This document shows, piece after piece, positions 1-64,000 of a stretch of 64,000 nt of DNA; positions within the stretch are counted from its first letter, which is position 1; each line of letters starts with the position of its first letter. This stretch comes from an uncultured virus (IMG/VR IMGVR_UViG_3300010885_087985). Its lineage: Duplodnaviria; Heunggongvirae; Uroviricota; Caudoviricetes. Made by a program: the position numbers and the translations under genes. The notes under the pieces are model-generated. The model was not told the origin of the DNA. It searched no databases and saw only the letters and a list, made by a program, of their open reading frames with translations. The DNA lies in IMG/VR virus record IMGVR_UViG_3300010885_087985; one strand, 5' to 3'.

Positions 1-972
1 ATTAGGCATTGTATTAAAGAAATTTATCCACCGAATCATATTACGATAGAATTGGCGGAACTTCTTGGAATTTTGGTTGGAGATGGGTCGATAGGAGTAA
101 AGTCTGCTGAAAATATGTTAACCATTGCTGTTGGTAAAAAACACAGGACATATGCAGAACATGTTGTAGATTTATTTAAAAAGGTATTTGGAGTTGTTGC
201 AGAGATTTACGAAAAGCCAAATTGTTTCACTGTAACATTATGTTCAAAAAACGCAGTTGATTTTGTTGATTCGATTGGTTTAAAGAAAGGTAAAACATTT
301 AAAGAAAAAATAATTCCAGATATTATTTGTAAGTCTCCTCCTGCCTATAGATGTGCTTTTCTTCGTGGTTTGTTCGATACTGATGGATATGTAACTAACC
401 ATGTTGGTTTTAGTTGTTACAATAAAAAATTAGCAGATGATGTTCAGATTATGCTTTCGGAAATGGGAATTCTTTCTAATTTAAAAACATTAAAAAATGG
501 TAAGGGCAAAAAAGGTGATCAAAAATATATTAATGTTGTTAAAATTCAAGGAATTTGGGCTGAAAATAAATTTTACAATAGAATAGGTTTTGTATTTGAA
601 TATAAGCAAGAATCACTTAAAAAACTACTTGATAGAAAATTTTGTCGTGGTTCTGGAATAGAGTTACCATACATTCAACGACAATTGATTATGTGGGCAA
701 AAGATATTGGTATCACAACATATAAAAACCATAGTCTTGGCTATTCTATTAAAAAGTTTGAGAAAAAAAATGTCGGGATTAATTCTTGTTCGTCATTTGT
801 ACAGAGAGCAGAAGAACAAGGATTAATTGTTCCAAATTATATTAAAGATATTATTTCAAATCCTTTATTTGTTGTTGATAGTGTTACCGAAGGAGACGAG
901 ATCGAAACCGTTGATATTGCACTGGATCATGATGCTCATGATTTTATTGCGTATGGATTGATCACACACAAT
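1..972 (+). mobile_element. Intein 1 of SpoVR (C-terminal part) with LAGLIDADG endonuclease
   Basis: LLGILVGDG and FLRGLFDTDG motifs; ends TVDIAL..HDFIAYGLITHN followed by +1 Thr. Confidence 0.9.
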
Positions 973-3480
973 ACAAATCCTTGTTATATTTACTGCTTGA
1001 GTAGCAACACTCTTTTGGACCATTTGACTGTTATTGCACATGCCACAGGGCATAATGACTTTTTTAAGAACAATATACATTTTAGTGCCACAGATACAAA
1101 TATGCTTAATAAAATGGCAAACCATGGCACAAGAATTAGAAATTATATGTCTCGTTGGGGAAAAGAAAGAGTCATAGAGTTTCTTGATTGGGTTATGAGA
1201 CTGGAAACTTTAATTGACGGAGCAGAAGCATGGTCTGATAAAATTTCAAAGAATGTTATCGTGCAAGACGAAAGAGTTTATAGACAACCAAGAAGGCTCA
1301 CAGTCAATAAAGAAAGAATGTATATGGAGCCTTTTATAAACACACAAGAATTTCGCCAAAAAGAGAATGAAAAAATTCATCAAGAAGACATTGAAGAAGA
1401 AATAGGTATTTTTAAGGAGCCAACAAAAAATATTTTGGGATTTTTAAGGGATAACGCACCGCTCAAACCATGGCAAGCTGATATTATCTCTATGCTTTAT
1501 GACGAGGCAATGTATTTTTTCCCACAAAGACAAACTAAGACCTTAAACGAAGGATGGGCTTGCGGGAAAAAGGACACTCTTGTTTGTAGCAATTTTGGTA
1601 TTTTGACTTTGGGAGAAATAGTTGAAAATAGAATGCAAGTCACCATTTACGATGGAGAGAAAGAAAGAAAAGTTACGAATTGGTTCACTTTTGAAAATCG
1701 AGATGTGTATCGTATAGAAACTCGTCGTGGATATGTTTTTGAGGGATCTAATAACCATCGTATTATGGGCAGGTATGATTGGATTCGTATGGACGAAATG
1801 TCCGTTGGACAGGTATTGGAGTTGTCTTTTTCCGATATCTGGCAGAATGACTTGCAAGAGGTTAAGTACGAGGTACCAGAAAAAAGAATTGAACTTAATG
1901 AACTTGCCGAAATGGCATCTGTTTCAAAATATAAAGTGATTTATAGGAAATATCAATACAAAGGTGAAGAAAAAAATGATTCTTTAGGAACTTTGATTAA
2001 AGAATATGACAATCAAAAAACTACTTTTATGAGAAACAAGAGGAACATTATTAGTGTTCCTGAATATATGAATGAAGACTTTGCTTCATTTATTGGATAC
2101 ATGATTGGTGATGGTCATATTTCTTTAGTTAAAAGAACTATGGGTTTAACATCTGGAGATAAAGAGCAAATTGATCATTACGCTACTTTGCTGAGTACCC
2201 TATTTGGATTAGAATGTAAGGTAAAATGGGATGGATCATCAAAAAATGGTAGATATAGGGCTGCTGTATACTCTAAAGATTTGGAAGAACTCCTTGTTCA
2301 TCTTGGTATGAAAACAGGGGTTTGTGCTAGACTTAAAAACATACCAGAAATTATATTGAAATCACCAAAAAGTGTGGTTGCGGCATTCATCCGATCTTAT
2401 TTTGATTGCGATGGTTATGCGGGGACTGCAGGGGTAATACTCTCCACATCAAGCGAAAGCATGTCCAGACAAATTCAGAATGTGCTTTTGAATTTTAAGA
2501 TTCTCTCTACAAGAAGAAAACAAAAGGATTCATGTTGGCATATTCGGATGACCGGCTCAGAAGCTGTTAAATACGAAGAACAAATTGGATTTGGTTTACA
2601 AAGAAAAAAAGACAAATTAAGGAAATACATCTCTAGTCACAAATGGTTTGTGAAACAAAAACTTGAAAATAAAATTGTTTCTGTCGAAAAAATTGGAAAA
2701 GATACAGTTTATGATATTACGGTAGAAACAAGCAATATGTATTCAGCTTGTGGATTCATAAATCATAATAGCACAACAGACTCAGTAATCATGGCAGAAC
2801 AGGGGTTTGCTTCTCTTGGGCAAAAAAGTCATGATTGTGGAATTGTAGAATATTCTGAGCATAAAATGGGCGTTTTAGGTGGTAAGTATTCTATGAATCC
2901 TTATAAACTTGGGTATTATTTATTATCCGATATTCGTGATAGATGGGATAAAGGGAGATTTGGCTCTGAATGGGACGAATGCACTAATATTCATCAAAAA
3001 GAATCTTGGGATGTTAAAACTAATTTAGGAAAAGAGAAAATATTTGAGGTAAGAAAGTATTATGATGATTTAACATTTATACATGAATTCTTCACAGAAG
3101 ATTTTTGCAGAACACAAGAATATTTTTATTGGACTCACTATCCTAATGGTGAGTTTCGTTTAGAAAGTAGAGATTATAAGAAAATAAAAAGTCTTTTAAT
3201 GAAAAGGCACTTAAATGGAGGTCAGCCAGAAATAAAGCTCACAGAGCCCAATTATAGGGGTAAAGGGGGCATGATGTTGCAGCATCAGTTTGATGGACGA
3301 ACTTTATACGAGCCTTACGTATCAGACGTTTTAGTGGCTTTAAGAGCTATTTGGGGAAATGATGTTTATTTGTCAACGCAAGACAAAGATGGTAATGAAA
3401 AGGTCTATTGCTGTTATGGCACTGATCCAATAAAAGATATTGAAGTTGTAAGCAGAGAAGAGCACACAAAAAATGGCTAA
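1..3480 (+). CDS. spoVR: SpoVR family protein interrupted by two inteins (5' truncated; frame open from base 1)
   Basis: Extein motifs TNPCYIYCLSSN..VIAHATGHNDFFKNN, PLKPWQADII, QTKTLNEGWA|S, NPYKLG, GKEKIFEVRKYYDDLTFI are typical of SpoVR/YcgB. Confidence 0.9.
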   Translation: MRHCIKEIYPPNHITIELAELLGILVGDGSIGVKSAENMLTIAVGKKHRTYAEHVVDLFKKVFGVVAEIYEKPNCFTVTLCSKNAVDFVDSIGLKKGKTFKEKIIPDIICKSPPAYRCAFLRGLFDTDGYVTNHVGFSCYNKKLADDVQIMLSEMGILSNLKTLKNGKGKKGDQKYINVVKIQGIWAENKFYNRIGFVFEYKQESLKKLLDRKFCRGSGIELPYIQRQLIMWAKDIGITTYKNHSLGYSIKKFEKKNVGINSCSSFVQRAEEQGLIVPNYIKDIISNPLFVVDSVTEGDEIETVDIALDHDAHDFIAYGLITHNTNPCYIYCLSSNTLLDHLTVIAHATGHNDFFKNNIHFSATDTNMLNKMANHGTRIRNYMSRWGKERVIEFLDWVMRLETLIDGAEAWSDKISKNVIVQDERVYRQPRRLTVNKERMYMEPFINTQEFRQKENEKIHQEDIEEEIGIFKEPTKNILGFLRDNAPLKPWQADIISMLYDEAMYFFPQRQTKTLNEGWACGKKDTLVCSNFGILTLGEIVENRMQVTIYDGEKERKVTNWFTFENRDVYRIETRRGYVFEGSNNHRIMGRYDWIRMDEMSVGQVLELSFSDIWQNDLQEVKYEVPEKRIELNELAEMASVSKYKVIYRKYQYKGEEKNDSLGTLIKEYDNQKTTFMRNKRNIISVPEYMNEDFASFIGYMIGDGHISLVKRTMGLTSGDKEQIDHYATLLSTLFGLECKVKWDGSSKNGRYRAAVYSKDLEELLVHLGMKTGVCARLKNIPEIILKSPKSVVAAFIRSYFDCDGYAGTAGVILSTSSESMSRQIQNVLLNFKILSTRRKQKDSCWHIRMTGSEAVKYEEQIGFGLQRKKDKLRKYISSHKWFVKQKLENKIVSVEKIGKDTVYDITVETSNMYSACGFINHNSTTDSVIMAEQGFASLGQKSHDCGIVEYSEHKMGVLGGKYSMNPYKLGYYLLSDIRDRWDKGRFGSEWDECTNIHQKESWDVKTNLGKEKIFEVRKYYDDLTFIHEFFTEDFCRTQEYFYWTHYPNGEFRLESRDYKKIKSLLMKRHLNGGQPEIKLTEPNYRGKGGMMLQHQFDGRTLYEPYVSDVLVALRAIWGNDVYLSTQDKDGNEKVYCCYGTDPIKDIEVVSREEHTKNG
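1561..2769 (+). mobile_element. Intein 2 of SpoVR with LAGLIDADG endonuclease
   Basis: Starts at Cys after NEGWA; block B GSNNH; FIGYMIGDG and FIRSYFDCDG; ends VYDITV..FINHN followed by +1 Ser. Confidence 0.92.
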
Positions 3481-3748
3481 AAAACGATATATACAAAGCA
3501 AGGATAAAAAACCTTTAGATGGTAAATTGGAGGAAAATATGGAAAAAAATGAGTATCTTTTGACAGAAGAATTTGTTGAATTTTCAAAGAAAATATCTCA
3601 AATATTTGAAGACAAAAAAATTAAAAAATTAGAACTAAAAACTTTTTATGAGAAGGTTCAATTAGAACTAAAAGCTTTGGAAGAAGAAGCAAAAACTTTA
3701 GAATTGGCTTTTGAAGAATTCAAAAAAAGCAAAGAGCAAGTATTTTAG
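3473..3748 (+). CDS. hypothetical coiled-coil protein
   Basis: ORF overlapping the spoVR stop; K/E-rich. Confidence 0.6.
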   Translation: MAKKRYIQSKDKKPLDGKLEENMEKNEYLLTEEFVEFSKKISQIFEDKKIKKLELKTFYEKVQLELKALEEEAKTLELAFEEFKKSKEQVF

Positions 3749-3821
3749 TAGCACACTATGATACTATCATAGATCGCATTCCGTTGGAGCACAAACCAAT
3801 GTGGAATTTCGTTGAATCCTG

Positions 3822-3850
3822 TTGACATTAAAGTATATTTTTGTTAGAAT
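3822..3850 (+). promoter_or_regulatory. sigma70-type promoter
   Basis: TTGACA-17 nt-TAGAAT. Confidence 0.6.
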
Positions 3851-3907
3851 TATTAGCAAACAATTGTATTTTCGCCCGTTTATTCACTTGCAACAAAGGG
3901 ACTAAAA

Positions 3908-4312
3908 ATGATTACTATAATGAACCTGCCAGATTCTTTAAATTTTCTCATAAGAAATGATGTTGTTTTTGAGGAAATTAAAAAAGATTTTCCAGAAATA
4001 TTAGCTGACTTAGTTTCTTATAGAAGCAATCCAAACTGTTCCTGTAGAGGTAGAGTTTTTAAATTCTTTACAGAAGCACTACAAAAGGACTCAACGGTTT
4101 TAAATAAGTATGTTAAGAATCAAGAAGAACTAGCAGAAATAATAAAATCTGGAAACGAACAAAGACAAGCAAATAATTACAATGGAAAAGTTTTCATTAT
4201 AGACAAAACTCAAACTGCATGGAGTGAATTTTCAAAAACTCTTGCGGGCAAATCATTCAGAGGGTTTAGCGTAGCAGAACGAGACGACGCAGTAGCTGTA
4301 TACTTTTTATAA
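3908..4312 (+). CDS. hypothetical protein (NPNCSC motif)
   Basis: ORF downstream of the promoter; no family recognised. Confidence 0.65.
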   Translation: MITIMNLPDSLNFLIRNDVVFEEIKKDFPEILADLVSYRSNPNCSCRGRVFKFFTEALQKDSTVLNKYVKNQEELAEIIKSGNEQRQANNYNGKVFIIDKTQTAWSEFSKTLAGKSFRGFSVAERDDAVAVYFL

Positions 4313-4326
4313 ATCATGGACTAATT

Positions 4327-4614
4327 ATGGAAATAATTATTTATCTTTTATCGTCCCTAGGAATTTGCTACGCATGGCATGATACAGAAGTTAGCACACC
4401 AATAAGGAATAAGGTGGCAACCATTCCTTATTTAAATAAAGTATTATTGTGCCATGAATGCTCAAGTTTTTGGTTCAGTTTAATTCTTAGCTTATTCATT
4501 AATCCTGTAGAGGAATACAGCTATCCAATAGTTAGTAATATTTTAAGTGCATTTTGTGGGTTTTTTATAAATCTTTACTTTAGTCGTAACCACATTATTT
4601 CTATTCACGAGTGA
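4327..4614 (+). CDS. small membrane protein, DUF1360-like
   Basis: Hydrophobic segments with LLCHECSSFW (CxxC..W) motif. Confidence 0.55.
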   Translation: MEIIIYLLSSLGICYAWHDTEVSTPIRNKVATIPYLNKVLLCHECSSFWFSLILSLFINPVEEYSYPIVSNILSAFCGFFINLYFSRNHIISIHE

Positions 4615-4625
4615 ATGAACTAGCA

Positions 4626-5009
4626 TTAAAACATTTTAATTTGTGAAGTGTTTTTAAGTTTTCGTGCTTGGATTTGAACAATTTTTTGTTGTGGTTTATT
4701 ATAACTTTCCATAAGAGACTCTATAGTTTTTGAGCTATTGTCTCCTAATAAGTTTAATATTTTAGATTCAATCATATCTTGTGTGTAATCCCCAGCACCA
4801 TCATATCCTTTTCCTGACCATAATTTCAAAAAAAAGACGCAATGAGAAGGACCATTCCGAACACGTACCTTTACAGTTACTATTTTATGATAATTGTTGT
4901 CGGTTAATATAATTTCTAGATCAGAACAAACAACAGGTTCGTATGTTGTGATAACTCCATCTCGATTTGTAGGCGGTGGAGTGAAAGTTATTGGGTTAGT
5001 AAGAATCAT
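4626..5009 (-). CDS. hypothetical protein
   Basis: ORF preceded by ACATATAT motif. Confidence 0.6.
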   Translation of the reverse strand: MILTNPITFTPPPTNRDGVITTYEPVVCSDLEIILTDNNYHKIVTVKVRVRNGPSHCVFFLKLWSGKGYDGAGDYTQDMIESKILNLLGDNSSKTIESLMESYNKPQQKIVQIQARKLKNTSQIKMF

Positions 5010-5151
5010 AATATATGTATTTATAATTTTTAAAAAAATATGAAAAGAGGAATTGACAATTAGTCAAAGATGATATAAGTTGTGAAATAGCCAGAATCAA
5101 GTGAAAATCATAACTGTAGATTTTTGTAAGTTTTGACTACCGGAGATTTTC

Positions 5152-5367
5152 ATGTTGGATATTGAAGAAAAAATTAAGAGAATAATTCTGGAACAAGTAG
5201 GAATAGAGGTCACAAAAGCAACTCTGCTGGCAGAGATTGTAGAAGATAGTTTAAGCAAAATAGATTTACTTTTTCATATTGAGAAAGAATTAGATAAAAG
5301 TATTAGTCAAGATGAAGTATTAAATTTAGAAACGGTTGGGGATTTAGTAGAAGCAATGACACCATGA
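5152..5367 (+). CDS. acyl carrier protein
   Basis: 71 aa, acidic; DSL phosphopantetheine site followed by IDLLFHIEKE; C-terminal TVGDLV. Confidence 0.8.
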   Translation: MLDIEEKIKRIILEQVGIEVTKATLLAEIVEDSLSKIDLLFHIEKELDKSISQDEVLNLETVGDLVEAMTP

Positions 5368-6485
5368 ATATTAGGAAAAAAGACACTACAGAAACGTTCA
5401 TTGAAAAATCGGAAAAGACGCATGGGAAGAAATATTGTTATGATAAAGTAAAGTACGTAGGCTCCAGAACAAAAGTTAGTATAATTTGCAATGAGTTTGT
5501 AGATGGTGTAAAAGTAGGGTGTGGAATTACTTTTTCGCAAACACCAGGAGACCATATTCGAGGGCAGGGATGTCCGAGCTGTAAAAACAAAGACACTACA
5601 GAAACGTTCATTAAAAAATCGGAAAAGAAGCATGGGAAGAAATATTGTTATGATAAAGTAAAGTACGTAGGCTCACAAATAAAAGTTAGTATAATTTGCA
5701 ACGAGTTTGTAGATGGTGTAAAAGTAGGGTGTGGAATTACTTTTTCGCAAAGTCCAAATAGCCATATTGGAGGGCATGGATGTCCAAATTGTAACATTGG
5801 TATAAAAGACACTACAGAAACGTTCATTGAAAAATCGGAAAAGAAGCATGGGAAGAAATATTGTTATGATAAAGTAAAGTACATCAACGCCAGAAAAAAA
5901 GTCCGTATAATTTGTAAAAAGATTGTAGATGGTGTAAAAGTAGGGTGTGGAATTACTTTTTCGCAAACACCAAATGGCCATATTCAAGGGAGGGGATGTC
6001 CAAATTGTACTTATTCAAAGGGCGAAAAAGCTATTCTAAAGTTTTTTGAAGATAAAGGATGGAAAGAAGGAGTAAACTTCTTGCACCAACATAAAACAAA
6101 AACATGCCGCATAGACTTTGTAATAAAAGAATTAAATCTGTTAATAGAATATAATGGGGAGCAGCATTATATCCCGACCAGCTTTGGTTCTAAAAGAAAA
6201 AATGCACACATTATTAACCTAAAAAGAAATATAAATAGTGATCATAAAAGAATAAAGTTCTGTTTGAAAAAAGGTTCTCTTTTGATTATTCCATATTGGG
6301 ATTTTAAAAATATAAAACAAATATTGGAAGATTTTTTAGAAGGTAGAATGCCAACTTTTTCTAAACCACCCAAAGAAGTTATAAAATATAAAAAAATTAG
6401 AGACAGAATTAGGAAAGAGTTGAAAATTACTGGAGCAGAAATATTGTGTGGAGTTGTTAGGGAAAGAGAGAAAGTTTGCATTTAG
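5364..6485 (+). CDS. free-standing putative homing endonuclease: three Zn-ribbon repeats plus Vsr/PD-(D/E)XK-like domain
   Basis: 3x (TTETFIEKS..HGKKYCYDKV..C..CG..H..G.GCP.C), then SKGE..DF..IEYNGEQHY..IPYW. Confidence 0.8.
   Translation: MNIRKKDTTETFIEKSEKTHGKKYCYDKVKYVGSRTKVSIICNEFVDGVKVGCGITFSQTPGDHIRGQGCPSCKNKDTTETFIKKSEKKHGKKYCYDKVKYVGSQIKVSIICNEFVDGVKVGCGITFSQSPNSHIGGHGCPNCNIGIKDTTETFIEKSEKKHGKKYCYDKVKYINARKKVRIICKKIVDGVKVGCGITFSQTPNGHIQGRGCPNCTYSKGEKAILKFFEDKGWKEGVNFLHQHKTKTCRIDFVIKELNLLIEYNGEQHYIPTSFGSKRKNAHIINLKRNINSDHKRIKFCLKKGSLLIIPYWDFKNIKQILEDFLEGRMPTFSKPPKEVIKYKKIRDRIRKELKITGAEILCGVVREREKVCI
5379..6010 (+). repeat. three near-identical 210-216 bp tandem repeats
   Basis: Units begin AAAGACACTACAGAAACGTTCATT at 5379, 5589 and 5805. 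Confidence 0.9.
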
Positions 6486-6575
6486 ATCATATCTTCCATT
6501 GCAAATTTTTATTGATTATGATACTTTTGAGTTAAGACTCATCAATTATTTGAAAACTTCAGCCATTAAACACAA

Positions 6576-7982
6576 ATGAAAACTTGTGATATCGTAGGCT
6601 TTGAACATCTCCATCTTCATACAGATTTTAGTCTTTTAGATGGCTTCGGTTTAACAGAGGAATATGCCCAAAGGGCACCTCAAATTAATCAGAAATTTCT
6701 TACTGTGAGCGATCACGGTATGCTTGGTGCTGTACCAAGACAAATAAAAGCATGTGAAAGAATAAATGAAAAGAAAGGCAAAGACACTTTATCCCCTATA
6801 TTTGCCGCCGAACTTTATATTAATCGCCTTCAGCCAGAATCAAATGGACTAGCAGACGTTCAAAAGTTTATTCTGGATCTCAATGAAGAAGAGAAGAGTG
6901 AAATAAAAGCCAGTCCGCATCTTTTAGCAATTGCATATAACGATATTGGATATAAAAACCTTGTTAGACTTACTAGTTGGGGTTGGACTAAAGGCTTTTA
7001 TAGAAAGCCAAGAGTTAATTATGAACAGCTTATAAAACATAAAGAAGGCTTATTCTTCACTAGTTGCTGCTATAGTAGCGAAGTAGGCAGAGCTTTTGAT
7101 AAAGGCGGTGAAGAAGCAGCTTGTGCCGTTATTGAACGATATGTAGAAATGGTTGGTAAAGACCATTACTTCTTGGAATTAATGCTTTTAGATTTTAAGA
7201 AGCAAAAGCCTTATGATGCTTTTATAATTAAGGCACATGAAAAGTACGGATTGCCACTCATTTTGTCTAACGACTGTCATTATTGCAATCAGGAAGACAG
7301 TAAGTTTCAAAGACTTATGTTGATGGTTCAGACCAATAGAACTGTTCAAGAAATACAAAAGGCGATAGAAGCCGATGAGGCACAAGACTTTTTTGAGTTA
7401 CAGGATGCTAGTTTATGGATGAAAAGCGAAGAAGAATTAAATAAAAAATGGTTAGACCAATATTCGGACACGATACCATATGAATTATTTTGTGAAGCTA
7501 AAAGGAATACAGTAAAAATTTGTGAAAGAGCAAAAGGTGTTCAGCTAGATAGAAGTTTAAAGCTTCCCATACTTCCTGACGCAGATGAATCTCTTAAAGA
7601 AGAAGTAATGAAAGGATTTGCTTTTAGAAATCTTCCAAAAAATAAAGAATATTTAGAAAGAATAAAAGAAGAATATTCCCTTATAACAAGAAAGGGTTTT
7701 TCTAGTTATTTTTTGATTCAAAAAATGATGACAGACGAGGCACGAAGGATTTGCCCTAGTTTGTTAGGGTGGGGCGATGGCAGTCAAGCCGTTGGCCCCG
7801 GGCGGGGGTCGGCTGCTGGAGCTTTGACTTGTTATTGTTTAGGGATAACTAATGTAGATCCAGTGGCAGAAGGACTTTTGTTTAGTCGTTTTATGAGTGA
7901 AGCAAGAGGAGGAAGATCTATATCTTTAGAATTTAAGAATATTGATCCATTACCTGTTAGTGAAGTTTTTGATGGAAATTAA
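6576..7982 (+). CDS. dnaE: DNA polymerase III alpha, N-terminal half (PHP domain plus start of palm)
   Basis: HLHLHTDFSLLDG, SDHG, NDCHY, GFSSYFLI, VGPGRGSAAG, LLFSRF; stops just before PDID. Confidence 0.92.
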   Translation: MKTCDIVGFEHLHLHTDFSLLDGFGLTEEYAQRAPQINQKFLTVSDHGMLGAVPRQIKACERINEKKGKDTLSPIFAAELYINRLQPESNGLADVQKFILDLNEEEKSEIKASPHLLAIAYNDIGYKNLVRLTSWGWTKGFYRKPRVNYEQLIKHKEGLFFTSCCYSSEVGRAFDKGGEEAACAVIERYVEMVGKDHYFLELMLLDFKKQKPYDAFIIKAHEKYGLPLILSNDCHYCNQEDSKFQRLMLMVQTNRTVQEIQKAIEADEAQDFFELQDASLWMKSEEELNKKWLDQYSDTIPYELFCEAKRNTVKICERAKGVQLDRSLKLPILPDADESLKEEVMKGFAFRNLPKNKEYLERIKEEYSLITRKGFSSYFLIQKMMTDEARRICPSLLGWGDGSQAVGPGRGSAAGALTCYCLGITNVDPVAEGLLFSRFMSEARGGRSISLEFKNIDPLPVSEVFDGN

Positions 7983-8697
7983 CAAAATTTATAACGAAGA
8001 TTGTTTGGAAACTATGTCTAGAATGCCGGATGGCTTTGTAGACTTATCTTTAACATCTCCTCCGTATAATATGAACCTAAGGATCAGGAATGGTTCTTAT
8101 TGTTCAAGACAAATTATAAAAGAAGAGTTCAGCACGAAGTATTCTGAGTTTTCTGATAATGTGCCAATAGAAGACTTTTACTCTAATCACAAAGCTATTT
8201 TGTCGGATCTTATTAGAGTTTCTAAAATAACCTTTTATAATATATCAATTGTTACTGGGTCAAAACGTGCTTTTTTCAAAATGATTGGTGATTTTTCTGA
8301 AAATATAAAAGATATCATAATATGGGATAAATGCCATGCACAGCCATCTATGCATCATAGCGTTTTAAACCGCCAGCATGAAATAATACTAGTTTTAGAG
8401 AAAAAAGAAAATTCAATATCTAGAGCTTTTGAAAAGTGCAATTTCCCCAGAGGCGAACTTAATGATATTTGGCAAATTAAAAGGCAAAAAACAACAGCAA
8501 AAGGACATGGTGCAGCATTTCCAGAAGACCTTGTAAACAAGATTTTAGAAAACTTTAGCAATGAAAACGATTTGATTTATGACCCTTTTGCAGGAACTGG
8601 AACCGTTGCGAAATGTTGTAAAAATTTAAATAGAAAGTGGATATCTTCAGAAATTAGTGATACATACTGTAAAATGTTAAAAAAAAGACTTAATTAG
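7972..8697 (+). CDS. DNA methyltransferase (N4-C/N6-A, beta class)
   Basis: NEDCL, TSPPYN, H.A.FP, DPFAGTGT motifs. Confidence 0.9.
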   Translation: MEINKIYNEDCLETMSRMPDGFVDLSLTSPPYNMNLRIRNGSYCSRQIIKEEFSTKYSEFSDNVPIEDFYSNHKAILSDLIRVSKITFYNISIVTGSKRAFFKMIGDFSENIKDIIIWDKCHAQPSMHHSVLNRQHEIILVLEKKENSISRAFEKCNFPRGELNDIWQIKRQKTTAKGHGAAFPEDLVNKILENFSNENDLIYDPFAGTGTVAKCCKNLNRKWISSEISDTYCKMLKKRLN

Positions 8698-8749
8698 TTT
8701 TAAACATAAAGCATATATATATTTCAATAGGGTAACAAAGGAGAATCAG

Positions 8750-9652
8750 ATGAAATATAAAACCTTCCAAGAGTATATTGATACCAATAAAAAATTGGTT
8801 GTTAAGCCAAAAGTTGAGAAGGTAGCAGATTATTCAGGCGATGTAGTCCGTAAGCCTGAAAAAGAGAAAATGCACAAGCACGCTGGTGGAAAAGGACCAG
8901 TCGGAGAACCTGCTTCATATATTTCAGGAACGAATGGTCAAAACCCTAACAAAGATGATCCAAAAGCTTTAGGACATAAGGGAATGAAAAACCTACAAAA
9001 GAAAAGCGTTAGCGAGTGGATTAATGAAACAAAAAACTTGTCCATGGCAGAATTTACAAAAGATCTAACAAAGAATGAATGCAGATGTCAAATACATGAT
9101 CTTGCAAAAGATGTTATTGAATCTTGTAAGTGTAATAAGGAAAACGTATCAACATTGGTCAGAGCTGTTAAACGAAGCAAAATTTTTGAATCATTTTTGC
9201 TAGAGATGTTGAGCCACGACGAAGCATTAAAGATATTAGCAAAAATAGCAGTAACAAATGAGCATTATTCAAAAAAATTGTTAAATACAATTAATGAAAT
9301 GGTTGCTACTCCGATTGGGTTTGGACCAGACGTAGAAGGGGATGAGTCAGAATATGACTCGGAGAATGAACCTGAAGAAGACTCTGAGGAAGGCTCTGAG
9401 GAAGACTCTGAGGAAGGCTCCGAAGACGCTGAATATGATTCTGAAGAAGGCTCTGAAGAAGACTCTGAGGAAGGCTCCGAAGACGCTGAATACGATGCTG
9501 AGGAAGACGCCGAAGAAGACGCTGAAGAAGAAGACGAAGGCGAAGAAGGCGATGACTCAGGAAAAACCTACCATCACCACCACCATCATCACCACCATCA
9601 TCATAACAAAAATAAAATAGATGGAAATTTTGATTCCAGTGTGCTTCAGTAA
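8750..9652 (+). CDS. hypothetical protein with acidic repeat and His11 tract
   Basis: RBS AGGAGA; N-terminus MKYKTFQEYI; (EEDSEEGS)n; 11 His. Confidence 0.75.
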   Translation: MKYKTFQEYIDTNKKLVVKPKVEKVADYSGDVVRKPEKEKMHKHAGGKGPVGEPASYISGTNGQNPNKDDPKALGHKGMKNLQKKSVSEWINETKNLSMAEFTKDLTKNECRCQIHDLAKDVIESCKCNKENVSTLVRAVKRSKIFESFLLEMLSHDEALKILAKIAVTNEHYSKKLLNTINEMVATPIGFGPDVEGDESEYDSENEPEEDSEEGSEEDSEEGSEDAEYDSEEGSEEDSEEGSEDAEYDAEEDAEEDAEEEDEGEEGDDSGKTYHHHHHHHHHHHNKNKIDGNFDSSVLQ

Positions 9653-9765
9653 ATAAAAATATGTTATTGACAGGTATGTTTTATCTGTTGTAGAATACCA
9701 ACTGTGGGTATTTTTTTGACAAACTATGCTATACATGGCGAGAATCGCTTTGTTTTTCTTCCGCA

Positions 9766-12700
9766 ATGAATAATCCTATTAAAGAAAAAATACTTGATAT
9801 TTGCAAGAAAAATCTTATAGAAAAAGGTTTGTTTAATGATGCTCGTTATCAAAAAAGATTAAAGTGGGAAATAGAGGAAATAGAAGCGAAAAATAAAATT
9901 GATTATTTTTATAATTTATATGAGAAAAATATAAGATACGCTGTTAATCAGAATAACCTTTTAATTTGCTGGCTATTAGGAGTTGTATCCGAACATTCAA
10001 TAGAATTGGATCCAACGTGTACATATGGAGATTTTCCTGATATAGACTCGGATTATATCCAGCAGGTAAGAAATTATATTAAAGAAAGTTGGGCACCAAA
10101 AACTTTTGGAGAAGAATATGTTTGCAATATTGGAAATTATACTACATTTGGAATCAAGTCTGCTTTAATTGATATGGTTCGTGTTTATGGTAAAAGTAGA
10201 GATGAAATTCTTGGATTAACAAAAAGTTTAGATGCAAAAGACGACGAAGGCAAAGATATGACATGGGACGCAGCAATGAAGCTGTATCCTGATTTAAAAA
10301 AATACTGCTCGGACAACAAAGATATAGCAGAATCTGCTAAGAAACTACTGCATAGAAACAGAGGCATGGGAGTTCATGCAGGTGGTCTTATCATTTCAAG
10401 TACACCTTTATCTGACTTAGTACCGCTTGTTAAAAGGAAAGACAGCCCACAAGCGTCTTCTTGGGTAGAAGGTCTTCATGGGCAAGATTTGCAACCTGTT
10501 GGTCTTGTAAAGTTTGATCTATTGGTTGTTTCTAACTTATTACAAGTTGCACTTTGTTGTGAATTGGTTAAGTCCAGACACAATTTAGAAAGTATATGTG
10601 CATTAAAAGGTAGGTCAGATTGGAGTGATGTTGCTGCTTGGAGAAATGATCCTCTTAGCATTAGCATGGCAAATATAGGCGATCTTAAAGGCATATTTCA
10701 ATTTGACAGTGAAACAGTCAGGAACATGTGCCGAACAGGAGGTGTGGATAATTTTGAAGATTTAGTTGCCTATACGAGCCTTAACAGACCTTCCGCATTA
10801 AACATGAAAATGCAGGAAAGGTATATAGAAAGAAAAAAGAAGAGAGAAGATTATCAACTGCACCCATTAATGCAGCCGATATTAGGCGAAACTTATGGCG
10901 TGATGATTTATCAAGAACAAGTAATGAGAGTGCTTAATGTTGTTGGTAACATACCGCTAAAAGATTGCGAGTTAGTAAGAAAAGCAATATCAAAAAAGAA
11001 GGTAGAGAGTTTTATAAAGTATAAAGAGGCTTTTTTAATAAATGGTAAAAAGAATCTTGGAATAAGTGAAGAAGCAATAAACCATCTGTATCAGCAAGTT
11101 GAAGCTTTTTCTGAATATGGATTTAATAAATCTGTGCACCAAGATACATATATACCTACGCCTAAAGGACTTAAGAAAATTTGTGATTTTCAAAAAGGCG
11201 ATAAGGTTTATTGCATAGATGAACAAGGGAACAAAGCAGAAACTTTTGTAGTTAATTTACATGATCACGGAATATTAGAAGGACACAAGGTTGTTTTTGA
11301 TGATGGGTATGAAATAATTTGTACCATAGATCATAAATTTTTAACCGAGGATGGACAAATTTCGCTTCGTGAAATACTGGCTAAAGATGTTTCTATATTT
11401 TGTGAAAAAGAATACGGAGAAAAATATGCCAGCAAAAAAAGAATCAAAAGCTCGTTGCGGAGAAATATTTCCATCAAAGTCGTTGATGCTGAAGCACCAG
11501 TCAGCTTGTCGAGAGTGTCGAAGGTTGGGCTGGGGCGGCGGAAAGACTTTCAAATCTCGATGTCAAATAGAATTTCAAAGAATGATTCCGAGAGACAAGC
11601 ATCTAAAAACTTGCGAAGATTGCGAAAGAATAAAACGAGAAAATATAAAAGCAAAGAATTTAAAGACAAATCGCTCGGAAGGTCATCGGAGAGCCTCTTC
11701 TGTTTCTGCAAGAAAAACATCTGCCCGCCCAGAGATACAAGCACAAAGAGCAGAACGATTGAAAAAGTGGAGAGAAGAAAACCCAGAAAAATTTGCAAAA
11801 TGCACAGAAGCTGCATGGAAAAGTCCAAAACGATCAAAAATGGAAGCTTGGTTGCGTGCCCAGTTAAAATGGGGAACCAAGAAAATTCGTTGTGGGAAAA
11901 GGTCGGATCGAAAGTGGAAGCAGGTAGATATGACGAAAGGAAAAATTTGGATAGAAGTAGACGGATTTTATCATTTTTACGAGCATCAAAGCAACAAACC
12001 AATAAATTTTCGGTTGCCGATTGTTCAACAGCGAGATGCCATGTTGAACGAAGAGTGTTTAAGAAGAAAAGATGTGATGTTAATAAGAGTGGGCATGTCA
12101 TGCTTCCACAGCAGCACGGGAAGAATGGCGTTGGATTGGTGGGAAGTATTTCAGAACATGCTTCAATCTCCAATACCGGGAGTCTGGTGTCTAGGAAAAT
12201 TTTACGAGTCTTGCCCATGGGCAGGCATCAAATGTACGATCTTGAAGTTTCCAATCGAACACACAACTTTATTTTGCCCAACGGAATAGTAACGAGCAAC
12301 AGTCATGCTGTTGCATATACATATATTTCTTCTTATCTTCTTTACTTGAAATCTCACTATCCAAATGAATTTTACACTAGTATCTTAAGGTGCGAAAAAT
12401 CAAGTGAAAAAATAAAAGAATACAAAATGGAAGCAAAAGGGCATGGTGTGCAAGTCTGTGGTTTGAATATAAATAGGTCAAAAATAAGTTTTGATTTGCA
12501 AGAAGACATTATATACTTTGGTTTTTCTAACATTAAAGGTATTGGTGAAGCTCCCGCCACAAGAATTATAGAGTGTCAACCGTATAAAGATTTTGAAGAC
12601 TTTCTTGAAAGGTTCGGAACAGAGGCAAATGTTTTAAAGCCATTGATAGGATTGCGATGCTTTACTGAAAGTGACCCTGTAACGCTTTGGAGGTTTGCAG

Positions 12701-13713
12701 AAAAATATAAAAATTATTTCAAGAAAAAAGAAGAAAAGCAAAAAAGACATATAGCGACTATGCTAAAATATGACAATGAGTTTAAATCTTTATTTCCAAA
12801 TGAAACAACTAACCTATCTGATATAAAAAGCACCAACCCTTATAAATTGGACTATTGGAAGAAGTATGATGTCGAAGAGGTTCGTTATGTTGAAGGTAGC
12901 ATTAAATGCGAAAAAGATGAAGACGGTGCAATTGCAAAGCTAACCAATGGCACAGTTACTTTAGATTGTGGCGTTACTATAGAAAAAGAAATTGTTGTAT
13001 ACTACAAAAAAGTTAAGAATAAGAAAAGCTTTAACCCTCTTAATTCTTTTAAAAAGTTGTGGGACAAAAGAAATAGATCAATAGAAAAAAATAAAAATAA
13101 TGAAAAAAACTCACCAAAACTCGGTGATTTTAATGATTTAGATGCCAAATTAGATGCCGAAACAGAGGAGGAAATATCAAATTACATAGCATGTGAGAGG
13201 AAGTATTATGGGTTTTCCTTGGCACATCCATTAGAATTCAGCCCAGATCATAACGTTAAATTAACATTTAATAACTTAAGAGATTATTCTACAGTAACAA
13301 ATAACTCGGAAAAAGGGTCACCAAGTGCCTCAGTTGGACCAGTTGAGGTGTGTGTTATTAAGACCAATAAGACTAAAAGTAAGAAAGGAACAGTATACTA
13401 TCATTTGACCGCAGAGGATATTACAGGACAAGAAAACAAAATAATTATTTGGCAAGATGATTGGGAAAGATGGAAAGAAGAATTTTTAGTAGGTAACTTA
13501 CTTAGATTGAGGCTACAGGCACCTTCAAATGGGTTTTTTACTTTTTCGTTAGAAAGCAACCAACATAAGCCTAACCGTCGTGGTAAAAATACATCTGATA
13601 AAAAAGATGATTTTAGAGTTGCTATAATGAAAAAAGGAGTAATAGATAATACAATTACACAAGAAGACTGTCTTATGCAATTTGAAAAATGTACAATGAA
13701 AAAACAACAATAG
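9766..13713 (+). CDS. dnaE: DNA polymerase III alpha, C-terminal half (palm, fingers, HhH, OB), with intein
   Basis: FPDIDSD, GVHAGG, GLVKFDLL, GIFQF, YQEQVM, YGFNK|SHAVAY, IKGIG. Confidence 0.92.
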   Translation: MNNPIKEKILDICKKNLIEKGLFNDARYQKRLKWEIEEIEAKNKIDYFYNLYEKNIRYAVNQNNLLICWLLGVVSEHSIELDPTCTYGDFPDIDSDYIQQVRNYIKESWAPKTFGEEYVCNIGNYTTFGIKSALIDMVRVYGKSRDEILGLTKSLDAKDDEGKDMTWDAAMKLYPDLKKYCSDNKDIAESAKKLLHRNRGMGVHAGGLIISSTPLSDLVPLVKRKDSPQASSWVEGLHGQDLQPVGLVKFDLLVVSNLLQVALCCELVKSRHNLESICALKGRSDWSDVAAWRNDPLSISMANIGDLKGIFQFDSETVRNMCRTGGVDNFEDLVAYTSLNRPSALNMKMQERYIERKKKREDYQLHPLMQPILGETYGVMIYQEQVMRVLNVVGNIPLKDCELVRKAISKKKVESFIKYKEAFLINGKKNLGISEEAINHLYQQVEAFSEYGFNKSVHQDTYIPTPKGLKKICDFQKGDKVYCIDEQGNKAETFVVNLHDHGILEGHKVVFDDGYEIICTIDHKFLTEDGQISLREILAKDVSIFCEKEYGEKYASKKRIKSSLRRNISIKVVDAEAPVSLSRVSKVGLGRRKDFQISMSNRISKNDSERQASKNLRRLRKNKTRKYKSKEFKDKSLGRSSESLFCFCKKNICPPRDTSTKSRTIEKVERRKPRKICKMHRSCMEKSKTIKNGSLVACPVKMGNQENSLWEKVGSKVEAGRYDERKNLDRSRRILSFLRASKQQTNKFSVADCSTARCHVERRVFKKKRCDVNKSGHVMLPQQHGKNGVGLVGSISEHASISNTGSLVSRKILRVLPMGRHQMYDLEVSNRTHNFILPNGIVTSNSHAVAYTYISSYLLYLKSHYPNEFYTSILRCEKSSEKIKEYKMEAKGHGVQVCGLNINRSKISFDLQEDIIYFGFSNIKGIGEAPATRIIECQPYKDFEDFLERFGTEANVLKPLIGLRCFTESDPVTLWRFAEKYKNYFKKKEEKQKRHIATMLKYDNEFKSLFPNETTNLSDIKSTNPYKLDYWKKYDVEEVRYVEGSIKCEKDEDGAIAKLTNGTVTLDCGVTIEKEIVVYYKKVKNKKSFNPLNSFKKLWDKRNRSIEKNKNNEKNSPKLGDFNDLDAKLDAETEEEISNYIACERKYYGFSLAHPLEFSPDHNVKLTFNNLRDYSTVTNNSEKGSPSASVGPVEVCVIKTNKTKSKKGTVYYHLTAEDITGQENKIIIWQDDWERWKEEFLVGNLLRLRLQAPSNGFFTFSLESNQHKPNRRGKNTSDKKDDFRVAIMKKGVIDNTITQEDCLMQFEKCTMKKQQ
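11131..12300 (+). mobile_element. 390-aa intein in DnaE (Ser1 ... Ser-Asn, +1 Ser)
   Basis: Interrupts FNK|SH; block A SVHQDTYIPT, block B CTIDHKFL, block F MYDLEV, block G HNFILPNGIVTSN. Confidence 0.92.
11426..12289 (+). CDS. Vsr/DUF559-like (PD-(D/E)XK) putative homing endonuclease overprinted in the +1 frame of the DnaE intein
   Basis: GGAGA 5 nt before ATG; CxxC pairs and basic helical region; SKME..VD..IWIEVDGFYHF..QQRD..LIRV. Confidence 0.8.
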   Translation: MPAKKESKARCGEIFPSKSLMLKHQSACRECRRLGWGGGKTFKSRCQIEFQRMIPRDKHLKTCEDCERIKRENIKAKNLKTNRSEGHRRASSVSARKTSARPEIQAQRAERLKKWREENPEKFAKCTEAAWKSPKRSKMEAWLRAQLKWGTKKIRCGKRSDRKWKQVDMTKGKIWIEVDGFYHFYEHQSNKPINFRLPIVQQRDAMLNEECLRRKDVMLIRVGMSCFHSSTGRMALDWWEVFQNMLQSPIPGVWCLGKFYESCPWAGIKCTILKFPIEHTTLFCPTE

Positions 13714-13723
13714 GAATAATGCT

Positions 13724-14278
13724 ATGAATGAAGTTGAAGAAAAAAAAGATGATGTTTTGGAAATAAACGGTTCAAACTTTACTGAGTATTTTAAAGTTTG
13801 TGGAAGGAACAAACCGTGTAAAGGTGAAATTATAGCGAAATTTACTGCTATAGCTGAATTTATTGATGGTCGAATGAAACTAGATATAATAGATCTTCTT
13901 TATAACAAAGAAGGTAAAGTACAGGCGGCAATTCAAGTTCTAATAAAGTTAGGCGGTGCCATAGAGAAAGATGCAATTAGAGTGTGTAAGAATATATGTT
14001 CAGACTTGTATTCAGGCATGACTCCAGAAGAAGTTGAAGCTAAAGTGTATAAATATCAGATGGAGTCATTTTATTATACTAAAAAAGAATACGTTCCAAT
14101 AGATGATCCACATTGGGAGATTATAAACATAAAGAATTTAGATGATTTTTTAGACAGTTCAGGAACAACACTTAGAATGGAATCTAAGTTAACGGTAGAT
14201 TCCAAGAAGGAAGAAAATGAAGAAGAAGAAAAAGAAGCAGAAGAAGAAAAAGCAGAAAAAACAGAAGAAGTTCAGTGA
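13724..14278 (+). CDS. hypothetical protein with acidic tail
   Basis: ORF directly after dnaE-C, with RBS. Confidence 0.7.
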   Translation: MNEVEEKKDDVLEINGSNFTEYFKVCGRNKPCKGEIIAKFTAIAEFIDGRMKLDIIDLLYNKEGKVQAAIQVLIKLGGAIEKDAIRVCKNICSDLYSGMTPEEVEAKVYKYQMESFYYTKKEYVPIDDPHWEIINIKNLDDFLDSSGTTLRMESKLTVDSKKEENEEEEKEAEEEKAEKTEEVQ

Positions 14279-14825
14279 AATTATACAAATAAGAACTCCT
14301 TACAAACCTGAAGTAGGAAGTTTTGCCCAATATAAAAGGTTTGACGGAGATAAGTATCATGTAGTTGATTGGACATATTGTAGAGATGTTTTTCATCCAA
14401 AATTATATAATTTAGACATTTTTTTCTTTTCTCATAATCCGAATAAGGGAAATTGCATAGCGTCCTTTATGGAGAAAATAGAAAAAAAGTTAGGAATTGA
14501 TATTTTATCGGAGTATGGTCCGACTCAAAGAAAATCTATTATGTGGATATCTCCATCTAAATGGTGGACAATTAAATCAATGAGAAGGTCTCTTTTTACA
14601 ATACTTTTACGATGTGGAAGTGAATATTCTCCAAAAAATAACAATTTACAGGAAGCGTTTTTGAGTGATTCGTATGTTAAGTCTACAAGATATGCGGTTA
14701 ATCGGTTCTTATCAGGGCATACAGAATACGTTGGAAACAAAAAAGGATGGCTGGAGCAATTTTATGATAAAAAAGTTAATAAAATAGATATAGATTCTTT
14801 GCTAGTTCTTCCCTATATAAAATAA
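14217..14825 (+). CDS. hypothetical protein, paralog of 39932-40585 (start uncertain)
   Basis: Shared motifs GSFA, W.YCR, WI.PS..W, SL.T.L.R, AV.RF..G.T, GW. Confidence 0.7.
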   Translation: MKKKKKKQKKKKQKKQKKFSEIIQIRTPYKPEVGSFAQYKRFDGDKYHVVDWTYCRDVFHPKLYNLDIFFFSHNPNKGNCIASFMEKIEKKLGIDILSEYGPTQRKSIMWISPSKWWTIKSMRRSLFTILLRCGSEYSPKNNNLQEAFLSDSYVKSTRYAVNRFLSGHTEYVGNKKGWLEQFYDKKVNKIDIDSLLVLPYIK

Positions 14826-14842
14826 AGAAACTCTTTGGAGGA

Positions 14843-15454
14843 TTGATAATGAGCAGTATGCAGGATGATATAGACAAGTACTCTAAAATATGGGATGCAG
14901 CATTGCAAAAAGGAATTTTTGATGATGTTGCCAAGAATACAGCCGATAACGCAGACGCTCCAGACACCTCCACAGACTTTTTTGGTCAATATTCGTCCGA
15001 AGAATCTGGAAAGAATAAGCCTCTTAATGAAGTAGACTCAGAATACTGGTTAAGATTATCAAACAAAGCAAATCCTTTATTTAACAGCACTCTAGACGTA
15101 AAAAAAGAAAGCACGAGTGCAGACTCTAAACGTAGCACTAAGGTTTTAGCTAACTCACACAATCCAATTCGACCAAGCACAGTAGGAGAAGACGGAGCTG
15201 TAAATGTTACTCAAAACTGGGCTATGGGCGGCGAAGCAATAGAAAAATTGGAAAAGCTAAAAGAAAAATTCAATAAATTAGAAAATGAATTAAGTGCTTT
15301 GTTGTCTAAAGAAGATTCAGGCAAAAAAGATTCTGCAGAAAAAGATGCAATGTCAAAAATAAAATCTTTAAGAAAAGAAATAGATAAGCTAAGCAATTCT
15401 TTGTCAGGTGGAAGGTTCTCCGCAGGGAATGAAAAAAAATCTAAAAAAATCTAA
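14843..15454 (+). CDS. hypothetical coiled-coil protein
   Basis: RBS GGAGG; CTATATAA upstream. Confidence 0.7.
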   Translation: MIMSSMQDDIDKYSKIWDAALQKGIFDDVAKNTADNADAPDTSTDFFGQYSSEESGKNKPLNEVDSEYWLRLSNKANPLFNSTLDVKKESTSADSKRSTKVLANSHNPIRPSTVGEDGAVNVTQNWAMGGEAIEKLEKLKEKFNKLENELSALLSKEDSGKKDSAEKDAMSKIKSLRKEIDKLSNSLSGGRFSAGNEKKSKKI

Positions 15455-15583
15455 TATTTGATTTTTGTAATTGATAATAGCTATCTTTCTTCATTGACTT
15501 TTTTAGGAATTTTTGTTACAGTTAGAATTCAATTCCTAATAAAATTGTTTTTTAGTGAATGTTGATACGGTTCACTTATTAAA

Positions 15584-16714
15584 ATGAATAAAAAAAAAGA
15601 GGATGACGTTTTACCCGATAAAAATATTCGTAAAAAAATAAGAGAAACAACTGTTGCAAAGTGCCACAAGTTCTTATCAGATAAAATACAAAAAGTAGTT
15701 TTTGAAAAAGGCTCAGTAAAAGTAGCTATATTTTCTCATCCTTACGCCGACCCTGACGCCATTGGAGGGCAGATGGGATTATCTTGGATGCTAAAAAAGG
15801 CGTATGATAATATAGACATCGACTGTTTTTATGATGGTTTTATTTCACATCCTCAAAACCAAAGAATGGCAAATCTTTTAGATCCAGAATTGAAACTTTA
15901 TTCTGATTACGATTTAAGCACATATGATATTAAGATTTCTGTGGATGTAGTTCCAGCATATGCTGCTTGTCCTGATGGCACTGTTTTTGACTTGGTAATT
16001 GATCATCACAAAGATCCTCCTAATAGTTCTTTTAAAGGTTTATATCTAAACTTAAGAGCCGGAAGTGTTTGTGCCACAGTTTATCAATTAATAAAGCAAC
16101 ATGGTGTTGTTTTTGAAGAAGACAACGATATTGATTCAAAAACGGCCACAGCTTTGTTGGTTGGAATTATAACTGATACCGATTACCAGACATCAGATGA
16201 CACAACTGAATTTGAACATATAGCTTATTCAGAACTTTTTAACTTTAGAAACTCAAATGCATTAAAGCAAATAACGAAGTATAAACATCCTAGGGAGTGG
16301 GTGCAAGCAAGAGCATGTGTTGCTCAAAAAGCACATGATATTATTAAGGACGGTATACTAATACATGGAATTGGATTAATAACGAATAATAATCGAGATC
16401 TAATAGCGGCAGTTGCTGATGAAATGCTTTCTTGGGAAAGTGTAGAAACTGCTGTTGCTTTTGCCGTTATTGATGGAAACAAAGTAGAAGGATCAGTACG
16501 TAGTAGCAACGCAGCTTTAGCCGTACCTTCTATTTGCAAAGAGCTAGGTGGTCAGTATGGTGGAGGCGGCGGAAAGCTAGGAAAAGGAGCCTATAACTTT
16601 CAATTAGGTAGCCTTTCTTTAGACTCTGACAGTGAAGATTCTTCTAAGGATAAATTGTGGGAATGCATCAACGACAGAGAGATTAAAAGAGTTTTTAAAA
16701 TAATAAAAAAGTAA
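15584..16714 (+). CDS. DHH/DHHA1 phosphoesterase (NrnA-like)
   Basis: H..ADPDAIG, VD, IDHH, GIITDT, GSVRS, GGGGG. Confidence 0.88.
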   Translation: MNKKKEDDVLPDKNIRKKIRETTVAKCHKFLSDKIQKVVFEKGSVKVAIFSHPYADPDAIGGQMGLSWMLKKAYDNIDIDCFYDGFISHPQNQRMANLLDPELKLYSDYDLSTYDIKISVDVVPAYAACPDGTVFDLVIDHHKDPPNSSFKGLYLNLRAGSVCATVYQLIKQHGVVFEEDNDIDSKTATALLVGIITDTDYQTSDDTTEFEHIAYSELFNFRNSNALKQITKYKHPREWVQARACVAQKAHDIIKDGILIHGIGLITNNNRDLIAAVADEMLSWESVETAVAFAVIDGNKVEGSVRSSNAALAVPSICKELGGQYGGGGGKLGKGAYNFQLGSLSLDSDSEDSSKDKLWECINDREIKRVFKIIKK

Positions 16715-16731
16715 CAATACTCTTTTATTGC

Positions 16732-16926
16732 ATGGAAACAAAGCCTTTCACTTTTCGTTGCAAATGCGGCTGGATAGAAATGTCAACAGGTTCCGCAGAT
16801 GATTTAAAGCACTTAAAAGAAGTTCGTAGTGGTTGTTCATCGTGTGGGAAGCCCAGAGTTTTTCGATGCTTGAGATGTAGCGGTAATGTTAAGATGTTGC
16901 GCACAGTAAATATAAGAAATAAATAA
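16732..16926 (+). CDS. small zinc-finger protein
   Basis: CKCG, CSSCG, CLRC. Confidence 0.6.
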   Translation: METKPFTFRCKCGWIEMSTGSADDLKHLKEVRSGCSSCGKPRVFRCLRCSGNVKMLRTVNIRNK

Positions 16927-16927
16927 A

Positions 16928-18103
16928 ATGAAAATGAAATTGCTAAAAACGCACATCAGGAATCCTGGTGATGGTAAAATTATTGAAAAAGAAGAAAAAA
17001 TAGAAGAGATTAAGCTTCGTAAGTTTAAATTCAATAAAAGAGTAATGCCAAGTGATAAAAAAAGAATTCTTTTTATAACTTGTTTTAGTGAATTTGGATG
17101 TGAATCTCTTGCTTTAATGTATTGTATCCCTAAAATTATACAAAAATATCCTGGATGTTATGTAGTGTGTGTTGGTTGGTATGGAAGAGAATATTTATAC
17201 AGGCATCTAGTTGATGAGTTCTGGGAAATTGAAGAGCAATTCCAAGGCATGAGAGAATATTCTCTTGCTTTTCAAAACACTTCTAAAAACATAAAAAAAT
17301 TAGAAGATTTGTTAGAGGAGCATGGAATTGTTTATAAAGGTTTTTCGATGGGTACAATTTGTTTGGGCAATACTTGTAGATCATGTTCTAATTTCTGGGG
17401 CGATAACGAACATGAGTCAAAATGTCCATCATGTAACTCGTGCGATATAGAGAGAGGCTTACTTAATGATATTCCTTATCATAAAAAATTTGCTGTTCAG
17501 ATACCAAGACCGAGTTTAAAATCATTAGAGTTAGCAAAAAAGTATTTAAAGCCAAACTCTGTTGGTATTTTCGCAAGAGGTCGTGTGTGTTATGGGCGAA
17601 ATTTAACAAGTGAATTTTATCGATACTTGATATTATATCTTGAGGAGCAAGGATACAATCCGATATGGCTTGGCGAAAAACAAAGTGTATTGCCTTGTCC
17701 TGTAAAACATATTGTGGATTTTAGTAGTCTTCCGGAAGCTAGGGATTTAGAGCTTACTTTAGCAATTATCTCTAAACTTGAGTTCACAATTCAGTTTTGG
17801 ACGGCATCTACTAGACTTGCTTCTATGGTGGGAACTCCATGGATACTGTTTGAGTCACCAGAACAGATAGTTGGTAACGGACAGGAAGGAATGCGTATTG
17901 CCTTAACAACTGATTTTAATAAAAAGAAATTGGTCTTAGCACAGTATAAAAATTTGATAGAAAAAGAAGAACGAGCTTTTTTCTATGTAAAGCAGGCTAT
18001 AGAAGAAATGAAGCAAGATAATTGGGAAGATATCTTAGGACCAGTAGAGAACTATGAGGTTACTAAAATGATGCTAAAAAAACAAAATAGATGGCGTACT
18101 TAA
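16928..18103 (+). CDS. GT9 (heptosyltransferase)-like glycosyltransferase with Zn-ribbon insert
   Basis: SEFGCE N-terminal loop; LELTLAII...TASTRLASMVGTPWILF resembles the GT9 C-terminal motif. Confidence 0.55.
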   Translation: MKMKLLKTHIRNPGDGKIIEKEEKIEEIKLRKFKFNKRVMPSDKKRILFITCFSEFGCESLALMYCIPKIIQKYPGCYVVCVGWYGREYLYRHLVDEFWEIEEQFQGMREYSLAFQNTSKNIKKLEDLLEEHGIVYKGFSMGTICLGNTCRSCSNFWGDNEHESKCPSCNSCDIERGLLNDIPYHKKFAVQIPRPSLKSLELAKKYLKPNSVGIFARGRVCYGRNLTSEFYRYLILYLEEQGYNPIWLGEKQSVLPCPVKHIVDFSSLPEARDLELTLAIISKLEFTIQFWTASTRLASMVGTPWILFESPEQIVGNGQEGMRIALTTDFNKKKLVLAQYKNLIEKEERAFFYVKQAIEEMKQDNWEDILGPVENYEVTKMMLKKQNRWRT

Positions 18104-18121
18104 ACTAACAGAAAGTGTTAT

Positions 18122-19264
18122 ATGGATTCGATAGCAGATTTTTTAAAAAGAACCGCAGAAAGAAACGGGTTCATACGAGAACGATTCGAAGAAAAAAAGA
18201 TACCTACGGATTTTTCTCAGATTACAATATTTCCATTTTTTGGAGACTTAAGAAGCACTTGTATTGCTTCAAGCTTCATACTGAATCGATATAGGCTAGA
18301 ATCTAAATCTTCAAAATACTTCATATTAGCATCTTGGCCAGGATTTCAAGGTTTGTTCCCATATGTTGATGAATATTGGTCTATTAATGATTTGTCTCAT
18401 ATAAAAAAGTTTTATGAAAAATCTATTGGATTCAACAACACTTCAGATCTTCATACAGTTTATCTTAGAAACTTTAATGAGTTTTTTAGAGATGTAGTTG
18501 ATTATAGAGAAATATCTGCTTACTATGAAAATGGATTTAAAAATAAATTTTTTCAAAAGTATAAAGACACTAAAAGATTTTTACCGTTCGTTCCATCCGC
18601 TGCTATTTTAGGAAAAGATTTTAATCGAGATGTAGCAACATATCCTGGATATAAAATATTTGTTTATCCTTCCCTTTTTTGTACAAAGTGGTCCAATGGA
18701 CAGGCTAAAAATATTAATGCTAAAAGAGAGTTTTGGATAGAACTTCTAAACAAGCTTTTAGAATCAGGTTATACTCCTGTAGTTTGGCAAAACAACTTTT
18801 CGCATGACGTTTCCAAAGAGTTCATAGGAAGATGTGTTATAACAACAGAAACAGATGTAACTCGTGTTCTGGCTGCTATGCGTGCAACGGGAATTGTATT
18901 AGATGTTTTTAATAGTTTGTCTCGTTTAGCTCTTTTAGCACGTTGTCCATATTTATCCGTGGATGAAAGATCCAGATATTATTCACAAAAAGAGTATGAA
19001 ATAGACGATCTTTTCTCTAATCAATTGCAAAAATATCATTTTTTTACATTTTCTAGCATAATAAGCGAAGGAAATTCTTCTCATTGGAATGGTGATATAT
19101 TTAAAATTTTAATTTTTAAATTAGATAAAATTTTGCCTAGTTTAGATAGAGATTCATGGCCAACGACAGGAGAATCGACAGAATTGGTTTCATACGATAA
19201 AGAAGTAAGGCAGCATGTTTCAAAAAAAATGGGCATAAAATTCGTAAGAATACCAAAAGATTAA
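18122..19264 (+). CDS. divergent GT9-like glycosyltransferase
   Basis: FFGDL, YVDEYW, W..L...L...GY, VLAAM..V.D.....RLA..A.CP. Confidence 0.5.
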   Translation: MDSIADFLKRTAERNGFIRERFEEKKIPTDFSQITIFPFFGDLRSTCIASSFILNRYRLESKSSKYFILASWPGFQGLFPYVDEYWSINDLSHIKKFYEKSIGFNNTSDLHTVYLRNFNEFFRDVVDYREISAYYENGFKNKFFQKYKDTKRFLPFVPSAAILGKDFNRDVATYPGYKIFVYPSLFCTKWSNGQAKNINAKREFWIELLNKLLESGYTPVVWQNNFSHDVSKEFIGRCVITTETDVTRVLAAMRATGIVLDVFNSLSRLALLARCPYLSVDERSRYYSQKEYEIDDLFSNQLQKYHFFTFSSIISEGNSSHWNGDIFKILIFKLDKILPSLDRDSWPTTGESTELVSYDKEVRQHVSKKMGIKFVRIPKD

Positions 19265-19338
19265 CTTATTAAATTTAATTTTCTACACTATATTAATATT
19301 AAGAACGGTAGGAAAAAGTTTTCAAAAAGGTTTCTTAA

Positions 19339-19584
19339 ATGGTAAAAGTGTACAAAAAAGAGCTACCCCGTAATGCTAGCTTTTCAGATAAAGAATTTGC
19401 TTTTAAAAAAATGTTTGCTATTTTCAAGAAAGCAGTAGTAGACGCAGGAATTCTTCAAGAATATAAAAAAAGAGAATCATATGAGAGTCCTGGCGAGAAG
19501 AGAAGGAGAAAGAAAAAAGAACTAACTAATCAAATTCTTAAAAGTAAATTAAGAGAAAATTTTCCAGAAAGATACGGTCAATAA
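19339..19584 (+). CDS. rpsU: ribosomal protein bS21
   Basis: FKKAVVDAGILQEYKKRESYESPGEKRRRKK matches the bS21 signature. Confidence 0.85.
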   Translation: MVKVYKKELPRNASFSDKEFAFKKMFAIFKKAVVDAGILQEYKKRESYESPGEKRRRKKKELTNQILKSKLRENFPERYGQ

Positions 19585-19847
19585 TGAGTACAAATAAGAT
19601 ATTAAGCCTTTCAATAGATGCTGAGTTCCAAGAAAAAGTCAAAAAAGAGGCTAAAAGAAAAGGTGTTTCTGTTTCTAAACTAATTAGAGATATAGTAGAG
19701 AAAAACATTCCGAATGATTCAAATGATGGTTTGGTTCATGATACTATAATTTTAAGAATTCCAAGTGAAGTAAAAGCTAGTGTGGAAAAGTTAAGAGAAT
19801 GGCTAAAACCTAGATTTGAAGGAATAGTAAACAACTTAACGCATTGA
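19584..19847 (+). CDS. ribbon-helix-helix (CopG-like) DNA-binding protein
   Basis: LSLSID..F.EKVKKEAKRKGVSVSKLIRDIV. Confidence 0.7.
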   Translation: MSTNKILSLSIDAEFQEKVKKEAKRKGVSVSKLIRDIVEKNIPNDSNDGLVHDTIILRIPSEVKASVEKLREWLKPRFEGIVNNLTH

Positions 19848-19905
19848 CAATTTACTTTTTTTTCGGTATCATATTCAAGCCTTTTCTCTTTCCGTAGGTT
19901 CAAAA

Positions 19906-20181
19906 ATGTTAAGTTCTAATCATCTAAAAGATGTTTGTTTGATTAATGAAACATCTCAACAATGTAGATATTTAGCAGAGGATGAAGTTGATCCTTTAAA
20001 AAGGTACTGTTTAAAAAAATCTTCAAAAGCAAAAGAAGTTGACATAGAAGTAGAAGAATTTTTATATGAAATGAGAAGAAGAGGAAACGACCCTCAAAAA
20101 GAAAACACTCCTCTAGGTAACAACTGTTCTGGCTATCCTATTCTTCTGTATAAAGAACAAGGTTATGATAAAAAAGATTAG
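19906..20181 (+). CDS. hypothetical Cys-containing protein
   Basis: ORF after TTGACA-17-TATCAT promoter. Confidence 0.65.
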   Translation: MLSSNHLKDVCLINETSQQCRYLAEDEVDPLKRYCLKKSSKAKEVDIEVEEFLYEMRRRGNDPQKENTPLGNNCSGYPILLYKEQGYDKKD

Positions 20182-20262
20182 CACGGGAATCTAGAGCTGG
20201 TAAATCCTTAATTTAAGCCTGTGGAGAGCGACAATAGCCTCTCGTTAAAGCAGGAGATGCGA

Positions 20263-20739
20263 ATGATTGAATTTAATCTTGTGCCTTTAGAAGATATTCC
20301 TAAAGCTAAAAAAACTCCAACAGATAATTTGGTGGAAATATACAAAATATTTAACCAAATGGAGAAAGTCTGTTATGAAAACAATGGAATAGGTCTTTCT
20401 GCTGTACAAGTTGGAATTCCTTTGGACCTTTTCATAGTGAGTAGAAACTCATCTTATGAATGTTACTTAAACTGTTGTTACAGCGGTAACGGAGAATTCA
20501 TTAAATCAATTGAAGGTTGTCTTTCAATTAGAAAAGGAAAAGAAATTAGAAGATTTGAAGTTGAAAGACATTCTGAGGTAACAATAACAGGTAAACGATT
20601 GATATACGAAAAAACATTAAAAATAGAAGATTTTACTGCACTTGAAAAAGGTCTTTATTCTATTGTTTTTCAACATGAAATAGAACATTCTTATGGTGTT
20701 TTAATTTCTCATATTGGAAAAGAAATAGATTTATATTGA
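20263..20739 (+). CDS. def: peptide deformylase
   Basis: GIGLSAVQVG, EGCLS, QHEIEH. Confidence 0.92.
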   Translation: MIEFNLVPLEDIPKAKKTPTDNLVEIYKIFNQMEKVCYENNGIGLSAVQVGIPLDLFIVSRNSSYECYLNCCYSGNGEFIKSIEGCLSIRKGKEIRRFEVERHSEVTITGKRLIYEKTLKIEDFTALEKGLYSIVFQHEIEHSYGVLISHIGKEIDLY

Positions 20740-21228
20740 TCGGTTTTGAAGTAGTTTTAGCATTTGTTTGCCTTCACCCTTAGTCATTGCAGCTCTAAGT
20801 ATTTTTTCGTTTAGATCTGCATTATTAAAAAGCGAAACTTCTTGGGCGATTATAGATATGCTTTTTTCTTTCGCAATGTATTTATTTCGATAAAAAAGCA
20901 TAATTGCAAAAAGTCCAATACAAAAAACCATAATTAACGATCCATCTCCTTGTAGAATTTGTATTCCATTATTTTCGTTTCTTGATATCATTGCATTAAC
21001 GTTTAGTAGCCCATTTTGTATTTCTTTGAGTTGGCTTTCCATTATCTGTGCGTCTTGTTTAAGCTTGCCAATTTCGGCTAAAACTCCATTTTGATTAGAT
21101 TTTATTTCATCTATTTTACCTTGTTCGTTGTTTATTTTTGGATTATTTCTGGGACTAAAATTGCCATTTGCACAACCTGTGACAAAAAGTCCAAACAAAG
21201 CTACTAAAAAAATTTTTGTTAATTGCAT
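20731..21228 (-). CDS. lipoprotein with coiled coil and second TM segment
   Basis: Start MQLTK with AAGGA RBS; lipobox VTGC; TM LIMVFCIGLFAIMLF. Confidence 0.65.
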   Translation of the reverse strand: MQLTKIFLVALFGLFVTGCANGNFSPRNNPKINNEQGKIDEIKSNQNGVLAEIGKLKQDAQIMESQLKEIQNGLLNVNAMISRNENNGIQILQGDGSLIMVFCIGLFAIMLFYRNKYIAKEKSISIIAQEVSLFNNADLNEKILRAAMTKGEGKQMLKLLQNRSI

Positions 21229-21346
21229 TTTTTCCTTTTTAATATATATGGCTTGACATTCTAGTTTATTTTTGGTAAGATTTTTTTTTAGTTCTCGAAG
21301 TGCAGTTTGATAACTGCTATTTTTAGGTATCTCACTGGGGGTTCCA

Positions 21347-21841
21347 ATGCCATTAATGCCATCAATAACATCAACTGCCACATTAAATAAACGTTTCTGT
21401 TCAAATGACTACTGTGATTACGATGAAGATAATGAAGAGGAAGATGGGGAAAATGGGGAAGATGAGAACAATCAAAAGGATCTTTTGTGTTTTGCACAAA
21501 ACTTTCAAAGCGATTTAAAGCATCTTGCTGCACACCATATAAAAATATTCTTTAAAAATAAACCATTTTATTGTGGTGGTAAAATTCCCAAGAATATGCT
21601 GATAAATTGTGATAATATTTTAACAGTAATTAACTATGATATTATTGATAGTGTAAAGAAATCTTATTTTTTTCTAAGGAATCATGATAGTGCAACACAA
21701 TTGCTAGGCGAGGTAACGGGAGACATTCGGCTAGTTAGTAGCATTCTTCACAAGTTATCTGCTGAAAACGTGCCACAGCAATTTGCCGGTGGAATGCTTA
21801 TATTGTATTTAAAGTATGTAGAAGGGGTCGAAGTAGAATAG
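21347..21841 (+). CDS. hypothetical protein
   Basis: ORF only. Confidence 0.6.
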   Translation: MPLMPSITSTATLNKRFCSNDYCDYDEDNEEEDGENGEDENNQKDLLCFAQNFQSDLKHLAAHHIKIFFKNKPFYCGGKIPKNMLINCDNILTVINYDIIDSVKKSYFFLRNHDSATQLLGEVTGDIRLVSSILHKLSAENVPQQFAGGMLILYLKYVEGVEVE

Positions 21842-21851
21842 GAAATTTAAA

Positions 21852-22178
21852 GTGGTATCTAAAAAAGATTTATTATTTTTAGCAAGAGAATATGAATCTA
21901 TTGATATTATACCAAAAGAAAAAAGATATTTATTGGAATATTTTAGAAAAGAAGTACAGCAATCTTTTCTAAAATATTTTTTTGTATTTAAAGATTTTGA
22001 TAATTTTGTAGATCATACTGGTCTTTACTGTCAAAAAAGATGGTTAAAAATACTGCACAGAAAGCTTGTAAAGTTAGAAAGTGTACACAATGAGGCTAAA
22101 GTTAATATGGATTTGGATATGTTAACAAAAATTGAAGACGGTCAATATGACGTTGTTGGATTCTTAAACTATAAATAG
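21852..22178 (+). CDS. hypothetical protein
   Basis: GTG start, RBS. Confidence 0.6.
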   Translation: MVSKKDLLFLAREYESIDIIPKEKRYLLEYFRKEVQQSFLKYFFVFKDFDNFVDHTGLYCQKRWLKILHRKLVKLESVHNEAKVNMDLDMLTKIEDGQYDVVGFLNYK

Positions 22179-22188
22179 GGAAAATTTA

Positions 22189-22581
22189 ATGATAAACACT
22201 GAAATTGATCGATGGCTTATTGCCGTAGAAAAACTATCGAAATCAATAGACGCACTACATGCAGCAAAAGAAAAGTTTAAATTGAAAATGGCAAAAAGTG
22301 CTAAGACAAGTCCTAAAGATAAGGTTATAGATAAAGATAAGGTTATAGATAAAGATAAGGTTATAGATAAAGATAAGAGCACTAAAGATAAGGCAAGCAC
22401 TAAAGATAAGGCAAGCACTAAAGATAAGGCAAGCACTAAAGATAAGGCAAGCACTAAAGATAAGGCAATCACCAAAGATAAGGCAATCACTAAAGATAAG
22501 GCAAGCACTAAAGATAAGGCAATCACCAAAGATAAGGCAATCACTAAAGATAAGGTAATTTCCAAAGGTAAAATAAAGTAA
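22189..22581 (+). CDS. basic low-complexity protein with KDKxxx hexapeptide repeats
   Basis: About 14 KDKVID/KDKAST/KDKAIT units. Confidence 0.65.
   Translation: MINTEIDRWLIAVEKLSKSIDALHAAKEKFKLKMAKSAKTSPKDKVIDKDKVIDKDKVIDKDKSTKDKASTKDKASTKDKASTKDKASTKDKAITKDKAITKDKASTKDKAITKDKAITKDKVISKGKIK
22315..22563 (+). repeat. 18-bp coding tandem repeat (AAAGATAAGG core)
   Basis: About 14 units, directly visible. Confidence 0.9.
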
Positions 22582-22611
22582 AGATAAAATTTTCATAAGG
22601 AGGATCGATAT

Positions 22612-22887
22612 ATGCTTGCTGCCCTTTTAGTAGCCTTGGCTATTGTTATGAGTATTACCTCAAAAACGCCCTTCTTAGCATACGAACTTGCTACAAAAAT
22701 GAACCACGCCGACAGGATAGAATGGTACCGGATGAGGGATGAGAAAAATAACACTAGATATATTATTAACTTTTATGATATAGATAGAGATGATGATCGT
22801 AGAATATCTAATCAATTATTTGAAAAGTCTCGTCAACTTGAGGCTCAACGTGCGGAGCGAATAAAAAATAACATGGATAGGAACTAG
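22612..22887 (+). CDS. hypothetical protein with N-terminal hydrophobic segment
   Basis: RBS AGGAGG. Confidence 0.65.
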   Translation: MLAALLVALAIVMSITSKTPFLAYELATKMNHADRIEWYRMRDEKNNTRYIINFYDIDRDDDRRISNQLFEKSRQLEAQRAERIKNNMDRN

Positions 22888-22962
22888 CTAACAGGCTTGC
22901 TAGGTTTAAAAACTAAAATTATTTAATAAAATTAAAAATTATTTTTTTTACTACATATAAAT

Positions 22963-23784
22963 ATGAAATGCAACTCCTCAAGCTCTCCTTATAATACCAA
23001 CTGCCCAGATTCTCTTGGGTGTGTTGCTGGAGTGTGTCCCGACTTTATAATTAGGCGGCATGATACGAAGCCAGATTTTAAGCTTAAAATAGAAGATTGC
23101 GATGGTCCATTAGATCTTACGGATTTAGTTCTTGAGGCATCTATGTGGGCAAAAGCTAAATTAAAAGCATCGATATCAGAGAACGACACGTATTTTGCTT
23201 TGGCAGATAATATTGGTTTCAACCAAATTATGGTTGGGGACACAATAAAGATGAACAGATTACGACTTCCAGAGGAAATGCTTGTAATAGCATTTGATGA
23301 GAAAAACAATCTTGTTCAAGTGCAAAGAGCTTATCACGGAACGACTGCACAGGAATGGGCAAAAGGCGATTCTTTAGTGATCATTAAGTTCATGAATGCA
23401 ACTGCTGTTGTAGAAATGGTTTATGAGGATGTACTAGAACTAGATGGAACAACAACACAAGATGTTTTGATAGAAAGCTATTTTAAGTATGAATGGTCTG
23501 CAACCGATACCTGCTTACCAGGATGTTATTATTTAGAATTCAAACTTATAAAAATGGTTCAAGAAGAAATGCTTTCAGTTCAAACCATTCCAGATGTAAG
23601 TGTGATACCAAGTTTTATAGTTATAAAAGGGATAAGTGTTATACCAGTTTTTACAAGTCCAAGTCTTATTCCTTCAAACTTTGGATGTTCCGGTCTAAGT
23701 GAAGAGATTGAGTGGATGCGTAGGTATCCAACAGATCAGGAAGGCTTCCTAATAAAAATTTCTGATTCTTTTACAAGTGAATAA
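22963..23784 (+). CDS. probable virion structural protein (baseplate-upper-like N-terminus)
   Basis: DFIIRRHDTKPDF.L.I.D..GP.DLT, VQRAYHGT, Y.W...DT..PG.Y.LEF; CTACATATAAAT upstream. Confidence 0.55.
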   Translation: MKCNSSSSPYNTNCPDSLGCVAGVCPDFIIRRHDTKPDFKLKIEDCDGPLDLTDLVLEASMWAKAKLKASISENDTYFALADNIGFNQIMVGDTIKMNRLRLPEEMLVIAFDEKNNLVQVQRAYHGTTAQEWAKGDSLVIIKFMNATAVVEMVYEDVLELDGTTTQDVLIESYFKYEWSATDTCLPGCYYLEFKLIKMVQEEMLSVQTIPDVSVIPSFIVIKGISVIPVFTSPSLIPSNFGCSGLSEEIEWMRRYPTDQEGFLIKISDSFTSE

Positions 23785-23790
23785 AAATAA

Positions 23791-25407
23791 ATGCCATCTG
23801 TAGCTGAATTTCTTATTGAAAGATTAGGCAATTCTGGGATTAAACACATTTTTGGTGTGCCAGGAGATTATCTATCAGAATTCATAGGGAATCTTTCACA
23901 GAATGAAAAGATAAAATTTGTTAGCAATACAGATGAGAATCATGCAGGATTCGCAGCAGATGCGTATGCAAGAGCCAATGGCATAGGATGTGTTTGTGCT
24001 ACTTATAGCGTTGGAGCACTAAAGCTATGCAATTCTATCGCAGGAGCGTACGCAGAAAAATCTCCTGTTGTTGTTATAAGCGGTTCACCAGGAATTAAAG
24101 AGAGAAATGAAGATTTAATGTTGCATCATGTTTTAGAAAGTTTTGACAATCAACATAAAATATTTTCTCACATAACATGTTGCAGCGTTGTTTTAGATAA
24201 CTCAACAACTGCTGGTTGGAAAATAGACAATGCACTAGAAATGCTCAGACACAACAAGCAGCCTATTTATATTGAGCTTCCTCGTGATGTAGCCTCGCAA
24301 CCAATTAAGTACGATGTTTATACACAAGGTACTCCTGTAGAGCAAAAAAGCGATCCAGAAAGCCTTAAAGAGGCTATGGATGAAACAATTAATTGGATTA
24401 AAAATTCAAAAACACCAGTAATAATTGCAGGTGTTCAAATAACTAGATTTGGTTTAGATGAAAGTCTAGTAAGGTTTGCAGAAAAGAACAATATACCCAT
24501 AGTAACAACTCTATTGAGTAAATCTTCAATAAATGAAAATCATGAACTTTTTGCTGGTGTGTACTGTGGCAACCAGACAAGCCAAGAATGTGTTAGAAAG
24601 CTTGTTGACGACTCTGATTGTTTGCTTGTTTTAGGGGAAATGTTAACAGAAATGCTATCTGGTTTTCAAACTCCTAAATTTACAAAACAACAAACTATAT
24701 TTTGTTCTACAGAAGGATTGAAGATAAAAAATCATATTTATAATGGTGTAAAATTCACTGATTTCTGTAAAGATCTTTTTAAAATTGATCTTGGTAAGAA
24801 AGAAAAAATAACTTTAGAAAAGAAAGAATCAAAAGTTTTTACACCAGTTAATGGTGCATTAATAACTGTGGATAGATTTTTTGAAAAAATAAATAATATT
24901 TTAAATGAAAAAATGGCAGTGGTTGCAGATATTGGTGAGAGTTTGTTTGGAGCAACAAGGCTAAACGTGCACCACCACCAGTTCATAAGCCCTGCATTTT
25001 ATTGCAGTATGGGTTTGGCTATTCCTGGTGCGTTAGGATTTCAAATGGCTAAACCTAATATTCGCCCTATTGTTTTAGTTGGAGATGGGGCGTTCCAAAT
25101 GTCCGTATCAGAAATTAGTACTATTTTACAGCATAAATTAAACCCAATAATATTTGTTTTGAATAATAAAGGATACGCAACAGAAAAAAATATTTTAAAT
25201 ATTTTTATTAGAGACTGGAGTTACCATAAGGTTTCTGATATGATGGGCGGCGGATTTGGATATAAGGTTGAAACTGAAGACCAATTAGAAGAATCTATTT
25301 CTTTATCTTTAAAAAACAAAGTGTTATCTGTAATAAACGTTTGTTTAGACCCAGTTAGCGTTTCGCTAGGTCTTAAAAGCGTAATAAATTCCACCACGAT
25401 CAGGTAA
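23791..25407 (+). CDS. ThDP-dependent 2-oxoacid decarboxylase (indolepyruvate/pyruvate decarboxylase family)
   Basis: FGVPGDY, E..AGFAADAYAR, LHH, GDGAFQM...NNKGY. Confidence 0.9.
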   Translation: MPSVAEFLIERLGNSGIKHIFGVPGDYLSEFIGNLSQNEKIKFVSNTDENHAGFAADAYARANGIGCVCATYSVGALKLCNSIAGAYAEKSPVVVISGSPGIKERNEDLMLHHVLESFDNQHKIFSHITCCSVVLDNSTTAGWKIDNALEMLRHNKQPIYIELPRDVASQPIKYDVYTQGTPVEQKSDPESLKEAMDETINWIKNSKTPVIIAGVQITRFGLDESLVRFAEKNNIPIVTTLLSKSSINENHELFAGVYCGNQTSQECVRKLVDDSDCLLVLGEMLTEMLSGFQTPKFTKQQTIFCSTEGLKIKNHIYNGVKFTDFCKDLFKIDLGKKEKITLEKKESKVFTPVNGALITVDRFFEKINNILNEKMAVVADIGESLFGATRLNVHHHQFISPAFYCSMGLAIPGALGFQMAKPNIRPIVLVGDGAFQMSVSEISTILQHKLNPIIFVLNNKGYATEKNILNIFIRDWSYHKVSDMMGGGFGYKVETEDQLEESISLSLKNKVLSVINVCLDPVSVSLGLKSVINSTTIR

Positions 25408-25410
25408 AAA

Positions 25411-25947
25411 ATGGATGAAAGTAAAGATGTTTTTCGTATAAATTGGCAAATTAAGGCACCACAAGTTCGTGTGATAGTTGAAGAAAAGCAACTTGGGGTG
25501 ATGGGGTTAGAAAAAGCAATAAAGATCGCACAAGATTGTGGAATGGATCTTGTAGAGATTGCGGCAAATGTTACGCCGCCGGTTTGCAGAGTTGTAAATC
25601 ACGGTAGATTTAAGTATGAACAACAAATCAAAAAAAAAGAACACCACAAAAAACAAAGAGAGTCTCAGGTACAGCTTAAAGAATTAAGACTAAGACCTTC
25701 TATAGAAAAACACGATATTGATGTTAAAACAGCTCGGGCTAAAAGATTTCTAGAAGAAGGAATGAAGGTTAATTTAATTCTTATTTTTAAAGGGCAACGT
25801 GAACTTTCTCACAAAGAAAAAGGTTTTGATGTTATTACTAAAATGATTGAAAACCTTGCTCCTTTTTCTGTTCTAGAGAAGGCACCAAAGTTAGATGGAA
25901 ATAGAATTTTTTGTTGTCTGTCTCCAAAAGAACTGCGGAAAGCTTAG
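25411..25947 (+). CDS. infC: translation initiation factor IF-3
   Basis: IN.QI.APQVRVI, DLVEIA..PPVCR, LKELRLRP.I..HD..VK. Confidence 0.93.
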   Translation: MDESKDVFRINWQIKAPQVRVIVEEKQLGVMGLEKAIKIAQDCGMDLVEIAANVTPPVCRVVNHGRFKYEQQIKKKEHHKKQRESQVQLKELRLRPSIEKHDIDVKTARAKRFLEEGMKVNLILIFKGQRELSHKEKGFDVITKMIENLAPFSVLEKAPKLDGNRIFCCLSPKELRKA

Positions 25948-25950
25948 AAA

Positions 25951-26682
25951 ATGATTCATTCTGTTAAAGAAGAATGCTTAGAATCAGGCATGAAATCTAG
26001 AAAGTTAAAGAAAATACAAATTATAGATTTGTATTTTTTAAGAAGAAATATAGAACAATGGGAAAGCCAACCAAATTGTTTCTGGAGTTTTTTAAGATTT
26101 AATGAATTATATAAAAAAGATATAGAGTCTGCGAATGAAAAAATACATAAATATGAAGATATGGGATGCTATTTCTTATCTGAAGAGATTAAATCTTACG
26201 TACTTTTTTTAGAAGAATCAAATGCAATGTATTATGGATTTCATTCGATTGGTATTGCAGCAAGTGCCATTATATTGGCAAAAATGTTACGTTATAAAAT
26301 AAATAAAAATAAAATATTAAATGATATTAACTCTTTTGGACAAGGACAGAGTGTAGAGTACGAGCCAAGAGTATACCCTCTACATCATTTTTTGGAAATA
26401 GCTTCGGAATCAACAAAAAAAATAGTTAAAACACTAGAGCGTTTTCCAGAAGATAATTACAATTCTATATTTGATAATTTTTGTATAGTTGTTCCTGGAT
26501 TTAAAGTTTTTTCAGGAGAAAACGAATATTATTTTATAGGGAAAAATGGAGAAAGAAATAGCTATAACTCTGTTGAAGAAGCGTCCAAAGCATTAGATTT
26601 TTTTCTCATTGGAAACAATTATATGAGTGCAGTTCTTCTTGGAGAAAAAGATGAAAAATGTTACTTTATAAACTACTTTTAA
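25951..26682 (+). CDS. hypothetical protein
   Basis: ORF within an operon-like array. Confidence 0.65.
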   Translation: MIHSVKEECLESGMKSRKLKKIQIIDLYFLRRNIEQWESQPNCFWSFLRFNELYKKDIESANEKIHKYEDMGCYFLSEEIKSYVLFLEESNAMYYGFHSIGIAASAIILAKMLRYKINKNKILNDINSFGQGQSVEYEPRVYPLHHFLEIASESTKKIVKTLERFPEDNYNSIFDNFCIVVPGFKVFSGENEYYFIGKNGERNSYNSVEEASKALDFFLIGNNYMSAVLLGEKDEKCYFINYF

Positions 26683-26700
26683 ACACACTCCTTACCAAAA

Positions 26701-28203
26701 ATGGAAAACTTTATGAAAAACTTAAATTTTATCAATGGTAAATTCCAAGCAGAAGATTCTAGTTCTTTTTTTAATTCATACGATCCATCAACAGAAGATA
26801 TTATAGGTTCTTTTCCTGATTCTTCTGCCAATGATATAAACTTAGCAATCCAAACAGCTAAAAAATCTTTTGAATCGTGGAGTCAAATTAGTAGGGTAAA
26901 GAGAGCAGAATATTTTTGGAATCTGTGCAGAGTTTTGGAACAAATGGAAGAAGATGTAACCAAAACTATTTCTTTAGAAACAGGTAAAAGTCTTAATGAA
27001 AGTAAAGCTGAAGTTATTGAAGCTTTGCATATGTCTCAATATTGTTTTGGCAAAGGACGCGAAAGCTGTGGTGATATTGTATCATCAGAGCTTTCTGAGC
27101 GGGATTCATACATTATTCGGAAACCAAAAGGAGTTGTTGCTGTTATAGCACCTTGGAACTTTCCTTTTGCAATTGGTGGATTTTGGTGTGCTGGTCCTTC
27201 CATACTAGAAGGAAATACTGTTGTTTTTAAACCAAGCGAATTAACTCCACTGGTTGGTCAAAAAACAGCAGAGATATATGAGAAGGCAGGCTTCCCATCG
27301 GGTGTTTTTAATATGATCCATGGCGATGGAAATGTTGGTAGCAAAATTGTTAAAAATAATGATGTAAATCATATTTGTTTTACGGGCAGTGCGGACGTAG
27401 GAATGCTCATAAGAATGAACTGTGCAGAGAGTTGGAATAAAACATGTAGCTGCGAGATGGGCAGCAAATCTGCCGTGATGGTATTTGACGATTGCGATAT
27501 TGATTTAGCAGTATCTGCTTGCATTAATAGTGCTTTCAAATTAAGCGGTCAGCGATGTGTTTCTGCTGGACGATTACTAATTCATAGATCAGTAATGAAG
27601 AAGTTTAAAGAGAGATTTTTATATGAAGTTGGAATCGCTAATGTTAAAAATCCATTTGATAAAAGCGTAGGAGTTTGCTCCGTTGAATTTGGACCTCTAA
27701 TTAGCAAAGATCAGATGGAACGTGTGCAGAGATTTAATGAGTTGGTTCGCAAAGATAAAGATGCAACTGTTTTGTATGATGAGCCTATATTACAAGAACT
27801 TTTGACAAAAGGCTGGTTTTTACGACCTTTTGTTTACGAGGTCGAATGGTCTGATAAAGAATATTTAAAGCAAGAAGTATTTGGACCGCATGTAGCTATT
27901 ATACCTTTTGATACTATTGAAGATGCAATAAGGATTTATAACGATACAGATTTTGGTTTGTCATTGGGAGTTATTACGAATGATTTTCGTAATATGAGAA
28001 AAATAAGAAACTTATGCGATGCAGGTATGATTTATTTTAATTTGGGCTCAATAGGAGCTGAATCACATCTGCCTTTTGGAGGTATTAAGAAGTCGGGTAA
28101 CGGTTGGCCATCAGCAGCAGGAATGTTTGATGCTGTCGTACATAAAGTCGCAGTGTCAGTGAATCATTCTGTAACTTTAAATTTTCCACAAGGACTAAAA
28201 TAA
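26701..28203 (+). CDS. aldehyde dehydrogenase
   Basis: PWNFP, KPSE, FTGS, EMGSK, GQRC, EVFGP, PFGG.K.SG. Confidence 0.95.
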   Translation: MENFMKNLNFINGKFQAEDSSSFFNSYDPSTEDIIGSFPDSSANDINLAIQTAKKSFESWSQISRVKRAEYFWNLCRVLEQMEEDVTKTISLETGKSLNESKAEVIEALHMSQYCFGKGRESCGDIVSSELSERDSYIIRKPKGVVAVIAPWNFPFAIGGFWCAGPSILEGNTVVFKPSELTPLVGQKTAEIYEKAGFPSGVFNMIHGDGNVGSKIVKNNDVNHICFTGSADVGMLIRMNCAESWNKTCSCEMGSKSAVMVFDDCDIDLAVSACINSAFKLSGQRCVSAGRLLIHRSVMKKFKERFLYEVGIANVKNPFDKSVGVCSVEFGPLISKDQMERVQRFNELVRKDKDATVLYDEPILQELLTKGWFLRPFVYEVEWSDKEYLKQEVFGPHVAIIPFDTIEDAIRIYNDTDFGLSLGVITNDFRNMRKIRNLCDAGMIYFNLGSIGAESHLPFGGIKKSGNGWPSAAGMFDAVVHKVAVSVNHSVTLNFPQGLK

Positions 28204-28571
28204 TGAATGAAATGATTAGTATTTCTAAAAAAGAATTAATAGAATTTTCTAAAGATATATACAAACAAGGATGTGGAGGCTATTTAGACTTAAGTGATGC
28301 TATATGCACTAGTAAAGTAGATCGACTATTTGAAAAAACCAACAAGCCAGAAGATAAAACACAAGAATATTATTGTTGGAAACCTGACAATAATATTGAT
28401 TCTGATCATTTGACAACTGTTTTTGATAACCCGCCTTACAATTCAGAATTTATATGTACGCAAAAATATTTTCCTGAAACCGCATACTATTCAGAGCATG
28501 AAGAAGAATATGAAGAAGAATACGATGATCTAGAAAATGCAGGGAATGAGGGGCATGTTATTTTAGAATGA
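28203..28571 (+). CDS. hypothetical protein
   Basis: Start overlaps the previous stop (TAATG). Confidence 0.6.
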   Translation: MNEMISISKKELIEFSKDIYKQGCGGYLDLSDAICTSKVDRLFEKTNKPEDKTQEYYCWKPDNNIDSDHLTTVFDNPPYNSEFICTQKYFPETAYYSEHEEEYEEEYDDLENAGNEGHVILE

Positions 28572-28606
28572 CTTTAGATTTGTTTTTGAAAAATTTCGTT
28601 ATGGCG

Positions 28607-28635
28607 TTGACAGATACTTTACGTTTTGGTATATT
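28607..28635 (+). promoter_or_regulatory. sigma70-type promoter for groES-dnaJ
   Basis: TTGACA-17-TATATT. Confidence 0.6.
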
Positions 28636-28695
28636 ATACAGAACGGTCGTTCCGACTGTATGTATATAAATTGTTTTTAACAGAAAAGGGTTCAT

Positions 28696-29043
28696 ATGAG
28701 TAAAATTATTAGCACGACAGGAAAGATTCTATCCAATACAAATACACCAAAAATTGTTGGTGTACACGCAACAGGAAGTCAGGTTTTAGTTGAAATGCTA
28801 ACATCACAAGAGCTTATGGGTACAACATTAGCCCTTTCTGAAAGTACTGATTTAAAGGTTCCTCTTCAGGGTTATATTCGATCCGTTGGTCCAGGATTTT
28901 TGAGTGATAGTTGGGGCTATAAAATAGGTGATCGAGTTATAGTTTCTGGAGGTGGTGTTATGGCTCCTAATTATGATGGATCACATAGAGATAGATTTTT
29001 CATGGAACCAAGTTCTATTAAGGGAGTTTTGTCTGAGGGCTAG
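28696..29043 (+). CDS. groES: GroES/Cpn10-like co-chaperonin
   Basis: G.QVLVE, G.I..VGPG, KIGDRVI, I.GVL. Confidence 0.7.
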   Translation: MSKIISTTGKILSNTNTPKIVGVHATGSQVLVEMLTSQELMGTTLALSESTDLKVPLQGYIRSVGPGFLSDSWGYKIGDRVIVSGGGVMAPNYDGSHRDRFFMEPSSIKGVLSEG

Positions 29044-29054
29044 GAAAAATAGAA

Positions 29055-30083
29055 ATGGACCCATATAAAATACTTGGACTTGATAAATCGTCTACGATTA
29101 ATGATATTAACAAAGCATATCGGGAGTGTGCAAAAAAGTACCATCCTGATGTGAACAGAGACAATCCGGAAGCAGCCAATACCTTTAAGGAAATACAAAA
29201 ATCCTATGAAATTCTAAGCGATACAAGAAAAAGACAGTCTTACGACAGTGGAGGCATGAATTTTAGAAGCAGACAAGTTCATAATTCAGGCTTTGAATTT
29301 TCAATGGATGAAATTTTTTCTAATAGTGTTTTTAGAGGAAAAAATTTACAAGAAAAGATAGAGATAGATTTGGTTGATGTTTTAAATGGATGCGAAAAAG
29401 AAATTACATTCAAAAAAAGCAACCGATGTAAAACATGTTCTGGCAATGGCTTTTCTGAGTTTTTAAAATGTGAGCAATGCAACGGCAACGGTTTTGTTCA
29501 GGTGTCTGAAGCACCTTTTGTACTTCGACAATCTTGTGGGCATTGTTCTGGTATAGGTAAAATTAATACTAAAAAGTGTGATACTTGTAAAGGAAAAGGA
29601 TCTGAATCGTTTGAAGAAAAAACAGTGAAATGTAAAATTCCGCCTGGAATAGAACATATGGCACAAATTGTTTTTTCTGGGGAAGGCGATGAATCCTTGA
29701 GAGGTGGTAGAAATGGAGACTTGTTAGTTTTTATTTCTATAAGAGAAAGCCCTATATTTAAAAGAGAGGGTCCGAATATTTTCATAGAGATACCGGTATC
29801 TTATAGTCAGTTAGCATTGGGCGGAGACATTATTACCCCCTGTGTTTCTAATGAAAAAGTTTTGATAAAAGTTCCAGCAGGATGTCAAGCACATACTAGA
29901 TTTAGAGTAAAAGGAAAAGGCATGCCATCAAGAGGAAGCATAGGAGATATGGTTGTTACTTTAAAGTTAGAAACACCAAGAGAAATAAACGAAGAATATA
30001 AGGCTACTTTGTTAAAGTTGGCAGAATTAGAAAAACAAAATGTTACTCCAAATATAAAAAATTGGAACGAAACAATCCATTGA
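29055..30083 (+). CDS. dnaJ: chaperone DnaJ
   Basis: J-domain HPD, four CxxCxGxG repeats, C-terminal domain. Confidence 0.95.
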   Translation: MDPYKILGLDKSSTINDINKAYRECAKKYHPDVNRDNPEAANTFKEIQKSYEILSDTRKRQSYDSGGMNFRSRQVHNSGFEFSMDEIFSNSVFRGKNLQEKIEIDLVDVLNGCEKEITFKKSNRCKTCSGNGFSEFLKCEQCNGNGFVQVSEAPFVLRQSCGHCSGIGKINTKKCDTCKGKGSESFEEKTVKCKIPPGIEHMAQIVFSGEGDESLRGGRNGDLLVFISIRESPIFKREGPNIFIEIPVSYSQLALGGDIITPCVSNEKVLIKVPAGCQAHTRFRVKGKGMPSRGSIGDMVVTLKLETPREINEEYKATLLKLAELEKQNVTPNIKNWNETIH

Positions 30084-30147
30084 CGCATGATTATATTTTT
30101 GGTACACTGGACCGAGATGAACGAAACACATTTAGAGAGGCTATTAG

Positions 30148-30345
30148 ATGAATAATAAATTAATTTATGTTTTTGTATGTATGACAATTTTACTTTTGTT
30201 TTTTGGTATTGGAACAAAGATTTTCATCGATAAGGTTTCAGACAGAGTAATATACAAGCTACAAAAGGAATATTCTCCTTCTCCATATGGGCCAGGATTA
30301 GACCCAGACAAAATAGACATAACAAAGATCAGATCTGCATATTGA
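30148..30345 (+). CDS. small membrane-anchored protein
   Basis: N-terminal TM; RBS GAGG; promoter upstream. Confidence 0.6.
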   Translation: MNNKLIYVFVCMTILLLFFGIGTKIFIDKVSDRVIYKLQKEYSPSPYGPGLDPDKIDITKIRSAY

Positions 30346-30379
30346 TGCAGATGCCAGTCTGTTTTTCTCAAAAATACAT

Positions 30380-30628
30380 CTAAATTATTTTACAAAAAGT
30401 AATTTTAGATGTATTTTGTGTTGTATCTTTTGGATTTCTTTGTGCTTTCCAAATAATAGTTTTTCCAACAGATGGCTTCCCAGATATTCTTTTAAATTCA
30501 TCAAAAGTAAAAAAAAGTTTTGATCCATCTGATATTTGCATATATATTGGATTGACTTTGTCCCTTAATAGTTCTATTTTGCCGCTTTTTTCTATTAATG
30601 GCAAATTTAGCCAATTTTTAAATTCCAT
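30380..30628 (-). CDS. hypothetical protein (MEFKNWL N-terminus)
   Basis: ATATATAA motif upstream. Confidence 0.6.
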   Translation of the reverse strand: MEFKNWLNLPLIEKSGKIELLRDKVNPIYMQISDGSKLFFTFDEFKRISGKPSVGKTIIWKAQRNPKDTTQNTSKITFCKII

Positions 30629-30682
30629 GATAATTTATATATTGTATTTTTTAAAATTTTGCATTATCACTATATTAATCAT

Positions 30683-31108
30683 ATGCAATACCAAATAGTT
30701 TCTGCTAATCCTTTGTTTCCTATGTCTATAGAATTCATTAATGAAGATGGAAAAACTATTGTTATTGATGTGAATATTGATTATATAAAAGAACGTGTTT
30801 TTTTTAAAGAAATAGATAAGAATATAGATATTGCTTCTTTAGAACAAGATATATTGAGTGCTTTGCGTCCAGATATTATAGAGCCTCCAAAACTTCCAGA
30901 AGAGCTTTTTGAATATGTATCTAAGGCTAGATCTGGTTATTATGAAAGTTCTGTTAAAACAGAAGCACCAGATGCACCGTCAGAACAAGATGTAGAACAA
31001 GACGCAGAACAAGACGCAGAACAAGATGTAGAACAAGATGTAGAACAAGACGCAGAACAAGACGCAGAACAAGACGCAGAACAAGACGCAGAACAAGATG
31101 TAAATTAA
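30683..31108 (+). CDS. hypothetical protein with (EQDA/V)10 tail
   Basis: 12-bp repeat at 30983-31102. Confidence 0.65.
   Translation: MQYQIVSANPLFPMSIEFINEDGKTIVIDVNIDYIKERVFFKEIDKNIDIASLEQDILSALRPDIIEPPKLPEELFEYVSKARSGYYESSVKTEAPDAPSEQDVEQDAEQDAEQDVEQDVEQDAEQDAEQDAEQDAEQDVN
30983..31102 (+). repeat. 12-bp tandem repeat GAACAAGAYGYA x10
   Basis: Directly visible. Confidence 0.9.
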
Positions 31109-31135
31109 ACGATATTAAATCGTGGAAAGAATTAA

Positions 31136-31927
31136 ATGAGTGTAGGGAATCCAGAAGCATTTAAAATACAGCTTACGACAGGACGTCCAGAAGTTGATAA
31201 TAGAAAGCCATGTGATCTAAGCAATTTAACTCTTAAAAAGCTTTGTGAATGGATTGACAGACAAAATGTTAGTTTGATTGTAAAAGAAGAACTTAAAAAG
31301 AGTGCTTCCAGATTCCCTCATCAAGCCTTAAAAGCATGGAGAAAAGGTTATTCAAAACATTTAGCTTTAGTGCAGCGCAAACTTAGGAATAAAAACGTTA
31401 AAAAATCTTTTGATGATACAGACATAGAATTTGACGATAAAGACATAGAGGTATCTCCGGATGTTGTTTCTGTATCTCCGGACGTTGTTTCTGTATCTCC
31501 GGACGTTGCCAAACCCAGAGGCAAAGGAGTTTTTAGAAATGACTTTGATAAAATAGCTTGTGCCCTTGATCGTCTTGATCATGTGCCAGATTCTGAATGT
31601 AAACCAACGATTGCTGCTCAGGAAGTTCTTCAGAAAGCTCAGGAAGTCGCTCAGGACGCTCAAGAAGACGCTGACGAAGCTCAGGACTTTTTTCGGGAAG
31701 ACGCTCAGGAAGACGCTCAGGAAGACGCTCAGGAAGACGCTCAGGAAGACGCTCAGGAAGACGCTCAGGACGATTTGTATATCGAGACGTTGTCTCACAT
31801 TAGTTCCGGTGGTCAGGACGCTCAGGACGCTCAGGACTCTCAGGACGACTCTCAGGATGACTCTCAGGATGACGCTCAGGAAGACGCTCAGGAAGACGCT
31901 CAGGAAGACTCTAAGAAGGGAATTTAA
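31136..31927 (+). CDS. hypothetical protein with VSPDVVS and QEDA repeats
   Basis: 21-bp and 12-bp coding repeats. Confidence 0.7.
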   Translation: MSVGNPEAFKIQLTTGRPEVDNRKPCDLSNLTLKKLCEWIDRQNVSLIVKEELKKSASRFPHQALKAWRKGYSKHLALVQRKLRNKNVKKSFDDTDIEFDDKDIEVSPDVVSVSPDVVSVSPDVAKPRGKGVFRNDFDKIACALDRLDHVPDSECKPTIAAQEVLQKAQEVAQDAQEDADEAQDFFREDAQEDAQEDAQEDAQEDAQEDAQDDLYIETLSHISSGGQDAQDAQDSQDDSQDDSQDDAQEDAQEDAQEDSKKGI

Positions 31928-31931
31928 TATT

Positions 31932-32141
31932 TTGAAAGTTTTTGCTATTATTTCTGTGGCCAGGCAAGTAGATGGCGAATATTGTGTTGTAAAGGTAGAA
32001 AAAGCATTTAAGACTAGGGAATCCGCAGAGCAATTTTCTAAAGAACTATCTACAAGGTATGCTGAATCTATTGTTACTCCAAATGGAACTATTGCGTGTG
32101 TTTGCGAAAGAGGAGTTTTTGAAATTGACTTGACCGATTAA
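31932..32141 (+). CDS. small hypothetical protein (TTG start)
   Basis: Globular-looking 3' part of the 31560 ORF; AAGGG upstream. Confidence 0.55.
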   Translation: MKVFAIISVARQVDGEYCVVKVEKAFKTRESAEQFSKELSTRYAESIVTPNGTIACVCERGVFEIDLTD

Positions 32142-32198
32142 TCTATTTTTGGTAGGTTTAGAATCGGTCGAAATAATAAATAAAGAAAGGTATGAAAA

Positions 32199-32936
32199 AT
32201 GGCAACATCTATTACTCCTCATAATCCCCTTGAAGGAGATAAGCCGGAACTTAGCATAAAGTTACATGAGAACACCGACGAACATGTATCTATAATTATC
32301 GTACACAAAGACAGACCAGAATATCTTAATATATGTTTGCAATCTATTGCTGTTACTTCATTTAATAATAATTATGAAATTATAGTAGTCGACAACGCAA
32401 GCGGTAAAGAGTCACAGGACTTTTTAAAGGATATTGAAGGTGAAGTAAAAGTTGTAAGAAATGAAAAGAATTTATATTGGTCTGCTGCTTGTAACAAAGG
32501 AGTTCAAGCTGCTGATGGTAACTCAAAATATTTTATTTTTCTACATTGTGATGTTGTTGTTCTAAATCCAGCATGGATGGATCTTCTTATCAATGTTTCT
32601 GAAGCACAACAGTCAGGACTTATTGGCATTGATACACAGAGCTATATGATAGGAACTCAAAAGATAGATTTCTTACAAGATTTTATTGTTGCAATGACAA
32701 GGGAAGCATGGAAGGATATTGGGCCTTGGCCTGAAGAGCTTCCAATGATAGGAAGTGCATTCATACTAACTATGAGAGCACAAAGCAGAGGACATAAGCC
32801 GCAGATAATGAAAAATGCAATCGTACATCACTACAGAATATTTAGTATGGATATTAGTGAGTATGAAAGAATGACAGAACAAGCTATGGCAATTTTGCCG
32901 AAACTAATGTCAGATGTTCAATCAAGACCATTGTAG
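32199..32936 (+). CDS. glycosyltransferase family 2
   Basis: SIIIV..CLQSI..YEIIVVDNAS, ACNKG, FLHCD. Confidence 0.85.
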   Translation: MATSITPHNPLEGDKPELSIKLHENTDEHVSIIIVHKDRPEYLNICLQSIAVTSFNNNYEIIVVDNASGKESQDFLKDIEGEVKVVRNEKNLYWSAACNKGVQAADGNSKYFIFLHCDVVVLNPAWMDLLINVSEAQQSGLIGIDTQSYMIGTQKIDFLQDFIVAMTREAWKDIGPWPEELPMIGSAFILTMRAQSRGHKPQIMKNAIVHHYRIFSMDISEYERMTEQAMAILPKLMSDVQSRPL

Positions 32937-32948
32937 AAATTTTTAAAA

Positions 32949-33602
32949 ATGCAACTTACCACAAAAGAAAATAATTATGCAATTGTAGATGATGTATTTG
33001 ATAAAAATACATTTGATCAGTTTGTTTCTTACTTTGGTTCAATGGATTTTGCTTTTAGGTCTATGACGGGGTGGCAAAAAATTTGGCGTTTAACAGATGG
33101 TCAAATTCTTGCTGGTCCTCCGTATTACCATTCTAGAGCACCTTTTGGATGTCCAATGGATGGGCTTCACGCTGTTATATTGGCGTTAGCAGAGCAGCAT
33201 CTTCAAGATGTGGTTGGTAAAAAAGGAGAAGATTGGGATGACTTTTTTCTTACTCCGTACATATATCCAGTAGGAACAAAAATCTCTTGGCACAATGACA
33301 CAGGATACGTAGCGGCTGCAATTTTTTATCCTCATGAAAAATGGAGTTCAAATTGGGGAGGAGAGTTGCTATTAGCAGATGTAAATAACAATGATGTGAA
33401 ATGTACGGAAAACAACGATCCTATCAATAGGCAGCATTCTGGTGCCGTATTAGATAACCTGGCAATGGGAAGATATATTTCTCCTAAACCAAATAGAATG
33501 GTTTTTACTAAGACTGGTGTGTGGCACTCCATTAATAGAGTCGATGTAAATGCTGGAGAAAAAGCCAGATGTTCTGTGGTCGCTTTTTTTACAAAAAGCT
33601 AA
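32949..33602 (+). CDS. 2OG-Fe(II) oxygenase (prolyl-hydroxylase-like)
   Basis: WHND, WGGEL, PKPNR.V, H..R.S. Confidence 0.85.
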   Translation: MQLTTKENNYAIVDDVFDKNTFDQFVSYFGSMDFAFRSMTGWQKIWRLTDGQILAGPPYYHSRAPFGCPMDGLHAVILALAEQHLQDVVGKKGEDWDDFFLTPYIYPVGTKISWHNDTGYVAAAIFYPHEKWSSNWGGELLLADVNNNDVKCTENNDPINRQHSGAVLDNLAMGRYISPKPNRMVFTKTGVWHSINRVDVNAGEKARCSVVAFFTKS

Positions 33603-33637
33603 CTATAAGTTGTATTTGAGTAAAAAATTGTCCATCT

Positions 33638-34099
33638 TTAATTCTTTATGAAGACCATGTAACTGGCTCTCTTCCCGCAGTATTTCGTTTCAAAAAAGGA
33701 TCGGAACCCGAACCGCTCCCAGAACCCCTCCGAACCCTGCACTGCTGTAAGGCACATAACGTTCCATCCTGTTTCTATAACTTTAGAGACAAGCATTCGT
33801 GCTATCCCCATGCCCCTGAAGTCCTCTGCCACACAAACGTCGTGTATGTACAAGCAATTTGGATTTTCAACTAGAACAAAAAATGAATCAATTGGAAACG
33901 ACTTTCCCACAAGATATGGAAATGATATTGCGTAACCAACGACTCCATCTAAATCCGCGACAAAGCATCCCGCCGGGCATCCATCAATCTTGCTTAAGAA
34001 ACTTTCATCGCCTTCGTAATATTGATTACAATAACTTTTTGTTCCAATTTCGGTAATATCAGAATAATCTGATTTTATGGCAGGTCTTATTTTTTTCAT
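33638..34099 (-). CDS. GNAT acetyltransferase
   Basis: YIHDVCV...RGMGIA, FWERFGF. Confidence 0.85.
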   Translation of the reverse strand: MKKIRPAIKSDYSDITEIGTKSYCNQYYEGDESFLSKIDGCPAGCFVADLDGVVGYAISFPYLVGKSFPIDSFFVLVENPNCLYIHDVCVAEDFRGMGIARMLVSKVIETGWNVMCLTAVQGSEGFWERFGFRSFFETKYCGKRASYMVFIKN

Positions 34100-34207
34100 A
34101 ATTATTTGTATCTTTGTGGTGATAACGGAAAGCTGTATTTTGATTTACGAAATATTTGAAATTTATAGCTTATCTAATTATTGGTATTTCTTTTATCCAA
34201 AAAGGAC

Positions 34208-34678
34208 TTACTGAGGCAATTTGTTTTTGATAAATTCTTGCCATTCTTTGTTGGTATATGTTTGTGGCGCATGTTTGGCATAATTGGCTGCATACGCCAT
34301 GCAGAATATTTCTTCATCATTCTGCTTTAACGCACTCTTGTTTTTTGGGTTGTTTTTTATTTGTTCTGATATCGTTTTTTCAACGAGACTCGACCAGTCT
34401 TTCTTTAATTGAGTAGTCATCAATTTCTCGAAAACAAGATGTGCTATTTCATGCAAAGTGGTAAATTCTCGGCTATAGTTCCACGGAGCGGCTACAACAA
34501 TTTTGTTTTTATGTATATACCCTACATGCTGCTTATCGTCATTAAGAGTGTTGCCGCCAGTATAAATGAACTTGTATTTATTTAATAGTTTTTTATGGCT
34601 TTTTGGAAGGCTATCAATAAGTTGATTAACATTTCTTTCTTCTTCGGTTTTCTCTAGAAATATTTTAAAGTTTTCCAT
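34208..34678 (-). CDS. HExxH metallopeptidase-like protein
   Basis: TTLHEIAH...EEIFC. Confidence 0.6.
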   Translation of the reverse strand: MENFKIFLEKTEEERNVNQLIDSLPKSHKKLLNKYKFIYTGGNTLNDDKQHVGYIHKNKIVVAAPWNYSREFTTLHEIAHLVFEKLMTTQLKKDWSSLVEKTISEQIKNNPKNKSALKQNDEEIFCMAYAANYAKHAPQTYTNKEWQEFIKNKLPQ

Positions 34679-34730
34679 ATATTATATATTATCTGTTAGT
34701 CTATATATTCTAGATTTTTAGAAAGGAAAA

Positions 34731-35471
34731 ATGAGAAAAAAAAGGCAAAGCACAAGACAAAGCACAAGAAGAACAGAAAAAAGAACTAATCAAAATGAAA
34801 AAAAAGTAGAAAAATCAAACTATAGTAAACAATCTTTTCATTTTGAATTTTTTAATGAAGAACAAAAAAGTGCTTGGGGACTTTTTGAAAAACATGATGT
34901 TTTATTTTTATTGGGACCAGCCGGTGTAGGGAAAACCCAATTGTCTTGTGCCTTTGCAATGAGCGAAGTACTTGCCGGAAGAAAAGAAAAAATTATTCTT
35001 ACAAGACCAGTAGTAGAGGCTGGAGAAAGTTTGGGCTACCTTCCTGGAACCTTTGAAGAAAAAGTGGCACCATATATGATGCCAATGTATGATTGTATCA
35101 ATAGATGTATGGGTAAAGAAAGCCCACAAAGAGAGGTTATAAATAAATCTATAGAAATAGCACCAATAGCTTATTTGCGAGGTAGAACATGGCACAACTC
35201 GGTTTGTATATTTGATGAAGCACAAAATGCAACTTTCTCTCAAATTAAATTGTTTATTACTAGATTTGGAAAGAATAGCAAAGTAATAATAACCGGTGAT
35301 CCAAATCAAAGCGATATACCGAGAAGGGATCAGGGCTTAATGTCTGTTGTGGAGAAGCTAAACGGTCTAAATGGAATAGGTATTATTCATTTTAAACCAA
35401 GCTCTATAGTAAGGCACCCTTTAATTTCATCTATTTTAGAAAGATTAGAAGATAATTGCGAGTCGCAGTAA
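34731..35471 (+). CDS. phoH: PhoH family ATPase
   Basis: GPAGVGKT, LGYLPG, YLRGRT, DEAQN, GDPNQSD, IVRH. Confidence 0.93.
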   Translation: MRKKRQSTRQSTRRTEKRTNQNEKKVEKSNYSKQSFHFEFFNEEQKSAWGLFEKHDVLFLLGPAGVGKTQLSCAFAMSEVLAGRKEKIILTRPVVEAGESLGYLPGTFEEKVAPYMMPMYDCINRCMGKESPQREVINKSIEIAPIAYLRGRTWHNSVCIFDEAQNATFSQIKLFITRFGKNSKVIITGDPNQSDIPRRDQGLMSVVEKLNGLNGIGIIHFKPSSIVRHPLISSILERLEDNCESQ

Positions 35472-35542
35472 TATGATTCGTGAGTTCTAAATTGTACTTT
35501 TTATCTATATATTATAGAAAATAATTAAGTACAAGGCAATAG

Positions 35543-38149
35543 ATGCAAATATCAACTGATGAAAGCTATAACGAAGAATCATTTGGAACAATGCGTTCTC
35601 TGGAGATAGCGTTTATAGAACAAGATATATCTTGGTTGGTAGAGAGAAACTTTGTAAAAGATATAGACATTTCTTGGCACGTAGGTACTGGATTCTTGGT
35701 TTGGTACAAAATTAAAGGCGTAATAAGCGCAGGACAAACCTGGCAAAATGCAAGACCTATTGATTCAAACTCAAGTACATTTGGAAATGGAAGTTTGTGG
35801 AACTGCTTGAATTGCAATCAATGTTTTATGCAAATGATATTAGCAACATCTCCACAAGACGTTTGCCTTCAGATATCTTCGACAGAGACTATTAGAGAGG
35901 CAGTAGCAAAAGGCTCAAATTGGAAAATAATAAGTATAGAAACATCTGGACCATATTATACCGGTCCTCAGGCAAACCAAGATATTGAATGTAATCCAGT
36001 AGACTGGAAAGAAGTTCCAGAGTGTATTGAATTTTATATACATTCTAATGTTCTTATTAGAACAAAAATGGGAGTTTATGTTTCTAGCGTTTTTAACATA
36101 GTGGGTTCTGGGTGTGCTTCTACTTGTGACTGTGAAAGTTCTTTTGGCTTGATAACGGCACACGCAACTGTATATGGCGGTGGAAGTGGACTAGTGGGTT
36201 ATGCAGTATTTTCCACTGAGGAACCTTTTCTTGCTAGTTTGTATATATCGAATGGAGGGACAGGATACACAAATGATCAATCTTTATCTTTTCTAATTTC
36301 AGAAGAACGAATTATTTTTAGTGATGTGCCTGGAACAACTAATCTCGTACCATCGGCAGATGGATCAGCTCACTCATTGGGAGGCAGTAGATCTCCTTGT
36401 GTGGCTTTTTCAACACTAGAATACACCATATCAGGCTCAATTGTTGCCTCTGGAGGCATAGTGAGTTCTATTGGTTTAGAGTTCGAGGAATCTTTATCTT
36501 TATATGAAAGAGAAAAAACTTTTCAATTTGTTTCTAGTGGTTATAGTTGTCATCACCCAGACAGAAGCCATCAAGATGATAATATTAGTTCTAGACTAAT
36601 TCTAAATGAAACTGCCACCGAATTTGAAGTCTCAGATGGAGTTTATAAATACAATACTGGTCATTTCCCAATTATAGCTGGAACCATTGTAGGTACAATT
36701 TTTATAAGAAGCCAAGAGTACGGCGATACACCATTTCAGACTTTTGTTGTGTCTAACTCCGGAATTTTTTCTTTCACAGATCTTATAGAATTTCCATTTA
36801 CAAACGCTGTTTCTTCTGGGTCAACTGTTGAGAATTCAACAGGCTACATTGAGATTGCTTGGAACAATGGGAGCTATAACGAAGAATTTGGTGAGGTGAT
36901 AACAATATTAAATTATGAGCAAAGTGTGCGAAAAGATACTTTAGACCCAAGCATTGCTCCAATGGGTTTTTGGTATCATAACTTTTATGAACCCGCATTC
37001 CAGCAGTGGGAGAATGGTGTGTATTGGCCGTTCCCTTCCAAAGCACAAGCGGATTCATATTTTGGTGTTTATCACACACAAATTGATGAAATTAGCCCAA
37101 GATGTCAAAGATTGTGTTACCATGAACCGGCTCTTGTAGCCAGTGGTGCTTCTGACTACTCTTTATGTGCAGGTTGCATACCTAAAGATCCTTATATTGT
37201 TAAAATGAAAGCAAGGGCGTGGATTTCATATGCTAACATTTCTCGTCTTAATGATTATGATAGAAACTCAGGGCAAACAGATCCACCACCTACTGTTGTA
37301 ATTCTTTCTGGCAATACTACAAAAGGAAGCAAGATTGCTACCATTTCATCAACACTTAATCTTAAGGTTGGCATGCGTATCACAACAAGTTCGATGGGTC
37401 CTTTTGGATCAATTATTCAAGAATCTGTTTTGCCTACAGAAACATATATTGATAGAATAGATAGCCTAACAAGTTTTGTAATGACAAAAGAAGCATTGCT
37501 CACGGCAACTGTTGTTTTTACTTTTACATCGGTTGTTACAGTTTTGCAGCCAGCTTCTAGATCTATTACTGCATGCGGAATTTGCACGGCTATTCCGGCT
37601 GTACTCTATGTGTCGCACAATTTAAATGTTGGTGCGTTTTATAACTTTTCGTTAAATAACAAAATTATTTTACCAAATTATTTTGCAATGCATTATAGCA
37701 AAGTAACAGAATGTTGGACTTCAAATTATAGCGTAGTAGGATCTGGTTCAGCTTCAGAAGAAAGGTGGAGTTTTACGTTTAAATGGGCTTGCACTTCTTC
37801 TGGTAATTCTTCTGACAATTTTTTGTGGAAGTTTTCTATTTTAATGAATCGCTACTTTTTGGACACAGGCAAGGACGAAGACAGCATAGTACATGCATTT
37901 TTCCCAGCAGAAAATTTATGTAAAAAAATAAGTAATTTTTATAAAGAATTTTCTTTCGCCTTGAACACAAAAACAAAAAATGTTATAAATGACATGGTAG
38001 AGGTAAATGAAGAGGTTGTATTGTCTGATAATATCGGAATGTTTACTTTGTCTGATTGGAAAAAAAATCCATTAATAAGAATTAGAATTTCTAAGGACAA
38101 TTCTTCTTTTTCAAACACGAAACAAGATTTAAGGTCTTTGAAGAGCTAA
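35543..38149 (+). CDS. large S/T/G-rich probable virion structural protein
   Basis: 868 aa, beta-rich composition, ISNGGTGYT motif; CTATATATT upstream. Confidence 0.55.
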   Translation: MQISTDESYNEESFGTMRSLEIAFIEQDISWLVERNFVKDIDISWHVGTGFLVWYKIKGVISAGQTWQNARPIDSNSSTFGNGSLWNCLNCNQCFMQMILATSPQDVCLQISSTETIREAVAKGSNWKIISIETSGPYYTGPQANQDIECNPVDWKEVPECIEFYIHSNVLIRTKMGVYVSSVFNIVGSGCASTCDCESSFGLITAHATVYGGGSGLVGYAVFSTEEPFLASLYISNGGTGYTNDQSLSFLISEERIIFSDVPGTTNLVPSADGSAHSLGGSRSPCVAFSTLEYTISGSIVASGGIVSSIGLEFEESLSLYEREKTFQFVSSGYSCHHPDRSHQDDNISSRLILNETATEFEVSDGVYKYNTGHFPIIAGTIVGTIFIRSQEYGDTPFQTFVVSNSGIFSFTDLIEFPFTNAVSSGSTVENSTGYIEIAWNNGSYNEEFGEVITILNYEQSVRKDTLDPSIAPMGFWYHNFYEPAFQQWENGVYWPFPSKAQADSYFGVYHTQIDEISPRCQRLCYHEPALVASGASDYSLCAGCIPKDPYIVKMKARAWISYANISRLNDYDRNSGQTDPPPTVVILSGNTTKGSKIATISSTLNLKVGMRITTSSMGPFGSIIQESVLPTETYIDRIDSLTSFVMTKEALLTATVVFTFTSVVTVLQPASRSITACGICTAIPAVLYVSHNLNVGAFYNFSLNNKIILPNYFAMHYSKVTECWTSNYSVVGSGSASEERWSFTFKWACTSSGNSSDNFLWKFSILMNRYFLDTGKDEDSIVHAFFPAENLCKKISNFYKEFSFALNTKTKNVINDMVEVNEEVVLSDNIGMFTLSDWKKNPLIRIRISKDNSSFSNTKQDLRSLKS

Positions 38150-38231
38150 AATTTTGACAAATAGTTTCATATATGCTAGGATTATTACCAATAACTATTA
38201 TGATGGAAATTTAACAATTACAGGCATTTTA

Positions 38232-38483
38232 ATGAATATTCTTCTATATTTTATTTTAGGCAGTATTTTTGTTGTGTCTTTTTTGAACATTATTTTTACT
38301 TTTTTTATAGGTGTTTTTATTGTAAGATCCTATAAGAAAAACTATGATTATGAAGTAAAAAATAATAAGAATATTAGTTTGAATGAAAAAAAAGAAATAC
38401 CTTGGGATAAAAAATACGAAGAAGAATTAAAAGAAACGTCTAGAAGAATTCATGAAGAATCCAAAGGTCTAAAAGACTTGTGA
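38232..38483 (+). CDS. small membrane protein
   Basis: Long hydrophobic N-terminus. Confidence 0.55.
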   Translation: MNILLYFILGSIFVVSFLNIIFTFFIGVFIVRSYKKNYDYEVKNNKNISLNEKKEIPWDKKYEEELKETSRRIHEESKGLKDL

Positions 38484-38494
38484 GCCAATGATCG

Positions 38495-38523
38495 TTGACA
38501 ATAGTTGTTATTACTGTTATAAT
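38495..38523 (+). promoter_or_regulatory. consensus sigma70 promoter
   Basis: TTGACA-17-TATAAT. Confidence 0.8.
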
Positions 38524-38568
38524 AATAACTTGTAAAAATTCGGAAAACCCTATTTAAGGCACTAAACT

Positions 38569-39477
38569 ATGCTGAAAACTATAATCATTATATTTGGAAT
38601 GTTCATTTATTTAATTGCTTGCAACAATTTAACAGGAAGCGAAATTACTTATCCTGTTGACTTTAAACAAGATAATTTGAAAGACGACCCAGAATTAAAG
38701 TCTTTAGAATGGAATCGTTACGCTAACAACAACTTTGTTATCTTAAGCATAGACAACAAACAAGGAATTCTTCTTTCAGATCGAATAGAATTATATAATT
38801 ATTGGTGTACTTCTAGATGGGGCTTTCCAAAAACAAAATTTTCAAAAGAATGCCGTGTATTCTGTGTTCCAAATCATAGTTTACTAAAAAAACTTTTTGG
38901 CTTAGATAGTTCAAAAATAGAGGTTAGGAAAAAAGATGGAGAATTAGAGATATCAGTAATTTGGATGGTATTAAACAACGATGGGTTCAGCGAAATTACG
39001 GGCTTGTTAACAATGGCAAGTTTTGCAGAGTTTGATGAGCAAAATGGATTTGCTACTCCTTGGTGGTTTGTAAATTCTGCTGGCATTATGAACTCATCTA
39101 TGGGCGATATAGAAAAAATCATGAGAGAAGCTTCTTTAAACAAAGTATTCTTTAGTTGTGAAGAAGTTTTTAAAACATCGCATGATGATTATCAAGCTTT
39201 TAGTGCAGATAAAAAGAAAGAGTTTGATGAGTGTTCTTTAGTGCTTTGTCTTTTTCTTAGAAAAGAATTTGGCGAAGTTAAGCTGCATGGATTCTTGAAG
39301 ATTGTAGAAAAAAATTCGGCAGAATCAGCATTACAGGCGGTATATGGATTTAAAAATTTAAAAGAGTTTGAAGATAAGCACACTTTATATAGAGCCGATT
39401 TATTCCGAGAAATAAATATGAATAAGGTGCCTGATATATATTATGAAATAGTTTCACCAAAATGGAGGACAAAATGA
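38569..39477 (+). CDS. putative lipoprotein/exported protein
   Basis: Signal-like N-terminus ending LIAC. Confidence 0.6.
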   Translation: MLKTIIIIFGMFIYLIACNNLTGSEITYPVDFKQDNLKDDPELKSLEWNRYANNNFVILSIDNKQGILLSDRIELYNYWCTSRWGFPKTKFSKECRVFCVPNHSLLKKLFGLDSSKIEVRKKDGELEISVIWMVLNNDGFSEITGLLTMASFAEFDEQNGFATPWWFVNSAGIMNSSMGDIEKIMREASLNKVFFSCEEVFKTSHDDYQAFSADKKKEFDECSLVLCLFLRKEFGEVKLHGFLKIVEKNSAESALQAVYGFKNLKEFEDKHTLYRADLFREINMNKVPDIYYEIVSPKWRTK

Positions 39478-39728
39478 TTGCGTTATTGTGTTGGGTGGTT
39501 TTTGGATTGTTAGTTGGGGCGATAGCAAAATTTACACATCCAGGCAATGAGCCTGTAGGTTTTTTGCCAACGCTCTTAATAGGCGTTGCAGGTTCTTTTA
39601 TAGGAGGACTTGTTAATTATATGATATCAGGCGGATCACAATTTAAACCAGCAGGACTTATTATGTCTGTATTGGGTGGAGTTTTGTTCTGTTATATTTG
39701 GAGAAGATCCTGCTTACAAAAACTTTAA
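39474..39728 (+). CDS. GlsB/YeaQ/YmgE (transglycosylase-associated) membrane protein
   Basis: W.VFGLLVGAIAK..HPG...G...T.LIGVAGSFIGG. Confidence 0.85.
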   Translation: MIALLCWVVFGLLVGAIAKFTHPGNEPVGFLPTLLIGVAGSFIGGLVNYMISGGSQFKPAGLIMSVLGGVLFCYIWRRSCLQKL

Positions 39729-39736
39729 GAGCATCG

Positions 39737-39925
39737 ATGGACGAAAAAATTATAAACAAATTGAAAGAAAGATATGCTTCTGTTCATCCTTTAATTTTTC
39801 AAAGATCTGTTGAGCGTTCAAAAACAGAAACAGAACTTTTTGATATTTTAGACACTATACCAAAAGGATTTCCTATTGTTTGGTCTGAAGAAGACTCAAA
39901 ATGGATTAGATTTAAAAATATTTGA
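39737..39925 (+). CDS. small hypothetical protein
   Basis: ORF only. Confidence 0.55.
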   Translation: MDEKIINKLKERYASVHPLIFQRSVERSKTETELFDILDTIPKGFPIVWSEEDSKWIRFKNI

Positions 39926-39931
39926 TAATAT

Positions 39932-40585
39932 ATGATTCGCCAAAAATTTGATTTCAAGCAATATAAATCGCATTACAGTACGCCTATTATTGGAAGCTTT
40001 GCATTAGAAGATAAAGAAAATTGTTCTTTACAATGGGACTATTGTAGAGAACAATTTTCTGCTAAATTTGATTACAAAAATAATAAATCAAAAGGGTTTT
40101 TCTTTTGTCATGAAGTTAAAAAAGAAGCCTCAGTGGCGAACTTTTTAAAAAAATTTGAAGACGTTATTCTTTGTAGTCATGTAAATAAGTTTAAAAATTC
40201 TAACTTTGCGAAAACGTCTCACTCAAGCGTTTTGTGGATAGAACCATCTAATTTCTGGTTAGACTGTCCTATAAAAAAATCATTGCTAACATTATTAGTT
40301 AGATCAACAATAAACTATTCTCATGATCATGATAATTTTGAAGAATCTTTATTTGGAGAAGAATTTAAAGAAAATTTTCATCTAAGAGATACAAAAGCTG
40401 CTGTTATCCGTTTCATGCTTGGATTCACCCATTTTGTTGGAAATCTTCCTATCCCAACTGTTTGTATTGCAAAACATGGATGGCATGAAGAGTTCAAAAA
40501 CTCCGACAAAACAGAGATTAATTCTGTACTCCGTATGCCAAAGTTTGTCGAAAAGCCCACTAAAATACCATATTTGTGCGGATAA
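39932..40585 (+). CDS. hypothetical protein, paralog of 14217-14825
   Basis: Shared motif series. Confidence 0.7.
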   Translation: MIRQKFDFKQYKSHYSTPIIGSFALEDKENCSLQWDYCREQFSAKFDYKNNKSKGFFFCHEVKKEASVANFLKKFEDVILCSHVNKFKNSNFAKTSHSSVLWIEPSNFWLDCPIKKSLLTLLVRSTINYSHDHDNFEESLFGEEFKENFHLRDTKAAVIRFMLGFTHFVGNLPIPTVCIAKHGWHEEFKNSDKTEINSVLRMPKFVEKPTKIPYLCG

Positions 40586-40597
40586 TCGGGTTGCTAT

Positions 40598-40626
40598 TTG
40601 ACAATAGTGGTAATTCATGGTATAAT
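40598..40626 (+). promoter_or_regulatory. consensus sigma70 promoter
   Basis: TTGACA-17-TATAAT. Confidence 0.8.
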
Positions 40627-40690
40627 GAAGTAGCAAACCTTTGATTAACTGGGTTTGTTTGCAATTCAATAACTTTTGAACAGACTATAA

Positions 40691-41431
40691 ATGTGGCATT
40701 TTACAGCCGATTGGCATCTTAACCATATAAACATAATAAAGTATTGCAATCGACCTTTTCTTACAGAATACGAAAAAGCAACTATTTCTCTTGCTAAAAA
40801 AGGGTGTATATCGTTAAAGAGCGTTACAATAGATCAAGACGCAGTTAAAAAGATGAACAACTGCATAATTGAATCAACAAACAACACCGTTGCTTCTGAC
40901 GATAATTTAGTTATTTTAGGGGATTTTTGTTGGAGCAGCACAACAAAAAAAGACGTCGCAGACTTCTTTGACAGGATAAATTGCAAGAATATATATCTTA
41001 TTTTCGGAAACCATGATAATAGAAAAGTTCTATCTTCTTTTTTTAAAGCTATTTATGACCACCATGTTTTTTATATAGAAAAGCAAAATATTTTTACGAG
41101 TCACTATCCTTGTAGATCTTGGCCTAGTTCAAATTATGGTTCTTGGATGTTGTATGGACACGTACATAACAAATTAAAACAACAAGATGATTGCGTCCTC
41201 AGCTTGGAAGAAAAAGAAACTATTAAGAGCAGGATAGAAGATTTAACAGAATTCAAAGTAGAACCAGAAAAAGTTGATATTTTTGTTAAATCAATGCAAA
41301 CTTTGTTTTTGAAGAATAATCTTACGTTAGATGTTGGAGTGGATAATATAAGAGAGGAAGTTCCATTTGGAACACCGTGGAGTTTTAATGATATTAAGTT
41401 CCACATGGAAAAAAAGCTAATCAATGAGTAG
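40691..41431 (+). CDS. calcineurin-like metallophosphoesterase
   Basis: DWH, GD, GNHD, HYP, GHVH, DVGVD. Confidence 0.9.
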   Translation: MWHFTADWHLNHINIIKYCNRPFLTEYEKATISLAKKGCISLKSVTIDQDAVKKMNNCIIESTNNTVASDDNLVILGDFCWSSTTKKDVADFFDRINCKNIYLIFGNHDNRKVLSSFFKAIYDHHVFYIEKQNIFTSHYPCRSWPSSNYGSWMLYGHVHNKLKQQDDCVLSLEEKETIKSRIEDLTEFKVEPEKVDIFVKSMQTLFLKNNLTLDVGVDNIREEVPFGTPWSFNDIKFHMEKKLINE

Positions 41432-42035
41432 TCAAAATAAAAAATTTCTTCCAAAAAAGCATGCCACAGAGAAACCAGTTGTGGCAGATTATATGTATTT
41501 GGTTACCGCAATATCTATTAAATTTAAAAATACAAAAGAGGAAGTAAAAGATTCTGAGATTTTTAGTGTACTTTGTCATGAGCTGCTACTGTGCATCGGA
41601 AAATATAATCCAAATTTAGGCCTTTTTAACAAATATGCATCAAATCACTTGTTCAACAAAGCAATACAATACTTAAGATACATAAAAAGAAAAAAGCGTT
41701 TTTCAAAAAATACTGTTAGCATGGAAACGCTTTCCGCATATGGTGTTCCTGATATTGAGGACAAAAGTTACAAAAACCAAGAAAAATTACCAGCCCACTT
41801 GTCCGACTGTACCTTGCTGTCTAAGCTTCTAGAAGACAATTGCTGCGATACCAAACAGAACATAAAGGATAAAAAAATACTTAAAGATTTTTACATTAAA
41901 GGAAAAACTATTGCCTTCCTTGCAAAAAAAAATAAAAAGACTAGAATGGCTTTGTACGATAAGATGAGAAGGGCAATAAAATTAATCCGCCAAAAAAATG
42001 TTGGTTTAATCAGTTCTTATACGACAGAAAATTGA
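41424..42035 (+). CDS. sigma70-family-like factor
   Basis: Region 2-like KYNPNLGLFNKYA; region 4-like HTH in C-terminus. Confidence 0.6.
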   Translation: MSSQNKKFLPKKHATEKPVVADYMYLVTAISIKFKNTKEEVKDSEIFSVLCHELLLCIGKYNPNLGLFNKYASNHLFNKAIQYLRYIKRKKRFSKNTVSMETLSAYGVPDIEDKSYKNQEKLPAHLSDCTLLSKLLEDNCCDTKQNIKDKKILKDFYIKGKTIAFLAKKNKKTRMALYDKMRRAIKLIRQKNVGLISSYTTEN

Positions 42036-42083
42036 ATTGTGTTTTGTGTTTTGTGTTTTGTTGCTACCTTGGAGATATATAAT

Positions 42084-42401
42084 ATGATTGAAAATTCTTT
42101 TGAAAGCCCGTTTGAAGTTGACTTGCGTTGTAATATCAGCATCGAAGTAAATGTTGCAGTTAGACTAGGTGATTTAATTCTTAAATCTGGAACTGCTGAC
42201 AAACAGCTTATTGCTTTGGCATATAAACTTTCTAACTCTATGGTTCACCTTGTAGACCAATTAGACGATAAGCAATGGGAAAACATTTCTTCTCACATGA
42301 ATAAAATGGAAGAAGAGAATACACCACAGAATTTTTATGCTGTTAAAGCTCAAAAATTGTCGAGGGCAATTGGCATAAAAAGAAATGTTTTACACCAATA
42401 G
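42084..42401 (+). CDS. hypothetical protein
   Basis: GGAGA RBS. Confidence 0.6.
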   Translation: MIENSFESPFEVDLRCNISIEVNVAVRLGDLILKSGTADKQLIALAYKLSNSMVHLVDQLDDKQWENISSHMNKMEEENTPQNFYAVKAQKLSRAIGIKRNVLHQ

Positions 42402-42415
42402 TTCATGGTGCTGAT

Positions 42416-42667
42416 ATGTCAAAAATTAGAAAAAGTGATTCAGATGTACCAATTGCTGAATTAGAGTATATCGGATTGCCTCTACGAATTATAAACGCTT
42501 TAGAGGAATCTAAATATAAATTAATTTATATAAAAGATCTACTTGCGGTCAGTGAAGCAGAAATATCTAAAATAGACAATTTAGGTTCTTCAGGAGTAAA
42601 ACTAATCTATGAAGTGCTTAAAAATTTCAAAAATTTAGATAAAGAAAAAGAGAAATGGAAAACATAA
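42416..42667 (+). CDS. stand-alone RNA polymerase alpha C-terminal-domain-like protein
   Basis: PIAELE..GLPLRIINALE...I.IKDLL..SE.EI.KI.NLG...V..I..VL matches the alpha-CTD pattern. Confidence 0.8.
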   Translation: MSKIRKSDSDVPIAELEYIGLPLRIINALEESKYKLIYIKDLLAVSEAEISKIDNLGSSGVKLIYEVLKNFKNLDKEKEKWKT

Positions 42668-42915
42668 AGGTTTTTGACCAGTTTGTTCGCAGATATTTTT
42701 ACGGAGAGAATATAAAAAAAGTCGACAATAACGGTCTCCATGCAGGATCTCCGTATTACTATTACTGTATTCATTGTGGAGTTCCCACAGAAGCTTTTCC
42801 AGAACCTCCGCTTGCACTACCCAGCGAAGTTTGTAGCCAGTGCAAGGATCTGGATAATTCTGGCTTGTTGGAAAAAGCAAAGAAAATTTTAAAGAAGCAC
42901 AACAGTTCTACATGA
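42655..42915 (+). CDS. small Zn-binding protein
   Basis: CIHCG...CSQC. Confidence 0.6.
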   Translation: MENIKVFDQFVRRYFYGENIKKVDNNGLHAGSPYYYYCIHCGVPTEAFPEPPLALPSEVCSQCKDLDNSGLLEKAKKILKKHNSST

Positions 42916-43691
42916 CTCAATCAGTAAAAGACATAGTTTTATTTCAAATCTATGGTGGTCTTGGAGATAATTTATCGATCAGTATGATTCCTGAGCTTTG
43001 CAATTCCCATGGAATAAATTGTTACTTGTCGAAACATAATGCATATAGAAACGAGGGAATTAAAAGTTTTTTATGGGAAAGAAATTCTTTTTTAAAAGGT
43101 GAAAAAGAAGATTCTCCAATTGATTGGTTAAAAAATCTTTTCACTCCAAACTGCTTCTTGAAAGAAGGCAATAAGAGAAGAAACATAATAGAGGCAACAC
43201 AGTGTGCATACGGACTAGAGCCAGTTTATCACTATCCTAAAATTTATTACAACCCAAACTATATAAAAGAATTAAAAGATAAAGTTTTTATTGATTTAAG
43301 TGCCTATACTACGTCTGATAAATATAAAATAGACATTGTAAATGAAGTTATAGAAAATCAAAAATTAGATTTTAACAACACAATTAATATTACTCATTCT
43401 AATTTAAAGCCATATCATATAAAGGGAACAAGTGGCTGGAGAAATATAAATCGAATTAAAAGTGTAAAATTTGATTCTTTAGATATAACAAACTTAGAGT
43501 ATTATTCTGATGTTTTGTGTTCATGTAAAAAATTTATTACGACACACTCAGGACAGGCATCTTTAGCTTCTGCCATTAAAAACAAAATGAAATGTGATAC
43601 GGAGATAATAGTTATCACGCAAAAAGAATACATGCCAGAAAATTCTTGTGGTTATTGGTATGAAAATACAACATATGTAGAAGGAAACTGA
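42912..43691 (+). CDS. glycosyltransferase-like protein (GT-B)
   Basis: GGLGDNL N-terminal motif; SG..SLA C-terminal motif. Confidence 0.55.
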   Translation: MTQSVKDIVLFQIYGGLGDNLSISMIPELCNSHGINCYLSKHNAYRNEGIKSFLWERNSFLKGEKEDSPIDWLKNLFTPNCFLKEGNKRRNIIEATQCAYGLEPVYHYPKIYYNPNYIKELKDKVFIDLSAYTTSDKYKIDIVNEVIENQKLDFNNTINITHSNLKPYHIKGTSGWRNINRIKSVKFDSLDITNLEYYSDVLCSCKKFITTHSGQASLASAIKNKMKCDTEIIVITQKEYMPENSCGYWYENTTYVEGN

Positions 43692-43782
43692 TTCTCTATT
43701 GACAGTAGCTTTTTTTTTGCTATAATTTCGTTTAGCGGTCACAACGACCGCATTTGTTTTTATAAACTTTTGAAAGGAGTTT

Positions 43783-44226
43783 TTGATGAAGTTGATTTTC
43801 AGTTTTATTTTGTTGTTGCTTATTGCTCAGGGTTCTTTGGCTATAGCTGATACTCCGACACTTGCGGATGCTACTGCCACTCCGACGCTTGCTGATCCTC
43901 AGACACCAATTAGGAGTGTCCTGAAGGTTCAGGAGGTTACTGATGCTCAGGATGCTGATGCAAATAAGATTATCTATCATAGAAAAAGGAATATTGCTCC
44001 TTGTGCTATTTCGAAGAACATAGATATTTCTTTTTGTGACAACTGTTGCACCAAATCTGTTTCAGTTCCTGTTTGTGCTCCTCCTTGTGCATGCAAGGAA
44101 GAGACATCTACTACCAGAGATGGGAAAAGAGTTGTTCATGATTACGGCACACACTCTATTGCCATTACTGCTAGAAGGAACGGAACAATAGAAGTCGATT
44201 ATAGAAAAAAATTATTCAATCGGTAA
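43783..44226 (+). CDS. secreted Cys-rich protein
   Basis: Signal peptide; CC..V.VPVC.PPC.C; promoter upstream and terminator downstream. Confidence 0.7.
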   Translation: MMKLIFSFILLLLIAQGSLAIADTPTLADATATPTLADPQTPIRSVLKVQEVTDAQDADANKIIYHRKRNIAPCAISKNIDISFCDNCCTKSVSVPVCAPPCACKEETSTTRDGKRVVHDYGTHSIAITARRNGTIEVDYRKKLFNR

Positions 44227-44241
44227 TTTATAAATAAAATT

Positions 44242-44283
44242 GGCGAAATACCCGATTGTAATAATCGGGTATTTCGTCTTTTT
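44242..44283 (+). terminator. intrinsic terminator
   Basis: GGCGAAATACCCGATT/AATCGGGTATTTCGTC stem plus T-run. Confidence 0.8.
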
Positions 44284-44439
44284 CTGTTCATAGAGTCTTA
44301 GTAGTTTAAAAATGAACCAAAAATCTAGATATTTAGTTTTTTTTGTTATTATGCTTTTTGCTTTTGCTTTTATAATATCAAAAAAATATGAATCATCGTA
44401 TGATCAAGAGAAAAAAATAAACTTTTTAGGAAAAAAATA

Positions 44440-44679
44440 ATGGAAATCATACCTCCTCGTAGAAAAAAATCTGATGAAGATAAGAGCGAAGAAATAAAGG
44501 CGATAGCAAATGTTTTGTCTACATTTTTACTGATTATTATTTTTGCTTTCCCTATTGCGTTTTTATGGAACTTATTTTTACCTAATGTTTTTAACAATCA
44601 AATAAACAAAATATCGTATTGGCAAGCAGTGTACTTAAACTCTTTTGTCTATTTAATTTCAAAAATATCTAGATGCTGA
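44440..44679 (+). CDS. small membrane protein
   Basis: TM, LWN..P......I.YWQA. Confidence 0.6.
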   Translation: MEIIPPRRKKSDEDKSEEIKAIANVLSTFLLIIIFAFPIAFLWNLFLPNVFNNQINKISYWQAVYLNSFVYLISKISRC

Positions 44680-44750
44680 TATTGACATAATTTTTTTTTT
44701 TGTTAAAATCGGTTTCGTTGTCCAAGTTCATTTTATAGAAAGGTATATTA

Positions 44751-44966
44751 ATGTTGTTCAATAACAGTACGGTAAGTCTTAGTGCAGCAAAAAAATGTTG
44801 TTCTTCTGATGATTCAAAAACAACTTCATGCTGTTCTAAGTCAATAGATGAAGTCATAAGAGAAAAAGCCTATTACCTTTGGGAAGAAGCAGGTTGCCCA
44901 GAAAGCGATGGTAGTAATTTCTGGGAAGCAGCAAAGGAATTTTTTGCAGCTTCGGAAACACGTTGA
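44751..44966 (+). CDS. DUF2934-domain protein
   Basis: IREKAYYLWEEAGCPE...FW..A.E. Confidence 0.8.
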   Translation: MLFNNSTVSLSAAKKCCSSDDSKTTSCCSKSIDEVIREKAYYLWEEAGCPESDGSNFWEAAKEFFAASETR

Positions 44967-45002
44967 TTTGTGTTTTCTACGTTTTTTCACTCGTTCACAA
45001 GG

Positions 45003-45100
45003 GTGGGGACTTAGACTTTTTTTGGAAGTGCGGTGACTTGCCCTGACCCGCACATCCATGGCAGGATTACTCCTGCCAAGTCAAAGTCCCCACTTTTTTT
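45003..45100 (+). ncRNA. GC-rich three-way-junction structure plus U-tract (candidate ncRNA or complex terminator)
   Basis: Outer stem GTGGGGACTT/AAGTCCCCAC enclosing two inner hairpins. Confidence 0.45.
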
Positions 45101-45126
45101 ATTTGTTAATTAATCATACATATTGT

Positions 45127-45483
45127 ATGATTAATTTTAAAGAATGGCTACTTACAGAAGGAAGCAATGCAGGTGCTAAAACAGGTCTATATCCTTTAGG
45201 ATATGGAGGAATAGGTCTCTACCCACCTCAATGGTATTTAACGAGAAGTGCGGACGCAATTTTTTACTTATCACTTGACGATAGAATTTATAAAGGAAAA
45301 GATGAAGGTCCATTTGATATAAGTCACATCCCAGGAAAAAGTAACGAAAAATTAAATTCAGGAGAAAAAGGACTTTGGGACATAACACATATAAAAGGAC
45401 CAAAGGTTAAAAATACTAAAAAAAACTTTGCTACAAATTCTGGCGAAGGTGGTACTTGGAATATTAAACACATTAAGAGGTAA
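45127..45483 (+). CDS. hypothetical protein (MINFKEWLLTE N-terminus; repeated G.xG.W.I.HI)
   Basis: Three short C-terminal peptide repeats. Confidence 0.65.
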   Translation: MINFKEWLLTEGSNAGAKTGLYPLGYGGIGLYPPQWYLTRSADAIFYLSLDDRIYKGKDEGPFDISHIPGKSNEKLNSGEKGLWDITHIKGPKVKNTKKNFATNSGEGGTWNIKHIKR

Positions 45484-45486
45484 AAT

Positions 45487-45852
45487 ATGAATGATTGGAT
45501 AAAACTTTCTGGTATAAACGAATCTGTTAATAAGGATTTTATATCGTTTGCTGAAGCAAGGCAAGCAGGGGTAGAGAAAATAGTATCTTCTGCTGAAAAA
45601 AAGGGTGGATATGCACTTTTAACTCGTGATCATTTTTCTGTGAAGTTGCCATATTATGATAATGCAAAAAATGGTAATTTTAACATAGAAGAGACTAAAA
45701 AAGAATATAATACATTATGCACATTTTTACATTCTAAAATGAATAAAATAGAAAACTTAGATCAAAAAGAATTTCAAGAATTGTTAGGAAAAATGGAAGT
45801 TTTAGGAGAACTTTTGATCAAATATCATGATTTGAACTCAAAGGCAAACTAA
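45487..45852 (+). CDS. hypothetical protein
   Basis: GAGG RBS. Confidence 0.65.
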   Translation: MNDWIKLSGINESVNKDFISFAEARQAGVEKIVSSAEKKGGYALLTRDHFSVKLPYYDNAKNGNFNIEETKKEYNTLCTFLHSKMNKIENLDQKEFQELLGKMEVLGELLIKYHDLNSKAN

Positions 45853-45853
45853 A

Positions 45854-46462
45854 ATGTTAGGTAATAGCTCAAAAGTTTTAGTTCTTAACAGATCTTGGAT
45901 AGCAGTAGGCATTACGACTTTAGAATCTGCTATAACAAAAGTTTGCTCTTTTTATAAAGATGGAACTCCCAAAGCAAAAATAATTGATTGTGTAGATGAT
46001 TTTCAATCTTTTAATTGGTCGGATTGGTCAAAAATTCGTCCGGACGAAAATAAAAATTTTATTCAAACTGTAAACAATACATTCAAAATACCAGAAATAA
46101 TACAGTTTACTAAATATGATAAAATACCATCTAGAAAAGTTCACTATAACAGAAGAACTATATTCTTGAGAGATAATAATCAGTGTCAATACTGTGCGTC
46201 AAAGATTGACCTTACATTAGACCACTTGATTCCAAAATGCCAAGGAGGACTGACAACCTGGGAAAACGTAGTAGCTGCTTGCGTGAAATGCAATTTGAAG
46301 AAAGCGGGCAGAACACCAAAAGAAGCAAAAATGTCACTATTAAAAAAGCCAATAAAACCCAAATTAAATCCTCTTTCTAGTGCTGTTCGAGTAAAATCTT
46401 GGGAACACTTTTTAGGGGAAATGTATTACGTTGTTGAACTAGATAACGACAACCTAAAATAA
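45854..46462 (+). CDS. HNH endonuclease (McrA-like)
   Basis: VLVLN, RD..CQYC, TLDHLIP..GG..WENVV.AC..CN. Confidence 0.9.
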   Translation: MLGNSSKVLVLNRSWIAVGITTLESAITKVCSFYKDGTPKAKIIDCVDDFQSFNWSDWSKIRPDENKNFIQTVNNTFKIPEIIQFTKYDKIPSRKVHYNRRTIFLRDNNQCQYCASKIDLTLDHLIPKCQGGLTTWENVVAACVKCNLKKAGRTPKEAKMSLLKKPIKPKLNPLSSAVRVKSWEHFLGEMYYVVELDNDNLK

Positions 46463-46472
46463 AGGCAAAAAA

Positions 46473-47027
46473 ATGGCACCAGCACCTGTATACACATTCT
46501 TAGTAAACAATATTGATTATCAAAATATTTATTCTAGTCCTTTAACAAACTCAATAGAAACAGTTCTTTTATCTTTAAACAATCAAGCCGTTTATATTCC
46601 TCATGTTGGAAAGCCTTTAAAAAATGGAGAAATTTTTACACTTTATGGCAAAAAAGCAAAACAAGTGCATGACATGTATATTGGTAAGCTTCCAAAAATT
46701 ATCGAGCTTATCGCTGAAACTCATAGAATACCAACACTAATAAAAAAAGACTGCACATTTGATTTGTCTACACTTCCAGCAAAAGCATCAAACTCAAAAA
46801 TTCATATTGCCACTTTATTTAACTACTCTGGTAGTACAGTATCGCTAATTGTGAGTTCCTACAATGCACAAGGGGAAGTAGCTCAAATAGAACTAGTACA
46901 AGATGGAGTGCCGAATGCATCGTCTGAAAGCTTTATTATTTCTATTGAAGATAGTGCAATATCAAATTTGACTATGAGTGGCGACGTAAATTTTTATTAT
47001 GAGTTCAGTGACCTATCAAGAACATAA
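46473..47027 (+). CDS. hypothetical protein
   Basis: ORF only. Confidence 0.6.
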   Translation: MAPAPVYTFLVNNIDYQNIYSSPLTNSIETVLLSLNNQAVYIPHVGKPLKNGEIFTLYGKKAKQVHDMYIGKLPKIIELIAETHRIPTLIKKDCTFDLSTLPAKASNSKIHIATLFNYSGSTVSLIVSSYNAQGEVAQIELVQDGVPNASSESFIISIEDSAISNLTMSGDVNFYYEFSDLSRT

Positions 47028-47076
47028 TGATATAGACGCTACGGTTTGTTTTTGTTATAATTACTGTGAGAATAAA

Positions 47077-47964
47077 ATGAGTCAAAAAAATATTATTGAG
47101 TACATTAGAGCATTAGATCATATAAAGATCTTTTTGCAAAGTTTGTTAGAAGAAGAAAATAAAAATATACCAGAAGGTAAAGATCACCTTGCGGAAATAA
47201 CAGAATTAAGGATGCTTTCTAAAACAAAAGATTGGCCAGAAGCTTTACAAGAAGATTTGATTTGTGAAGATAAAGAATCAGACAAGCTACTAAGAGCCGA
47301 AGACGTTTTACAAAATTTGATTTTAACTAGCATCGAAGGAAAATCTATTCTAGATTTTGGTTGTGGAGAAGGGCACGTTCCTTTTCTTGCTTCAAAAAAT
47401 GGTATAAAAAAGGTAGTGGGATATGATATAAAAGATCAAGATTGGAATCACTTTGAAACAAAAGAAAACTTCATACTAACAAGCGACTGGGATGTTGTAG
47501 TAGAAAACGGTCCATATGATATTATTCTTGTTAACGATGTTTTGGATCACACCAAGGACCCATTCAAAGAGCTTATTCGAATAAGAAATGTTAAAGCACC
47601 ACAGATTGGCAAAATATTTTTAAGACTACACCCATGGACAAGTAGACATGGAACGCATCTTTATAGACAGCTTAATAAGGCTTACTTGCATCTTGTTTTT
47701 ACTACAGAAGAGTTATATTCTATGGGGTTTGAAGGAATTCCAACACTAGAGTTCACAAACCCTTTACAAGAATACAAAAAAATAATAAATGATATTGGAT
47801 TAACTATTGTTAGCGAAAATATTATTAAACAACCAATTGAAATATTTTTTACGCATAAAAAAGAAATTCTTAGAAGAATAAAATCCAGATGGAAAGAAAA
47901 TATCGACAATTCTTTCCCAAGAGATATACTAGAAATTCAATTTATTGACTTTACATTAATTTAA
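47077..47964 (+). CDS. class I SAM-dependent methyltransferase
   Basis: ILDFGCGEG, YD, DVLDH. Confidence 0.85.
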   Translation: MSQKNIIEYIRALDHIKIFLQSLLEEENKNIPEGKDHLAEITELRMLSKTKDWPEALQEDLICEDKESDKLLRAEDVLQNLILTSIEGKSILDFGCGEGHVPFLASKNGIKKVVGYDIKDQDWNHFETKENFILTSDWDVVVENGPYDIILVNDVLDHTKDPFKELIRIRNVKAPQIGKIFLRLHPWTSRHGTHLYRQLNKAYLHLVFTTEELYSMGFEGIPTLEFTNPLQEYKKIINDIGLTIVSENIIKQPIEIFFTHKKEILRRIKSRWKENIDNSFPRDILEIQFIDFTLI

Positions 47965-47973
47965 GGACGATGC

Positions 47974-48741
47974 ATGGCAGAAAATAAAATTATGATTAAT
48001 AGGGTAATTGAAAAAAAGCCATTTTTAGGCTCGGATGTTGAGATAATTATACCTTTTTACGGTCAACAAGCTCTTGTTAGTAATGCTATTCAAACTATAT
48101 TTCAAACGGTAATATCCAATCGGTATCTTATAACTTTAGTAGACGATGGATCAGAAAATGATTCTTTTAAGTCGCAATTGGAAAAAGCTCGCATAACAGG
48201 AGTTAGATGTTTATATCAAGAAAACAAAGGATTTGGATCTGCTGTAAATTTTGCACTTCAAAATCCTTGGAAATTTGAGAACAAAGCGGATAAAATAATA
48301 CCGTATGTTGTCATTATGCATTCTGATGTTTCTTTTTATGGTAGAAATTGGCTTCTTAATCTAGGAACATATCTTGAAACAATGAAATCTTCTGGTGTTA
48401 AAATGGTTTCTCCAGTAACAAACAACCCAGTTGAAAATTTTGAATTTATGCGAGCTAGAAAAGGACAAGTACTTTCAGATAAAGTCATAGATGATGAAAA
48501 GTTTTTTCTTCCTTTATATTGTTCTCTTTGTCATCGAGATCTTTTTAATCATGTTGGGTTAATTAAAGAAATGCCGTATGCAAGCTATGAAGCACAAGAC
48601 TATGCAAAGAGAATGAGAGAAAAAGATTTCAAGCAAGCTGTGTGCGGCACAAGTTGGGTTAAGCACGAAGGTGGTTCAACAATAAAATCACTTGGAATAA
48701 AAGCTATAAAAACATTGCGAAACAACAAAGAAGAACTTTAG
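47974..48741 (+). CDS. glycosyltransferase family 2
   Basis: IIIPFY, LVDDGS, NKGFG.AVN, HSD, H.G..T. Confidence 0.85.
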   Translation: MAENKIMINRVIEKKPFLGSDVEIIIPFYGQQALVSNAIQTIFQTVISNRYLITLVDDGSENDSFKSQLEKARITGVRCLYQENKGFGSAVNFALQNPWKFENKADKIIPYVVIMHSDVSFYGRNWLLNLGTYLETMKSSGVKMVSPVTNNPVENFEFMRARKGQVLSDKVIDDEKFFLPLYCSLCHRDLFNHVGLIKEMPYASYEAQDYAKRMREKDFKQAVCGTSWVKHEGGSTIKSLGIKAIKTLRNNKEEL

Positions 48742-48813
48742 TTTAAATAAAAAACATTTAATTCTCCTCTATATAATATGGTAACGTTATCTTAATTAAG
48801 GAGAATTAATTTT

Positions 48814-48969
48814 ATGAACTGTAAAAAACCAAATGGAACTTACACTACGGCAGTATGGGGTTATTACTACCCACGATGCAGTAGGATTTTACAAGCACTA
48901 GGAATTTGCAATGGTAGAGCTGGCGCTTGGGTGCCTGCAATTACTGTTTGCAATCAAAGACTATTTTAA
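48814..48969 (+). CDS. 51-aa Cys-containing peptide (not in the ORF track)
   Basis: AGGAGA RBS, CTATATAA upstream, terminator downstream. Confidence 0.7.
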   Translation: MNCKKPNGTYTTAVWGYYYPRCSRILQALGICNGRAGAWVPAITVCNQRLF

Positions 48970-48995
48970 TTTTAGTTTTTAGTTCCAAATAACTT

Positions 48996-49036
48996 AGGAG
49001 TCATTAGGTTAACAAACTTAATGACTCCTTTTATTT
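48996..49036 (+). terminator. intrinsic terminator
   Basis: AGGAGTCATTA/TAATGACTCCT plus T-run. Confidence 0.8.
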
Positions 49037-49147
49037 TTCTTAAGTGGCGGGTATTTCGTGTTTCATGGGTTGACAAATATTGTGTTGCCATGGTACAATG
49101 AAACAGATAGATAGATGGTTATTTCCCTGCCTCTGGAAAGGATTCAA

Positions 49148-49318
49148 ATGTTAGTTCTAAGCAGAAAAAAAGATGAAAACATAGTAATAGGCGATAATAT
49201 TAGAGTTTTTATCGTAGACATACGTGGGGACACAGTACGATTAGGAATAGAAGCTCCAGAAGATATACCTGTTCATAGAAGTGAAGTTTATAAAGCAATT
49301 CATGACCATAAAGAATGA
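49148..49318 (+). CDS. csrA: carbon storage regulator CsrA (copy 1)
   Basis: MLVLSRK..E.I.IG..I....V.LGI.AP..I.VHR.E. Confidence 0.92.
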
Positions 49319-49362
49319 AATTGTTTTGAATGCAATCTTCGTTTAGAACTGTTTTTTAGGCA

Positions 49363-49653
49363 ATGCAGATGAAAAACATTATATTATTATTGATATTTGT
49401 ATGTTTAATTTTAATGTTGTATTCTAAAAAACAACAAGATCCTATCACAAACAAATCAGATAACCATTCTGCCTATATCAATAAATCAGATCAATTAAAT
49501 CGGTATAATAATTCTAGTTATATTCCACAATCGTTTAGCCTGAGTGCAGGCATCGGTTGCTTTTCAGGTTTTTGTGACGGTAGTGTACACTGCGTTAAAG
49601 ATAAGAATGACACTCAGGTTATATTATGGAACGACGATAGCGATAGTAATTAA
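49363..49653 (+). CDS. small exported protein
   Basis: N-terminal hydrophobic segment; FCDGSVH motif. Confidence 0.5.
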   Translation: MQMKNIILLLIFVCLILMLYSKKQQDPITNKSDNHSAYINKSDQLNRYNNSSYIPQSFSLSAGIGCFSGFCDGSVHCVKDKNDTQVILWNDDSDSN

Positions 49654-49688
49654 TATCTAAATATTTCCAGATCATTCAATTCATCTAT

Positions 49689-50327
49689 ATGGAAAATCAA
49701 ATAAAAAAAATATTTTACTTTTTTAACAAAACATTTTTTAAAAGTAAATTAAAGTTCGTAAATATTCAAATTGATTTTAAAAGAAAATTTTGTTTTAATT
49801 TTGACAAAAATAAAAACATATTGTTTATGGGAAGATGCGTGTTTGATGAAAGTTCTTTTTTAACATGTTTGCTTCATGAAATGATACACATTTTTCATTT
49901 GCAAAAAGGCAAAAATGATGTGGGACCAAATTCGTACCATAAAAAAGTTTTTATGGAAGAATGCGTCGAAAAAGGAATTTTTGTCGTAAAGCATAAAAGC
50001 AGAGGATGGTCTATTTTGATGCTTGATTTTCCAAGAAACGTTGTAGATGCACGTTTTTTAGCACAACCAAGTGATCTTTGTATACAAAAAAGAATAAATG
50101 CCTTTGTTTTTTTGAAAAAAACTTTTAATTGGGAAGCTTTTTATGATTCTACAAAAAAATCATTAAAAACTTTAGAAAAAACAAAATCTTATAATTATAA
50201 ATACACATGTGGATGTCTTCCTCCACAAAACAGCATCAGAAGCGGAAGGAATCCAAATGGATTCAACCCATTAAAAGCTTCATGTGAAGAATGCAAGATG
50301 AGTTTTATCGGTGAGCTTGAGCGATAG
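49689..50327 (+). CDS. SprT-like HExxH protein with Zn ribbon
   Basis: LLHEMIH, H...F, Y.CGC...C..C. Confidence 0.7.
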   Translation: MENQIKKIFYFFNKTFFKSKLKFVNIQIDFKRKFCFNFDKNKNILFMGRCVFDESSFLTCLLHEMIHIFHLQKGKNDVGPNSYHKKVFMEECVEKGIFVVKHKSRGWSILMLDFPRNVVDARFLAQPSDLCIQKRINAFVFLKKTFNWEAFYDSTKKSLKTLEKTKSYNYKYTCGCLPPQNSIRSGRNPNGFNPLKASCEECKMSFIGELER

Positions 50328-50378
50328 AATCATGTTAAAATTGTAGGGTTTGATTTCCCGACCGAGAATATCTAAAAA

Positions 50379-50942
50379 ATGAATACGATTGAATGGGTTA
50401 AAGCATACGTAGAAGCACAGAACCGTGCCTTAGAGTCTGTTCCAGCGGTTGTTATAGCTAATGCAATCGATATTATTCGACAGGCTGGAATAGAAGGAAA
50501 ACGTATTTTTATCTGCGGAAATGGCGGGAGTGCAGCAAACGCTTCGCATTTCAGCACAGACCTTGGCAAAACAGCCTCTGCTGCGGTTCTGCATCCGTTT
50601 AAAGTGCTGTCTTTGACCGATAACGTGGCGTGGATGACTGCCATCGGTAACGACTTCTCATTTGACGATGTATTCGTTCGGCAACTTGTCAATCATGCAG
50701 AACCGGAAGACATACTCATTTTATCAAGTGTTAGCGGTAGTTCTCCAAATCTGGTCGCAGCCATCCGATGGGCTACAGAGCACAATCTTGTGACCGTTGC
50801 CCTTGTTGGCAACTGTCGTGGCACTATTGCGGAATACGCTAACCACCTCATTGTGATTGATGAGAGCCACTACGGAAGAGTCGAAGACGTTGAGATGAAT
50901 ATCCTACATATGCTGTGCTATGGGATCGTGGAGATACGCTAA
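50379..50942 (+). CDS. gmhA: phosphoheptose isomerase (SIS domain)
   Basis: CGNGGSAANASH, TAIGND, S.SG.SPN, VED....LH. Confidence 0.88.
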   Translation: MNTIEWVKAYVEAQNRALESVPAVVIANAIDIIRQAGIEGKRIFICGNGGSAANASHFSTDLGKTASAAVLHPFKVLSLTDNVAWMTAIGNDFSFDDVFVRQLVNHAEPEDILILSSVSGSSPNLVAAIRWATEHNLVTVALVGNCRGTIAEYANHLIVIDESHYGRVEDVEMNILHMLCYGIVEIR

Positions 50943-51108
50943 ATTCTCTGACTTTCCTAACTTGCCCAAGTTATCCCTCTTTAGAGCTATTTCTTCATTC
51001 CATTAGGGTTGTGTGTGGGGGTGGACAAAATATTTGTGGGGGTTGACAAATAATTTTGATTTTGGTATATTATGCCCTAAACAATAAGAGCAATATAGAT
51101 AGAAAAGA

Positions 51109-51741
51109 ATGAATATAATATTTCCGCCAAGACCTAAAGGTAAAATGTTGCCTTCTGACTTGTATCTTTATGAAGACGGAAACTGGTTGGCACAAAGAAA
51201 ATTCAATGGAAGTAGAGTGGTTGTCCATATATCTTCTGAAAGAGAGATCACAGTTGGAAACAGGCATGGAACTACTTTTTCAAAATTTGAACTTTCTGCT
51301 AAAGAAAAAGAAGATTTAATTTCTTGTCTAAATCTTGATGCTGAAAAAGAATACTGGCTAGATGGGGAACTTATGAACAAGGATGTTAATTCTACAAAAG
51401 AAATAATTTTTTTTGATGTTTTGCAAGCAGGGAAATATCTTTTCTTTCAACCAAAGCAACTTGAAAGAATTGAGATGCTAAAACAAATATGCGATAATCC
51501 AGTCAAGTTAAATTCTTCTGGAATTGCTTTGGAAATGTCTTCAAAATTCAGCATGGCAGAGACTTTTTACGATAATTTTAAACTCCGGTATGAGGAGTCC
51601 TTAGAAAATAAACAGATTGAGGGTTTGGTTTTAAGGAAAAAAAATTCTGGACTAGACAGTCTTGGCGATAAAGAGTATGAAACGAACAATATGATCCGAT
51701 GTAGAAAACCATTTTCAAAAACGAAAGGATACGAGTTCTAG
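51109..51741 (+). CDS. ATP-dependent ligase adenylation-domain protein (no OB domain)
   Basis: QRKFNGSR, LDGEL, FDVL, R...L, EGLVLRK. Confidence 0.75.
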   Translation: MNIIFPPRPKGKMLPSDLYLYEDGNWLAQRKFNGSRVVVHISSEREITVGNRHGTTFSKFELSAKEKEDLISCLNLDAEKEYWLDGELMNKDVNSTKEIIFFDVLQAGKYLFFQPKQLERIEMLKQICDNPVKLNSSGIALEMSSKFSMAETFYDNFKLRYEESLENKQIEGLVLRKKNSGLDSLGDKEYETNNMIRCRKPFSKTKGYEF

Positions 51742-51791
51742 TCTTTAATTAAAGCGTTATTTTAATTTTTTGTCAAAAGGGAGTTTTTCAA

Positions 51792-53249
51792 ATGAAGACC
51801 AATAATAGACTTGCGTTCATCGATGGCATTCAACACCTGCATGGGTATCTCCATAAGGTTCCTTTTAGTGCGATAATCACCACAGATAGCGTAGATGGCA
51901 ACGCCAGTGGATACGTTTTTTCAAATCCAAGATTATTAACAAAAAATGGATTCGAAACTTTAGCTGATAAAAAAATCTGCTCTGAATTAAGGGAAAGCAT
52001 AAAAGCTCATACGCTTTTAACCCCTTTAATTTGCCGATGGGTTGAAAGGAATGGGGAAAAACACCCTCAACTAGTTGGAGGAGATCGAAGGTATAGAGCT
52101 TTACACTACTTAATTTCTAAAAAAGAAAATGTATTAGAACCATGCTCTAACGGGGATGCTAGTGAAAACAGAATGGTTTCAGCACATATAGCATACGAAT
52201 TCATACCGTGCCAGATTTTTGACTGTTCCAGTGACCTAGAAGCTGCTGTGCTGTCTTGGGCGGAAAACAAAAATCGAATCGATCTCACCGAAGGGCATGA
52301 GATTTCCGCTGTCGCAGAGCTAAGAAGATTTGATGTAGACGACGAACAGATTCTAAAAACGCTTCAAAAAGATTCAAAGTGGCTTAAGGAAACAGATGAT
52401 CTCATATCTTGTTTGGATGAAGAAACTTTAAATCTTGTTTGTGAAAATAGGATCAAACGCCATGCAGCTATAAAAATTTCACAAATAGAATCTGAAGAGA
52501 CTAGGAATGAGGTTATAAAGTCTGCACTCTGCAAAGCAGATGATTTATTTGAAAAGAAAAGTGAAAAAATGGAAAAGCAATTGCATGCTATTGTAAAAAA
52601 GAAGGATCGGGCAAAAACAATTAAAGCAATTGCCGAGATACAAGGTGATGAAAAGTCTGTAAAAAAGGCAAAAAAAGTTTTATCAAGATCGGAAGAGAGA
52701 GAAAAAGCTATTCTAAAAAACAAGGCAAAAGCCCCAGTTGCTTCTTTAAGGATAGTTGAAGAAGCAATGTCGGAGTCTGGTGCTTATGTTTCGAAGAAAA
52801 TGGGAAGCCCTAAAACAATTAAAAAGGTTTTAAGGTGTATTCAGAGTATTATTGAAGCCGATGGTGAGATAGAGTTTGAAAATGAAGTTTTTACTATAGA
52901 GGTAACTATGCTTGAGCTTATGAAAATGATCTTAGAAAATCATGCTATCGAAAACTCTGAAGATTTTTCAACAACGCTAATAGATTGGCGGGAAAAGATG
53001 GCATTTGCTTCAAAGGACGAGGATGAGGACGAGGACGAGGATGAGGATGAGGATGGTGATGGTGATGAGGATGGTGATGAGGATGAGGATGGTGATGAGG
53101 ACGAGGATGGTGATGAGGATGAGGGCGAAGATGAAGCCGAATCCGAAACCGAGGATGAGGATGAGGATGGCGACGAGGATGAGGATGAGGATGAGGATGA
53201 GGATGGCGACGAGGATGAGGATGAGGATGAGGAAGACGACGACGAATAA
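51792..53249 (+). CDS. ParB/Srx-like protein with long acidic tail
   Basis: NPR, LRESI....LL.P, LVGGDRRYRA, AEN..R.DL; D/E tail of about 80 aa. Confidence 0.75.
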   Translation: MKTNNRLAFIDGIQHLHGYLHKVPFSAIITTDSVDGNASGYVFSNPRLLTKNGFETLADKKICSELRESIKAHTLLTPLICRWVERNGEKHPQLVGGDRRYRALHYLISKKENVLEPCSNGDASENRMVSAHIAYEFIPCQIFDCSSDLEAAVLSWAENKNRIDLTEGHEISAVAELRRFDVDDEQILKTLQKDSKWLKETDDLISCLDEETLNLVCENRIKRHAAIKISQIESEETRNEVIKSALCKADDLFEKKSEKMEKQLHAIVKKKDRAKTIKAIAEIQGDEKSVKKAKKVLSRSEEREKAILKNKAKAPVASLRIVEEAMSESGAYVSKKMGSPKTIKKVLRCIQSIIEADGEIEFENEVFTIEVTMLELMKMILENHAIENSEDFSTTLIDWREKMAFASKDEDEDEDEDEDEDGDGDEDGDEDEDGDEDEDGDEDEGEDEAESETEDEDEDGDEDEDEDEDEDGDEDEDEDEEDDDE

Positions 53250-53269
53250 GAGTAATAATAATATAAACG

Positions 53270-53306
53270 AGCCGCACTGGGTGCTCTATCCCAGTGCGGC
53301 TTTTTT
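53270..53306 (+). terminator. intrinsic terminator
   Basis: AGCCGCACTGGG/CCCAGTGCGGCT plus T-run. Confidence 0.85.
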
Positions 53307-53317
53307 GATGGTTAATC

Positions 53318-53599
53318 ATGAACGTGTGTCCAGGATGTGGTAAGAAGCTCACAACAACACTGCTAGACGGTATTTCTAGGTGTAATTTTTGTGGGCTTGT
53401 TTTTGATTCTAATGTTTTCAATCAATTATTGTCTGCTGCTTGGCAAATAAGAAAAAATAATTTAAACGAAAAACAAATAAAAGAAAAAACAAATTTATCA
53501 TCTAATTTGTTACGGTTTGTTTTCTATTTTGTTTCTGTTTTAGGTTATTCGCATGATGAATTTAAGCTTTTGCTAGATGAGCTTAAACCCCGCAGATGA
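53318..53599 (+). CDS. Zn-ribbon protein
   Basis: CPGCG...CNFCG. Confidence 0.65.
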   Translation: MNVCPGCGKKLTTTLLDGISRCNFCGLVFDSNVFNQLLSAAWQIRKNNLNEKQIKEKTNLSSNLLRFVFYFVSVLGYSHDEFKLLLDELKPRR

Positions 53600-53722
53600 A
53601 TTACATGTTTAATCAACGATTTAATATTATTAAATAATTTAGATCTCTATTGCATGCTTATTTTATTTATGTTATGATTATTATTAGTGTTTAGGCTTTT
53701 ACTTTTAAAAAGGATTGTGAAT

Positions 53723-53932
53723 ATGTCAAGAATAAAAAAAGAAACGCAAGAAAAGGTTTGTGCAATTATGGAAAGAGCCAATAGCATTTGGCTGGATGTA
53801 TCTCCTAAGCTTAGCCAGATACATAAAGAGTTTTCTGATATTGGCGGAGGGGCCACAACTAGAAGCAAAAAGTTGGAAAGACTAATAAAGTACTTTTCTA
53901 ACTTTGTTGACAATTCTGAAACTCAAGTTTAG
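53723..53932 (+). CDS. small hypothetical protein
   Basis: AAGGA RBS. Confidence 0.5.
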   Translation: MSRIKKETQEKVCAIMERANSIWLDVSPKLSQIHKEFSDIGGGATTRSKKLERLIKYFSNFVDNSETQV

Positions 53933-53957
53933 TAGAGTAAACATTTAAAAACACTCG

Positions 53958-53997
53958 GCGGTCAGGAATATAAATTTTCCTGACCGCTATTTTTTTT
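53958..53997. terminator. terminator between convergent genes
   Basis: GCGGTCAGGAA/TTCCTGACCGC plus T-run. Confidence 0.75.
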
Positions 53998-54398
53998 CAT
54001 GATATATATGAAACTATTTCTACCTGATTGCCACTCGGCATCCAGTGCCAATTGAAAACTAAAACATTATCCACATGTACGAAAACACCATCTTGGTACG
54101 CTTTTTCATCTGCAAAACGAGATAGCGAAAAATTTTGATGACCGTCTTCTTTGCTATCGCTTATGTCAAAACTAGGATTGTCTACAATATAACCATATTC
54201 GTGTAATAAGCCTTGTATGTGAGTTAAAGCCTCACCAGGCTTCAGCCAATAGCTTTTGATGCTCCCAATCTTGTTTCTTACCTTGTCGCTCGGCTTAATT
54301 TTTTCTACTGATTCTGAAATGTCACAATACTCATCAAAACTTAGTAATCCCGATAAATATAAACCATATTCTTTTCCCATATTTCTCTCCTTGTGCAT
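53997..54398 (-). CDS. hypothetical protein
   Basis: GATATATAAA upstream; internal AGGAG-preceded Met. Confidence 0.65.
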   Translation of the reverse strand: MHKERNMGKEYGLYLSGLLSFDEYCDISESVEKIKPSDKVRNKIGSIKSYWLKPGEALTHIQGLLHEYGYIVDNPSFDISDSKEDGHQNFSLSRFADEKAYQDGVFVHVDNVLVFNWHWMPSGNQVEIVSYIS

Positions 54399-54417
54399 AC
54401 CTAATTATTTATATATC

Positions 54418-54730
54418 CTCGCGGCGAGAAAACCCCTACTTTTTCTTAAGGAAAAAGTTTGGTTGCAAAGCGAGTGAGCGATAGCGGACGAGACTGTGAC
54501 CAAACCTCTTTAGGGTAGGGGATGAATCGCCGTTATTTGTGAAAAAATTTGAAATTTTACACTATATTAGATTTGGATGAAGCACGATAAACAAGTGTTT
54601 AGTCCAAAACTAAAAAACAAAACGGTCGGAACGACCGGGTTAGCCTGCTGTCCTGACATTAGACTTTCCTTAATTGAAAAGCAGTTGGTTGGGTAGGAAA
54701 CCCACTCGTCTTTAGCGGGTGGGTAGTTCA
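54418..54730 (+). mobile_element. non-autonomous IS200/IS605-family remnant (internally deleted tnpB); left boundary approximate
   Basis: Left structured end CGGCGA..CCCCTAC..GTAGGGG..TCGCCG; short ORF ending TVGTTGLA..; right end GAAACCCACTCGTCTTTAGCGGGTGGGTAGTTCA. Confidence 0.7.
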
Positions 54731-54776
54731 TATATATTAGACGAATGCAATTAAATCGTCTTGAAAAATAGCTTTA

Positions 54777-55367
54777 TTGACAGGAAACAGTAAGTTGGAA
54801 CATATTTATCAACAAGATAGTTTTGGAGAAAATTGGTTTACATATCCAAATCTATATTCAAAAATGGTTCATGAGCATCCTAGTGGATCTCATTTCGTTG
54901 AAGTCGGTTCGTGGAAGGGGAAATCTTCGGCTTATATGGGTGTTATAATCGCAAACAGCAATAAAGGAATTAAATTTGATTGCATAGACACCTGGCTCGG
55001 AAGTACGGAGCATATAGAAACCATGAAGAATCTTGGCAATGATTTGTTGTATAGTACTTTTATAAACAACATGAAACCATTAGAAGACTACTATAGTGCC
55101 GTTAGAATGTCATCTGTGGACGCTAGCAAAACATATAAAAATGAATCTTTGGACTTTGTATTTATTGATGCCGCTCATGAATGCGAAAGGGTTAAAGAAG
55201 ATATTGAAGCATGGTTCCCTAAAGTTAAAATAGGAGGATATTTAGCTGGACATGATTATGATTTTTATGCTCCTGATGTAGAAAAAGCAGTGAACGAATC
55301 CCCTCTTGTTCAACCTTTTACAGTGTCAGAATCGTGTTGGATACATCTAAAAATTAGAAAGTCGTAG
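54777..55367 (+). CDS. class I SAM-dependent methyltransferase (Methyltransf_24-like)
   Basis: VEVGSWKGKS, DTW.G, FIDAAH, GG..AGHDY. Confidence 0.85.
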   Translation: MTGNSKLEHIYQQDSFGENWFTYPNLYSKMVHEHPSGSHFVEVGSWKGKSSAYMGVIIANSNKGIKFDCIDTWLGSTEHIETMKNLGNDLLYSTFINNMKPLEDYYSAVRMSSVDASKTYKNESLDFVFIDAAHECERVKEDIEAWFPKVKIGGYLAGHDYDFYAPDVEKAVNESPLVQPFTVSESCWIHLKIRKS

Positions 55368-55488
55368 AATAGAGTTTTTGTGTTTGATTTTTAAATAAAT
55401 TCTGGTAGAATCAGAATACCGCGAAGTGGCGAAACGCAAGGGAATTGCTCGTAATATCTTTTAATTGTCTTGTATTCGCTGCTATTGT

Positions 55489-55510
55489 GCCCCTATGGTG
55501 AAATTGGCAA
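55489..55510 (+). pseudogene. orphan 5' fragment of tRNA-Leu (acceptor 5' strand plus D arm start)
   Basis: GCCCCTA-TGGTGAAATTGGCAA; GCCCCTA pairs with TAGGGGT at 56578-56584. Confidence 0.75.
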
Positions 55511-55533
55511 TGATGTGTAGCTTGGAAGTAAAT

Positions 55534-55608
55534 GGCCCGGTAGCCCAATTGGCAGCAGGCACGACACTTAAAATGTCGCAAGTATCGGTTCGAATCCGAT
55601 CCGGGCTA
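55534..55608 (+). tRNA. trnL: tRNA-Leu(UAA), intronless, short variable loop, CCA not encoded
   Basis: Acceptor GGCCCGG/CCGGGCT, anticodon arm CGACA-CTTAAAA-TGTCG, T arm ATCGG-TTCGAAT-CCGAT, discriminator A. Confidence 0.9.
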
Positions 55609-55686
55609 CTTAAAAAGCAGACATGATATTCTTTATTTTTGGTGTATACCTATTAGGTCACTACTCCCTTCAATAAAGGATTAAAA

Positions 55687-56157
55687 ATGAAAATATGTTT
55701 GAATTGCAATCAGTCATTCCCTGCTTATGCTATAGTAAATGGTAAACAAAAACAATTAACTTCAAGAACGTATTGTTTAAAATGTTCACCATTTGGTAAT
55801 AGAAACACAAAAAGATTACATATGCCACCAAGAGATAAAAATAGCAAAAAAGAATGCACAGAATGTGGCAAAGAGTTCAACTGGACAAAAAATAGTGTTT
55901 GTTCTACTTGTAGAAATTGGAAAAGTAGAAAGAATAATAGAAACAAAGCAATAAAATATTGTGGAGCAAAATGCTCTAAATGTGGTGTTAAAGATAATGA
56001 AGTATTAACTTTTCATCACAAAAACGAAAAGACAAAAAAATTTAATTTGTGTCAAAATTGGAATTGTGCATGGTCAATGATCTTATCAGAAATAAAAAAA
56101 TGCGAACTACTTTGTGCTAATTGTCACATGAAACATCACAGAAAAGAAATGCTATGA
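55687..56157 (+). CDS. HNH endonuclease with Zn ribbons
   Basis: Several CxxC; C..CG....L.FHH.....K.F...EI.KC.LLCANCH. Confidence 0.85.
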   Translation: MKICLNCNQSFPAYAIVNGKQKQLTSRTYCLKCSPFGNRNTKRLHMPPRDKNSKKECTECGKEFNWTKNSVCSTCRNWKSRKNNRNKAIKYCGAKCSKCGVKDNEVLTFHHKNEKTKKFNLCQNWNCAWSMILSEIKKCELLCANCHMKHHRKEML

Positions 56158-56372
56158 TTTTTGATCACTGGAGAATGAAATTGAAGGATATAGCGTTAGA
56201 AACGAAAAAGCAATAAGCGACATAATAAACTGTGTTGCAAAAGGCAAAAAAGACGATATAATCAAGGGGATTGATGCCAGCTTATGCTATGGGGCATGAA
56301 CAAGGTTATGATGTTGGATATTATGACGCTAATGAGACTTATTTATTTGAGTGTTTAAGGAGAAATCTTTAA
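56154..56372 (+). pseudogene. frameshifted remnant of a small phage gene
   Basis: Protein-like pieces in successive frames: MIFDHW / ENEIEGYSVRNEKAISDII / AYAMGHEQGYDVGYYDANE. Confidence 0.45.
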
Positions 56373-56536
56373 AATAGAACCTGTCAAATTCGGTGAAGGC
56401 TTAACTGCTAATACCGAGCCAAGCATAGAAATATGAAGGTGTAGAGACTTGACGGCAGGAACCTAAAACATAAAGTTATGGTTAAGGTAAAGTCCAGACC
56501 ACAAACAGAAATGGTAGTGAAAACTATAGTGGTAAG
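56341..56536 (+). ncRNA. group I intron (IC3-like, tRNA-Leu UAA type)
   Basis: P1 ACTT|..GAGT; AAATTCGGTGAA, AATACCGAGCCAAG, GTGTAGAGACTTGACGG, AAGGTAAAGTCCA; P3 CTGTC/GACGG; terminal G before AAAATCCGT. Confidence 0.88.
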
Positions 56537-56585
56537 AAAATCCGTTGCCTGCAAGGGCTTGTCGGTTCAAGTCCGACTAGGGGTA
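56537..56585 (+). pseudogene. 3' exon of tRNA-Leu(UAA)
   Basis: AAAA-TCCGT, long variable arm GCCT-GCAA-GGGC, T arm GTCGG-TTCAAGT-CCGAC, acceptor TAGGGGT-A. Confidence 0.88.
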
Positions 56586-56614
56586 TTTTTTCTTGCCAAT
56601 GTATTGGTATAATT

Positions 56615-56833
56615 ATGGAAAAACTAAAATTTTTAGCAGAAGAAATTTTTGAAGACATTGCTGGAGATCCGGATAACGTCATTCTGAAAATTCCTTCACA
56701 AATACTAGAACGTAATGGATGGAAAGAAGGAGATGAGCTAAACATTGAAGTTGAGGATGGCTCCATTGTAATTTCAAAAGCAACTGGAGTGGTTGAAGAG
56801 TTGCCTGTTCAAATTCCGCCTTCGGTAACTTAA
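56615..56833 (+). CDS. AbrB/MazE-like small protein
   Basis: LKIP..IL...GWKEGD.L.IEV.DG.I.I. Confidence 0.75.
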   Translation: MEKLKFLAEEIFEDIAGDPDNVILKIPSQILERNGWKEGDELNIEVEDGSIVISKATGVVEELPVQIPPSVT

Positions 56834-56842
56834 AAAAATATT

Positions 56843-57922
56843 ATGAGTGAAAAAATATTAATAACCGGCATCGGTGGATTCTTAGGTCACCATTGTTTAA
56901 AGTATTTTCTTGATCATACTGATTATAATATAATTGGTTTGGATAGTTTCGTTCACAAGGGTACTTGTCAAAGAATTGAAACGGTCACAGGTCCTAATCC
57001 TCGTGTTAAAATTTTTAAACATGATCTAACTGTTCCAATAGACCGTCAATTAGAAAATTTGTTATTAGATAGAAAAATTGATAAGGCAGGCAATATTGTT
57101 GATGATAGAATTGATGCCATAATCAATATTGCAAGTGATAGTGCTGTAGAACGGTCTATATCAAATCCGTCGCTTTGTTGGAAAAACAACTGCGATTTGA
57201 TGCTCACAATTTTAGAGTTCGCCAGAATTGCCAAGCCAAAAATATTTATACAGGTATCTAGTGATGAAGTGTATGGTGAAGCCCAACCACTACCATCAAA
57301 AGGGCACGAAGAATGGTCAACTATAATGCCAAGTAATCCTTATGCGGCGTCAAAAGCCGCACAGGAAGCATTGTGCATTAGTTATTTTAGGTCATATGAC
57401 GTACCAATTGTAATCACAAACTGCATGAATCTTATAGGGGAATGCCAAGACCCTGAAAAGTTTATTCCAAAAATCATACAATGCGTAGCACAAGGTCACA
57501 CTGTTCCCATTTACGGCGATGCAGACCAATCTGGAAGTCACACTGATTCTAATGGAGTGCGGTGGAATATTGGTAGTCGAGTTTATTTAGATGCTCTCAA
57601 TAAAGCTGATGCACTAGTTTTTTTAACAAAACAAAAGGTTTCTAAATATTCACAAGGATTTAAGTCCCCAGACCGGTATAATATTTGTGGTACAGAATCT
57701 CTTGATAATTTAGAAATTGCAGTATTGATTTCAAATATAATGCAAAAGCAATTAAATTATAAATTAGTAGCATGCGAAAGTGCTCGTGCGGGTTATGACA
57801 GACGATATGCTTTAGATGGATCTAAATTAGCGTCAAAAGGTTGGGTTGCACCAATACCATTTGATAGTACAATTTTGAGAATAGTTAATTCAAGTTTAAA
57901 AAATGCTCAATGGATAATTTGA
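56843..57922 (+). CDS. NDP-sugar dehydratase (dTDP-glucose 4,6-dehydratase-like SDR)
   Basis: ITG.GGFLG, SSDEVYG, PSNPYAASK, PEKFIP, D.RYALD. Confidence 0.88.
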   Translation: MSEKILITGIGGFLGHHCLKYFLDHTDYNIIGLDSFVHKGTCQRIETVTGPNPRVKIFKHDLTVPIDRQLENLLLDRKIDKAGNIVDDRIDAIINIASDSAVERSISNPSLCWKNNCDLMLTILEFARIAKPKIFIQVSSDEVYGEAQPLPSKGHEEWSTIMPSNPYAASKAAQEALCISYFRSYDVPIVITNCMNLIGECQDPEKFIPKIIQCVAQGHTVPIYGDADQSGSHTDSNGVRWNIGSRVYLDALNKADALVFLTKQKVSKYSQGFKSPDRYNICGTESLDNLEIAVLISNIMQKQLNYKLVACESARAGYDRRYALDGSKLASKGWVAPIPFDSTILRIVNSSLKNAQWII

Positions 57923-57927
57923 TTGTT

Positions 57928-58347
57928 TCATTCTTCTAATTGAACCTTGCTAACATTCCTTTGATTTCGCAAGGACTCCAGAAATAATTTTATATTTTTA
58001 AAACCATTTATTTTTATTTTAACAACATAAATATTTGAAGTCGAAGGCGTTACGCTTAAAACAGTCGCACCATACTGATTGATCAATCCAGTCACATCAT
58101 TGCTGCTAAGGTTTGTTGTATCCATTATTACTGTAATATTTGTGCTAGAAAAATTTCTATATGTGACAATAGATCCAGACGCTAGAAATAAGCATAGAGC
58201 ACAAATAGCCGCAAAGTTGGATAAGGTGCGAAATCCACGATTATTTTGTAATGATCCCATATCAACAACAACATCATTATCAGGAGGCGTGCCGCTTCTT
58301 AAAGATTTTAGATATTTTGGCAACTCATTAATGGGCATAATTTTCAT
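57928..58347 (-). CDS. hypothetical single-TM protein
   Basis: TM followed by a small alpha/beta domain. Confidence 0.6.
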   Translation of the reverse strand: MKIMPINELPKYLKSLRSGTPPDNDVVVDMGSLQNNRGFRTLSNFAAICALCLFLASGSIVTYRNFSSTNITVIMDTTNLSSNDVTGLINQYGATVLSVTPSTSNIYVVKIKINGFKNIKLFLESLRNQRNVSKVQLEE

Positions 58348-58386
58348 ATTAACCTTTTTTAATATTTAGGGCATAAGATCAAATTT

Positions 58387-59352
58387 TCATAAAATTCCAT
58401 AGCGACTAATTATGAATTTACGCAAATTGATATCAAGAACTTCATTTACCCATAAAGGGTCTATATCGTATTTTAGAATTTTATCAATATATTGTTCCAA
58501 ATGCTCATATCGAGATGCTCGATATAAACCGACTAAAAGTCCACTTTCAATGCGTGGGAAAGATGTCGTAAATCCGTAAAATTGATCGTAGACTTGCACA
58601 TTAATCTCATCTTTTGTTAATAGCGATATGTAAGTGTGTAGGTACTCATCAGATGTAAAAAAGGGTATACCTAGTGTTCCATGAAAACCATAAGTTGGAT
58701 ATTGGTTACATTCCCTATCAAATAGATCATAATTCCAGCTTAAAGCTCCATTCTGTACTGCTAAGCCCAAAATTTCTGTACTAAATGTGCGGGCTAATTT
58801 GGCAGGAGCATATCTAACACCAAGACTCGTAAACAAATCATGGTAGCATATGCAAATACGAGTATCTTCAGGCTGCTGCGGATCAAAGACAACATCATCA
58901 CTTAAACAAACATCAAGCAACAACCGGCTTCGTATGCTAAAGCCACCATTTCCAACATTATGTCCTTTAATGCAACGATCAGAATGATACCCTGTATTAA
59001 ACATACAGGCACCACATTCAAAGCACGCACCTATATAATCGTAGTACAGAAATTCATTGTTCCAACGTGAAGAGCACGCTGGCATTCCATCATATTGAAC
59101 TATCATGAAGTGATTTCCCACCACATGTTTGCCCAACTCTTTTAATATAAATTTTGAATAATCTTCACGATTTTTTAAACGATCTATTTTAAAAAAAATG
59201 CTACCAGGATAAAAATCTATGTCACTAAAAACATAAACTTTTTCACATCCTGTACACCTTATAGTGTGATCCAAAACCAATTTACATAGTTCATGTTTAA
59301 ACGTACTAACCATCACAATGGACAGTCCGTTTGTTTTACAGCTAGGATTCAC
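58387..59352 (-). CDS. DUF5672-like (glycosyltransferase-related) protein
   Basis: Q.DG....W...FL.YDYIGA, VGNGGFS.RS, ED..IC, A..FS.E, GFHG. Confidence 0.75.
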   Translation of the reverse strand: MNPSCKTNGLSIVMVSTFKHELCKLVLDHTIRCTGCEKVYVFSDIDFYPGSIFFKIDRLKNREDYSKFILKELGKHVVGNHFMIVQYDGMPACSSRWNNEFLYYDYIGACFECGACMFNTGYHSDRCIKGHNVGNGGFSIRSRLLLDVCLSDDVVFDPQQPEDTRICICYHDLFTSLGVRYAPAKLARTFSTEILGLAVQNGALSWNYDLFDRECNQYPTYGFHGTLGIPFFTSDEYLHTYISLLTKDEINVQVYDQFYGFTTSFPRIESGLLVGLYRASRYEHLEQYIDKILKYDIDPLWVNEVLDINLRKFIISRYGIL

Positions 59353-59652
59353 TGTGTCGCTTTACAAAAAACCTACAAGGTATTTTCGCAGATCATAGGC
59401 ATATTCAGAAACATCTGCAAGACCGCCTCAACATTCTTATTCACTAATGACATTCTAACAATATATAGGATATTTCAAGCAATAGCTAGTGTAGATTAAT
59501 TCACTATGGAGGGTCATCCATGTTGCTTAAAAACATAATGCTTATTTTCACCAATAAAAAAGAAGAAGAAACAAAAGAAGCTAGAATAGAGCGAAAATAT
59601 TTCAAATATTTAACGAAAAAAGCCGATAGGTCTACGAAAAAATATGGAGGAT

Positions 59653-59829
59653 TTAATCAGAGCTTGGGGAGATAAGTTCGCTTCTTAAAACGGTAATCTC
59701 CTTGTCTGCTTCAATTCCAATTCGAACTTTATTACGGTTGTCGATTCTGACAACCGTAATTTTGATATCGTCCATATTTGGACCTCTCAATATTATCGTT
59801 TCGTCTTTTTTCCTGCTTAAAACCAACAT
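59653..59829 (-). CDS. csrA: carbon storage regulator CsrA (copy 2)
   Basis: [11 protein letters not shown]....I.I.VV.I...KVRIGIEA....VLRSEL; AAGGA RBS. Confidence 0.88.
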   Translation of the reverse strand: MLVLSRKKDETIILRGPNMDDIKITVVRIDNRNKVRIGIEADKEITVLRSELISPSSD

Positions 59830-60090
59830 AAGTATCCTTTCTTTTCCTTGTTGTTCTGTCAAGTTAAATGAGTGCAATTTCTAAATAAATGCATAAATAT
59901 TTCAAAATATTTAAAAATTTTTTTTGCCTATTTTAAAGCGTTTTTTGTGTATATTCCTGTAAATTCTTATGAGTATGACTTTACAATCAGAATGCTTGGC
60001 GTATACTTGTATGGAGACTTGTTCAGGACCTTTTAAGAATATCGCCGTTATTTTAAGGTCTTTTATTTTGCAGGCGTTAGGAGAGATGTC

Positions 60091-60585
60091 ATGTCGATGA
60101 AGAGTGTTTCTAATAGAGTAGAAAAGGAGTTGTCTAACACAGTCAAAGGCTTTGAAAACCTTTTTCAGGCAATGACTGAGTATGTTGAATCTGCGATGGA
60201 TCGGCTTGTTGATACGTTTGAGAAGTGTGGCAATTTAGTTGAAAGCAAAACAATTAAATTGGCAAAGAAATCCACACAAACAAACCCAAAGAAGACTTCT
60301 AAGAAGTCTATTAAGCCATCCAAGAAGACTGCTGCTCCTAAAAAGGCTAGAAATGTTGGTGGTTTGAAAAAGAGTCTGTTAGACATTTTGCAAAATGAGA
60401 GTAATCCGCTTACAGAAGAATCCATTGCAAAGAAGCTGATGGAGAATCCTGAAAAGTATAAGTGGAATAAGAATGAAAGTACTCTTTACCAAACCCTAAG
60501 AAGGGCTGTAAAAGAGCAGTTGATTTCGGAGTCAGAAGATAGAAGTAAAGAGTCTAAAACTTACAAAGCTAGCAAGGTTGCTTAA
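60091..60585 (+). CDS. basic protein with K-rich linker and putative winged-HTH
   Basis: AGGAGA RBS; KKTSKK/AAPKK linker; LLDILQ..PLT..IA..L. Confidence 0.6.
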   Translation: MSMKSVSNRVEKELSNTVKGFENLFQAMTEYVESAMDRLVDTFEKCGNLVESKTIKLAKKSTQTNPKKTSKKSIKPSKKTAAPKKARNVGGLKKSLLDILQNESNPLTEESIAKKLMENPEKYKWNKNESTLYQTLRRAVKEQLISESEDRSKESKTYKASKVA

Positions 60586-60599
60586 AGAAAGGATTTAAA

Positions 60600-60971
60600 A
60601 TGGATAATGCTAAAAAGCCGACGAAGGCATCTACTGCCAGAGCGTTCATGGAGAAAATAGGAGCTTTTCAAAAAGTACCACCAATAGGATGGGCGAAAAA
60701 AGTTGAAGATCACTTGGAGGAAAATGGATTTAAAACCTCACCTTCAGGTAAGATGCAAGTTTATTCCATTCGTTGGCAGGCGATGAAGGACAAACTTGGC
60801 GGCAGTAAGAAAGGCATTAAAGAAGCGTTCATTGAAAAAGCGAAAAAGAATCCCGGAAATAAAGTTTCTGTTGGAGATCTTGCTTCTGCCAAGAAGTTTG
60901 CTTTTTCAAATGGTGGCATCACTAAGTGTATTGAAATTTTTAAGGCATTAGACTCTTTAATTAATTCTTAA
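60600..60971 (+). CDS. basic, putative nucleoid-associated protein
   Basis: C-terminal VSVGDL..AKKF....GG......ALD.L. Confidence 0.55.
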   Translation: MDNAKKPTKASTARAFMEKIGAFQKVPPIGWAKKVEDHLEENGFKTSPSGKMQVYSIRWQAMKDKLGGSKKGIKEAFIEKAKKNPGNKVSVGDLASAKKFAFSNGGITKCIEIFKALDSLINS

Positions 60972-60992
60972 AGATTCCTAGTTCTTATTATT

Positions 60993-61034
60993 GCAAGCCC
61001 GCTTGGAAGTTTTCAAGCGGGCTTGCGTCTTTTT
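60993..61034 (+). terminator. intrinsic terminator
   Basis: GCAAGCCCGCTTG/CAAGCGGGCTTGC plus T-run. Confidence 0.85.
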
Positions 61035-61049
61035 CACAAGGCTGTGTAA

Positions 61050-61361
61050 ATGAGATATGCATTCGATATAGATAATACTTTATTGCATACTGTTGGAAAT
61101 GACTATGAAAAATCCACGCCTATACAGCATCGGATAGATCGAGTAAATCGTCTATTTGATGAGGGGCATATCATTTATTTGTTTACGGCAAGAGGTATGG
61201 CTTCTGGTAGGAACCTATACCCACTAACAGAAAAACAAATAAATGACTTCGGCATTAAGAACCATGGAATTATAATGGGCAAACCAGATGTTGATGTGTT
61301 CGTAGATGACAAGGCTATTTCTGCCCACGAATGGGATAAGCAGTGTGACAAGAGCATTTAG
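61050..61361 (+). CDS. small HAD-family phosphatase (capsule-biosynthesis type)
   Basis: FDIDNT, TARG, GKP..D..VDDKA. Confidence 0.85.
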   Translation: MRYAFDIDNTLLHTVGNDYEKSTPIQHRIDRVNRLFDEGHIIYLFTARGMASGRNLYPLTEKQINDFGIKNHGIIMGKPDVDVFVDDKAISAHEWDKQCDKSI

Positions 61362-61461
61362 CATTGACAAGTTGCCTTGTTTGCTGTAGTATGTCTGGCA
61401 CCGTGATTCACACGGTAGCTAATTGGACACGATTCCTAATATCTGAGAAATAGGAAGTATA

Positions 61462-62031
61462 ATGCGCCTAGACCACATTGCATACAGAGTAAAAGACAGA
61501 AAAAAAACATCAGAATTTTTTATTGATGCTTTTGGCTATAAAGTTCAAACGGAATTCGACATAGACTTTCCAGACGGAAGCCAGGCAAAATGCATAGCAT
61601 TAGAGCCTCCAGAAAAACCAAAAATTGAAACATTGCACTGGGTAATCAATCAGTATGTAGGAAACCCTTTCTTAGAGAACATTCAAAAAGAAATGTTTGC
61701 TCAATTCCACATGCCGCCAGAAATATTTATCTCCGATGGCACTCCAGATTCAATCGTTGGAAAGTGGGTCGAAAAAAGAGATAATGTTGGTGGGGTTCAC
61801 CACATGGCTTATCAAGTACAAAGTGTTGAGAACACCATGAAGGAGTGGAAAGACAAAGGATACGCAGAATTCGCATCAGAAAAACCTTTAACTTGTCCTG
61901 GACTAACGCAAGTTTTTACTCGTCCATCAAATTTAACAGGAGTAATTTTTGAATTCATAGAAAGAGGAGCCAAAGGATTTTGTGTGGCTAACGTTAAAGA
62001 ATTAATGGAAAGCACAAAAGAAAACATTTAA
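61462..62031 (+). CDS. VOC/glyoxalase-superfamily protein
   Basis: LDHIAYRV, GVHHMAY.V, QVFT.P....FEFIER. Confidence 0.8.
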   Translation: MRLDHIAYRVKDRKKTSEFFIDAFGYKVQTEFDIDFPDGSQAKCIALEPPEKPKIETLHWVINQYVGNPFLENIQKEMFAQFHMPPEIFISDGTPDSIVGKWVEKRDNVGGVHHMAYQVQSVENTMKEWKDKGYAEFASEKPLTCPGLTQVFTRPSNLTGVIFEFIERGAKGFCVANVKELMESTKENI

Positions 62032-62080
62032 AAACAAAGTTGCCAACAAATAGACAAACCATTTTATACAGGATGTAATT

Positions 62081-63337
62081 ATGAACAGAAACAATTTATG
62101 TTGCGATTTTTGTGGTCAATCAAATAAGTTGGTTGGCAATTTAATAGAATCGCCTAATATCACGGAAGAGACTAATGGAAGAAAAAAGGGCACAAGCTTT
62201 TTCATTTGCCACGGGTGCGTGGAGCTTGTTTCCACTATGTGCAAGTCAGGTAAAAAATATAAAAAAGAAAAGAGCAAATACACGCTTGATATTCCAAATC
62301 CTAAACATGTAATTGAGTACATGAACCAATATATTGTTGGTCAAGAAACAGCAAAAAAAACTTTGGCTGTTGCTGTTTGCAACCATTACAAAAGAATATT
62401 CGCTCCTAGCATAAGCAAAGCTATGAACGAAACCACTATTGAAAAATCTAATGTTCTTTTGGTTGGACCAACTGGTTCTGGAAAGACTTTATTTGCAAAA
62501 ACACTTGCACAATATTTGGATGTCCCGTTTGCGATAGGGGACGCAACCACTCTCACCGAGGCAGGATACGTTGGCGAAGACGTAGAAAACTTAATCTTAA
62601 AGCTTTTGAATAATGCTGATTTTGATGTAGAGGCGGCAGAAAATGGCATCATTTATATTGATGAAATAGATAAAATCGGCAGAACGAACCAAAATGTTTC
62701 GATCACTAGAGATGTGTCAGGTGAAGGTGTGCAACAATCTCTTTTAAAGATTATTGAAGGCACTATTTGCAATGTACCTCCAGCAGGAGGTAGGAAGCAT
62801 CCAGAACAGCAGTTTATCCAAGTAGATACCACCAATATTCTTTTCATATGTGGCGGCACGTTTGTTGGTCTAGATAAGATTATTAATCGTAGATTGTGTA
62901 AGAAATCAATTGGATTTAATCCAATAGAGTCTAAAGAGTGGACAGAAGAAAACTTAATAGAAGAGGATCTTGTTCAGTATGGTTTAATTCCAGAGCTAAT
63001 CGGTCGCCTTCCTTGTGTCGCTCCACTGAAAAAGTTTGATGTGGAATCTTTAGTTTCTGTTTTATCTGAACCTAAAAACTCCATTATTAAACAATATCAA
63101 AAATTATTTTTGTGTGACAAAGTCAAACTAGAATTCACAAAAGAAGCTTTGCTTTTAATTGCTAAAAAAGCAATTGATAAAAATACGGGAGCTAGAGGAC
63201 TTCGGAGTATGATAGAAAAAATTCTTTTGGAAATAATGATAGAATCCGCAGATAATCCAAACGCAACGGTTACTGTTACCGATAAAATCGTCTCTGGCGA
63301 AGAAAAGCCTACTTTTAAAAAAAATAAAGCAGCGTGA
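62081..63337 (+). CDS. clpX: ATP-dependent Clp protease ATP-binding subunit ClpX
   Basis: C4 Zn finger, [40 protein letters not shown]. Confidence 0.96.
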
Positions 63338-63509
63338 AAAAGTCGATCTTTAGAGCATGATTTCTATGGCTTTTAGATCTTTACTCTGCCAGAAATTTAA
63401 TTTTTTTGTGGCAAAGTACTATATTAATTTAGACAAAAACGGCTATCATGATTTAGCAAGTTTTGCTTGATCGCTTTTTTGCCATGTTCTCTTATTAACG
63501 GAAATTTTA

Positions 63510-64000
63510 ATGTATATAGCATCTACTTTTTTTAATGAAAAAACATGGGAAGACTTGGGCAGCAATTGGCTTAATAAGGCAAAAAGACTAAGGCTTTCTG
63601 GTATAATAATAGTATCAAATTTTAGCGAAGAAAATAAAAAAAAGGTGCAGGCTGCTTGTTCTTCAAATAATTTTTCTGTTGTGGAATCGTTATCTGGAGA
63701 TCCTGTTGATATTTTTTGTAGTTTAGCTTCAAACCTAAAAAACGAAAGATGCCTTTTCTCTTTGCCTACCATAGACCCCACTTTAAAGCTATCAGAAACT
63801 AGGGATGCACTTTGCAAGACTGTATCTGCTGAGCCTATTAAAATGATTCGTTCAATTATGAACCTAAACGACAGAGTAAATGCAATTAATTCAATAGACG
63901 AAATAAAAAAGAAGTATGGAGGAATTCTTTGCTCTGATTCTATTTTGGGAACCGCAGATTTTTGGAAAAGCTTTGCCGGTTTTCAACTTTACCTTAAAAA
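63510..64000 (+). CDS. hypothetical protein, 3' truncated by the window end
   Basis: Frame MYIASTFFNEKTW.. stays open to the end. Confidence 0.55.
   Translation, partial: MYIASTFFNEKTWEDLGSNWLNKAKRLRLSGIIIVSNFSEENKKKVQAACSSNNFSVVESLSGDPVDIFCSLASNLKNERCLFSLPTIDPTLKLSETRDALCKTVSAEPIKMIRSIMNLNDRVNAINSIDEIKKKYGGILCSDSILGTADFWKSFAGFQLYLK

Follow-up and report, generated by a model that had tools for sequence, protein, structure and literature searches.

The dnaE intein and its nested reading frame

The window, by which we mean the entire stretch of 64,000 nucleotides analysed (IMG/VR record IMGVR_UViG_3300010885_087985, an uncultured virus of the Caudoviricetes), carries a dnaE gene on the + strand at 9766–13713. 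The gene was assigned from the list of open reading frames and from Pfam matches to DNA_pol3_alpha, DNA_pol3_finger and HHH_6, by which its product represents the C-terminal two-thirds of DNA polymerase III alpha (the NTPase domain from profile position 100, the finger and the HhH). An intein of 390 residues lies within it in the same frame (11131–12300, + strand), at the site GFNK|SH, and its boundaries are identical in 13 aligned relatives. The TCT codon at 11131 encodes Ser1 and the AAC codon ending at 12300 encodes Asn390, after which the extein resumes with Ser at +1 and then His. The junction VTSN|SH falls at 12289–12306, with S389 and N390 invariant in the intein alignment, as is H68 of block B (CTIDH, intein residues 65–69) among the 14 aligned inteins. 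A split match to Intein_splicing (Pfam PF14890) spans intein residues 16–389 with E 2.8e-8 and 34.1 bits, slightly lower than the curated cut-off of 35.8 bits.

Modelling of the host-frame product with AF2 gave pLDDT values above 90 at both ends of the intein. The N-terminal splicing domain, holding blocks A and B (intein residues 1–100, 11131–11430, + strand; pLDDT 92–97), is also conserved in the alignment, and the C-terminal splicing domain, holding blocks F and G (residues 346–390, 12166–12300, + strand; pLDDT 90–97), contains the invariant pattern DLEV..HN..G..SN and is conserved in the host frame. Foldseek comparison of the folded ends with the PDB returned 43 solved-structure matches at E ≤ 0.001, including the Npu DnaE intein (4kl5_A; E 2.8e-7, prob 1.00, rmsd 1.7, 93 columns). 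These models indicate that the two intein ends together would form the HINT splicing fold. Between them runs a basic, Ser-rich and stop-free linker of 244 residues (intein residues 102–345, 11434–12165, + strand), which was modelled at pLDDT below 50 without secondary structure and is thus predicted to be disordered. In canonical inteins, an in-frame endonuclease domain sits where this linker sits. Pfam searches of the host frame found no LAGLIDADG or HNH domain, and the linker matched no Pfam domain, in agreement with an earlier reading made from the sequence only.

That sequence-only reading had placed a separate endonuclease in the +1 frame of the same DNA, and its coordinates for dnaE, the intein and the second ORF (ATG at 11426, GGAGA, TAG ending at 12289) all agree with the sequence. 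The ORF encodes 287 residues on the + strand (11426–12289), from ATG 11426 to TAG 12287–12289, with a Shine-Dalgarno sequence, GGAGA, at 11416–11420, 5 nt upstream of the ATG. A protein search with its product gave 20 homologs at E 1e-148 to 2e-19, and the wider set of relatives comprised 155 database representatives at E ≤ 1e-3, one homolog bearing the source name 'very-short-patch-repair endonuclease'. The AF2 model of the protein has a pLDDT of 92.5. Near its N-terminus, a repeated pattern of Cys and His (RCG..x..H..C..C) and beta-beta-alpha units in the model suggest two zinc-finger-like modules (residues ~7–70, 11444–11635, + strand), for which Foldseek gave weak matches to C2H2 fingers (2drp_A, prob 0.89). 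The C-terminal part (residues 135–276, 11828–12253, + strand) is a predicted Vsr-like, or EDxHD, nuclease domain. Among the 48,161 chains searched with VIA-align, its best match was Vsr (1cw0_A; Z 10.5, rmsd 2.7, 116 residues aligned) and its second was I-Bth0305I (3r3p_B; Z 8.2, 90/98 residues aligned), followed by a chain at Z 7.3. Residues D168, E177, D179, H183 and D204 of this domain are invariant in 79 sequences.

Searches of Pfam and PHROGs with the +1 protein gave no family match. Nothing significant emerged from PDB searches with profiles of 21 and 79 sequences, in which E was 0.1 or higher throughout and AbaSI (E 0.1) and zinc-finger proteins (E 0.1–1) came closest; no significant sequence-level match to I-Bth0305I was obtained. 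Foldseek comparison of the model with the PDB gave only a weak match to Vsr (1vsr, E 0.06). Because no family or profile search gave a significant match and the Foldseek match was weak, the Vsr-like assignment rests on the VIA-align fold match and the conserved motif. A phage collection searched by blastn in distant mode with the intein DNA, and by tblastn with the +1 protein, yielded no match. Taken together, the data support the +1 product as a real, conserved protein with a predicted Vsr-like nuclease fold. The profile and structure searches proposed with the sequence-only reading gave a HINT fold for the intein ends, a Vsr-like fold for the +1 product and no family for the linker; neither a +1 product devoid of a nuclease fold, nor homologs closed by stops, nor a linker belonging to a known endonuclease family was found.

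Constraint on the two frames

The sequence-only reading had further suggested that the host frame is kept free of stops over more than 250 codons, allowing DnaE to splice. We compared the observed sequence with four null models in which the +1 protein was held fixed and its codons were drawn from window codon usage, from the gene's own usage, uniformly, or by shuffling the synonymous codons already present in the gene (20,000 resamplings each). Synonymous recoding predicted a mean of 16.1–28.5 stops in the host frame across the endonuclease gene, where none occur, and the frame was open in 0/20,000 resamplings under each model. The third sense frame of the same locus contains 36 stops. When 16 loci were tested singly, each had 0 host-frame stops against 6.8–18.3 expected (P(open) ≤ 0.0005). 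Because any dnaE-frame stop would disrupt the polymerase, the endonuclease gene is barred from placing a T-ending codon before a codon that starts with AA, AG or GA. Such contexts occur in 0/84 cases in the window's endonuclease gene, compared with 697/2142 in other genes of the window, and in 0/4398 cases in contiguous loci, compared with 91/383 in loci where the intein is split. Strict avoidance in contiguous loci and relaxation in split ones would be expected only if read-through matters. These data support selection as the force that holds the host frame stop-free, both in the window and in 62/68 distinct relatives, and the missing codon context provides a simple sequence signature of host-frame read-through.

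A 222-residue antisense ORF (11550–12218, − strand) was also considered and was rejected as a by-product of T-poor composition; it matched no Pfam or PHROG family. Over the 250-codon middle of the intein, the antisense frame has 1 stop in the window and 2–10 in 15 other loci (13 distinct).

Codon-position conservation, an analysis proposed with the sequence-only reading, divided the intein middle between its two frames, with the endonuclease frame under selection to about 12175 and the intein frame from about 12221. Over 11471–12175 the endonuclease frame is the conserved one and its third codon position is the most variable; amino acid identity among relatives in the linker region is 0.12–0.38 in the host frame and 0.23–0.66 in the +1 frame. 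At 12221–12265 it is the host frame that is conserved. In between, at 12176–12220, both frames are conserved (amino acid identity 0.55 and 0.43), with constraint of 0.69/0.69/0.50 at the three codon positions. Both AF2 models are confident over a slightly longer dual-coded stretch (12166–12253, + strand), in which the +1 frame encodes the end of the nuclease fold (PGVWCLGKFYE...) and the dnaE frame the first C-terminal splicing strands (...LVSRKILRV...). Both frames had been claimed to carry function throughout blocks F and G. Function in both is supported for about 12166–12253 only; conservation at about 12221–12289 follows the intein frame. The last ~12 endonuclease codons were modelled at pLDDT ~50, several homologs end sooner, at TILK followed by a stop, and the host frame dominates conservation there, so these codons look like a passive tail.

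It could be argued that only the open dnaE frame matters, and that the window's endonuclease is an inactive relic whose ORF persists by inertia. Some members of the family have certainly decayed. Among the 62 contiguous loci, L056 and L074 carry a premature endonuclease stop with the host frame still open, which indicates that the intein can persist without an intact endonuclease, and in L085 and L086 the nuclease core is gone. The window copy, however, is intact and retains all the invariant catalytic residues. Relative to L022, which is 95% identical, the endonuclease-only part of the gene has 25 substitutions, of which 12 are synonymous in the endonuclease frame only, 3 in the host frame only and 10 in neither, a skew that argues against inertia. 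An ORF of 287 codons in a genome of 34% G+C would, moreover, be expected to close without selection, as the third frame has. We therefore regard a relic as unlikely.

Endonuclease start and related loci

The ribosome-binding site of the endonuclease is predicted to lie in an RNA hairpin (11390–11420, + strand), in which GGAGA at 11416–11420 pairs with UUUCU at 11390–11394. The hairpin adjoins the ATG on its upstream side, within the translated dnaE frame, and has a minimum free energy of −14.7 kcal/mol (z −2.70), a stability equalled in 1/200 dinucleotide shuffles. Comparable hairpins pairing the Shine-Dalgarno sequence, with differing stem sequences, are predicted in 17/23 loci of the window's clade. 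A survey of 66 loci gave a paired Shine-Dalgarno sequence in 37/61 and z ≤ −1.64 in 23 (mononucleotide shuffles), but only the window's clade shows a clear Shine-Dalgarno sequence and start codon; elsewhere, automatic start choice was unreliable, often taking an ATG within the host 'FDDG' codons, and only the 23-locus clade was used. In the window and seven other loci, a start with a Shine-Dalgarno-like motif lies just ahead of the conserved N-terminal motif; the start is ATG in the window, L001, L002, L003, L013 and L015 and GTG in L012 and L014. In L001 and L002, a +1-frame stop lies immediately upstream of this start. A hairpin upstream of the start has been reported for Vsr-like endonucleases located between split intein halves, in the accessible text of Dassa et al. 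(2009, PMC2677866).

These features bear on whether the endonuclease has a start of its own. It might instead be made as a fusion to the N-extein and N-intein, either by a +1 ribosomal frameshift from the dnaE frame or from indel variants. Consistent with such a route, the open +1 frame extends back to 11351, 25 codons upstream of ATG 11426, and two database proteins, P0167 (859 aa) and P0116 (779 aa), have the DnaE N-part, the N-intein and the endonuclease fused in a single frame. These fusions imply that other expression routes may exist, or that the contigs carry indels. An in-frame fusion of N-intein, endonuclease and C-intein was not found among the longer proteins, which held only the N-terminal fusion of P0167; this absence is weak evidence. 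Against a start-less endonuclease stand the recurrent start and Shine-Dalgarno-like motif in the window and the seven loci, the stops that close the +1 frame just upstream in L001 and L002, and the hairpin centred on the Shine-Dalgarno sequence, which is a known control element of free-standing endonuclease genes. On balance, synthesis through a frameshift or fusion seems improbable. The sequence-only reading had suggested that a separate start would uncouple endonuclease from polymerase expression; a hairpin that sequesters the start within the dnaE frame could equally couple the two.

Analysis of the fetched relatives showed that the host frame is open through the endonuclease gene in 75/83 loci, or 62/68 distinct ones, and that the frame offset is always identical. 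The third frame is never open across the gene in these loci, its longest open run around the midpoint being 116 codons. The 62 contiguous loci come from phages and from gammaproteobacterial chromosomes. The remaining 6/68 comprise 5 split-intein 'fractured' dnaE genes and 1 remote free-standing homolog. The window could in principle be a working split intein of this kind, in which dnaE could be translated without ribosomes traversing the endonuclease gene and the open frame would be functionless, since genuine split relatives do exist (L004, L017–L020, L044 and L060) and nest among the contiguous loci in the tree. The window's host frame, however, has neither a stop nor a start context for a C-terminal fragment, and the codon context that is strictly avoided in contiguous loci is frequent in split ones, making a split intein in the window very improbable. 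A sequencing or assembly frameshift that only makes an in-frame endonuclease domain appear out of frame, as might arise from the single-base indels common in metagenome assemblies (nothing specific points to one here), is already refuted by the comparative data: two compensating indels would be needed, the offset is identical in 62 distinct loci from three collections at 33–95% protein identity, and the 244 stop-free host codons are unlike an accidental frame.

The insert is patchily distributed. Among 23 close extein relatives, 18 lack the intein and read GFN(K/L/A/R)(S/A)H across the site, with GFNLSH in L084 and L100 and GFNKSH in L090, and 2 have a mini-intein of 188 residues in which the +1 frame retains just both ends of the endonuclease. 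This patchy presence of intein and endonuclease is the distribution of a homing element. The unit was also found in at least two host proteins besides DnaE: the hosts in L007 and L009 have a weak sigma-factor PHROG match (E 3e-4 to 1e-3) and that in L012 a weak match to thymidylate synthase (E 6.5e-4). The host protein of the L014 insertion had no PHROG match.

With these alternatives weighed, we consider it likely that the locus is a contiguous cis-splicing DnaE intein in which a free-standing Vsr-like (EDxHD) homing endonuclease gene is nested on the same strand in the +1 frame. From this arrangement we infer splicing activity, independent initiation, the cleavage specificity and a role for the hairpin, as follows. 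Ribosomes translating dnaE would cross the endonuclease gene and produce the disordered linker, the two splicing halves would fold together and the whole insert would be excised. The endonuclease would be made separately, from a Shine-Dalgarno sequence and ATG of its own, located where the N-terminal splicing domain ends; with the ribosome-binding site held in a hairpin, its translation would probably be restricted, or tied to passage of ribosomes in the dnaE frame. The nuclease would then be expected to cleave dnaE alleles that lack the intein, at GFNK|SH or close to it, so that intein and endonuclease are copied in together.

Relation to known elements and implications

The closest described arrangement is that of fractured genes, in which a free-standing Vsr-like endonuclease lies between the halves of a split intein (Dassa et al. 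2009, PMC2677866). The available text of that report describes the same endonuclease family, characterized by three motifs that contain, among others, the E..D..H and D residues, the same kinds of host, phage DnaE among them, the hairpin upstream of the endonuclease start, and an endonuclease gene whose 3′ end overlaps the sequence encoding the C-terminal half of the intein. Its exact layout, as far as that text describes it, is present in five of the fetched loci (L004, the L017 group, L020, L044 and L060). The window differs in that dnaE is not fractured and its frame runs stop-free across the endonuclease gene, and the 3′ overlap is longer, at 124 nt (12166–12289) compared with the 6–69 bp given there. 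The model in the same text offers 'fracture' or 'in-frame insertion' as the sole options and, within that text, does not mention a read-through state.

The sequence-only reading had taken the present layout to be without precedent. This did not hold, as a 2025 preprint (bioRxiv 10.1101/2025.01.02.630785) already describes, in its accessible part, non-canonical inteins of actinobacteriophages with the endonuclease in another frame or strand. As in the window, these are full contiguous inteins with a foldless in-frame middle and an endonuclease from another reading of the same DNA, proposed to have arisen when a free-standing endonuclease gene invaded an intein, and likely to be missed by annotation. 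The part consulted lists three types, namely antisense LAGLIDADG, antisense VSR-like and same-strand 'frame 3' endonuclease VII-like, whereas here the VSR-like (EDxHD) gene occupies the +1 frame of the sense strand. The second ORFs described there typically lie outside the splicing domain, while the present ORF enters blocks F and G. Such integrations are called 'extremely rare' in that text; here they are the majority (62/68 distinct loci) and also occur in bacterial chromosomes. The literature searches turned up no contiguous intein described as carrying a Vsr-like endonuclease out of frame on its sense strand, and the supplementary tables of the preprint might list one. On the sources as available, inteins with an endonuclease in another frame or strand are already known, and the sense-strand +1 Vsr-like form is a variant of them.

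Two further elements share parts of the arrangement. I-Bth0305I, the prototype EDxHD homing endonuclease, from a group I intron of phage recA (Taylor et al. 2011, PMC3239194; PDB 3R3P), has, in the accessible description, a similar C-terminal Vsr-like catalytic domain, the second VIA-align match above, with conserved E, D, H and D, compared as a residue set rather than residue by residue. It likewise has an N-terminal DNA-binding region of repeated small modules, and is 266 aa long compared with 287 aa here. Going by the same description, the window's protein differs in its zinc-finger-like N-terminal modules and in being hosted by an intein rather than a group I intron. A second element, reported in 2025 (PMC11855218), is described in the available text as a stop-free insertion in a host frame with a homing endonuclease in another frame, which begins a few bases into the insert and terminates at its very end, as here. 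According to that text it encodes an HNH endonuclease and has no splicing domain, whereas the present insert is a bona fide intein.

We tentatively suggest a broader view, which may well need revision. The overprinted state could be a long-lived and predominant form rather than a rare transitional accident, sustained by a restriction on codon choice in the endonuclease gene, under which host-frame stops are barred. It would have persisted down to about 33% endonuclease identity across phages and gammaproteobacterial chromosomes, with fractured dnaE genes and mini-inteins arising repeatedly from this pool, and dnaE ribosomes could open the hairpin and thereby gate endonuclease synthesis. If true, such gating would couple the translation of a selfish gene and its host gene across two reading frames. 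An intein could then keep its mobility gene as a separate, overprinted gene over long evolutionary periods, and the overprinted state would be an abundant, observable stage between the mini-, canonical and split inteins of the Dassa model. Inteins with long 'degenerate linkers' have probably been misclassified as mini-inteins or as decaying ones, with their endonuclease genes left uncalled; such cases probably include the chromosomal dnaE genes of Thiothrix, Beggiatoa, Thiomargarita and methanotroph MAGs. For splicing tools, the family offers Ser-nucleophile inteins that occur naturally as closely related pairs, one contiguous and one split, and the models suggest that a disordered insert of 244 residues is apparently tolerated at the endonuclease insertion site.

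Intein and endonuclease in two frames of dnaE

According to the ORF list and Pfam, the second dnaE gene of the window (9766..13713, + strand) supplies three domains of DNA polymerase III alpha: the NTPase (starting at profile position 100), the finger and the HhH. It contains an insert of 390 codons (11131..12300, +) between GFNK and SH; the first residue of the insert is Ser and its last is Asn, with Ser next in the flanking sequence. The Pfam Intein_splicing model matched in two halves, one at either end of the insert (residues 16-389, E 2.8e-8); its score of 34.1 bits falls just short of the 35.8 cut-off. AlphaFold modelling from an alignment of 14 inteins gave pLDDT >90 for residues 1-100 and 346-390, and these folded parts produced 43 matches to solved inteins at E <= 0.001, among them the gp41-1 intein and the Npu DnaE intein (4kl5_A; E 2.8e-7, rmsd 1.7 over 93 columns). 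Residues 102-345 had pLDDT <50 and no secondary structure, and no endonuclease domain was found by Pfam in the host frame of the intein. These data confirm the intein placed here by the sequence-only reading, and a host-frame middle free of LAGLIDADG or HNH motifs. The intein would be expected to splice through this linker. The first residue, Ser in the window, is Thr in many relatives (FNK followed by T; loci L003, L005, L011, L016 and many others), a residue unusual at position 1 of inteins.

In the +1 frame, the insert is free of stops from 11351 to a TAG at 12287-12289. A GGAGA at 11416-11420 lies five bases before an ATG at 11426, from which a 287-residue protein would be initiated independently. 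The product had no match in Pfam, PHROG or the phage collection. A clustered protein database returned 20 homologs (E 1e-148 to 2e-19, 34-69% identity), one of them named very-short-patch-repair endonuclease by its source, and 155 cluster representatives matched at E <= 1e-3. The predicted structure (pLDDT 92.5, 79 aligned sequences) runs from two small beta-beta-alpha modules, both with a conserved C...H...C..C pattern, through a helical region to an alpha/beta domain (residues 135-276). Foldseek gave only a weak Vsr match (E 0.06); an independent comparison with 48,161 chains ranked Vsr first (1cw0_A; Z 10.5, rmsd 2.7, 116 aligned) and the I-Bth0305I catalytic domain second (3r3p_B; Z 8.2, 90 of 98 aligned). 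Residues D168, E177, D179, H183 and D204 were invariant in 79/79 sequences, and fit the E-D-x-H-D signature described for the I-Bth0305I family in Taylor 2011 (PMC3239194). Since sequence-profile searches of the PDB yielded nothing significant, the probable membership of the endonuclease in the Vsr-like / I-Bth0305I family rests on fold and motif. The coherent Vsr-like protein proposed for this frame was borne out by its homologs, its model and the Vsr match. A 222-residue antisense ORF inside the endonuclease gene (11550..12218, − strand) had no family match and its frame was not open in relatives; it was therefore rejected as a by-product of the T-poor sequence.

The window looks like a large phage genome, with nearly all genes on the + strand. 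Its dnaE is divided into two genes, with a profile break between positions 98 and 100; the first (6576..7982, +) encodes PHP and pol III alpha NTPase profile positions 2-98. Between the two lie a DNA methylase gene (7942..8697, +) and an ORF for an acidic 300-residue protein (8750..9652, +) with long Asp/Glu/Ser repeats and a 12-His run near its C-terminus. In related loci L002 and L003, dnaE likewise starts near profile position 100. A second intein, whose LAGLIDADG domain is in frame in the canonical way, interrupts a SpoVR-like protein (1..3480, +) that is open at the window 5′ end (Pfam SpoVR, Intein_splicing, LAGLIDADG_3). A TPP-dependent enzyme, an aldehyde dehydrogenase, a full DnaJ and a ClpX-like AAA+ protein are also encoded in this phage-like window (23791..28203, 29055..30083 and 62081..63337, +).

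Stop avoidance and frame constraint

The +1 protein was held constant while its synonymous codons were redrawn under four schemes, with 20,000 redraws each. None left the dnaE frame open under any scheme, and the mean number of stops was 16.1 to 28.5, against 0 observed. The openness of the host frame exceeds chance. The third sense frame of the window contained 36 stops. A stop can appear in the host frame only if an endonuclease codon that ends in T stands before one starting AA, AG or GA. T-ending codons occupied 0/84 such positions in the window's endonuclease gene and 50/162 positions before other codons, while the other window genes had T in 697/2142 positions before AA, AG or GA codons. 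Pooled loci with a contiguous host frame had T-ending codons in 0/4398 risky contexts, and closed loci in 91/383. Sixteen loci tested singly each had 0 host-frame stops against 6.8-18.3 expected (P(open) <= 0.0005, 2,000 permutations).

A codon alignment of the window with 14 relatives identified a switch in constraint. Across 11471-12175, amino acid identity was 0.23-0.66 in the endonuclease frame and 0.12-0.38 in the host frame, and the endonuclease third position varied most. At 12176-12220 the values were 0.55 and 0.43, with all three positions constrained; at 12221-12265 they were 0.44 and 0.65, with the host third position most variable. The nearest relative, L022, has an endonuclease 95% identical to that of the window. 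Of 25 substitutions between them in the endonuclease-only part, 12 were synonymous in the endonuclease frame only, 3 in the host frame only and 10 in neither, and a 12-nt indel preserves both frames. From this frame-by-frame conservation and the L022 substitutions, true dual coding is short, confined to about 12166-12253, where the models are confident both for the nuclease domain's final strand and helix and for the opening strands of the C-terminal splicing domain. The claim that both frames are functional through blocks F and G is supported for this stretch but not for the last dozen codons of the endonuclease ORF, which ride on blocks F and G with pLDDT about 50; in several relatives the ORF ends sooner, directly after TILK. 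Substitutions between window and L022 numbered 2.0-3.3 per 100 nt in intein and endonuclease (11131..12175) against 0.6-0.9 in the dnaE exteins, which may point to a faster pace of evolution or to insert and host gene having had different histories.

The two frames, the two folds, the avoidance of stops and the switch in constraint are solid. An intein with an ORF overprinted in another frame was confirmed, and the overall interpretation, of an independently translated homing endonuclease within a mini-intein, is supported, with caveats.

Distribution among relatives and possible homing

Scanning with the endonuclease alignment returned 83 loci (20 viral, 49 metagenomic, 14 genomic), among them, as L021, the window's own stretch. 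In 75 of the loci, the reading frame lying one base behind that of the endonuclease was open across the whole endonuclease gene, running on into long host ORFs. With duplicates merged, 62 of 68 distinct loci were open and 6 closed; together with the absence of stops in the window, this upholds the claim that the dnaE frame is kept stop-free. The third frame was open across the gene in none, its longest open run round the midpoint being 116 codons. The host protein in most loci was DnaE, interrupted at the same site between GFNK and SH. Gammaproteobacterial MAGs supplied 12 loci (Beggiatoa, Thiomargarita, Thiothrix, Ca. Venteria, Methylococcaceae, Competibacteraceae and others), and the intein and endonuclease unit also occurred in other host proteins (L007, L009, with a weak sigma-factor match, L012, L014 and L049). 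Five of the six closed loci (L004, L017 group, L020, L044, L060) were dnaE genes with a split intein whose halves flank the endonuclease gene, a layout shared with the 'fractured gene' of Dassa et al. 2009 (PMC2677866); the sixth (L083) is a distant, free-standing homolog. The endonuclease tree had 61 rows; it left out L083 for its remoteness and six loci with matched stretches of <200 residues (L012, L013, L014, L017, L020, L049). Its three split forms nest among contiguous ones, requiring at least two changes of state. Database proteins P0167 (859 aa) and P0116 (779 aa) join the DnaE N-part and N-intein to the endonuclease in a single frame; this would be a genuine indel variant, with the endonuclease fused to a split-intein N-fragment, or else a sequencing indel.

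Close DnaE relatives were sampled as 23 viral loci with N-exteins 53-81% identical to that of the window, after 5 partial matches and those of <35% identity were dropped. The site had no insert in 18 of these, a long homologous intein in one (L088), and a 188-residue mini-intein clearly homologous to the window's in two (L085:3266-3829 and L086). The +1 frame of the mini-inteins retains no more of the endonuclease than about 20 codons from its start and about 55 from its end, a 75-codon remnant in which the N-terminus is joined directly to the C-terminal tail; the nuclease core was therefore deleted. The remaining two of the 23 loci (L087, L098) are occupied at this site, between GFN(R/K) and SH, by an unrelated insert that starts with Cys; the host frame of L087 stops after 106 codons. 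In two contiguous inteins of chromosomal-type dnaE (L056:3001-3837, L074:3001-3831), the endonuclease is prematurely stopped while the host frame is still open. Insert-free sites, mini-inteins and stopped endonucleases would be signs of a homing cycle, in which specific cleavage by the endonuclease may be expected.

Translational signals and comparison with known systems

A hairpin pairing the SD sequence was identified at 11390-11420 (+; z -2.70), and 1 of 200 dinucleotide shuffles was as stable. Comparable hairpins, with at least 3 of 4 SD bases paired and z of -1.8 to -4.3 against mononucleotide shuffles, occurred in 17 of 23 loci of the window's clade, with stem sequences varying from subclade to subclade. 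In the others, L024 and L045 lacked a stable hairpin, L032 had only 2 SD bases paired, L034 and L070 were counted as misses with a mis-picked start, and no SD-start was found in L042. A consensus scan for promoter-like sites gave no excess (15 against 15.8 in shuffles). In Dassa 2009 (PMC2677866), hairpins upstream of 15/16 endonuclease genes in fractured loci are tied to translational control. In the window, the hairpin falls within sequence that is translated as dnaE; dnaE ribosomes must therefore melt it, which may couple endonuclease synthesis to dnaE or may only limit it.

Both the endonuclease family and its association with inteins were already known (Dassa 2009, PMC2677866; Taylor 2011, PMC3239194). 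A 2025 preprint on actinobacteriophage inteins (10.1101/2025.01.02.630785), in its main part, describes three types with the endonuclease in another frame or strand (antisense LAGLIDADG, antisense VSR-like and same-strand frame-3 endonuclease VII-like), terms such integrations extremely rare, and places second ORFs typically outside the splicing domain. No published report of a sense-strand, out-of-frame VSR-like endonuclease in a contiguous intein was found in the literature covered, which took in the main part of the preprint. The window case therefore belongs to an already described kind, with four differences from that part of the preprint. Its VSR-like gene is read in the +1 frame of the sense strand and overlaps the C-terminal splicing blocks. 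The overprinted form shares clades with split forms, and it predominates in a large and old lineage that spans phages and bacterial chromosomes.

Follow-up and report, generated by a model that had tools for sequence, protein, structure and literature searches.

Organisation of the locus

The window, a 64,000-nt stretch of DNA from a lake phage (IMG/VR record IMGVR_UViG_3300010885_087985), carries at 55489-56585 the two ends of a tRNA-Leu(UAA) gene and, between them, a second tRNA gene with the same anticodon and an open reading frame (ORF) for an HNH-like endonuclease. All elements lie at the coordinates given in the original prediction and are, in order:

55489..55510, + strand: relic 5′ fragment of the resident type-II tRNA-Leu(UAA), positions 1-22 (acceptor strand, D-stem 5′ strand and D-loop)
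55511..55533, + strand: donor DNA, 23 nt, directly upstream of the tRNA in donor phages (20/23 identical to locus L016)
55534..55609, + strand: imported intronless tRNA, anticodon UAA, with a short variable arm (type I), A73 discriminator and G1-U72
55610..55686, + strand: leader of the HNH insert, with the conserved motifs AGCAGAC and TTGGTGTAT, then a ribosome-binding site
55687..56157, + strand: intact HNH-like endonuclease ORF, 156 aa, a candidate free-standing homing endonuclease
56154..56335, + strand: pseudogene, the first ~60 codons of a small ORF resident in group D phages, ending at the right junction
56336..56340, + strand: relic GACTT, the last 5 nt of the old 5′ exon (anticodon stem end plus C32, U33 and U34)
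56341..56536, + strand: ORF-less group I intron of the tRNA-Leu(UAA) class, essentially intact in sequence (Rfam match)
56537..56585, + strand: relic 3′ exon of the old type-II tRNA-Leu(UAA), A35 to A73, with long variable arm and T-arm

The insert between the relic halves measures 825 nt (55511-56335), with its left junction at 55510/55511 and its right junction at 56335/56336. A scan for promoters and terminators was uninformative, returning 8 promoter-like sites against 5.8 expected and 0 terminators.

Relics of a resident intron-bearing tRNA-Leu(UAA) gene

As the original prediction had proposed, segments 55489-55510 and 56336-56585 form the opening and closing parts of a single type-II tRNA-Leu(UAA) gene interrupted by a group I intron. 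The exact 22-mer of the 5′ fragment occurs at nine loci in IMG/VR, and three of the nine (L008, L009 and L012) hold intact counterparts, in which the 22-mer is followed by 8 nt, GACTT, a group I intron of ~200 nt and a 3′ exon like that of the window. By BLAST, window positions 56336-56591 match L008 at 92% and L009 at 91%, and positions 56340-56588 match L012 at 90%. Some 20-27 nt upstream of 55489 are also similar to L009 and L012, and a few nucleotides downstream of the old gene are likewise common to group D.

The 8 nt that follow the 22-mer read ACACAACG in L008 and L009 and ACACAACA in L012, and are absent from the window. They encode the 3′ strand of the D-stem as well as three of the five 5′ bases of the anticodon stem, and nothing at the ends of the inserted block substitutes for them. 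The loss of bases from the old 5′ exon had thus been rightly noted, although at about 10 nt it had been set too high. Because neither the D-stem nor the anticodon stem can form, the old tRNA gene is dead. The anticodon-stem partner of the relic 3′ exon is absent, and it is such pairing with the 3′ exon that Zaug et al. reportedly found in 1993 to be required by the Anabaena intron.

The relics are otherwise well preserved. The 3′ exon is 48/49 identical to L008 and L009, and its sole change retains a G-U pair in the variable arm. The predicted group I intron ahead of it is recognised by the Rfam model Intron_gpI at 56330-56518 with 50.6 bits against a gathering score of 50, while intact relatives of this intron score 62.6-70.8 bits. 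Alignment to the intact alleles places its insertion point between U34 and A35, position -1 is U and the last base of the intron is G (..GACTT / intron ..AAG / AAAATCC..), and the P1 pairing ACUU/GAGU is kept at the 5′ splice site. The window intron deviates three times over 214 columns with ≥90% conservation, and its 24 close intact relatives deviate 0-3 times; its decay lies inside the range of intact relatives, and the age of the event therefore cannot be read from the intron.

In the genomic context of the window itself, the search for a pre-insertion allele was negative. Relatives of the methyltransferase gene (74 loci, best 58% identity) carry this tRNA locus in no case, and the MazE-like protein, as a second synteny anchor, has no relatives in IMG/VR.

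The inserted block is a stretch of donor genome

Judged by its alignments, the inserted block is foreign DNA, and its source is a different group of freshwater phages, here called group D. Window positions 55510-56335 are colinear with L016 (839 aligned columns, 75%) and 55510-56332 with L015, while L013 and L014 match 55510-55548 and 55579-56333, on either side of their intron-split tRNA. Both boundaries are sharp in the alignments, with group D sequence on one side and L008-type sequence on the other. The block holds 23 nt of upstream donor DNA, the tRNA(UAA), the HNH insert and, from its start onwards, most of the donor's next gene. It is thus not the defined cassette that had been envisaged but a piece of ordinary donor genome, flanked left and right by donor sequence. 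Since the nearest donor found is 75% identical in DNA, the true donor is unsampled.

The small ORF that closes the block is the resident gene directly 3′ of the tRNA in HNH-less group D loci. Its decay in the window, noted from the outset, is confirmed by translation and by alignment with L013, L015, L016 and L182: two frameshifts, a 1-nt deletion and a 1-nt insertion, enclose four in-frame stops, and the frame is cut at 56335.

At the left junction, recipient and donor have a single A in common and nothing more; at the right junction, donor homology stops at ..AATGA and recipient homology starts at GACTT. Junction homology of 0-1 nt points to an illegitimate paste-in and not to ordinary homing. 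Elsewhere, one backbone gene common to the window and group D was found, at window positions 40700-41398, with 35-36% protein identity. The window intron is ~95% identical to introns that sit in both type-I and type-II tRNA bodies.

The imported tRNA

ARAGORN finds one tRNA with anticodon taa at 55534-55609, and the Rfam tRNA model scores 57.7 bits at 55534-55608, so that a full tRNA with the same anticodon does lie between the old halves, as predicted. Cloverleaf, UAA anticodon and A73 discriminator are all present. The variable region is 5 nt, without the long arm of a bacterial type-II tRNA-Leu, and the name 'Leu' therefore rests on the anticodon and A73 alone. The tRNA is identical to that of L016 at 72/75 positions, including a compensatory change at pair 2:71, whereas the adjoining spacer retains only 48/82, and from this comparison we regard the imported tRNA as under selection. 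UUA and UUG make up 60% of the 737 Leu codons in 19 large ORFs. A foreign block centred on an HNH-like gene has destroyed an intron-bearing tRNA-Leu(UAA) gene and brought an intact tRNA with the same anticodon, in agreement with the core of the original prediction.

The HNH-like ORF and its leader

The 156-aa ORF matches phrog_2255, annotated 'HNH endonuclease', over its full length (residues 1-154, E 3.5e-28), and three further HNH PHROGs also match. It shows the His-His ... Asn ... His motif and two CxxC pairs of HNH (His-Me finger) endonucleases; none of H110, H111, N145, H147, H151, C96/C99 and C143/C146 varies among 19 relatives, the most distant at 36% identity. Its dN/dS against relatives is 0.22-0.37. 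Pfam returned no family at E 0.01 and no HNH family even at E 10, and a sequence search of the PDB gave nothing relevant. An AlphaFold2 model reached a pLDDT of 85.9; Foldseek found no match to it at E ≤0.001. VIA-align placed residues ~73-156 with Cap5, GVE2 HNH, Gme HNH, IscB, Cas9 HNH, McrA and T4 EndoVII, and HNH domains make up most of its top 25 rows, all of these being weak matches (Z 3.5-4.7) below the tool's own caution level.

The leader was found only in HNH-bearing group D loci, where it takes the place of the spacer that normally separates the tRNA from the gene that follows. A candidate conserved hairpin within it was rejected, with a consensus energy of -1.32 kcal/mol and 0 covarying pairs.

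Linkage of the HNH gene to tRNA-Leu(UAA) genes

In the subfamily of the HNH gene at ≥52% identity, a tRNA-Leu(UAA) gene ends shortly 5′ of the HNH start codon in 18/18 loci that have upstream sequence, window included. The gap measures 65-78 nt in the loci where it was determined (ten, plus L013 and the window). The linkage spans type-I and type-II tRNA bodies, with the intron present or absent, occurs in three genomic contexts (group D, the L094 type and the window) and holds with two different downstream genes. At every locus the gene stands on its own, not within an intron or intein, and fills the interval from the 3′ end of the tRNA to the following gene in place of a short native spacer. 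In a sister subfamily (34-39% identity), 10/10 loci have other tRNA genes at a distance of about 50-120 nt. Taken together, these positions support the view that the HNH gene acts as a free-standing homing endonuclease gene would, in association with tRNA-Leu(UAA) genes. The original idea of intronless homing is in this respect partly supported; the near absence of junction homology marks the event itself as an illegitimate capture.

Among the best 80 of 261 matches to a conserved upstream gene, 71 group D loci could be scored, and eight of these carry the HNH gene, a sporadic occurrence among otherwise syntenic relatives that resembles the distribution of a selfish element. The intron is present in 4/8 HNH-bearing and 32/63 HNH-less loci of this sample, and thus shows no link to the HNH nuclease. 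The anticodon-stem sequences of HNH-linked and HNH-free tRNA alleles in the sampled group D loci likewise display no separating pattern. The tRNA alleles of L213 and L187 differ by 1 nt, and the same allele thus occurs in group D with and without the HNH gene; the proposal that the new tRNA is cleavage-resistant finds no support here. No tRNA feature tracks the HNH gene, and the comparison therefore lends no support to a target inside the tRNA gene or to immunity of the new tRNA.

A proposed course of events

We tentatively propose that a nuclease broke the resident tRNA gene and that repair of the break captured donor DNA, a reading to which we give a probability of roughly 0.6. The donor would have belonged to the minority of group D genomes that carry a free-standing HNH gene directly after their own tRNA-Leu(UAA) gene, and a mixed infection was probably the setting. 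The HNH enzyme, or a close relative, may have cut the resident gene in the part coding for the 3′ strand of the D-stem and the 5′ strand of the anticodon stem. Because the window phage has no flanking homology to group D, such a break could not have been repaired by ordinary homing, and it would have been sealed by the illegitimate, near-homology-free capture of an 825-nt donor stretch around the HNH gene, with the loss of 8 nt of the target. The imported tRNA has the same anticodon, so that the event could be tolerated. The outcome would be the present arrangement, in which the old gene is dead, the HNH ORF still open and the passenger ORF decayed. The layout of the locus, the foreign origin of the block, the 8-nt loss, the near absence of junction homology, and the linkage and sporadic occurrence of the HNH gene are observed; from these we infer that the HNH enzyme cuts DNA, that it made the break here, where it cut and that the infection was mixed; its cleavage of the old gene is deduced solely from the position of the insertion. 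Among the arguments against a nuclease-made break is the following: the old gene is intron-bearing, and the site of an enzyme that recognises a continuous anticodon stem-loop would therefore be missing from it.

It is possible, with perhaps half the likelihood, that the nuclease was a passenger, in which case random illegitimate recombination or template switching in a mixed infection inserted the block with no break made by the HNH enzyme, and the product survived through tRNA compensation. Junction homology of 0-1 nt is typical of any illegitimate event, the block consists of ordinary donor genome, and both the activity and the target of the HNH enzyme are predictions, with no sequence feature of the tRNA following its gene. 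The window phage also has a great many split genes and mobile nuclease genes, a sign of frequent recombination. Furthermore, the insertion of a replacement tRNA is best tolerated where an isoacceptor is destroyed, so that selection and ascertainment could place a random event here. Nevertheless, intergenic insertions would be equally tolerable, yet the block sits inside a tRNA-Leu(UAA) gene that with its intron occupies ~290 nt of a 153,917-nt contig, or roughly 0.2% of the possible positions. The target is the very type of gene that the HNH family accompanies in all 18 loci and all three genomic contexts, and the block is centred on the HNH gene.

A separate proposal, which concerns the place of the event and not its nature, is that the composite arose in another phage, for instance a group D relative, and that a module of ~1.1 kb (about 55462-56591) was transferred later. 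We consider this rather unlikely. In its favour, the relic (90-92% in DNA) and the block (about 75%) are far nearer to group D than is the one common backbone gene found (35-36% in protein), and what is shared with group D around the old gene is limited to the ~20-27 nt upstream and the few nucleotides downstream. However, flanking homology within group D would favour a clean allele replacement, the relic halves occur in 0/80 sampled loci (the best 80 of 261), and the composite variants L092, L104 and L158 are seen only with the window's own flanks.

It is very improbable that the old gene remains functional, whether through trans-splicing, as a split tRNA, or through removal of the 825 nt as a second intron: its relics are nearly unchanged (22/22 and 48/49 in the exons, three deviations in the intron) and P1 is kept, but the 8 nt for two of its stem strands are gone and unreplaced, and L158 and the X2 contig drop parts of the relics while they retain the imported tRNA.

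Least credible of all is an assembly chimera of two co-occurring phages with a common tRNA or intron sequence, which is largely refuted: many related introns and tRNAs do occur in the same lakes, and Logan contigs break at or near the junctions (contig X4 starts exactly at 55511 and contig X2 ends at 56335), but both junctions recur in other assemblies at 98-99% identity, the left one in L092 and in L158, the right one in L104. In addition, contig X3 from an independent DNA run (56279-56455) bridges the right junction, and contig X19 from an RNA library (55455-55627) the left. The misassembly that had been named as grounds for abandoning the original prediction is thereby countered. The exact 24-mer across the left junction has 0 matches in IMG/VR, and Logan contigs leave parts of the stretch uncovered in single runs; these gaps in coverage are no evidence of absence. 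Population variants have begun to lose the HNH gene and the relics: L158 keeps the imported tRNA and lacks window positions 55733-56401, and the X2 contig fuses 55648 to 56608.

A nuclease-made break at this gene also invites a broader and distinctly more doubtful extension, namely that the HNH subfamily is specific for tRNA-Leu(UAA) genes, cuts them in the 5′ exon (the part coding for the D-arm and anticodon stem), colonises unrelated phages by isoacceptor replacement and, through repeated replacement, drives the unusual allelic diversity of phage tRNA-Leu loci. With a cut in the 5′ exon, an intron in the anticodon loop would give no immunity, and a gene that always travels with a working tRNA-Leu(UAA) could colonise unrelated phage genomes. 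If this holds, the footprint in the window marks the cut to within about 10 nt.

Relation to known systems

Homing endonuclease genes spread between related genomes by homologous repair, and their arrival in non-homologous genomes is mostly conjecture. In intronless homing, as with the Seg and Mob enzymes of T4, a sporadic endonuclease gene lies between conserved genes, and the classical cases are clean gene conversions. The locus described here is similar in its sporadic endonuclease gene and in the inferred spread of that gene by break repair with co-conversion of flanking DNA; it differs in the ectopic paste-in, the loss of 8 nt of target and the truncated donor flanks. What is new here is the split tRNA relic. 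Both pieces of the destroyed target can still be read, as can the donor flanks and the extent of the 8-nt loss. Together they form a natural footprint of a jump, from which the cut site can be guessed and the guess tested; such traces of the way in which selfish genes enter new genomes are rarely preserved. A selfish nuclease that carries a functional spare of the gene it destroys would lower the cost of its invasion, and the carriage of spare copies may account for the high variability of phage tRNA-Leu(UAA) loci (type I or type II, with or without the intron).

The mobE gene of phage Aeh1 is said to split its host gene nrdA such that both pieces still yield a working enzyme. There, as in the window, a free-standing endonuclease gene lies inside a gene and leaves it in pieces; here, in contrast, the split gene is dead and its function is supplied by a gene that travels with the nuclease. 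In collaborative homing, an endonuclease is associated with an ORF-less intron that interrupts its site, whereas no such association is seen here (4/8 vs 32/63), and the intron-bearing allele is the victim rather than the protected partner. A search of the literature on phage tRNA-Leu, group I introns and homing endonucleases, at the level of titles and the starts of abstracts, found no description of this arrangement.

A parallel within a phage tRNA gene cluster is SegB of T4. In the study of SegB (PMC2330249), the enzyme is described as a free-standing GIY-YIG homing endonuclease that has cleavage sites in tRNA genes and recognises a general T-psi-C motif, and its gene moves with the flanking tRNA genes, replacing tRNA markers of the recipient; the Discussion of the same paper mentions endonucleases of T5 with ORFs in a tRNA gene cluster. 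On that account, SegB and the window HNH gene are alike as free-standing endonuclease genes among phage tRNA genes. They differ in family and specificity, the window gene belonging to an HNH subfamily that accompanies one tRNA species, and in transfer, which for SegB relies on homologous flanks between T-even phages and in the window was an illegitimate capture into a non-syntenic genome that left a split target.

The window intron shares with group I introns of the tRNA-Leu(UAA) class its insertion in the anticodon loop (CUU/..g/AAAA), the U at -1, the terminal G and the lack of an ORF, and differs from them in its location in phage genomes. According to a 2014 review, every phage intron then known lay in a protein-coding gene; the window intron is further evidence for the frequent occurrence of group I introns in phage tRNA genes.

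Anatomy of the split locus

From 5′ to 3′, the locus consists of a 22-nt fragment, a complete tRNA, a 156-codon ORF, a broken small ORF, the pentamer GACTT, an intron and a 3′ half-tRNA.

Features of the split locus, with their source
55489-55510: tRNA-like 22-nt stretch, acceptor strand and start of the D-arm (sequence)
55534-55609: new tRNA, anticodon taa (ARAGORN, its sole tRNA in the 64-kb window; Rfam, 57.7 bits)
55687-56157: 156-codon Cys/His-rich ORF (sequence)
Between this ORF and GACTT: broken small ORF (sequence)
56330-56518: group I intron (Rfam, 50.6 bits; gathering score 50)
Ending at 56585: GACTT, then the intron, then a well-formed 3′ half of a long-arm tRNA (sequence)

The exact 22-mer of 55489-55510 is present in nine IMG/VR loci. 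In two of these (L008 and L009) it is followed by ACACAACG, GACTT, an intron of ~200 nt and a window-like 3′ exon, and a third (L012) has the same layout with ACACAACA in place of ACACAACG; the other six are intronless long-arm tRNA-Leu genes with different anticodon arms. In BLAST comparisons, window 56336-56591 matches L008 at 92% and L009 at 91%, and 56340-56588 matches L012 at 90%. The locus anatomy of the original prediction is thus confirmed by sequence, ARAGORN, Rfam and these intact intron-bearing alleles, which show that the two halves are one gene. Between the 22-mer and GACTT the intact alleles carry 8 nt that are missing from the window's copy of the old 5′ exon; these comprise the 3′ strand of the D-stem, position 26 and three of the five anticodon-stem bases. 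Two jumbo phages, an uncultured 735-kb phage and Agrobacterium phage Atu_ph07, likewise have intact tRNA-Leu(UAA) genes with an intron.

The split locus is no artefact. Misassembly, a concern raised with the prediction, is countered by the recurrence of both junctions in other assemblies of the same element at 98-99% identity (the left in L092 and L158, the right in L104) and in contigs assembled from two of four sequencing runs: a DNA contig of X3 (56279-56455) spans the right junction and an RNA-library contig of X19 (55455-55627), a library that may contain DNA, spans the left.

The relic intron is a member of the classical class of tRNA-Leu(UAA) introns, as treated in the Williams 2020 preprint; a 2014 review (PMC3984707) places all phage introns known by then in protein-coding genes. 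Related intron cores lie inside capsid genes of a deep-sea Chosvirus (L002, 2129-3205), where the capsid is annotated as two CDS, one on each side of the match, and of Pelagibacter phage HTVC120P. In another X19 contig (record 2), from a related intron with 10 differences, 56390-56537 is joined back to 56347-56419; this joint, 191 nt backwards near the intron ends with 8 letters between, would fit circular intron RNA or an assembly loop.

Source of the inserted block

Relatives of the 156-codon ORF at 58-66% identity, every one 156 aa long, are encoded on IMG/VR contigs 38-205 kb in size. One such locus, L016, aligns colinearly with window 55510-56335 at 75% over 839 columns, and L015 is colinear across 55510-56332; L013 and L014 match 55510-55548 and 55579-56333, flanking their intron-split tRNA. 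Their common layout begins with a short upstream stretch (..TGATATGTAGCTTGGAAGTA..) and continues with a short-arm tRNA(UAA), intronless in L015 and L016 and split by a group I intron in the other two, a leader of ~70 nt, the ORF, and a small ORF whose ATG overlaps the ORF's stop codon. This small passenger ORF is a resident gene of group D, the freshwater phages on the putative donor side, and lies directly 3′ of the tRNA at nuclease-free loci. The 825-nt block is therefore a piece of donor genome centred on the nuclease gene and bordered at either end by donor sequence.

In the window, the passenger ORF is truncated, with a 1-nt deletion, a 1-nt insertion and four stops. The relic is nearly pristine: its 5′ fragment agrees with the intact alleles at 22/22 positions and its 3′ exon at 48/49, and its intron deviates at three of 214 highly conserved columns (0-3 in 24 close intact relatives), all within the first 35 nt. 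The event may be recent compared with the divergence from L008-type alleles; otherwise the passenger's decay is older than the transfer.

At the left junction the recipient reads ..TTGGCAA/ACAC.., the donor ..CGTTA/TGATATG.. and the window ..TTGGCAA/TGATGTG.., so that donor and recipient share a single A; at the right junction the donor reads ..GCTAATGA/AGAATG.., the recipient ..CAACG/GACTT.. and the window ..GCTAATGA/GACTT... The window's flanking genes (a methyltransferase, Pfam Methyltransf_24; a MazE/AbrB-like protein; an epimerase) have no counterpart next to the group D locus, and the sole backbone homologue found between the two is a phosphoesterase-like gene (40700-41398) 15 kb off, with 35-36% protein identity. 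The insertion was illegitimate, into a non-syntenic genome, rather than homing via flanking homology.

The nuclease gene and its association with tRNA-Leu(UAA) genes

The nuclease ORF is open and full length, with dN/dS of 0.22-0.37 against its relatives. Among PHROG profiles, which indicate HNH, phrog_2255 matches over the full length (E 3.5e-28), and none of 19 relatives varies at the His-His..Asn..His residues or at the two CxxC pairs. Searches of Pfam and of PDB sequences gave no match, nor did an AlphaFold2 model (pLDDT 85.9) give a significant one in Foldseek; VIA-align superposes model residues ~73-156 on numerous HNH domains with Z of 3.5-4.7, which is only suggestive of an HNH fold.

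Scanning metagenomes added the window's own contig (L091, 153,917 nt), L092, L104, L158 and a dozen further loci of the subfamily (at least 52% identity). At all 18 loci with upstream sequence, the window included, a tRNA-Leu(UAA) gene ends just 5′ of the nuclease start codon; L102 and L104 lack this sequence and stand outside the count. The gap, measured in ten loci, L013 and the window, is 65-78 nt, and the adjacency is the same for 85-87-nt type-II, 74-77-nt type-I and intron-bearing tRNA genes. Genes of a sister subfamily (34-39% identity) have tRNA-Arg(UCU) as a neighbour or are flanked by tRNA-Asn and tRNA-Glu in 10/10 loci, and more distant C-terminal relatives often lie within tRNA arrays.

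The nuclease-free loci with the old-type gene (L008, L009 and L012) are syntenic with nuclease-bearing ones, sharing an upstream 96-aa gene (72-100% protein identity) and matching downstream genes. Through this 96-aa gene we sampled group D, taking the best 80 of 261 relatives, so that the sample is the top of a ranking and no random draw.

Classes of the group D locus (best 80 of 261 relatives)
Intron-bearing tRNA: 41 loci
Intronless tRNA-Leu(UAA): 35 loci
tRNA-Leu(CAA): 1 locus
Too short to score: 3 loci

Within these best 80 of 261, 71 loci were of sufficient length to be judged, and 8 of them have the HNH-like gene. The intron occurs in four of these eight (four lack it), as against 32 of the 63 HNH-free loci (31 lack it); nuclease and intron are therefore unlinked. 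L213, which has the nuclease, and L187, which lacks it, share one tRNA allele apart from 1 nt; here the insert starts directly at the tRNA 3′ end and takes the place of the native spacer as far as the following start codon. Downstream of the insert, group D loci have either of two different genes. The nuclease gene is thus tied to the tRNA end and not to a neighbour gene.

The same ORF-less intron, ~95% identical to the window's, sits in both type II (long-arm) and type I (short-arm) tRNA(UAA) bodies among loci L160-L239 (e.g. L217, L209), and about half of the sampled loci (best 80 of 261) bear it, which suggests frequent movement between alleles without an intron-encoded enzyme. In the nuclease leader (55610-55686), the motifs AGCAGAC, TTGGTGTAT and TAGACTACA are kept across loci whose coding parts are only ~60% identical; aligning the leaders gave no supported RNA structure, so the motifs may be a promoter or protein-binding site. 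One contig with an HNH/tRNA-Leu pair downstream of a near-consensus sigma-70 promoter (L094) also has a Pistol ribozyme match at 4867-4929 (46.8 bits, gathering score 34.5), ~180 nt 5′ of tRNA-Arg(UCU).

Mechanism of replacement

We favour, with a probability of about 0.6, a nuclease-made break in the resident tRNA gene followed by capture of donor DNA. The nuclease or a close relative would break the resident tRNA-Leu(UAA) gene in a mixed infection and, there being no homologous flanks, repair would take up the donor stretch surrounding the nuclease gene, through end-joining-like or microhomology-primed copying; 8 nt of target would be lost, and the imported tRNA would render loss of the old gene harmless. 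The composite either formed in the window phage or arrived there whole. Of the event first proposed, replacement by a nuclease-centred foreign block stands, and ordinary homing of a defined cassette gives way to illegitimate insertion of a donor-genome chunk; cleavage of the old gene and resistance of the new tRNA gene to it are hypothetical.

The main rival is a random illegitimate event that survived because the imported tRNA compensates. We consider it less likely, and the main argument for a nuclease-made break is placement: the block lies in a target of ~290 nt in a 154-kb contig, a gene of the type that the nuclease family accompanies in three genomic contexts (group D, the L094 type and the window). 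Collaborative homing, as presented in PMC3984707, does not fit, since nuclease and intron are unlinked here.

The closest analogue is T4 SegB, an enzyme of the tRNA cluster that is described as cutting tRNA genes at the T-psi-C motif and moving into T2L its own gene together with neighbouring tRNA genes (PMC2330249), although SegB is GIY-YIG and the window ORF HNH-like. Among papers found by literature search, no title or abstract opening described a split tRNA-Leu relic with a nuclease block.

The new tRNA and population variants

The new tRNA agrees with that of L016 at 72/75 positions and differs from it at pair 2:71 by a compensatory change; agreement is 48/82 for the adjoining leader and 341/480 for the nuclease gene. 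It has A73, G1-U72, a 3-bp D-stem, a large D-loop and a variable region of only 5 nt, so that 'Leu' is a name from the anticodon. Synechococcus phage S-SKS1 and Cronobacter phages S13 and LPCS28 have similar genes (UAA, A73, Leu-like D-arm, 5-nt variable region) under the annotation tRNA-Leu. Of the 737 Leu codons in 19 large ORFs, 60% are UUA or UUG.

Two variants both retain the new tRNA and lose the rest. In L158 (870-940), a population variant, window 55732 is joined to 56402; the deletion lies between short GCT(T)A repeats and removes the nuclease gene, the passenger pseudogene and 61 nt from the 5′ end of the intron. The 5′ relic of L158 has GGAAA for GGCAA, and the gene upstream departs from the window sequence before 55322. 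In a 284-nt contig of run X2 (record 4), 55518-55648 is joined to 56608-56637 with 17 other letters between, reaching the start region of the MazE-like gene without relics, HNH gene or intron; it differs 5′ of 55518, and in the anticodon stem of its related short-arm tRNA a C-G pair is replaced by A-T, a compensatory change. The contig may represent a derivative that has shed the relics or a separate acquisition, and is a lead, since one side of the joint is only 30 nt. In L092 (1-3249), the methyltransferase region (window 54782-55362) is present as two tandem copies with 96% and 99% identity to the window, through duplication or as an effect of assembly.

Mobile nuclease genes are numerous in the window. 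Its DNA polymerase is divided between ORFs 6576-7982 and 9766-13713, each with a match to phrog_405, with an HNH endonuclease ORF (5364-6485) just upstream, an unknown ORF (8750-9652) between the parts and an inserted DNA-binding-like segment in the second part. A 1142-aa ORF at 52-3480 has matches to an unknown PHROG, to an endonuclease and, over a short stretch, to the terminase large subunit, and may be an interrupted or fused gene.
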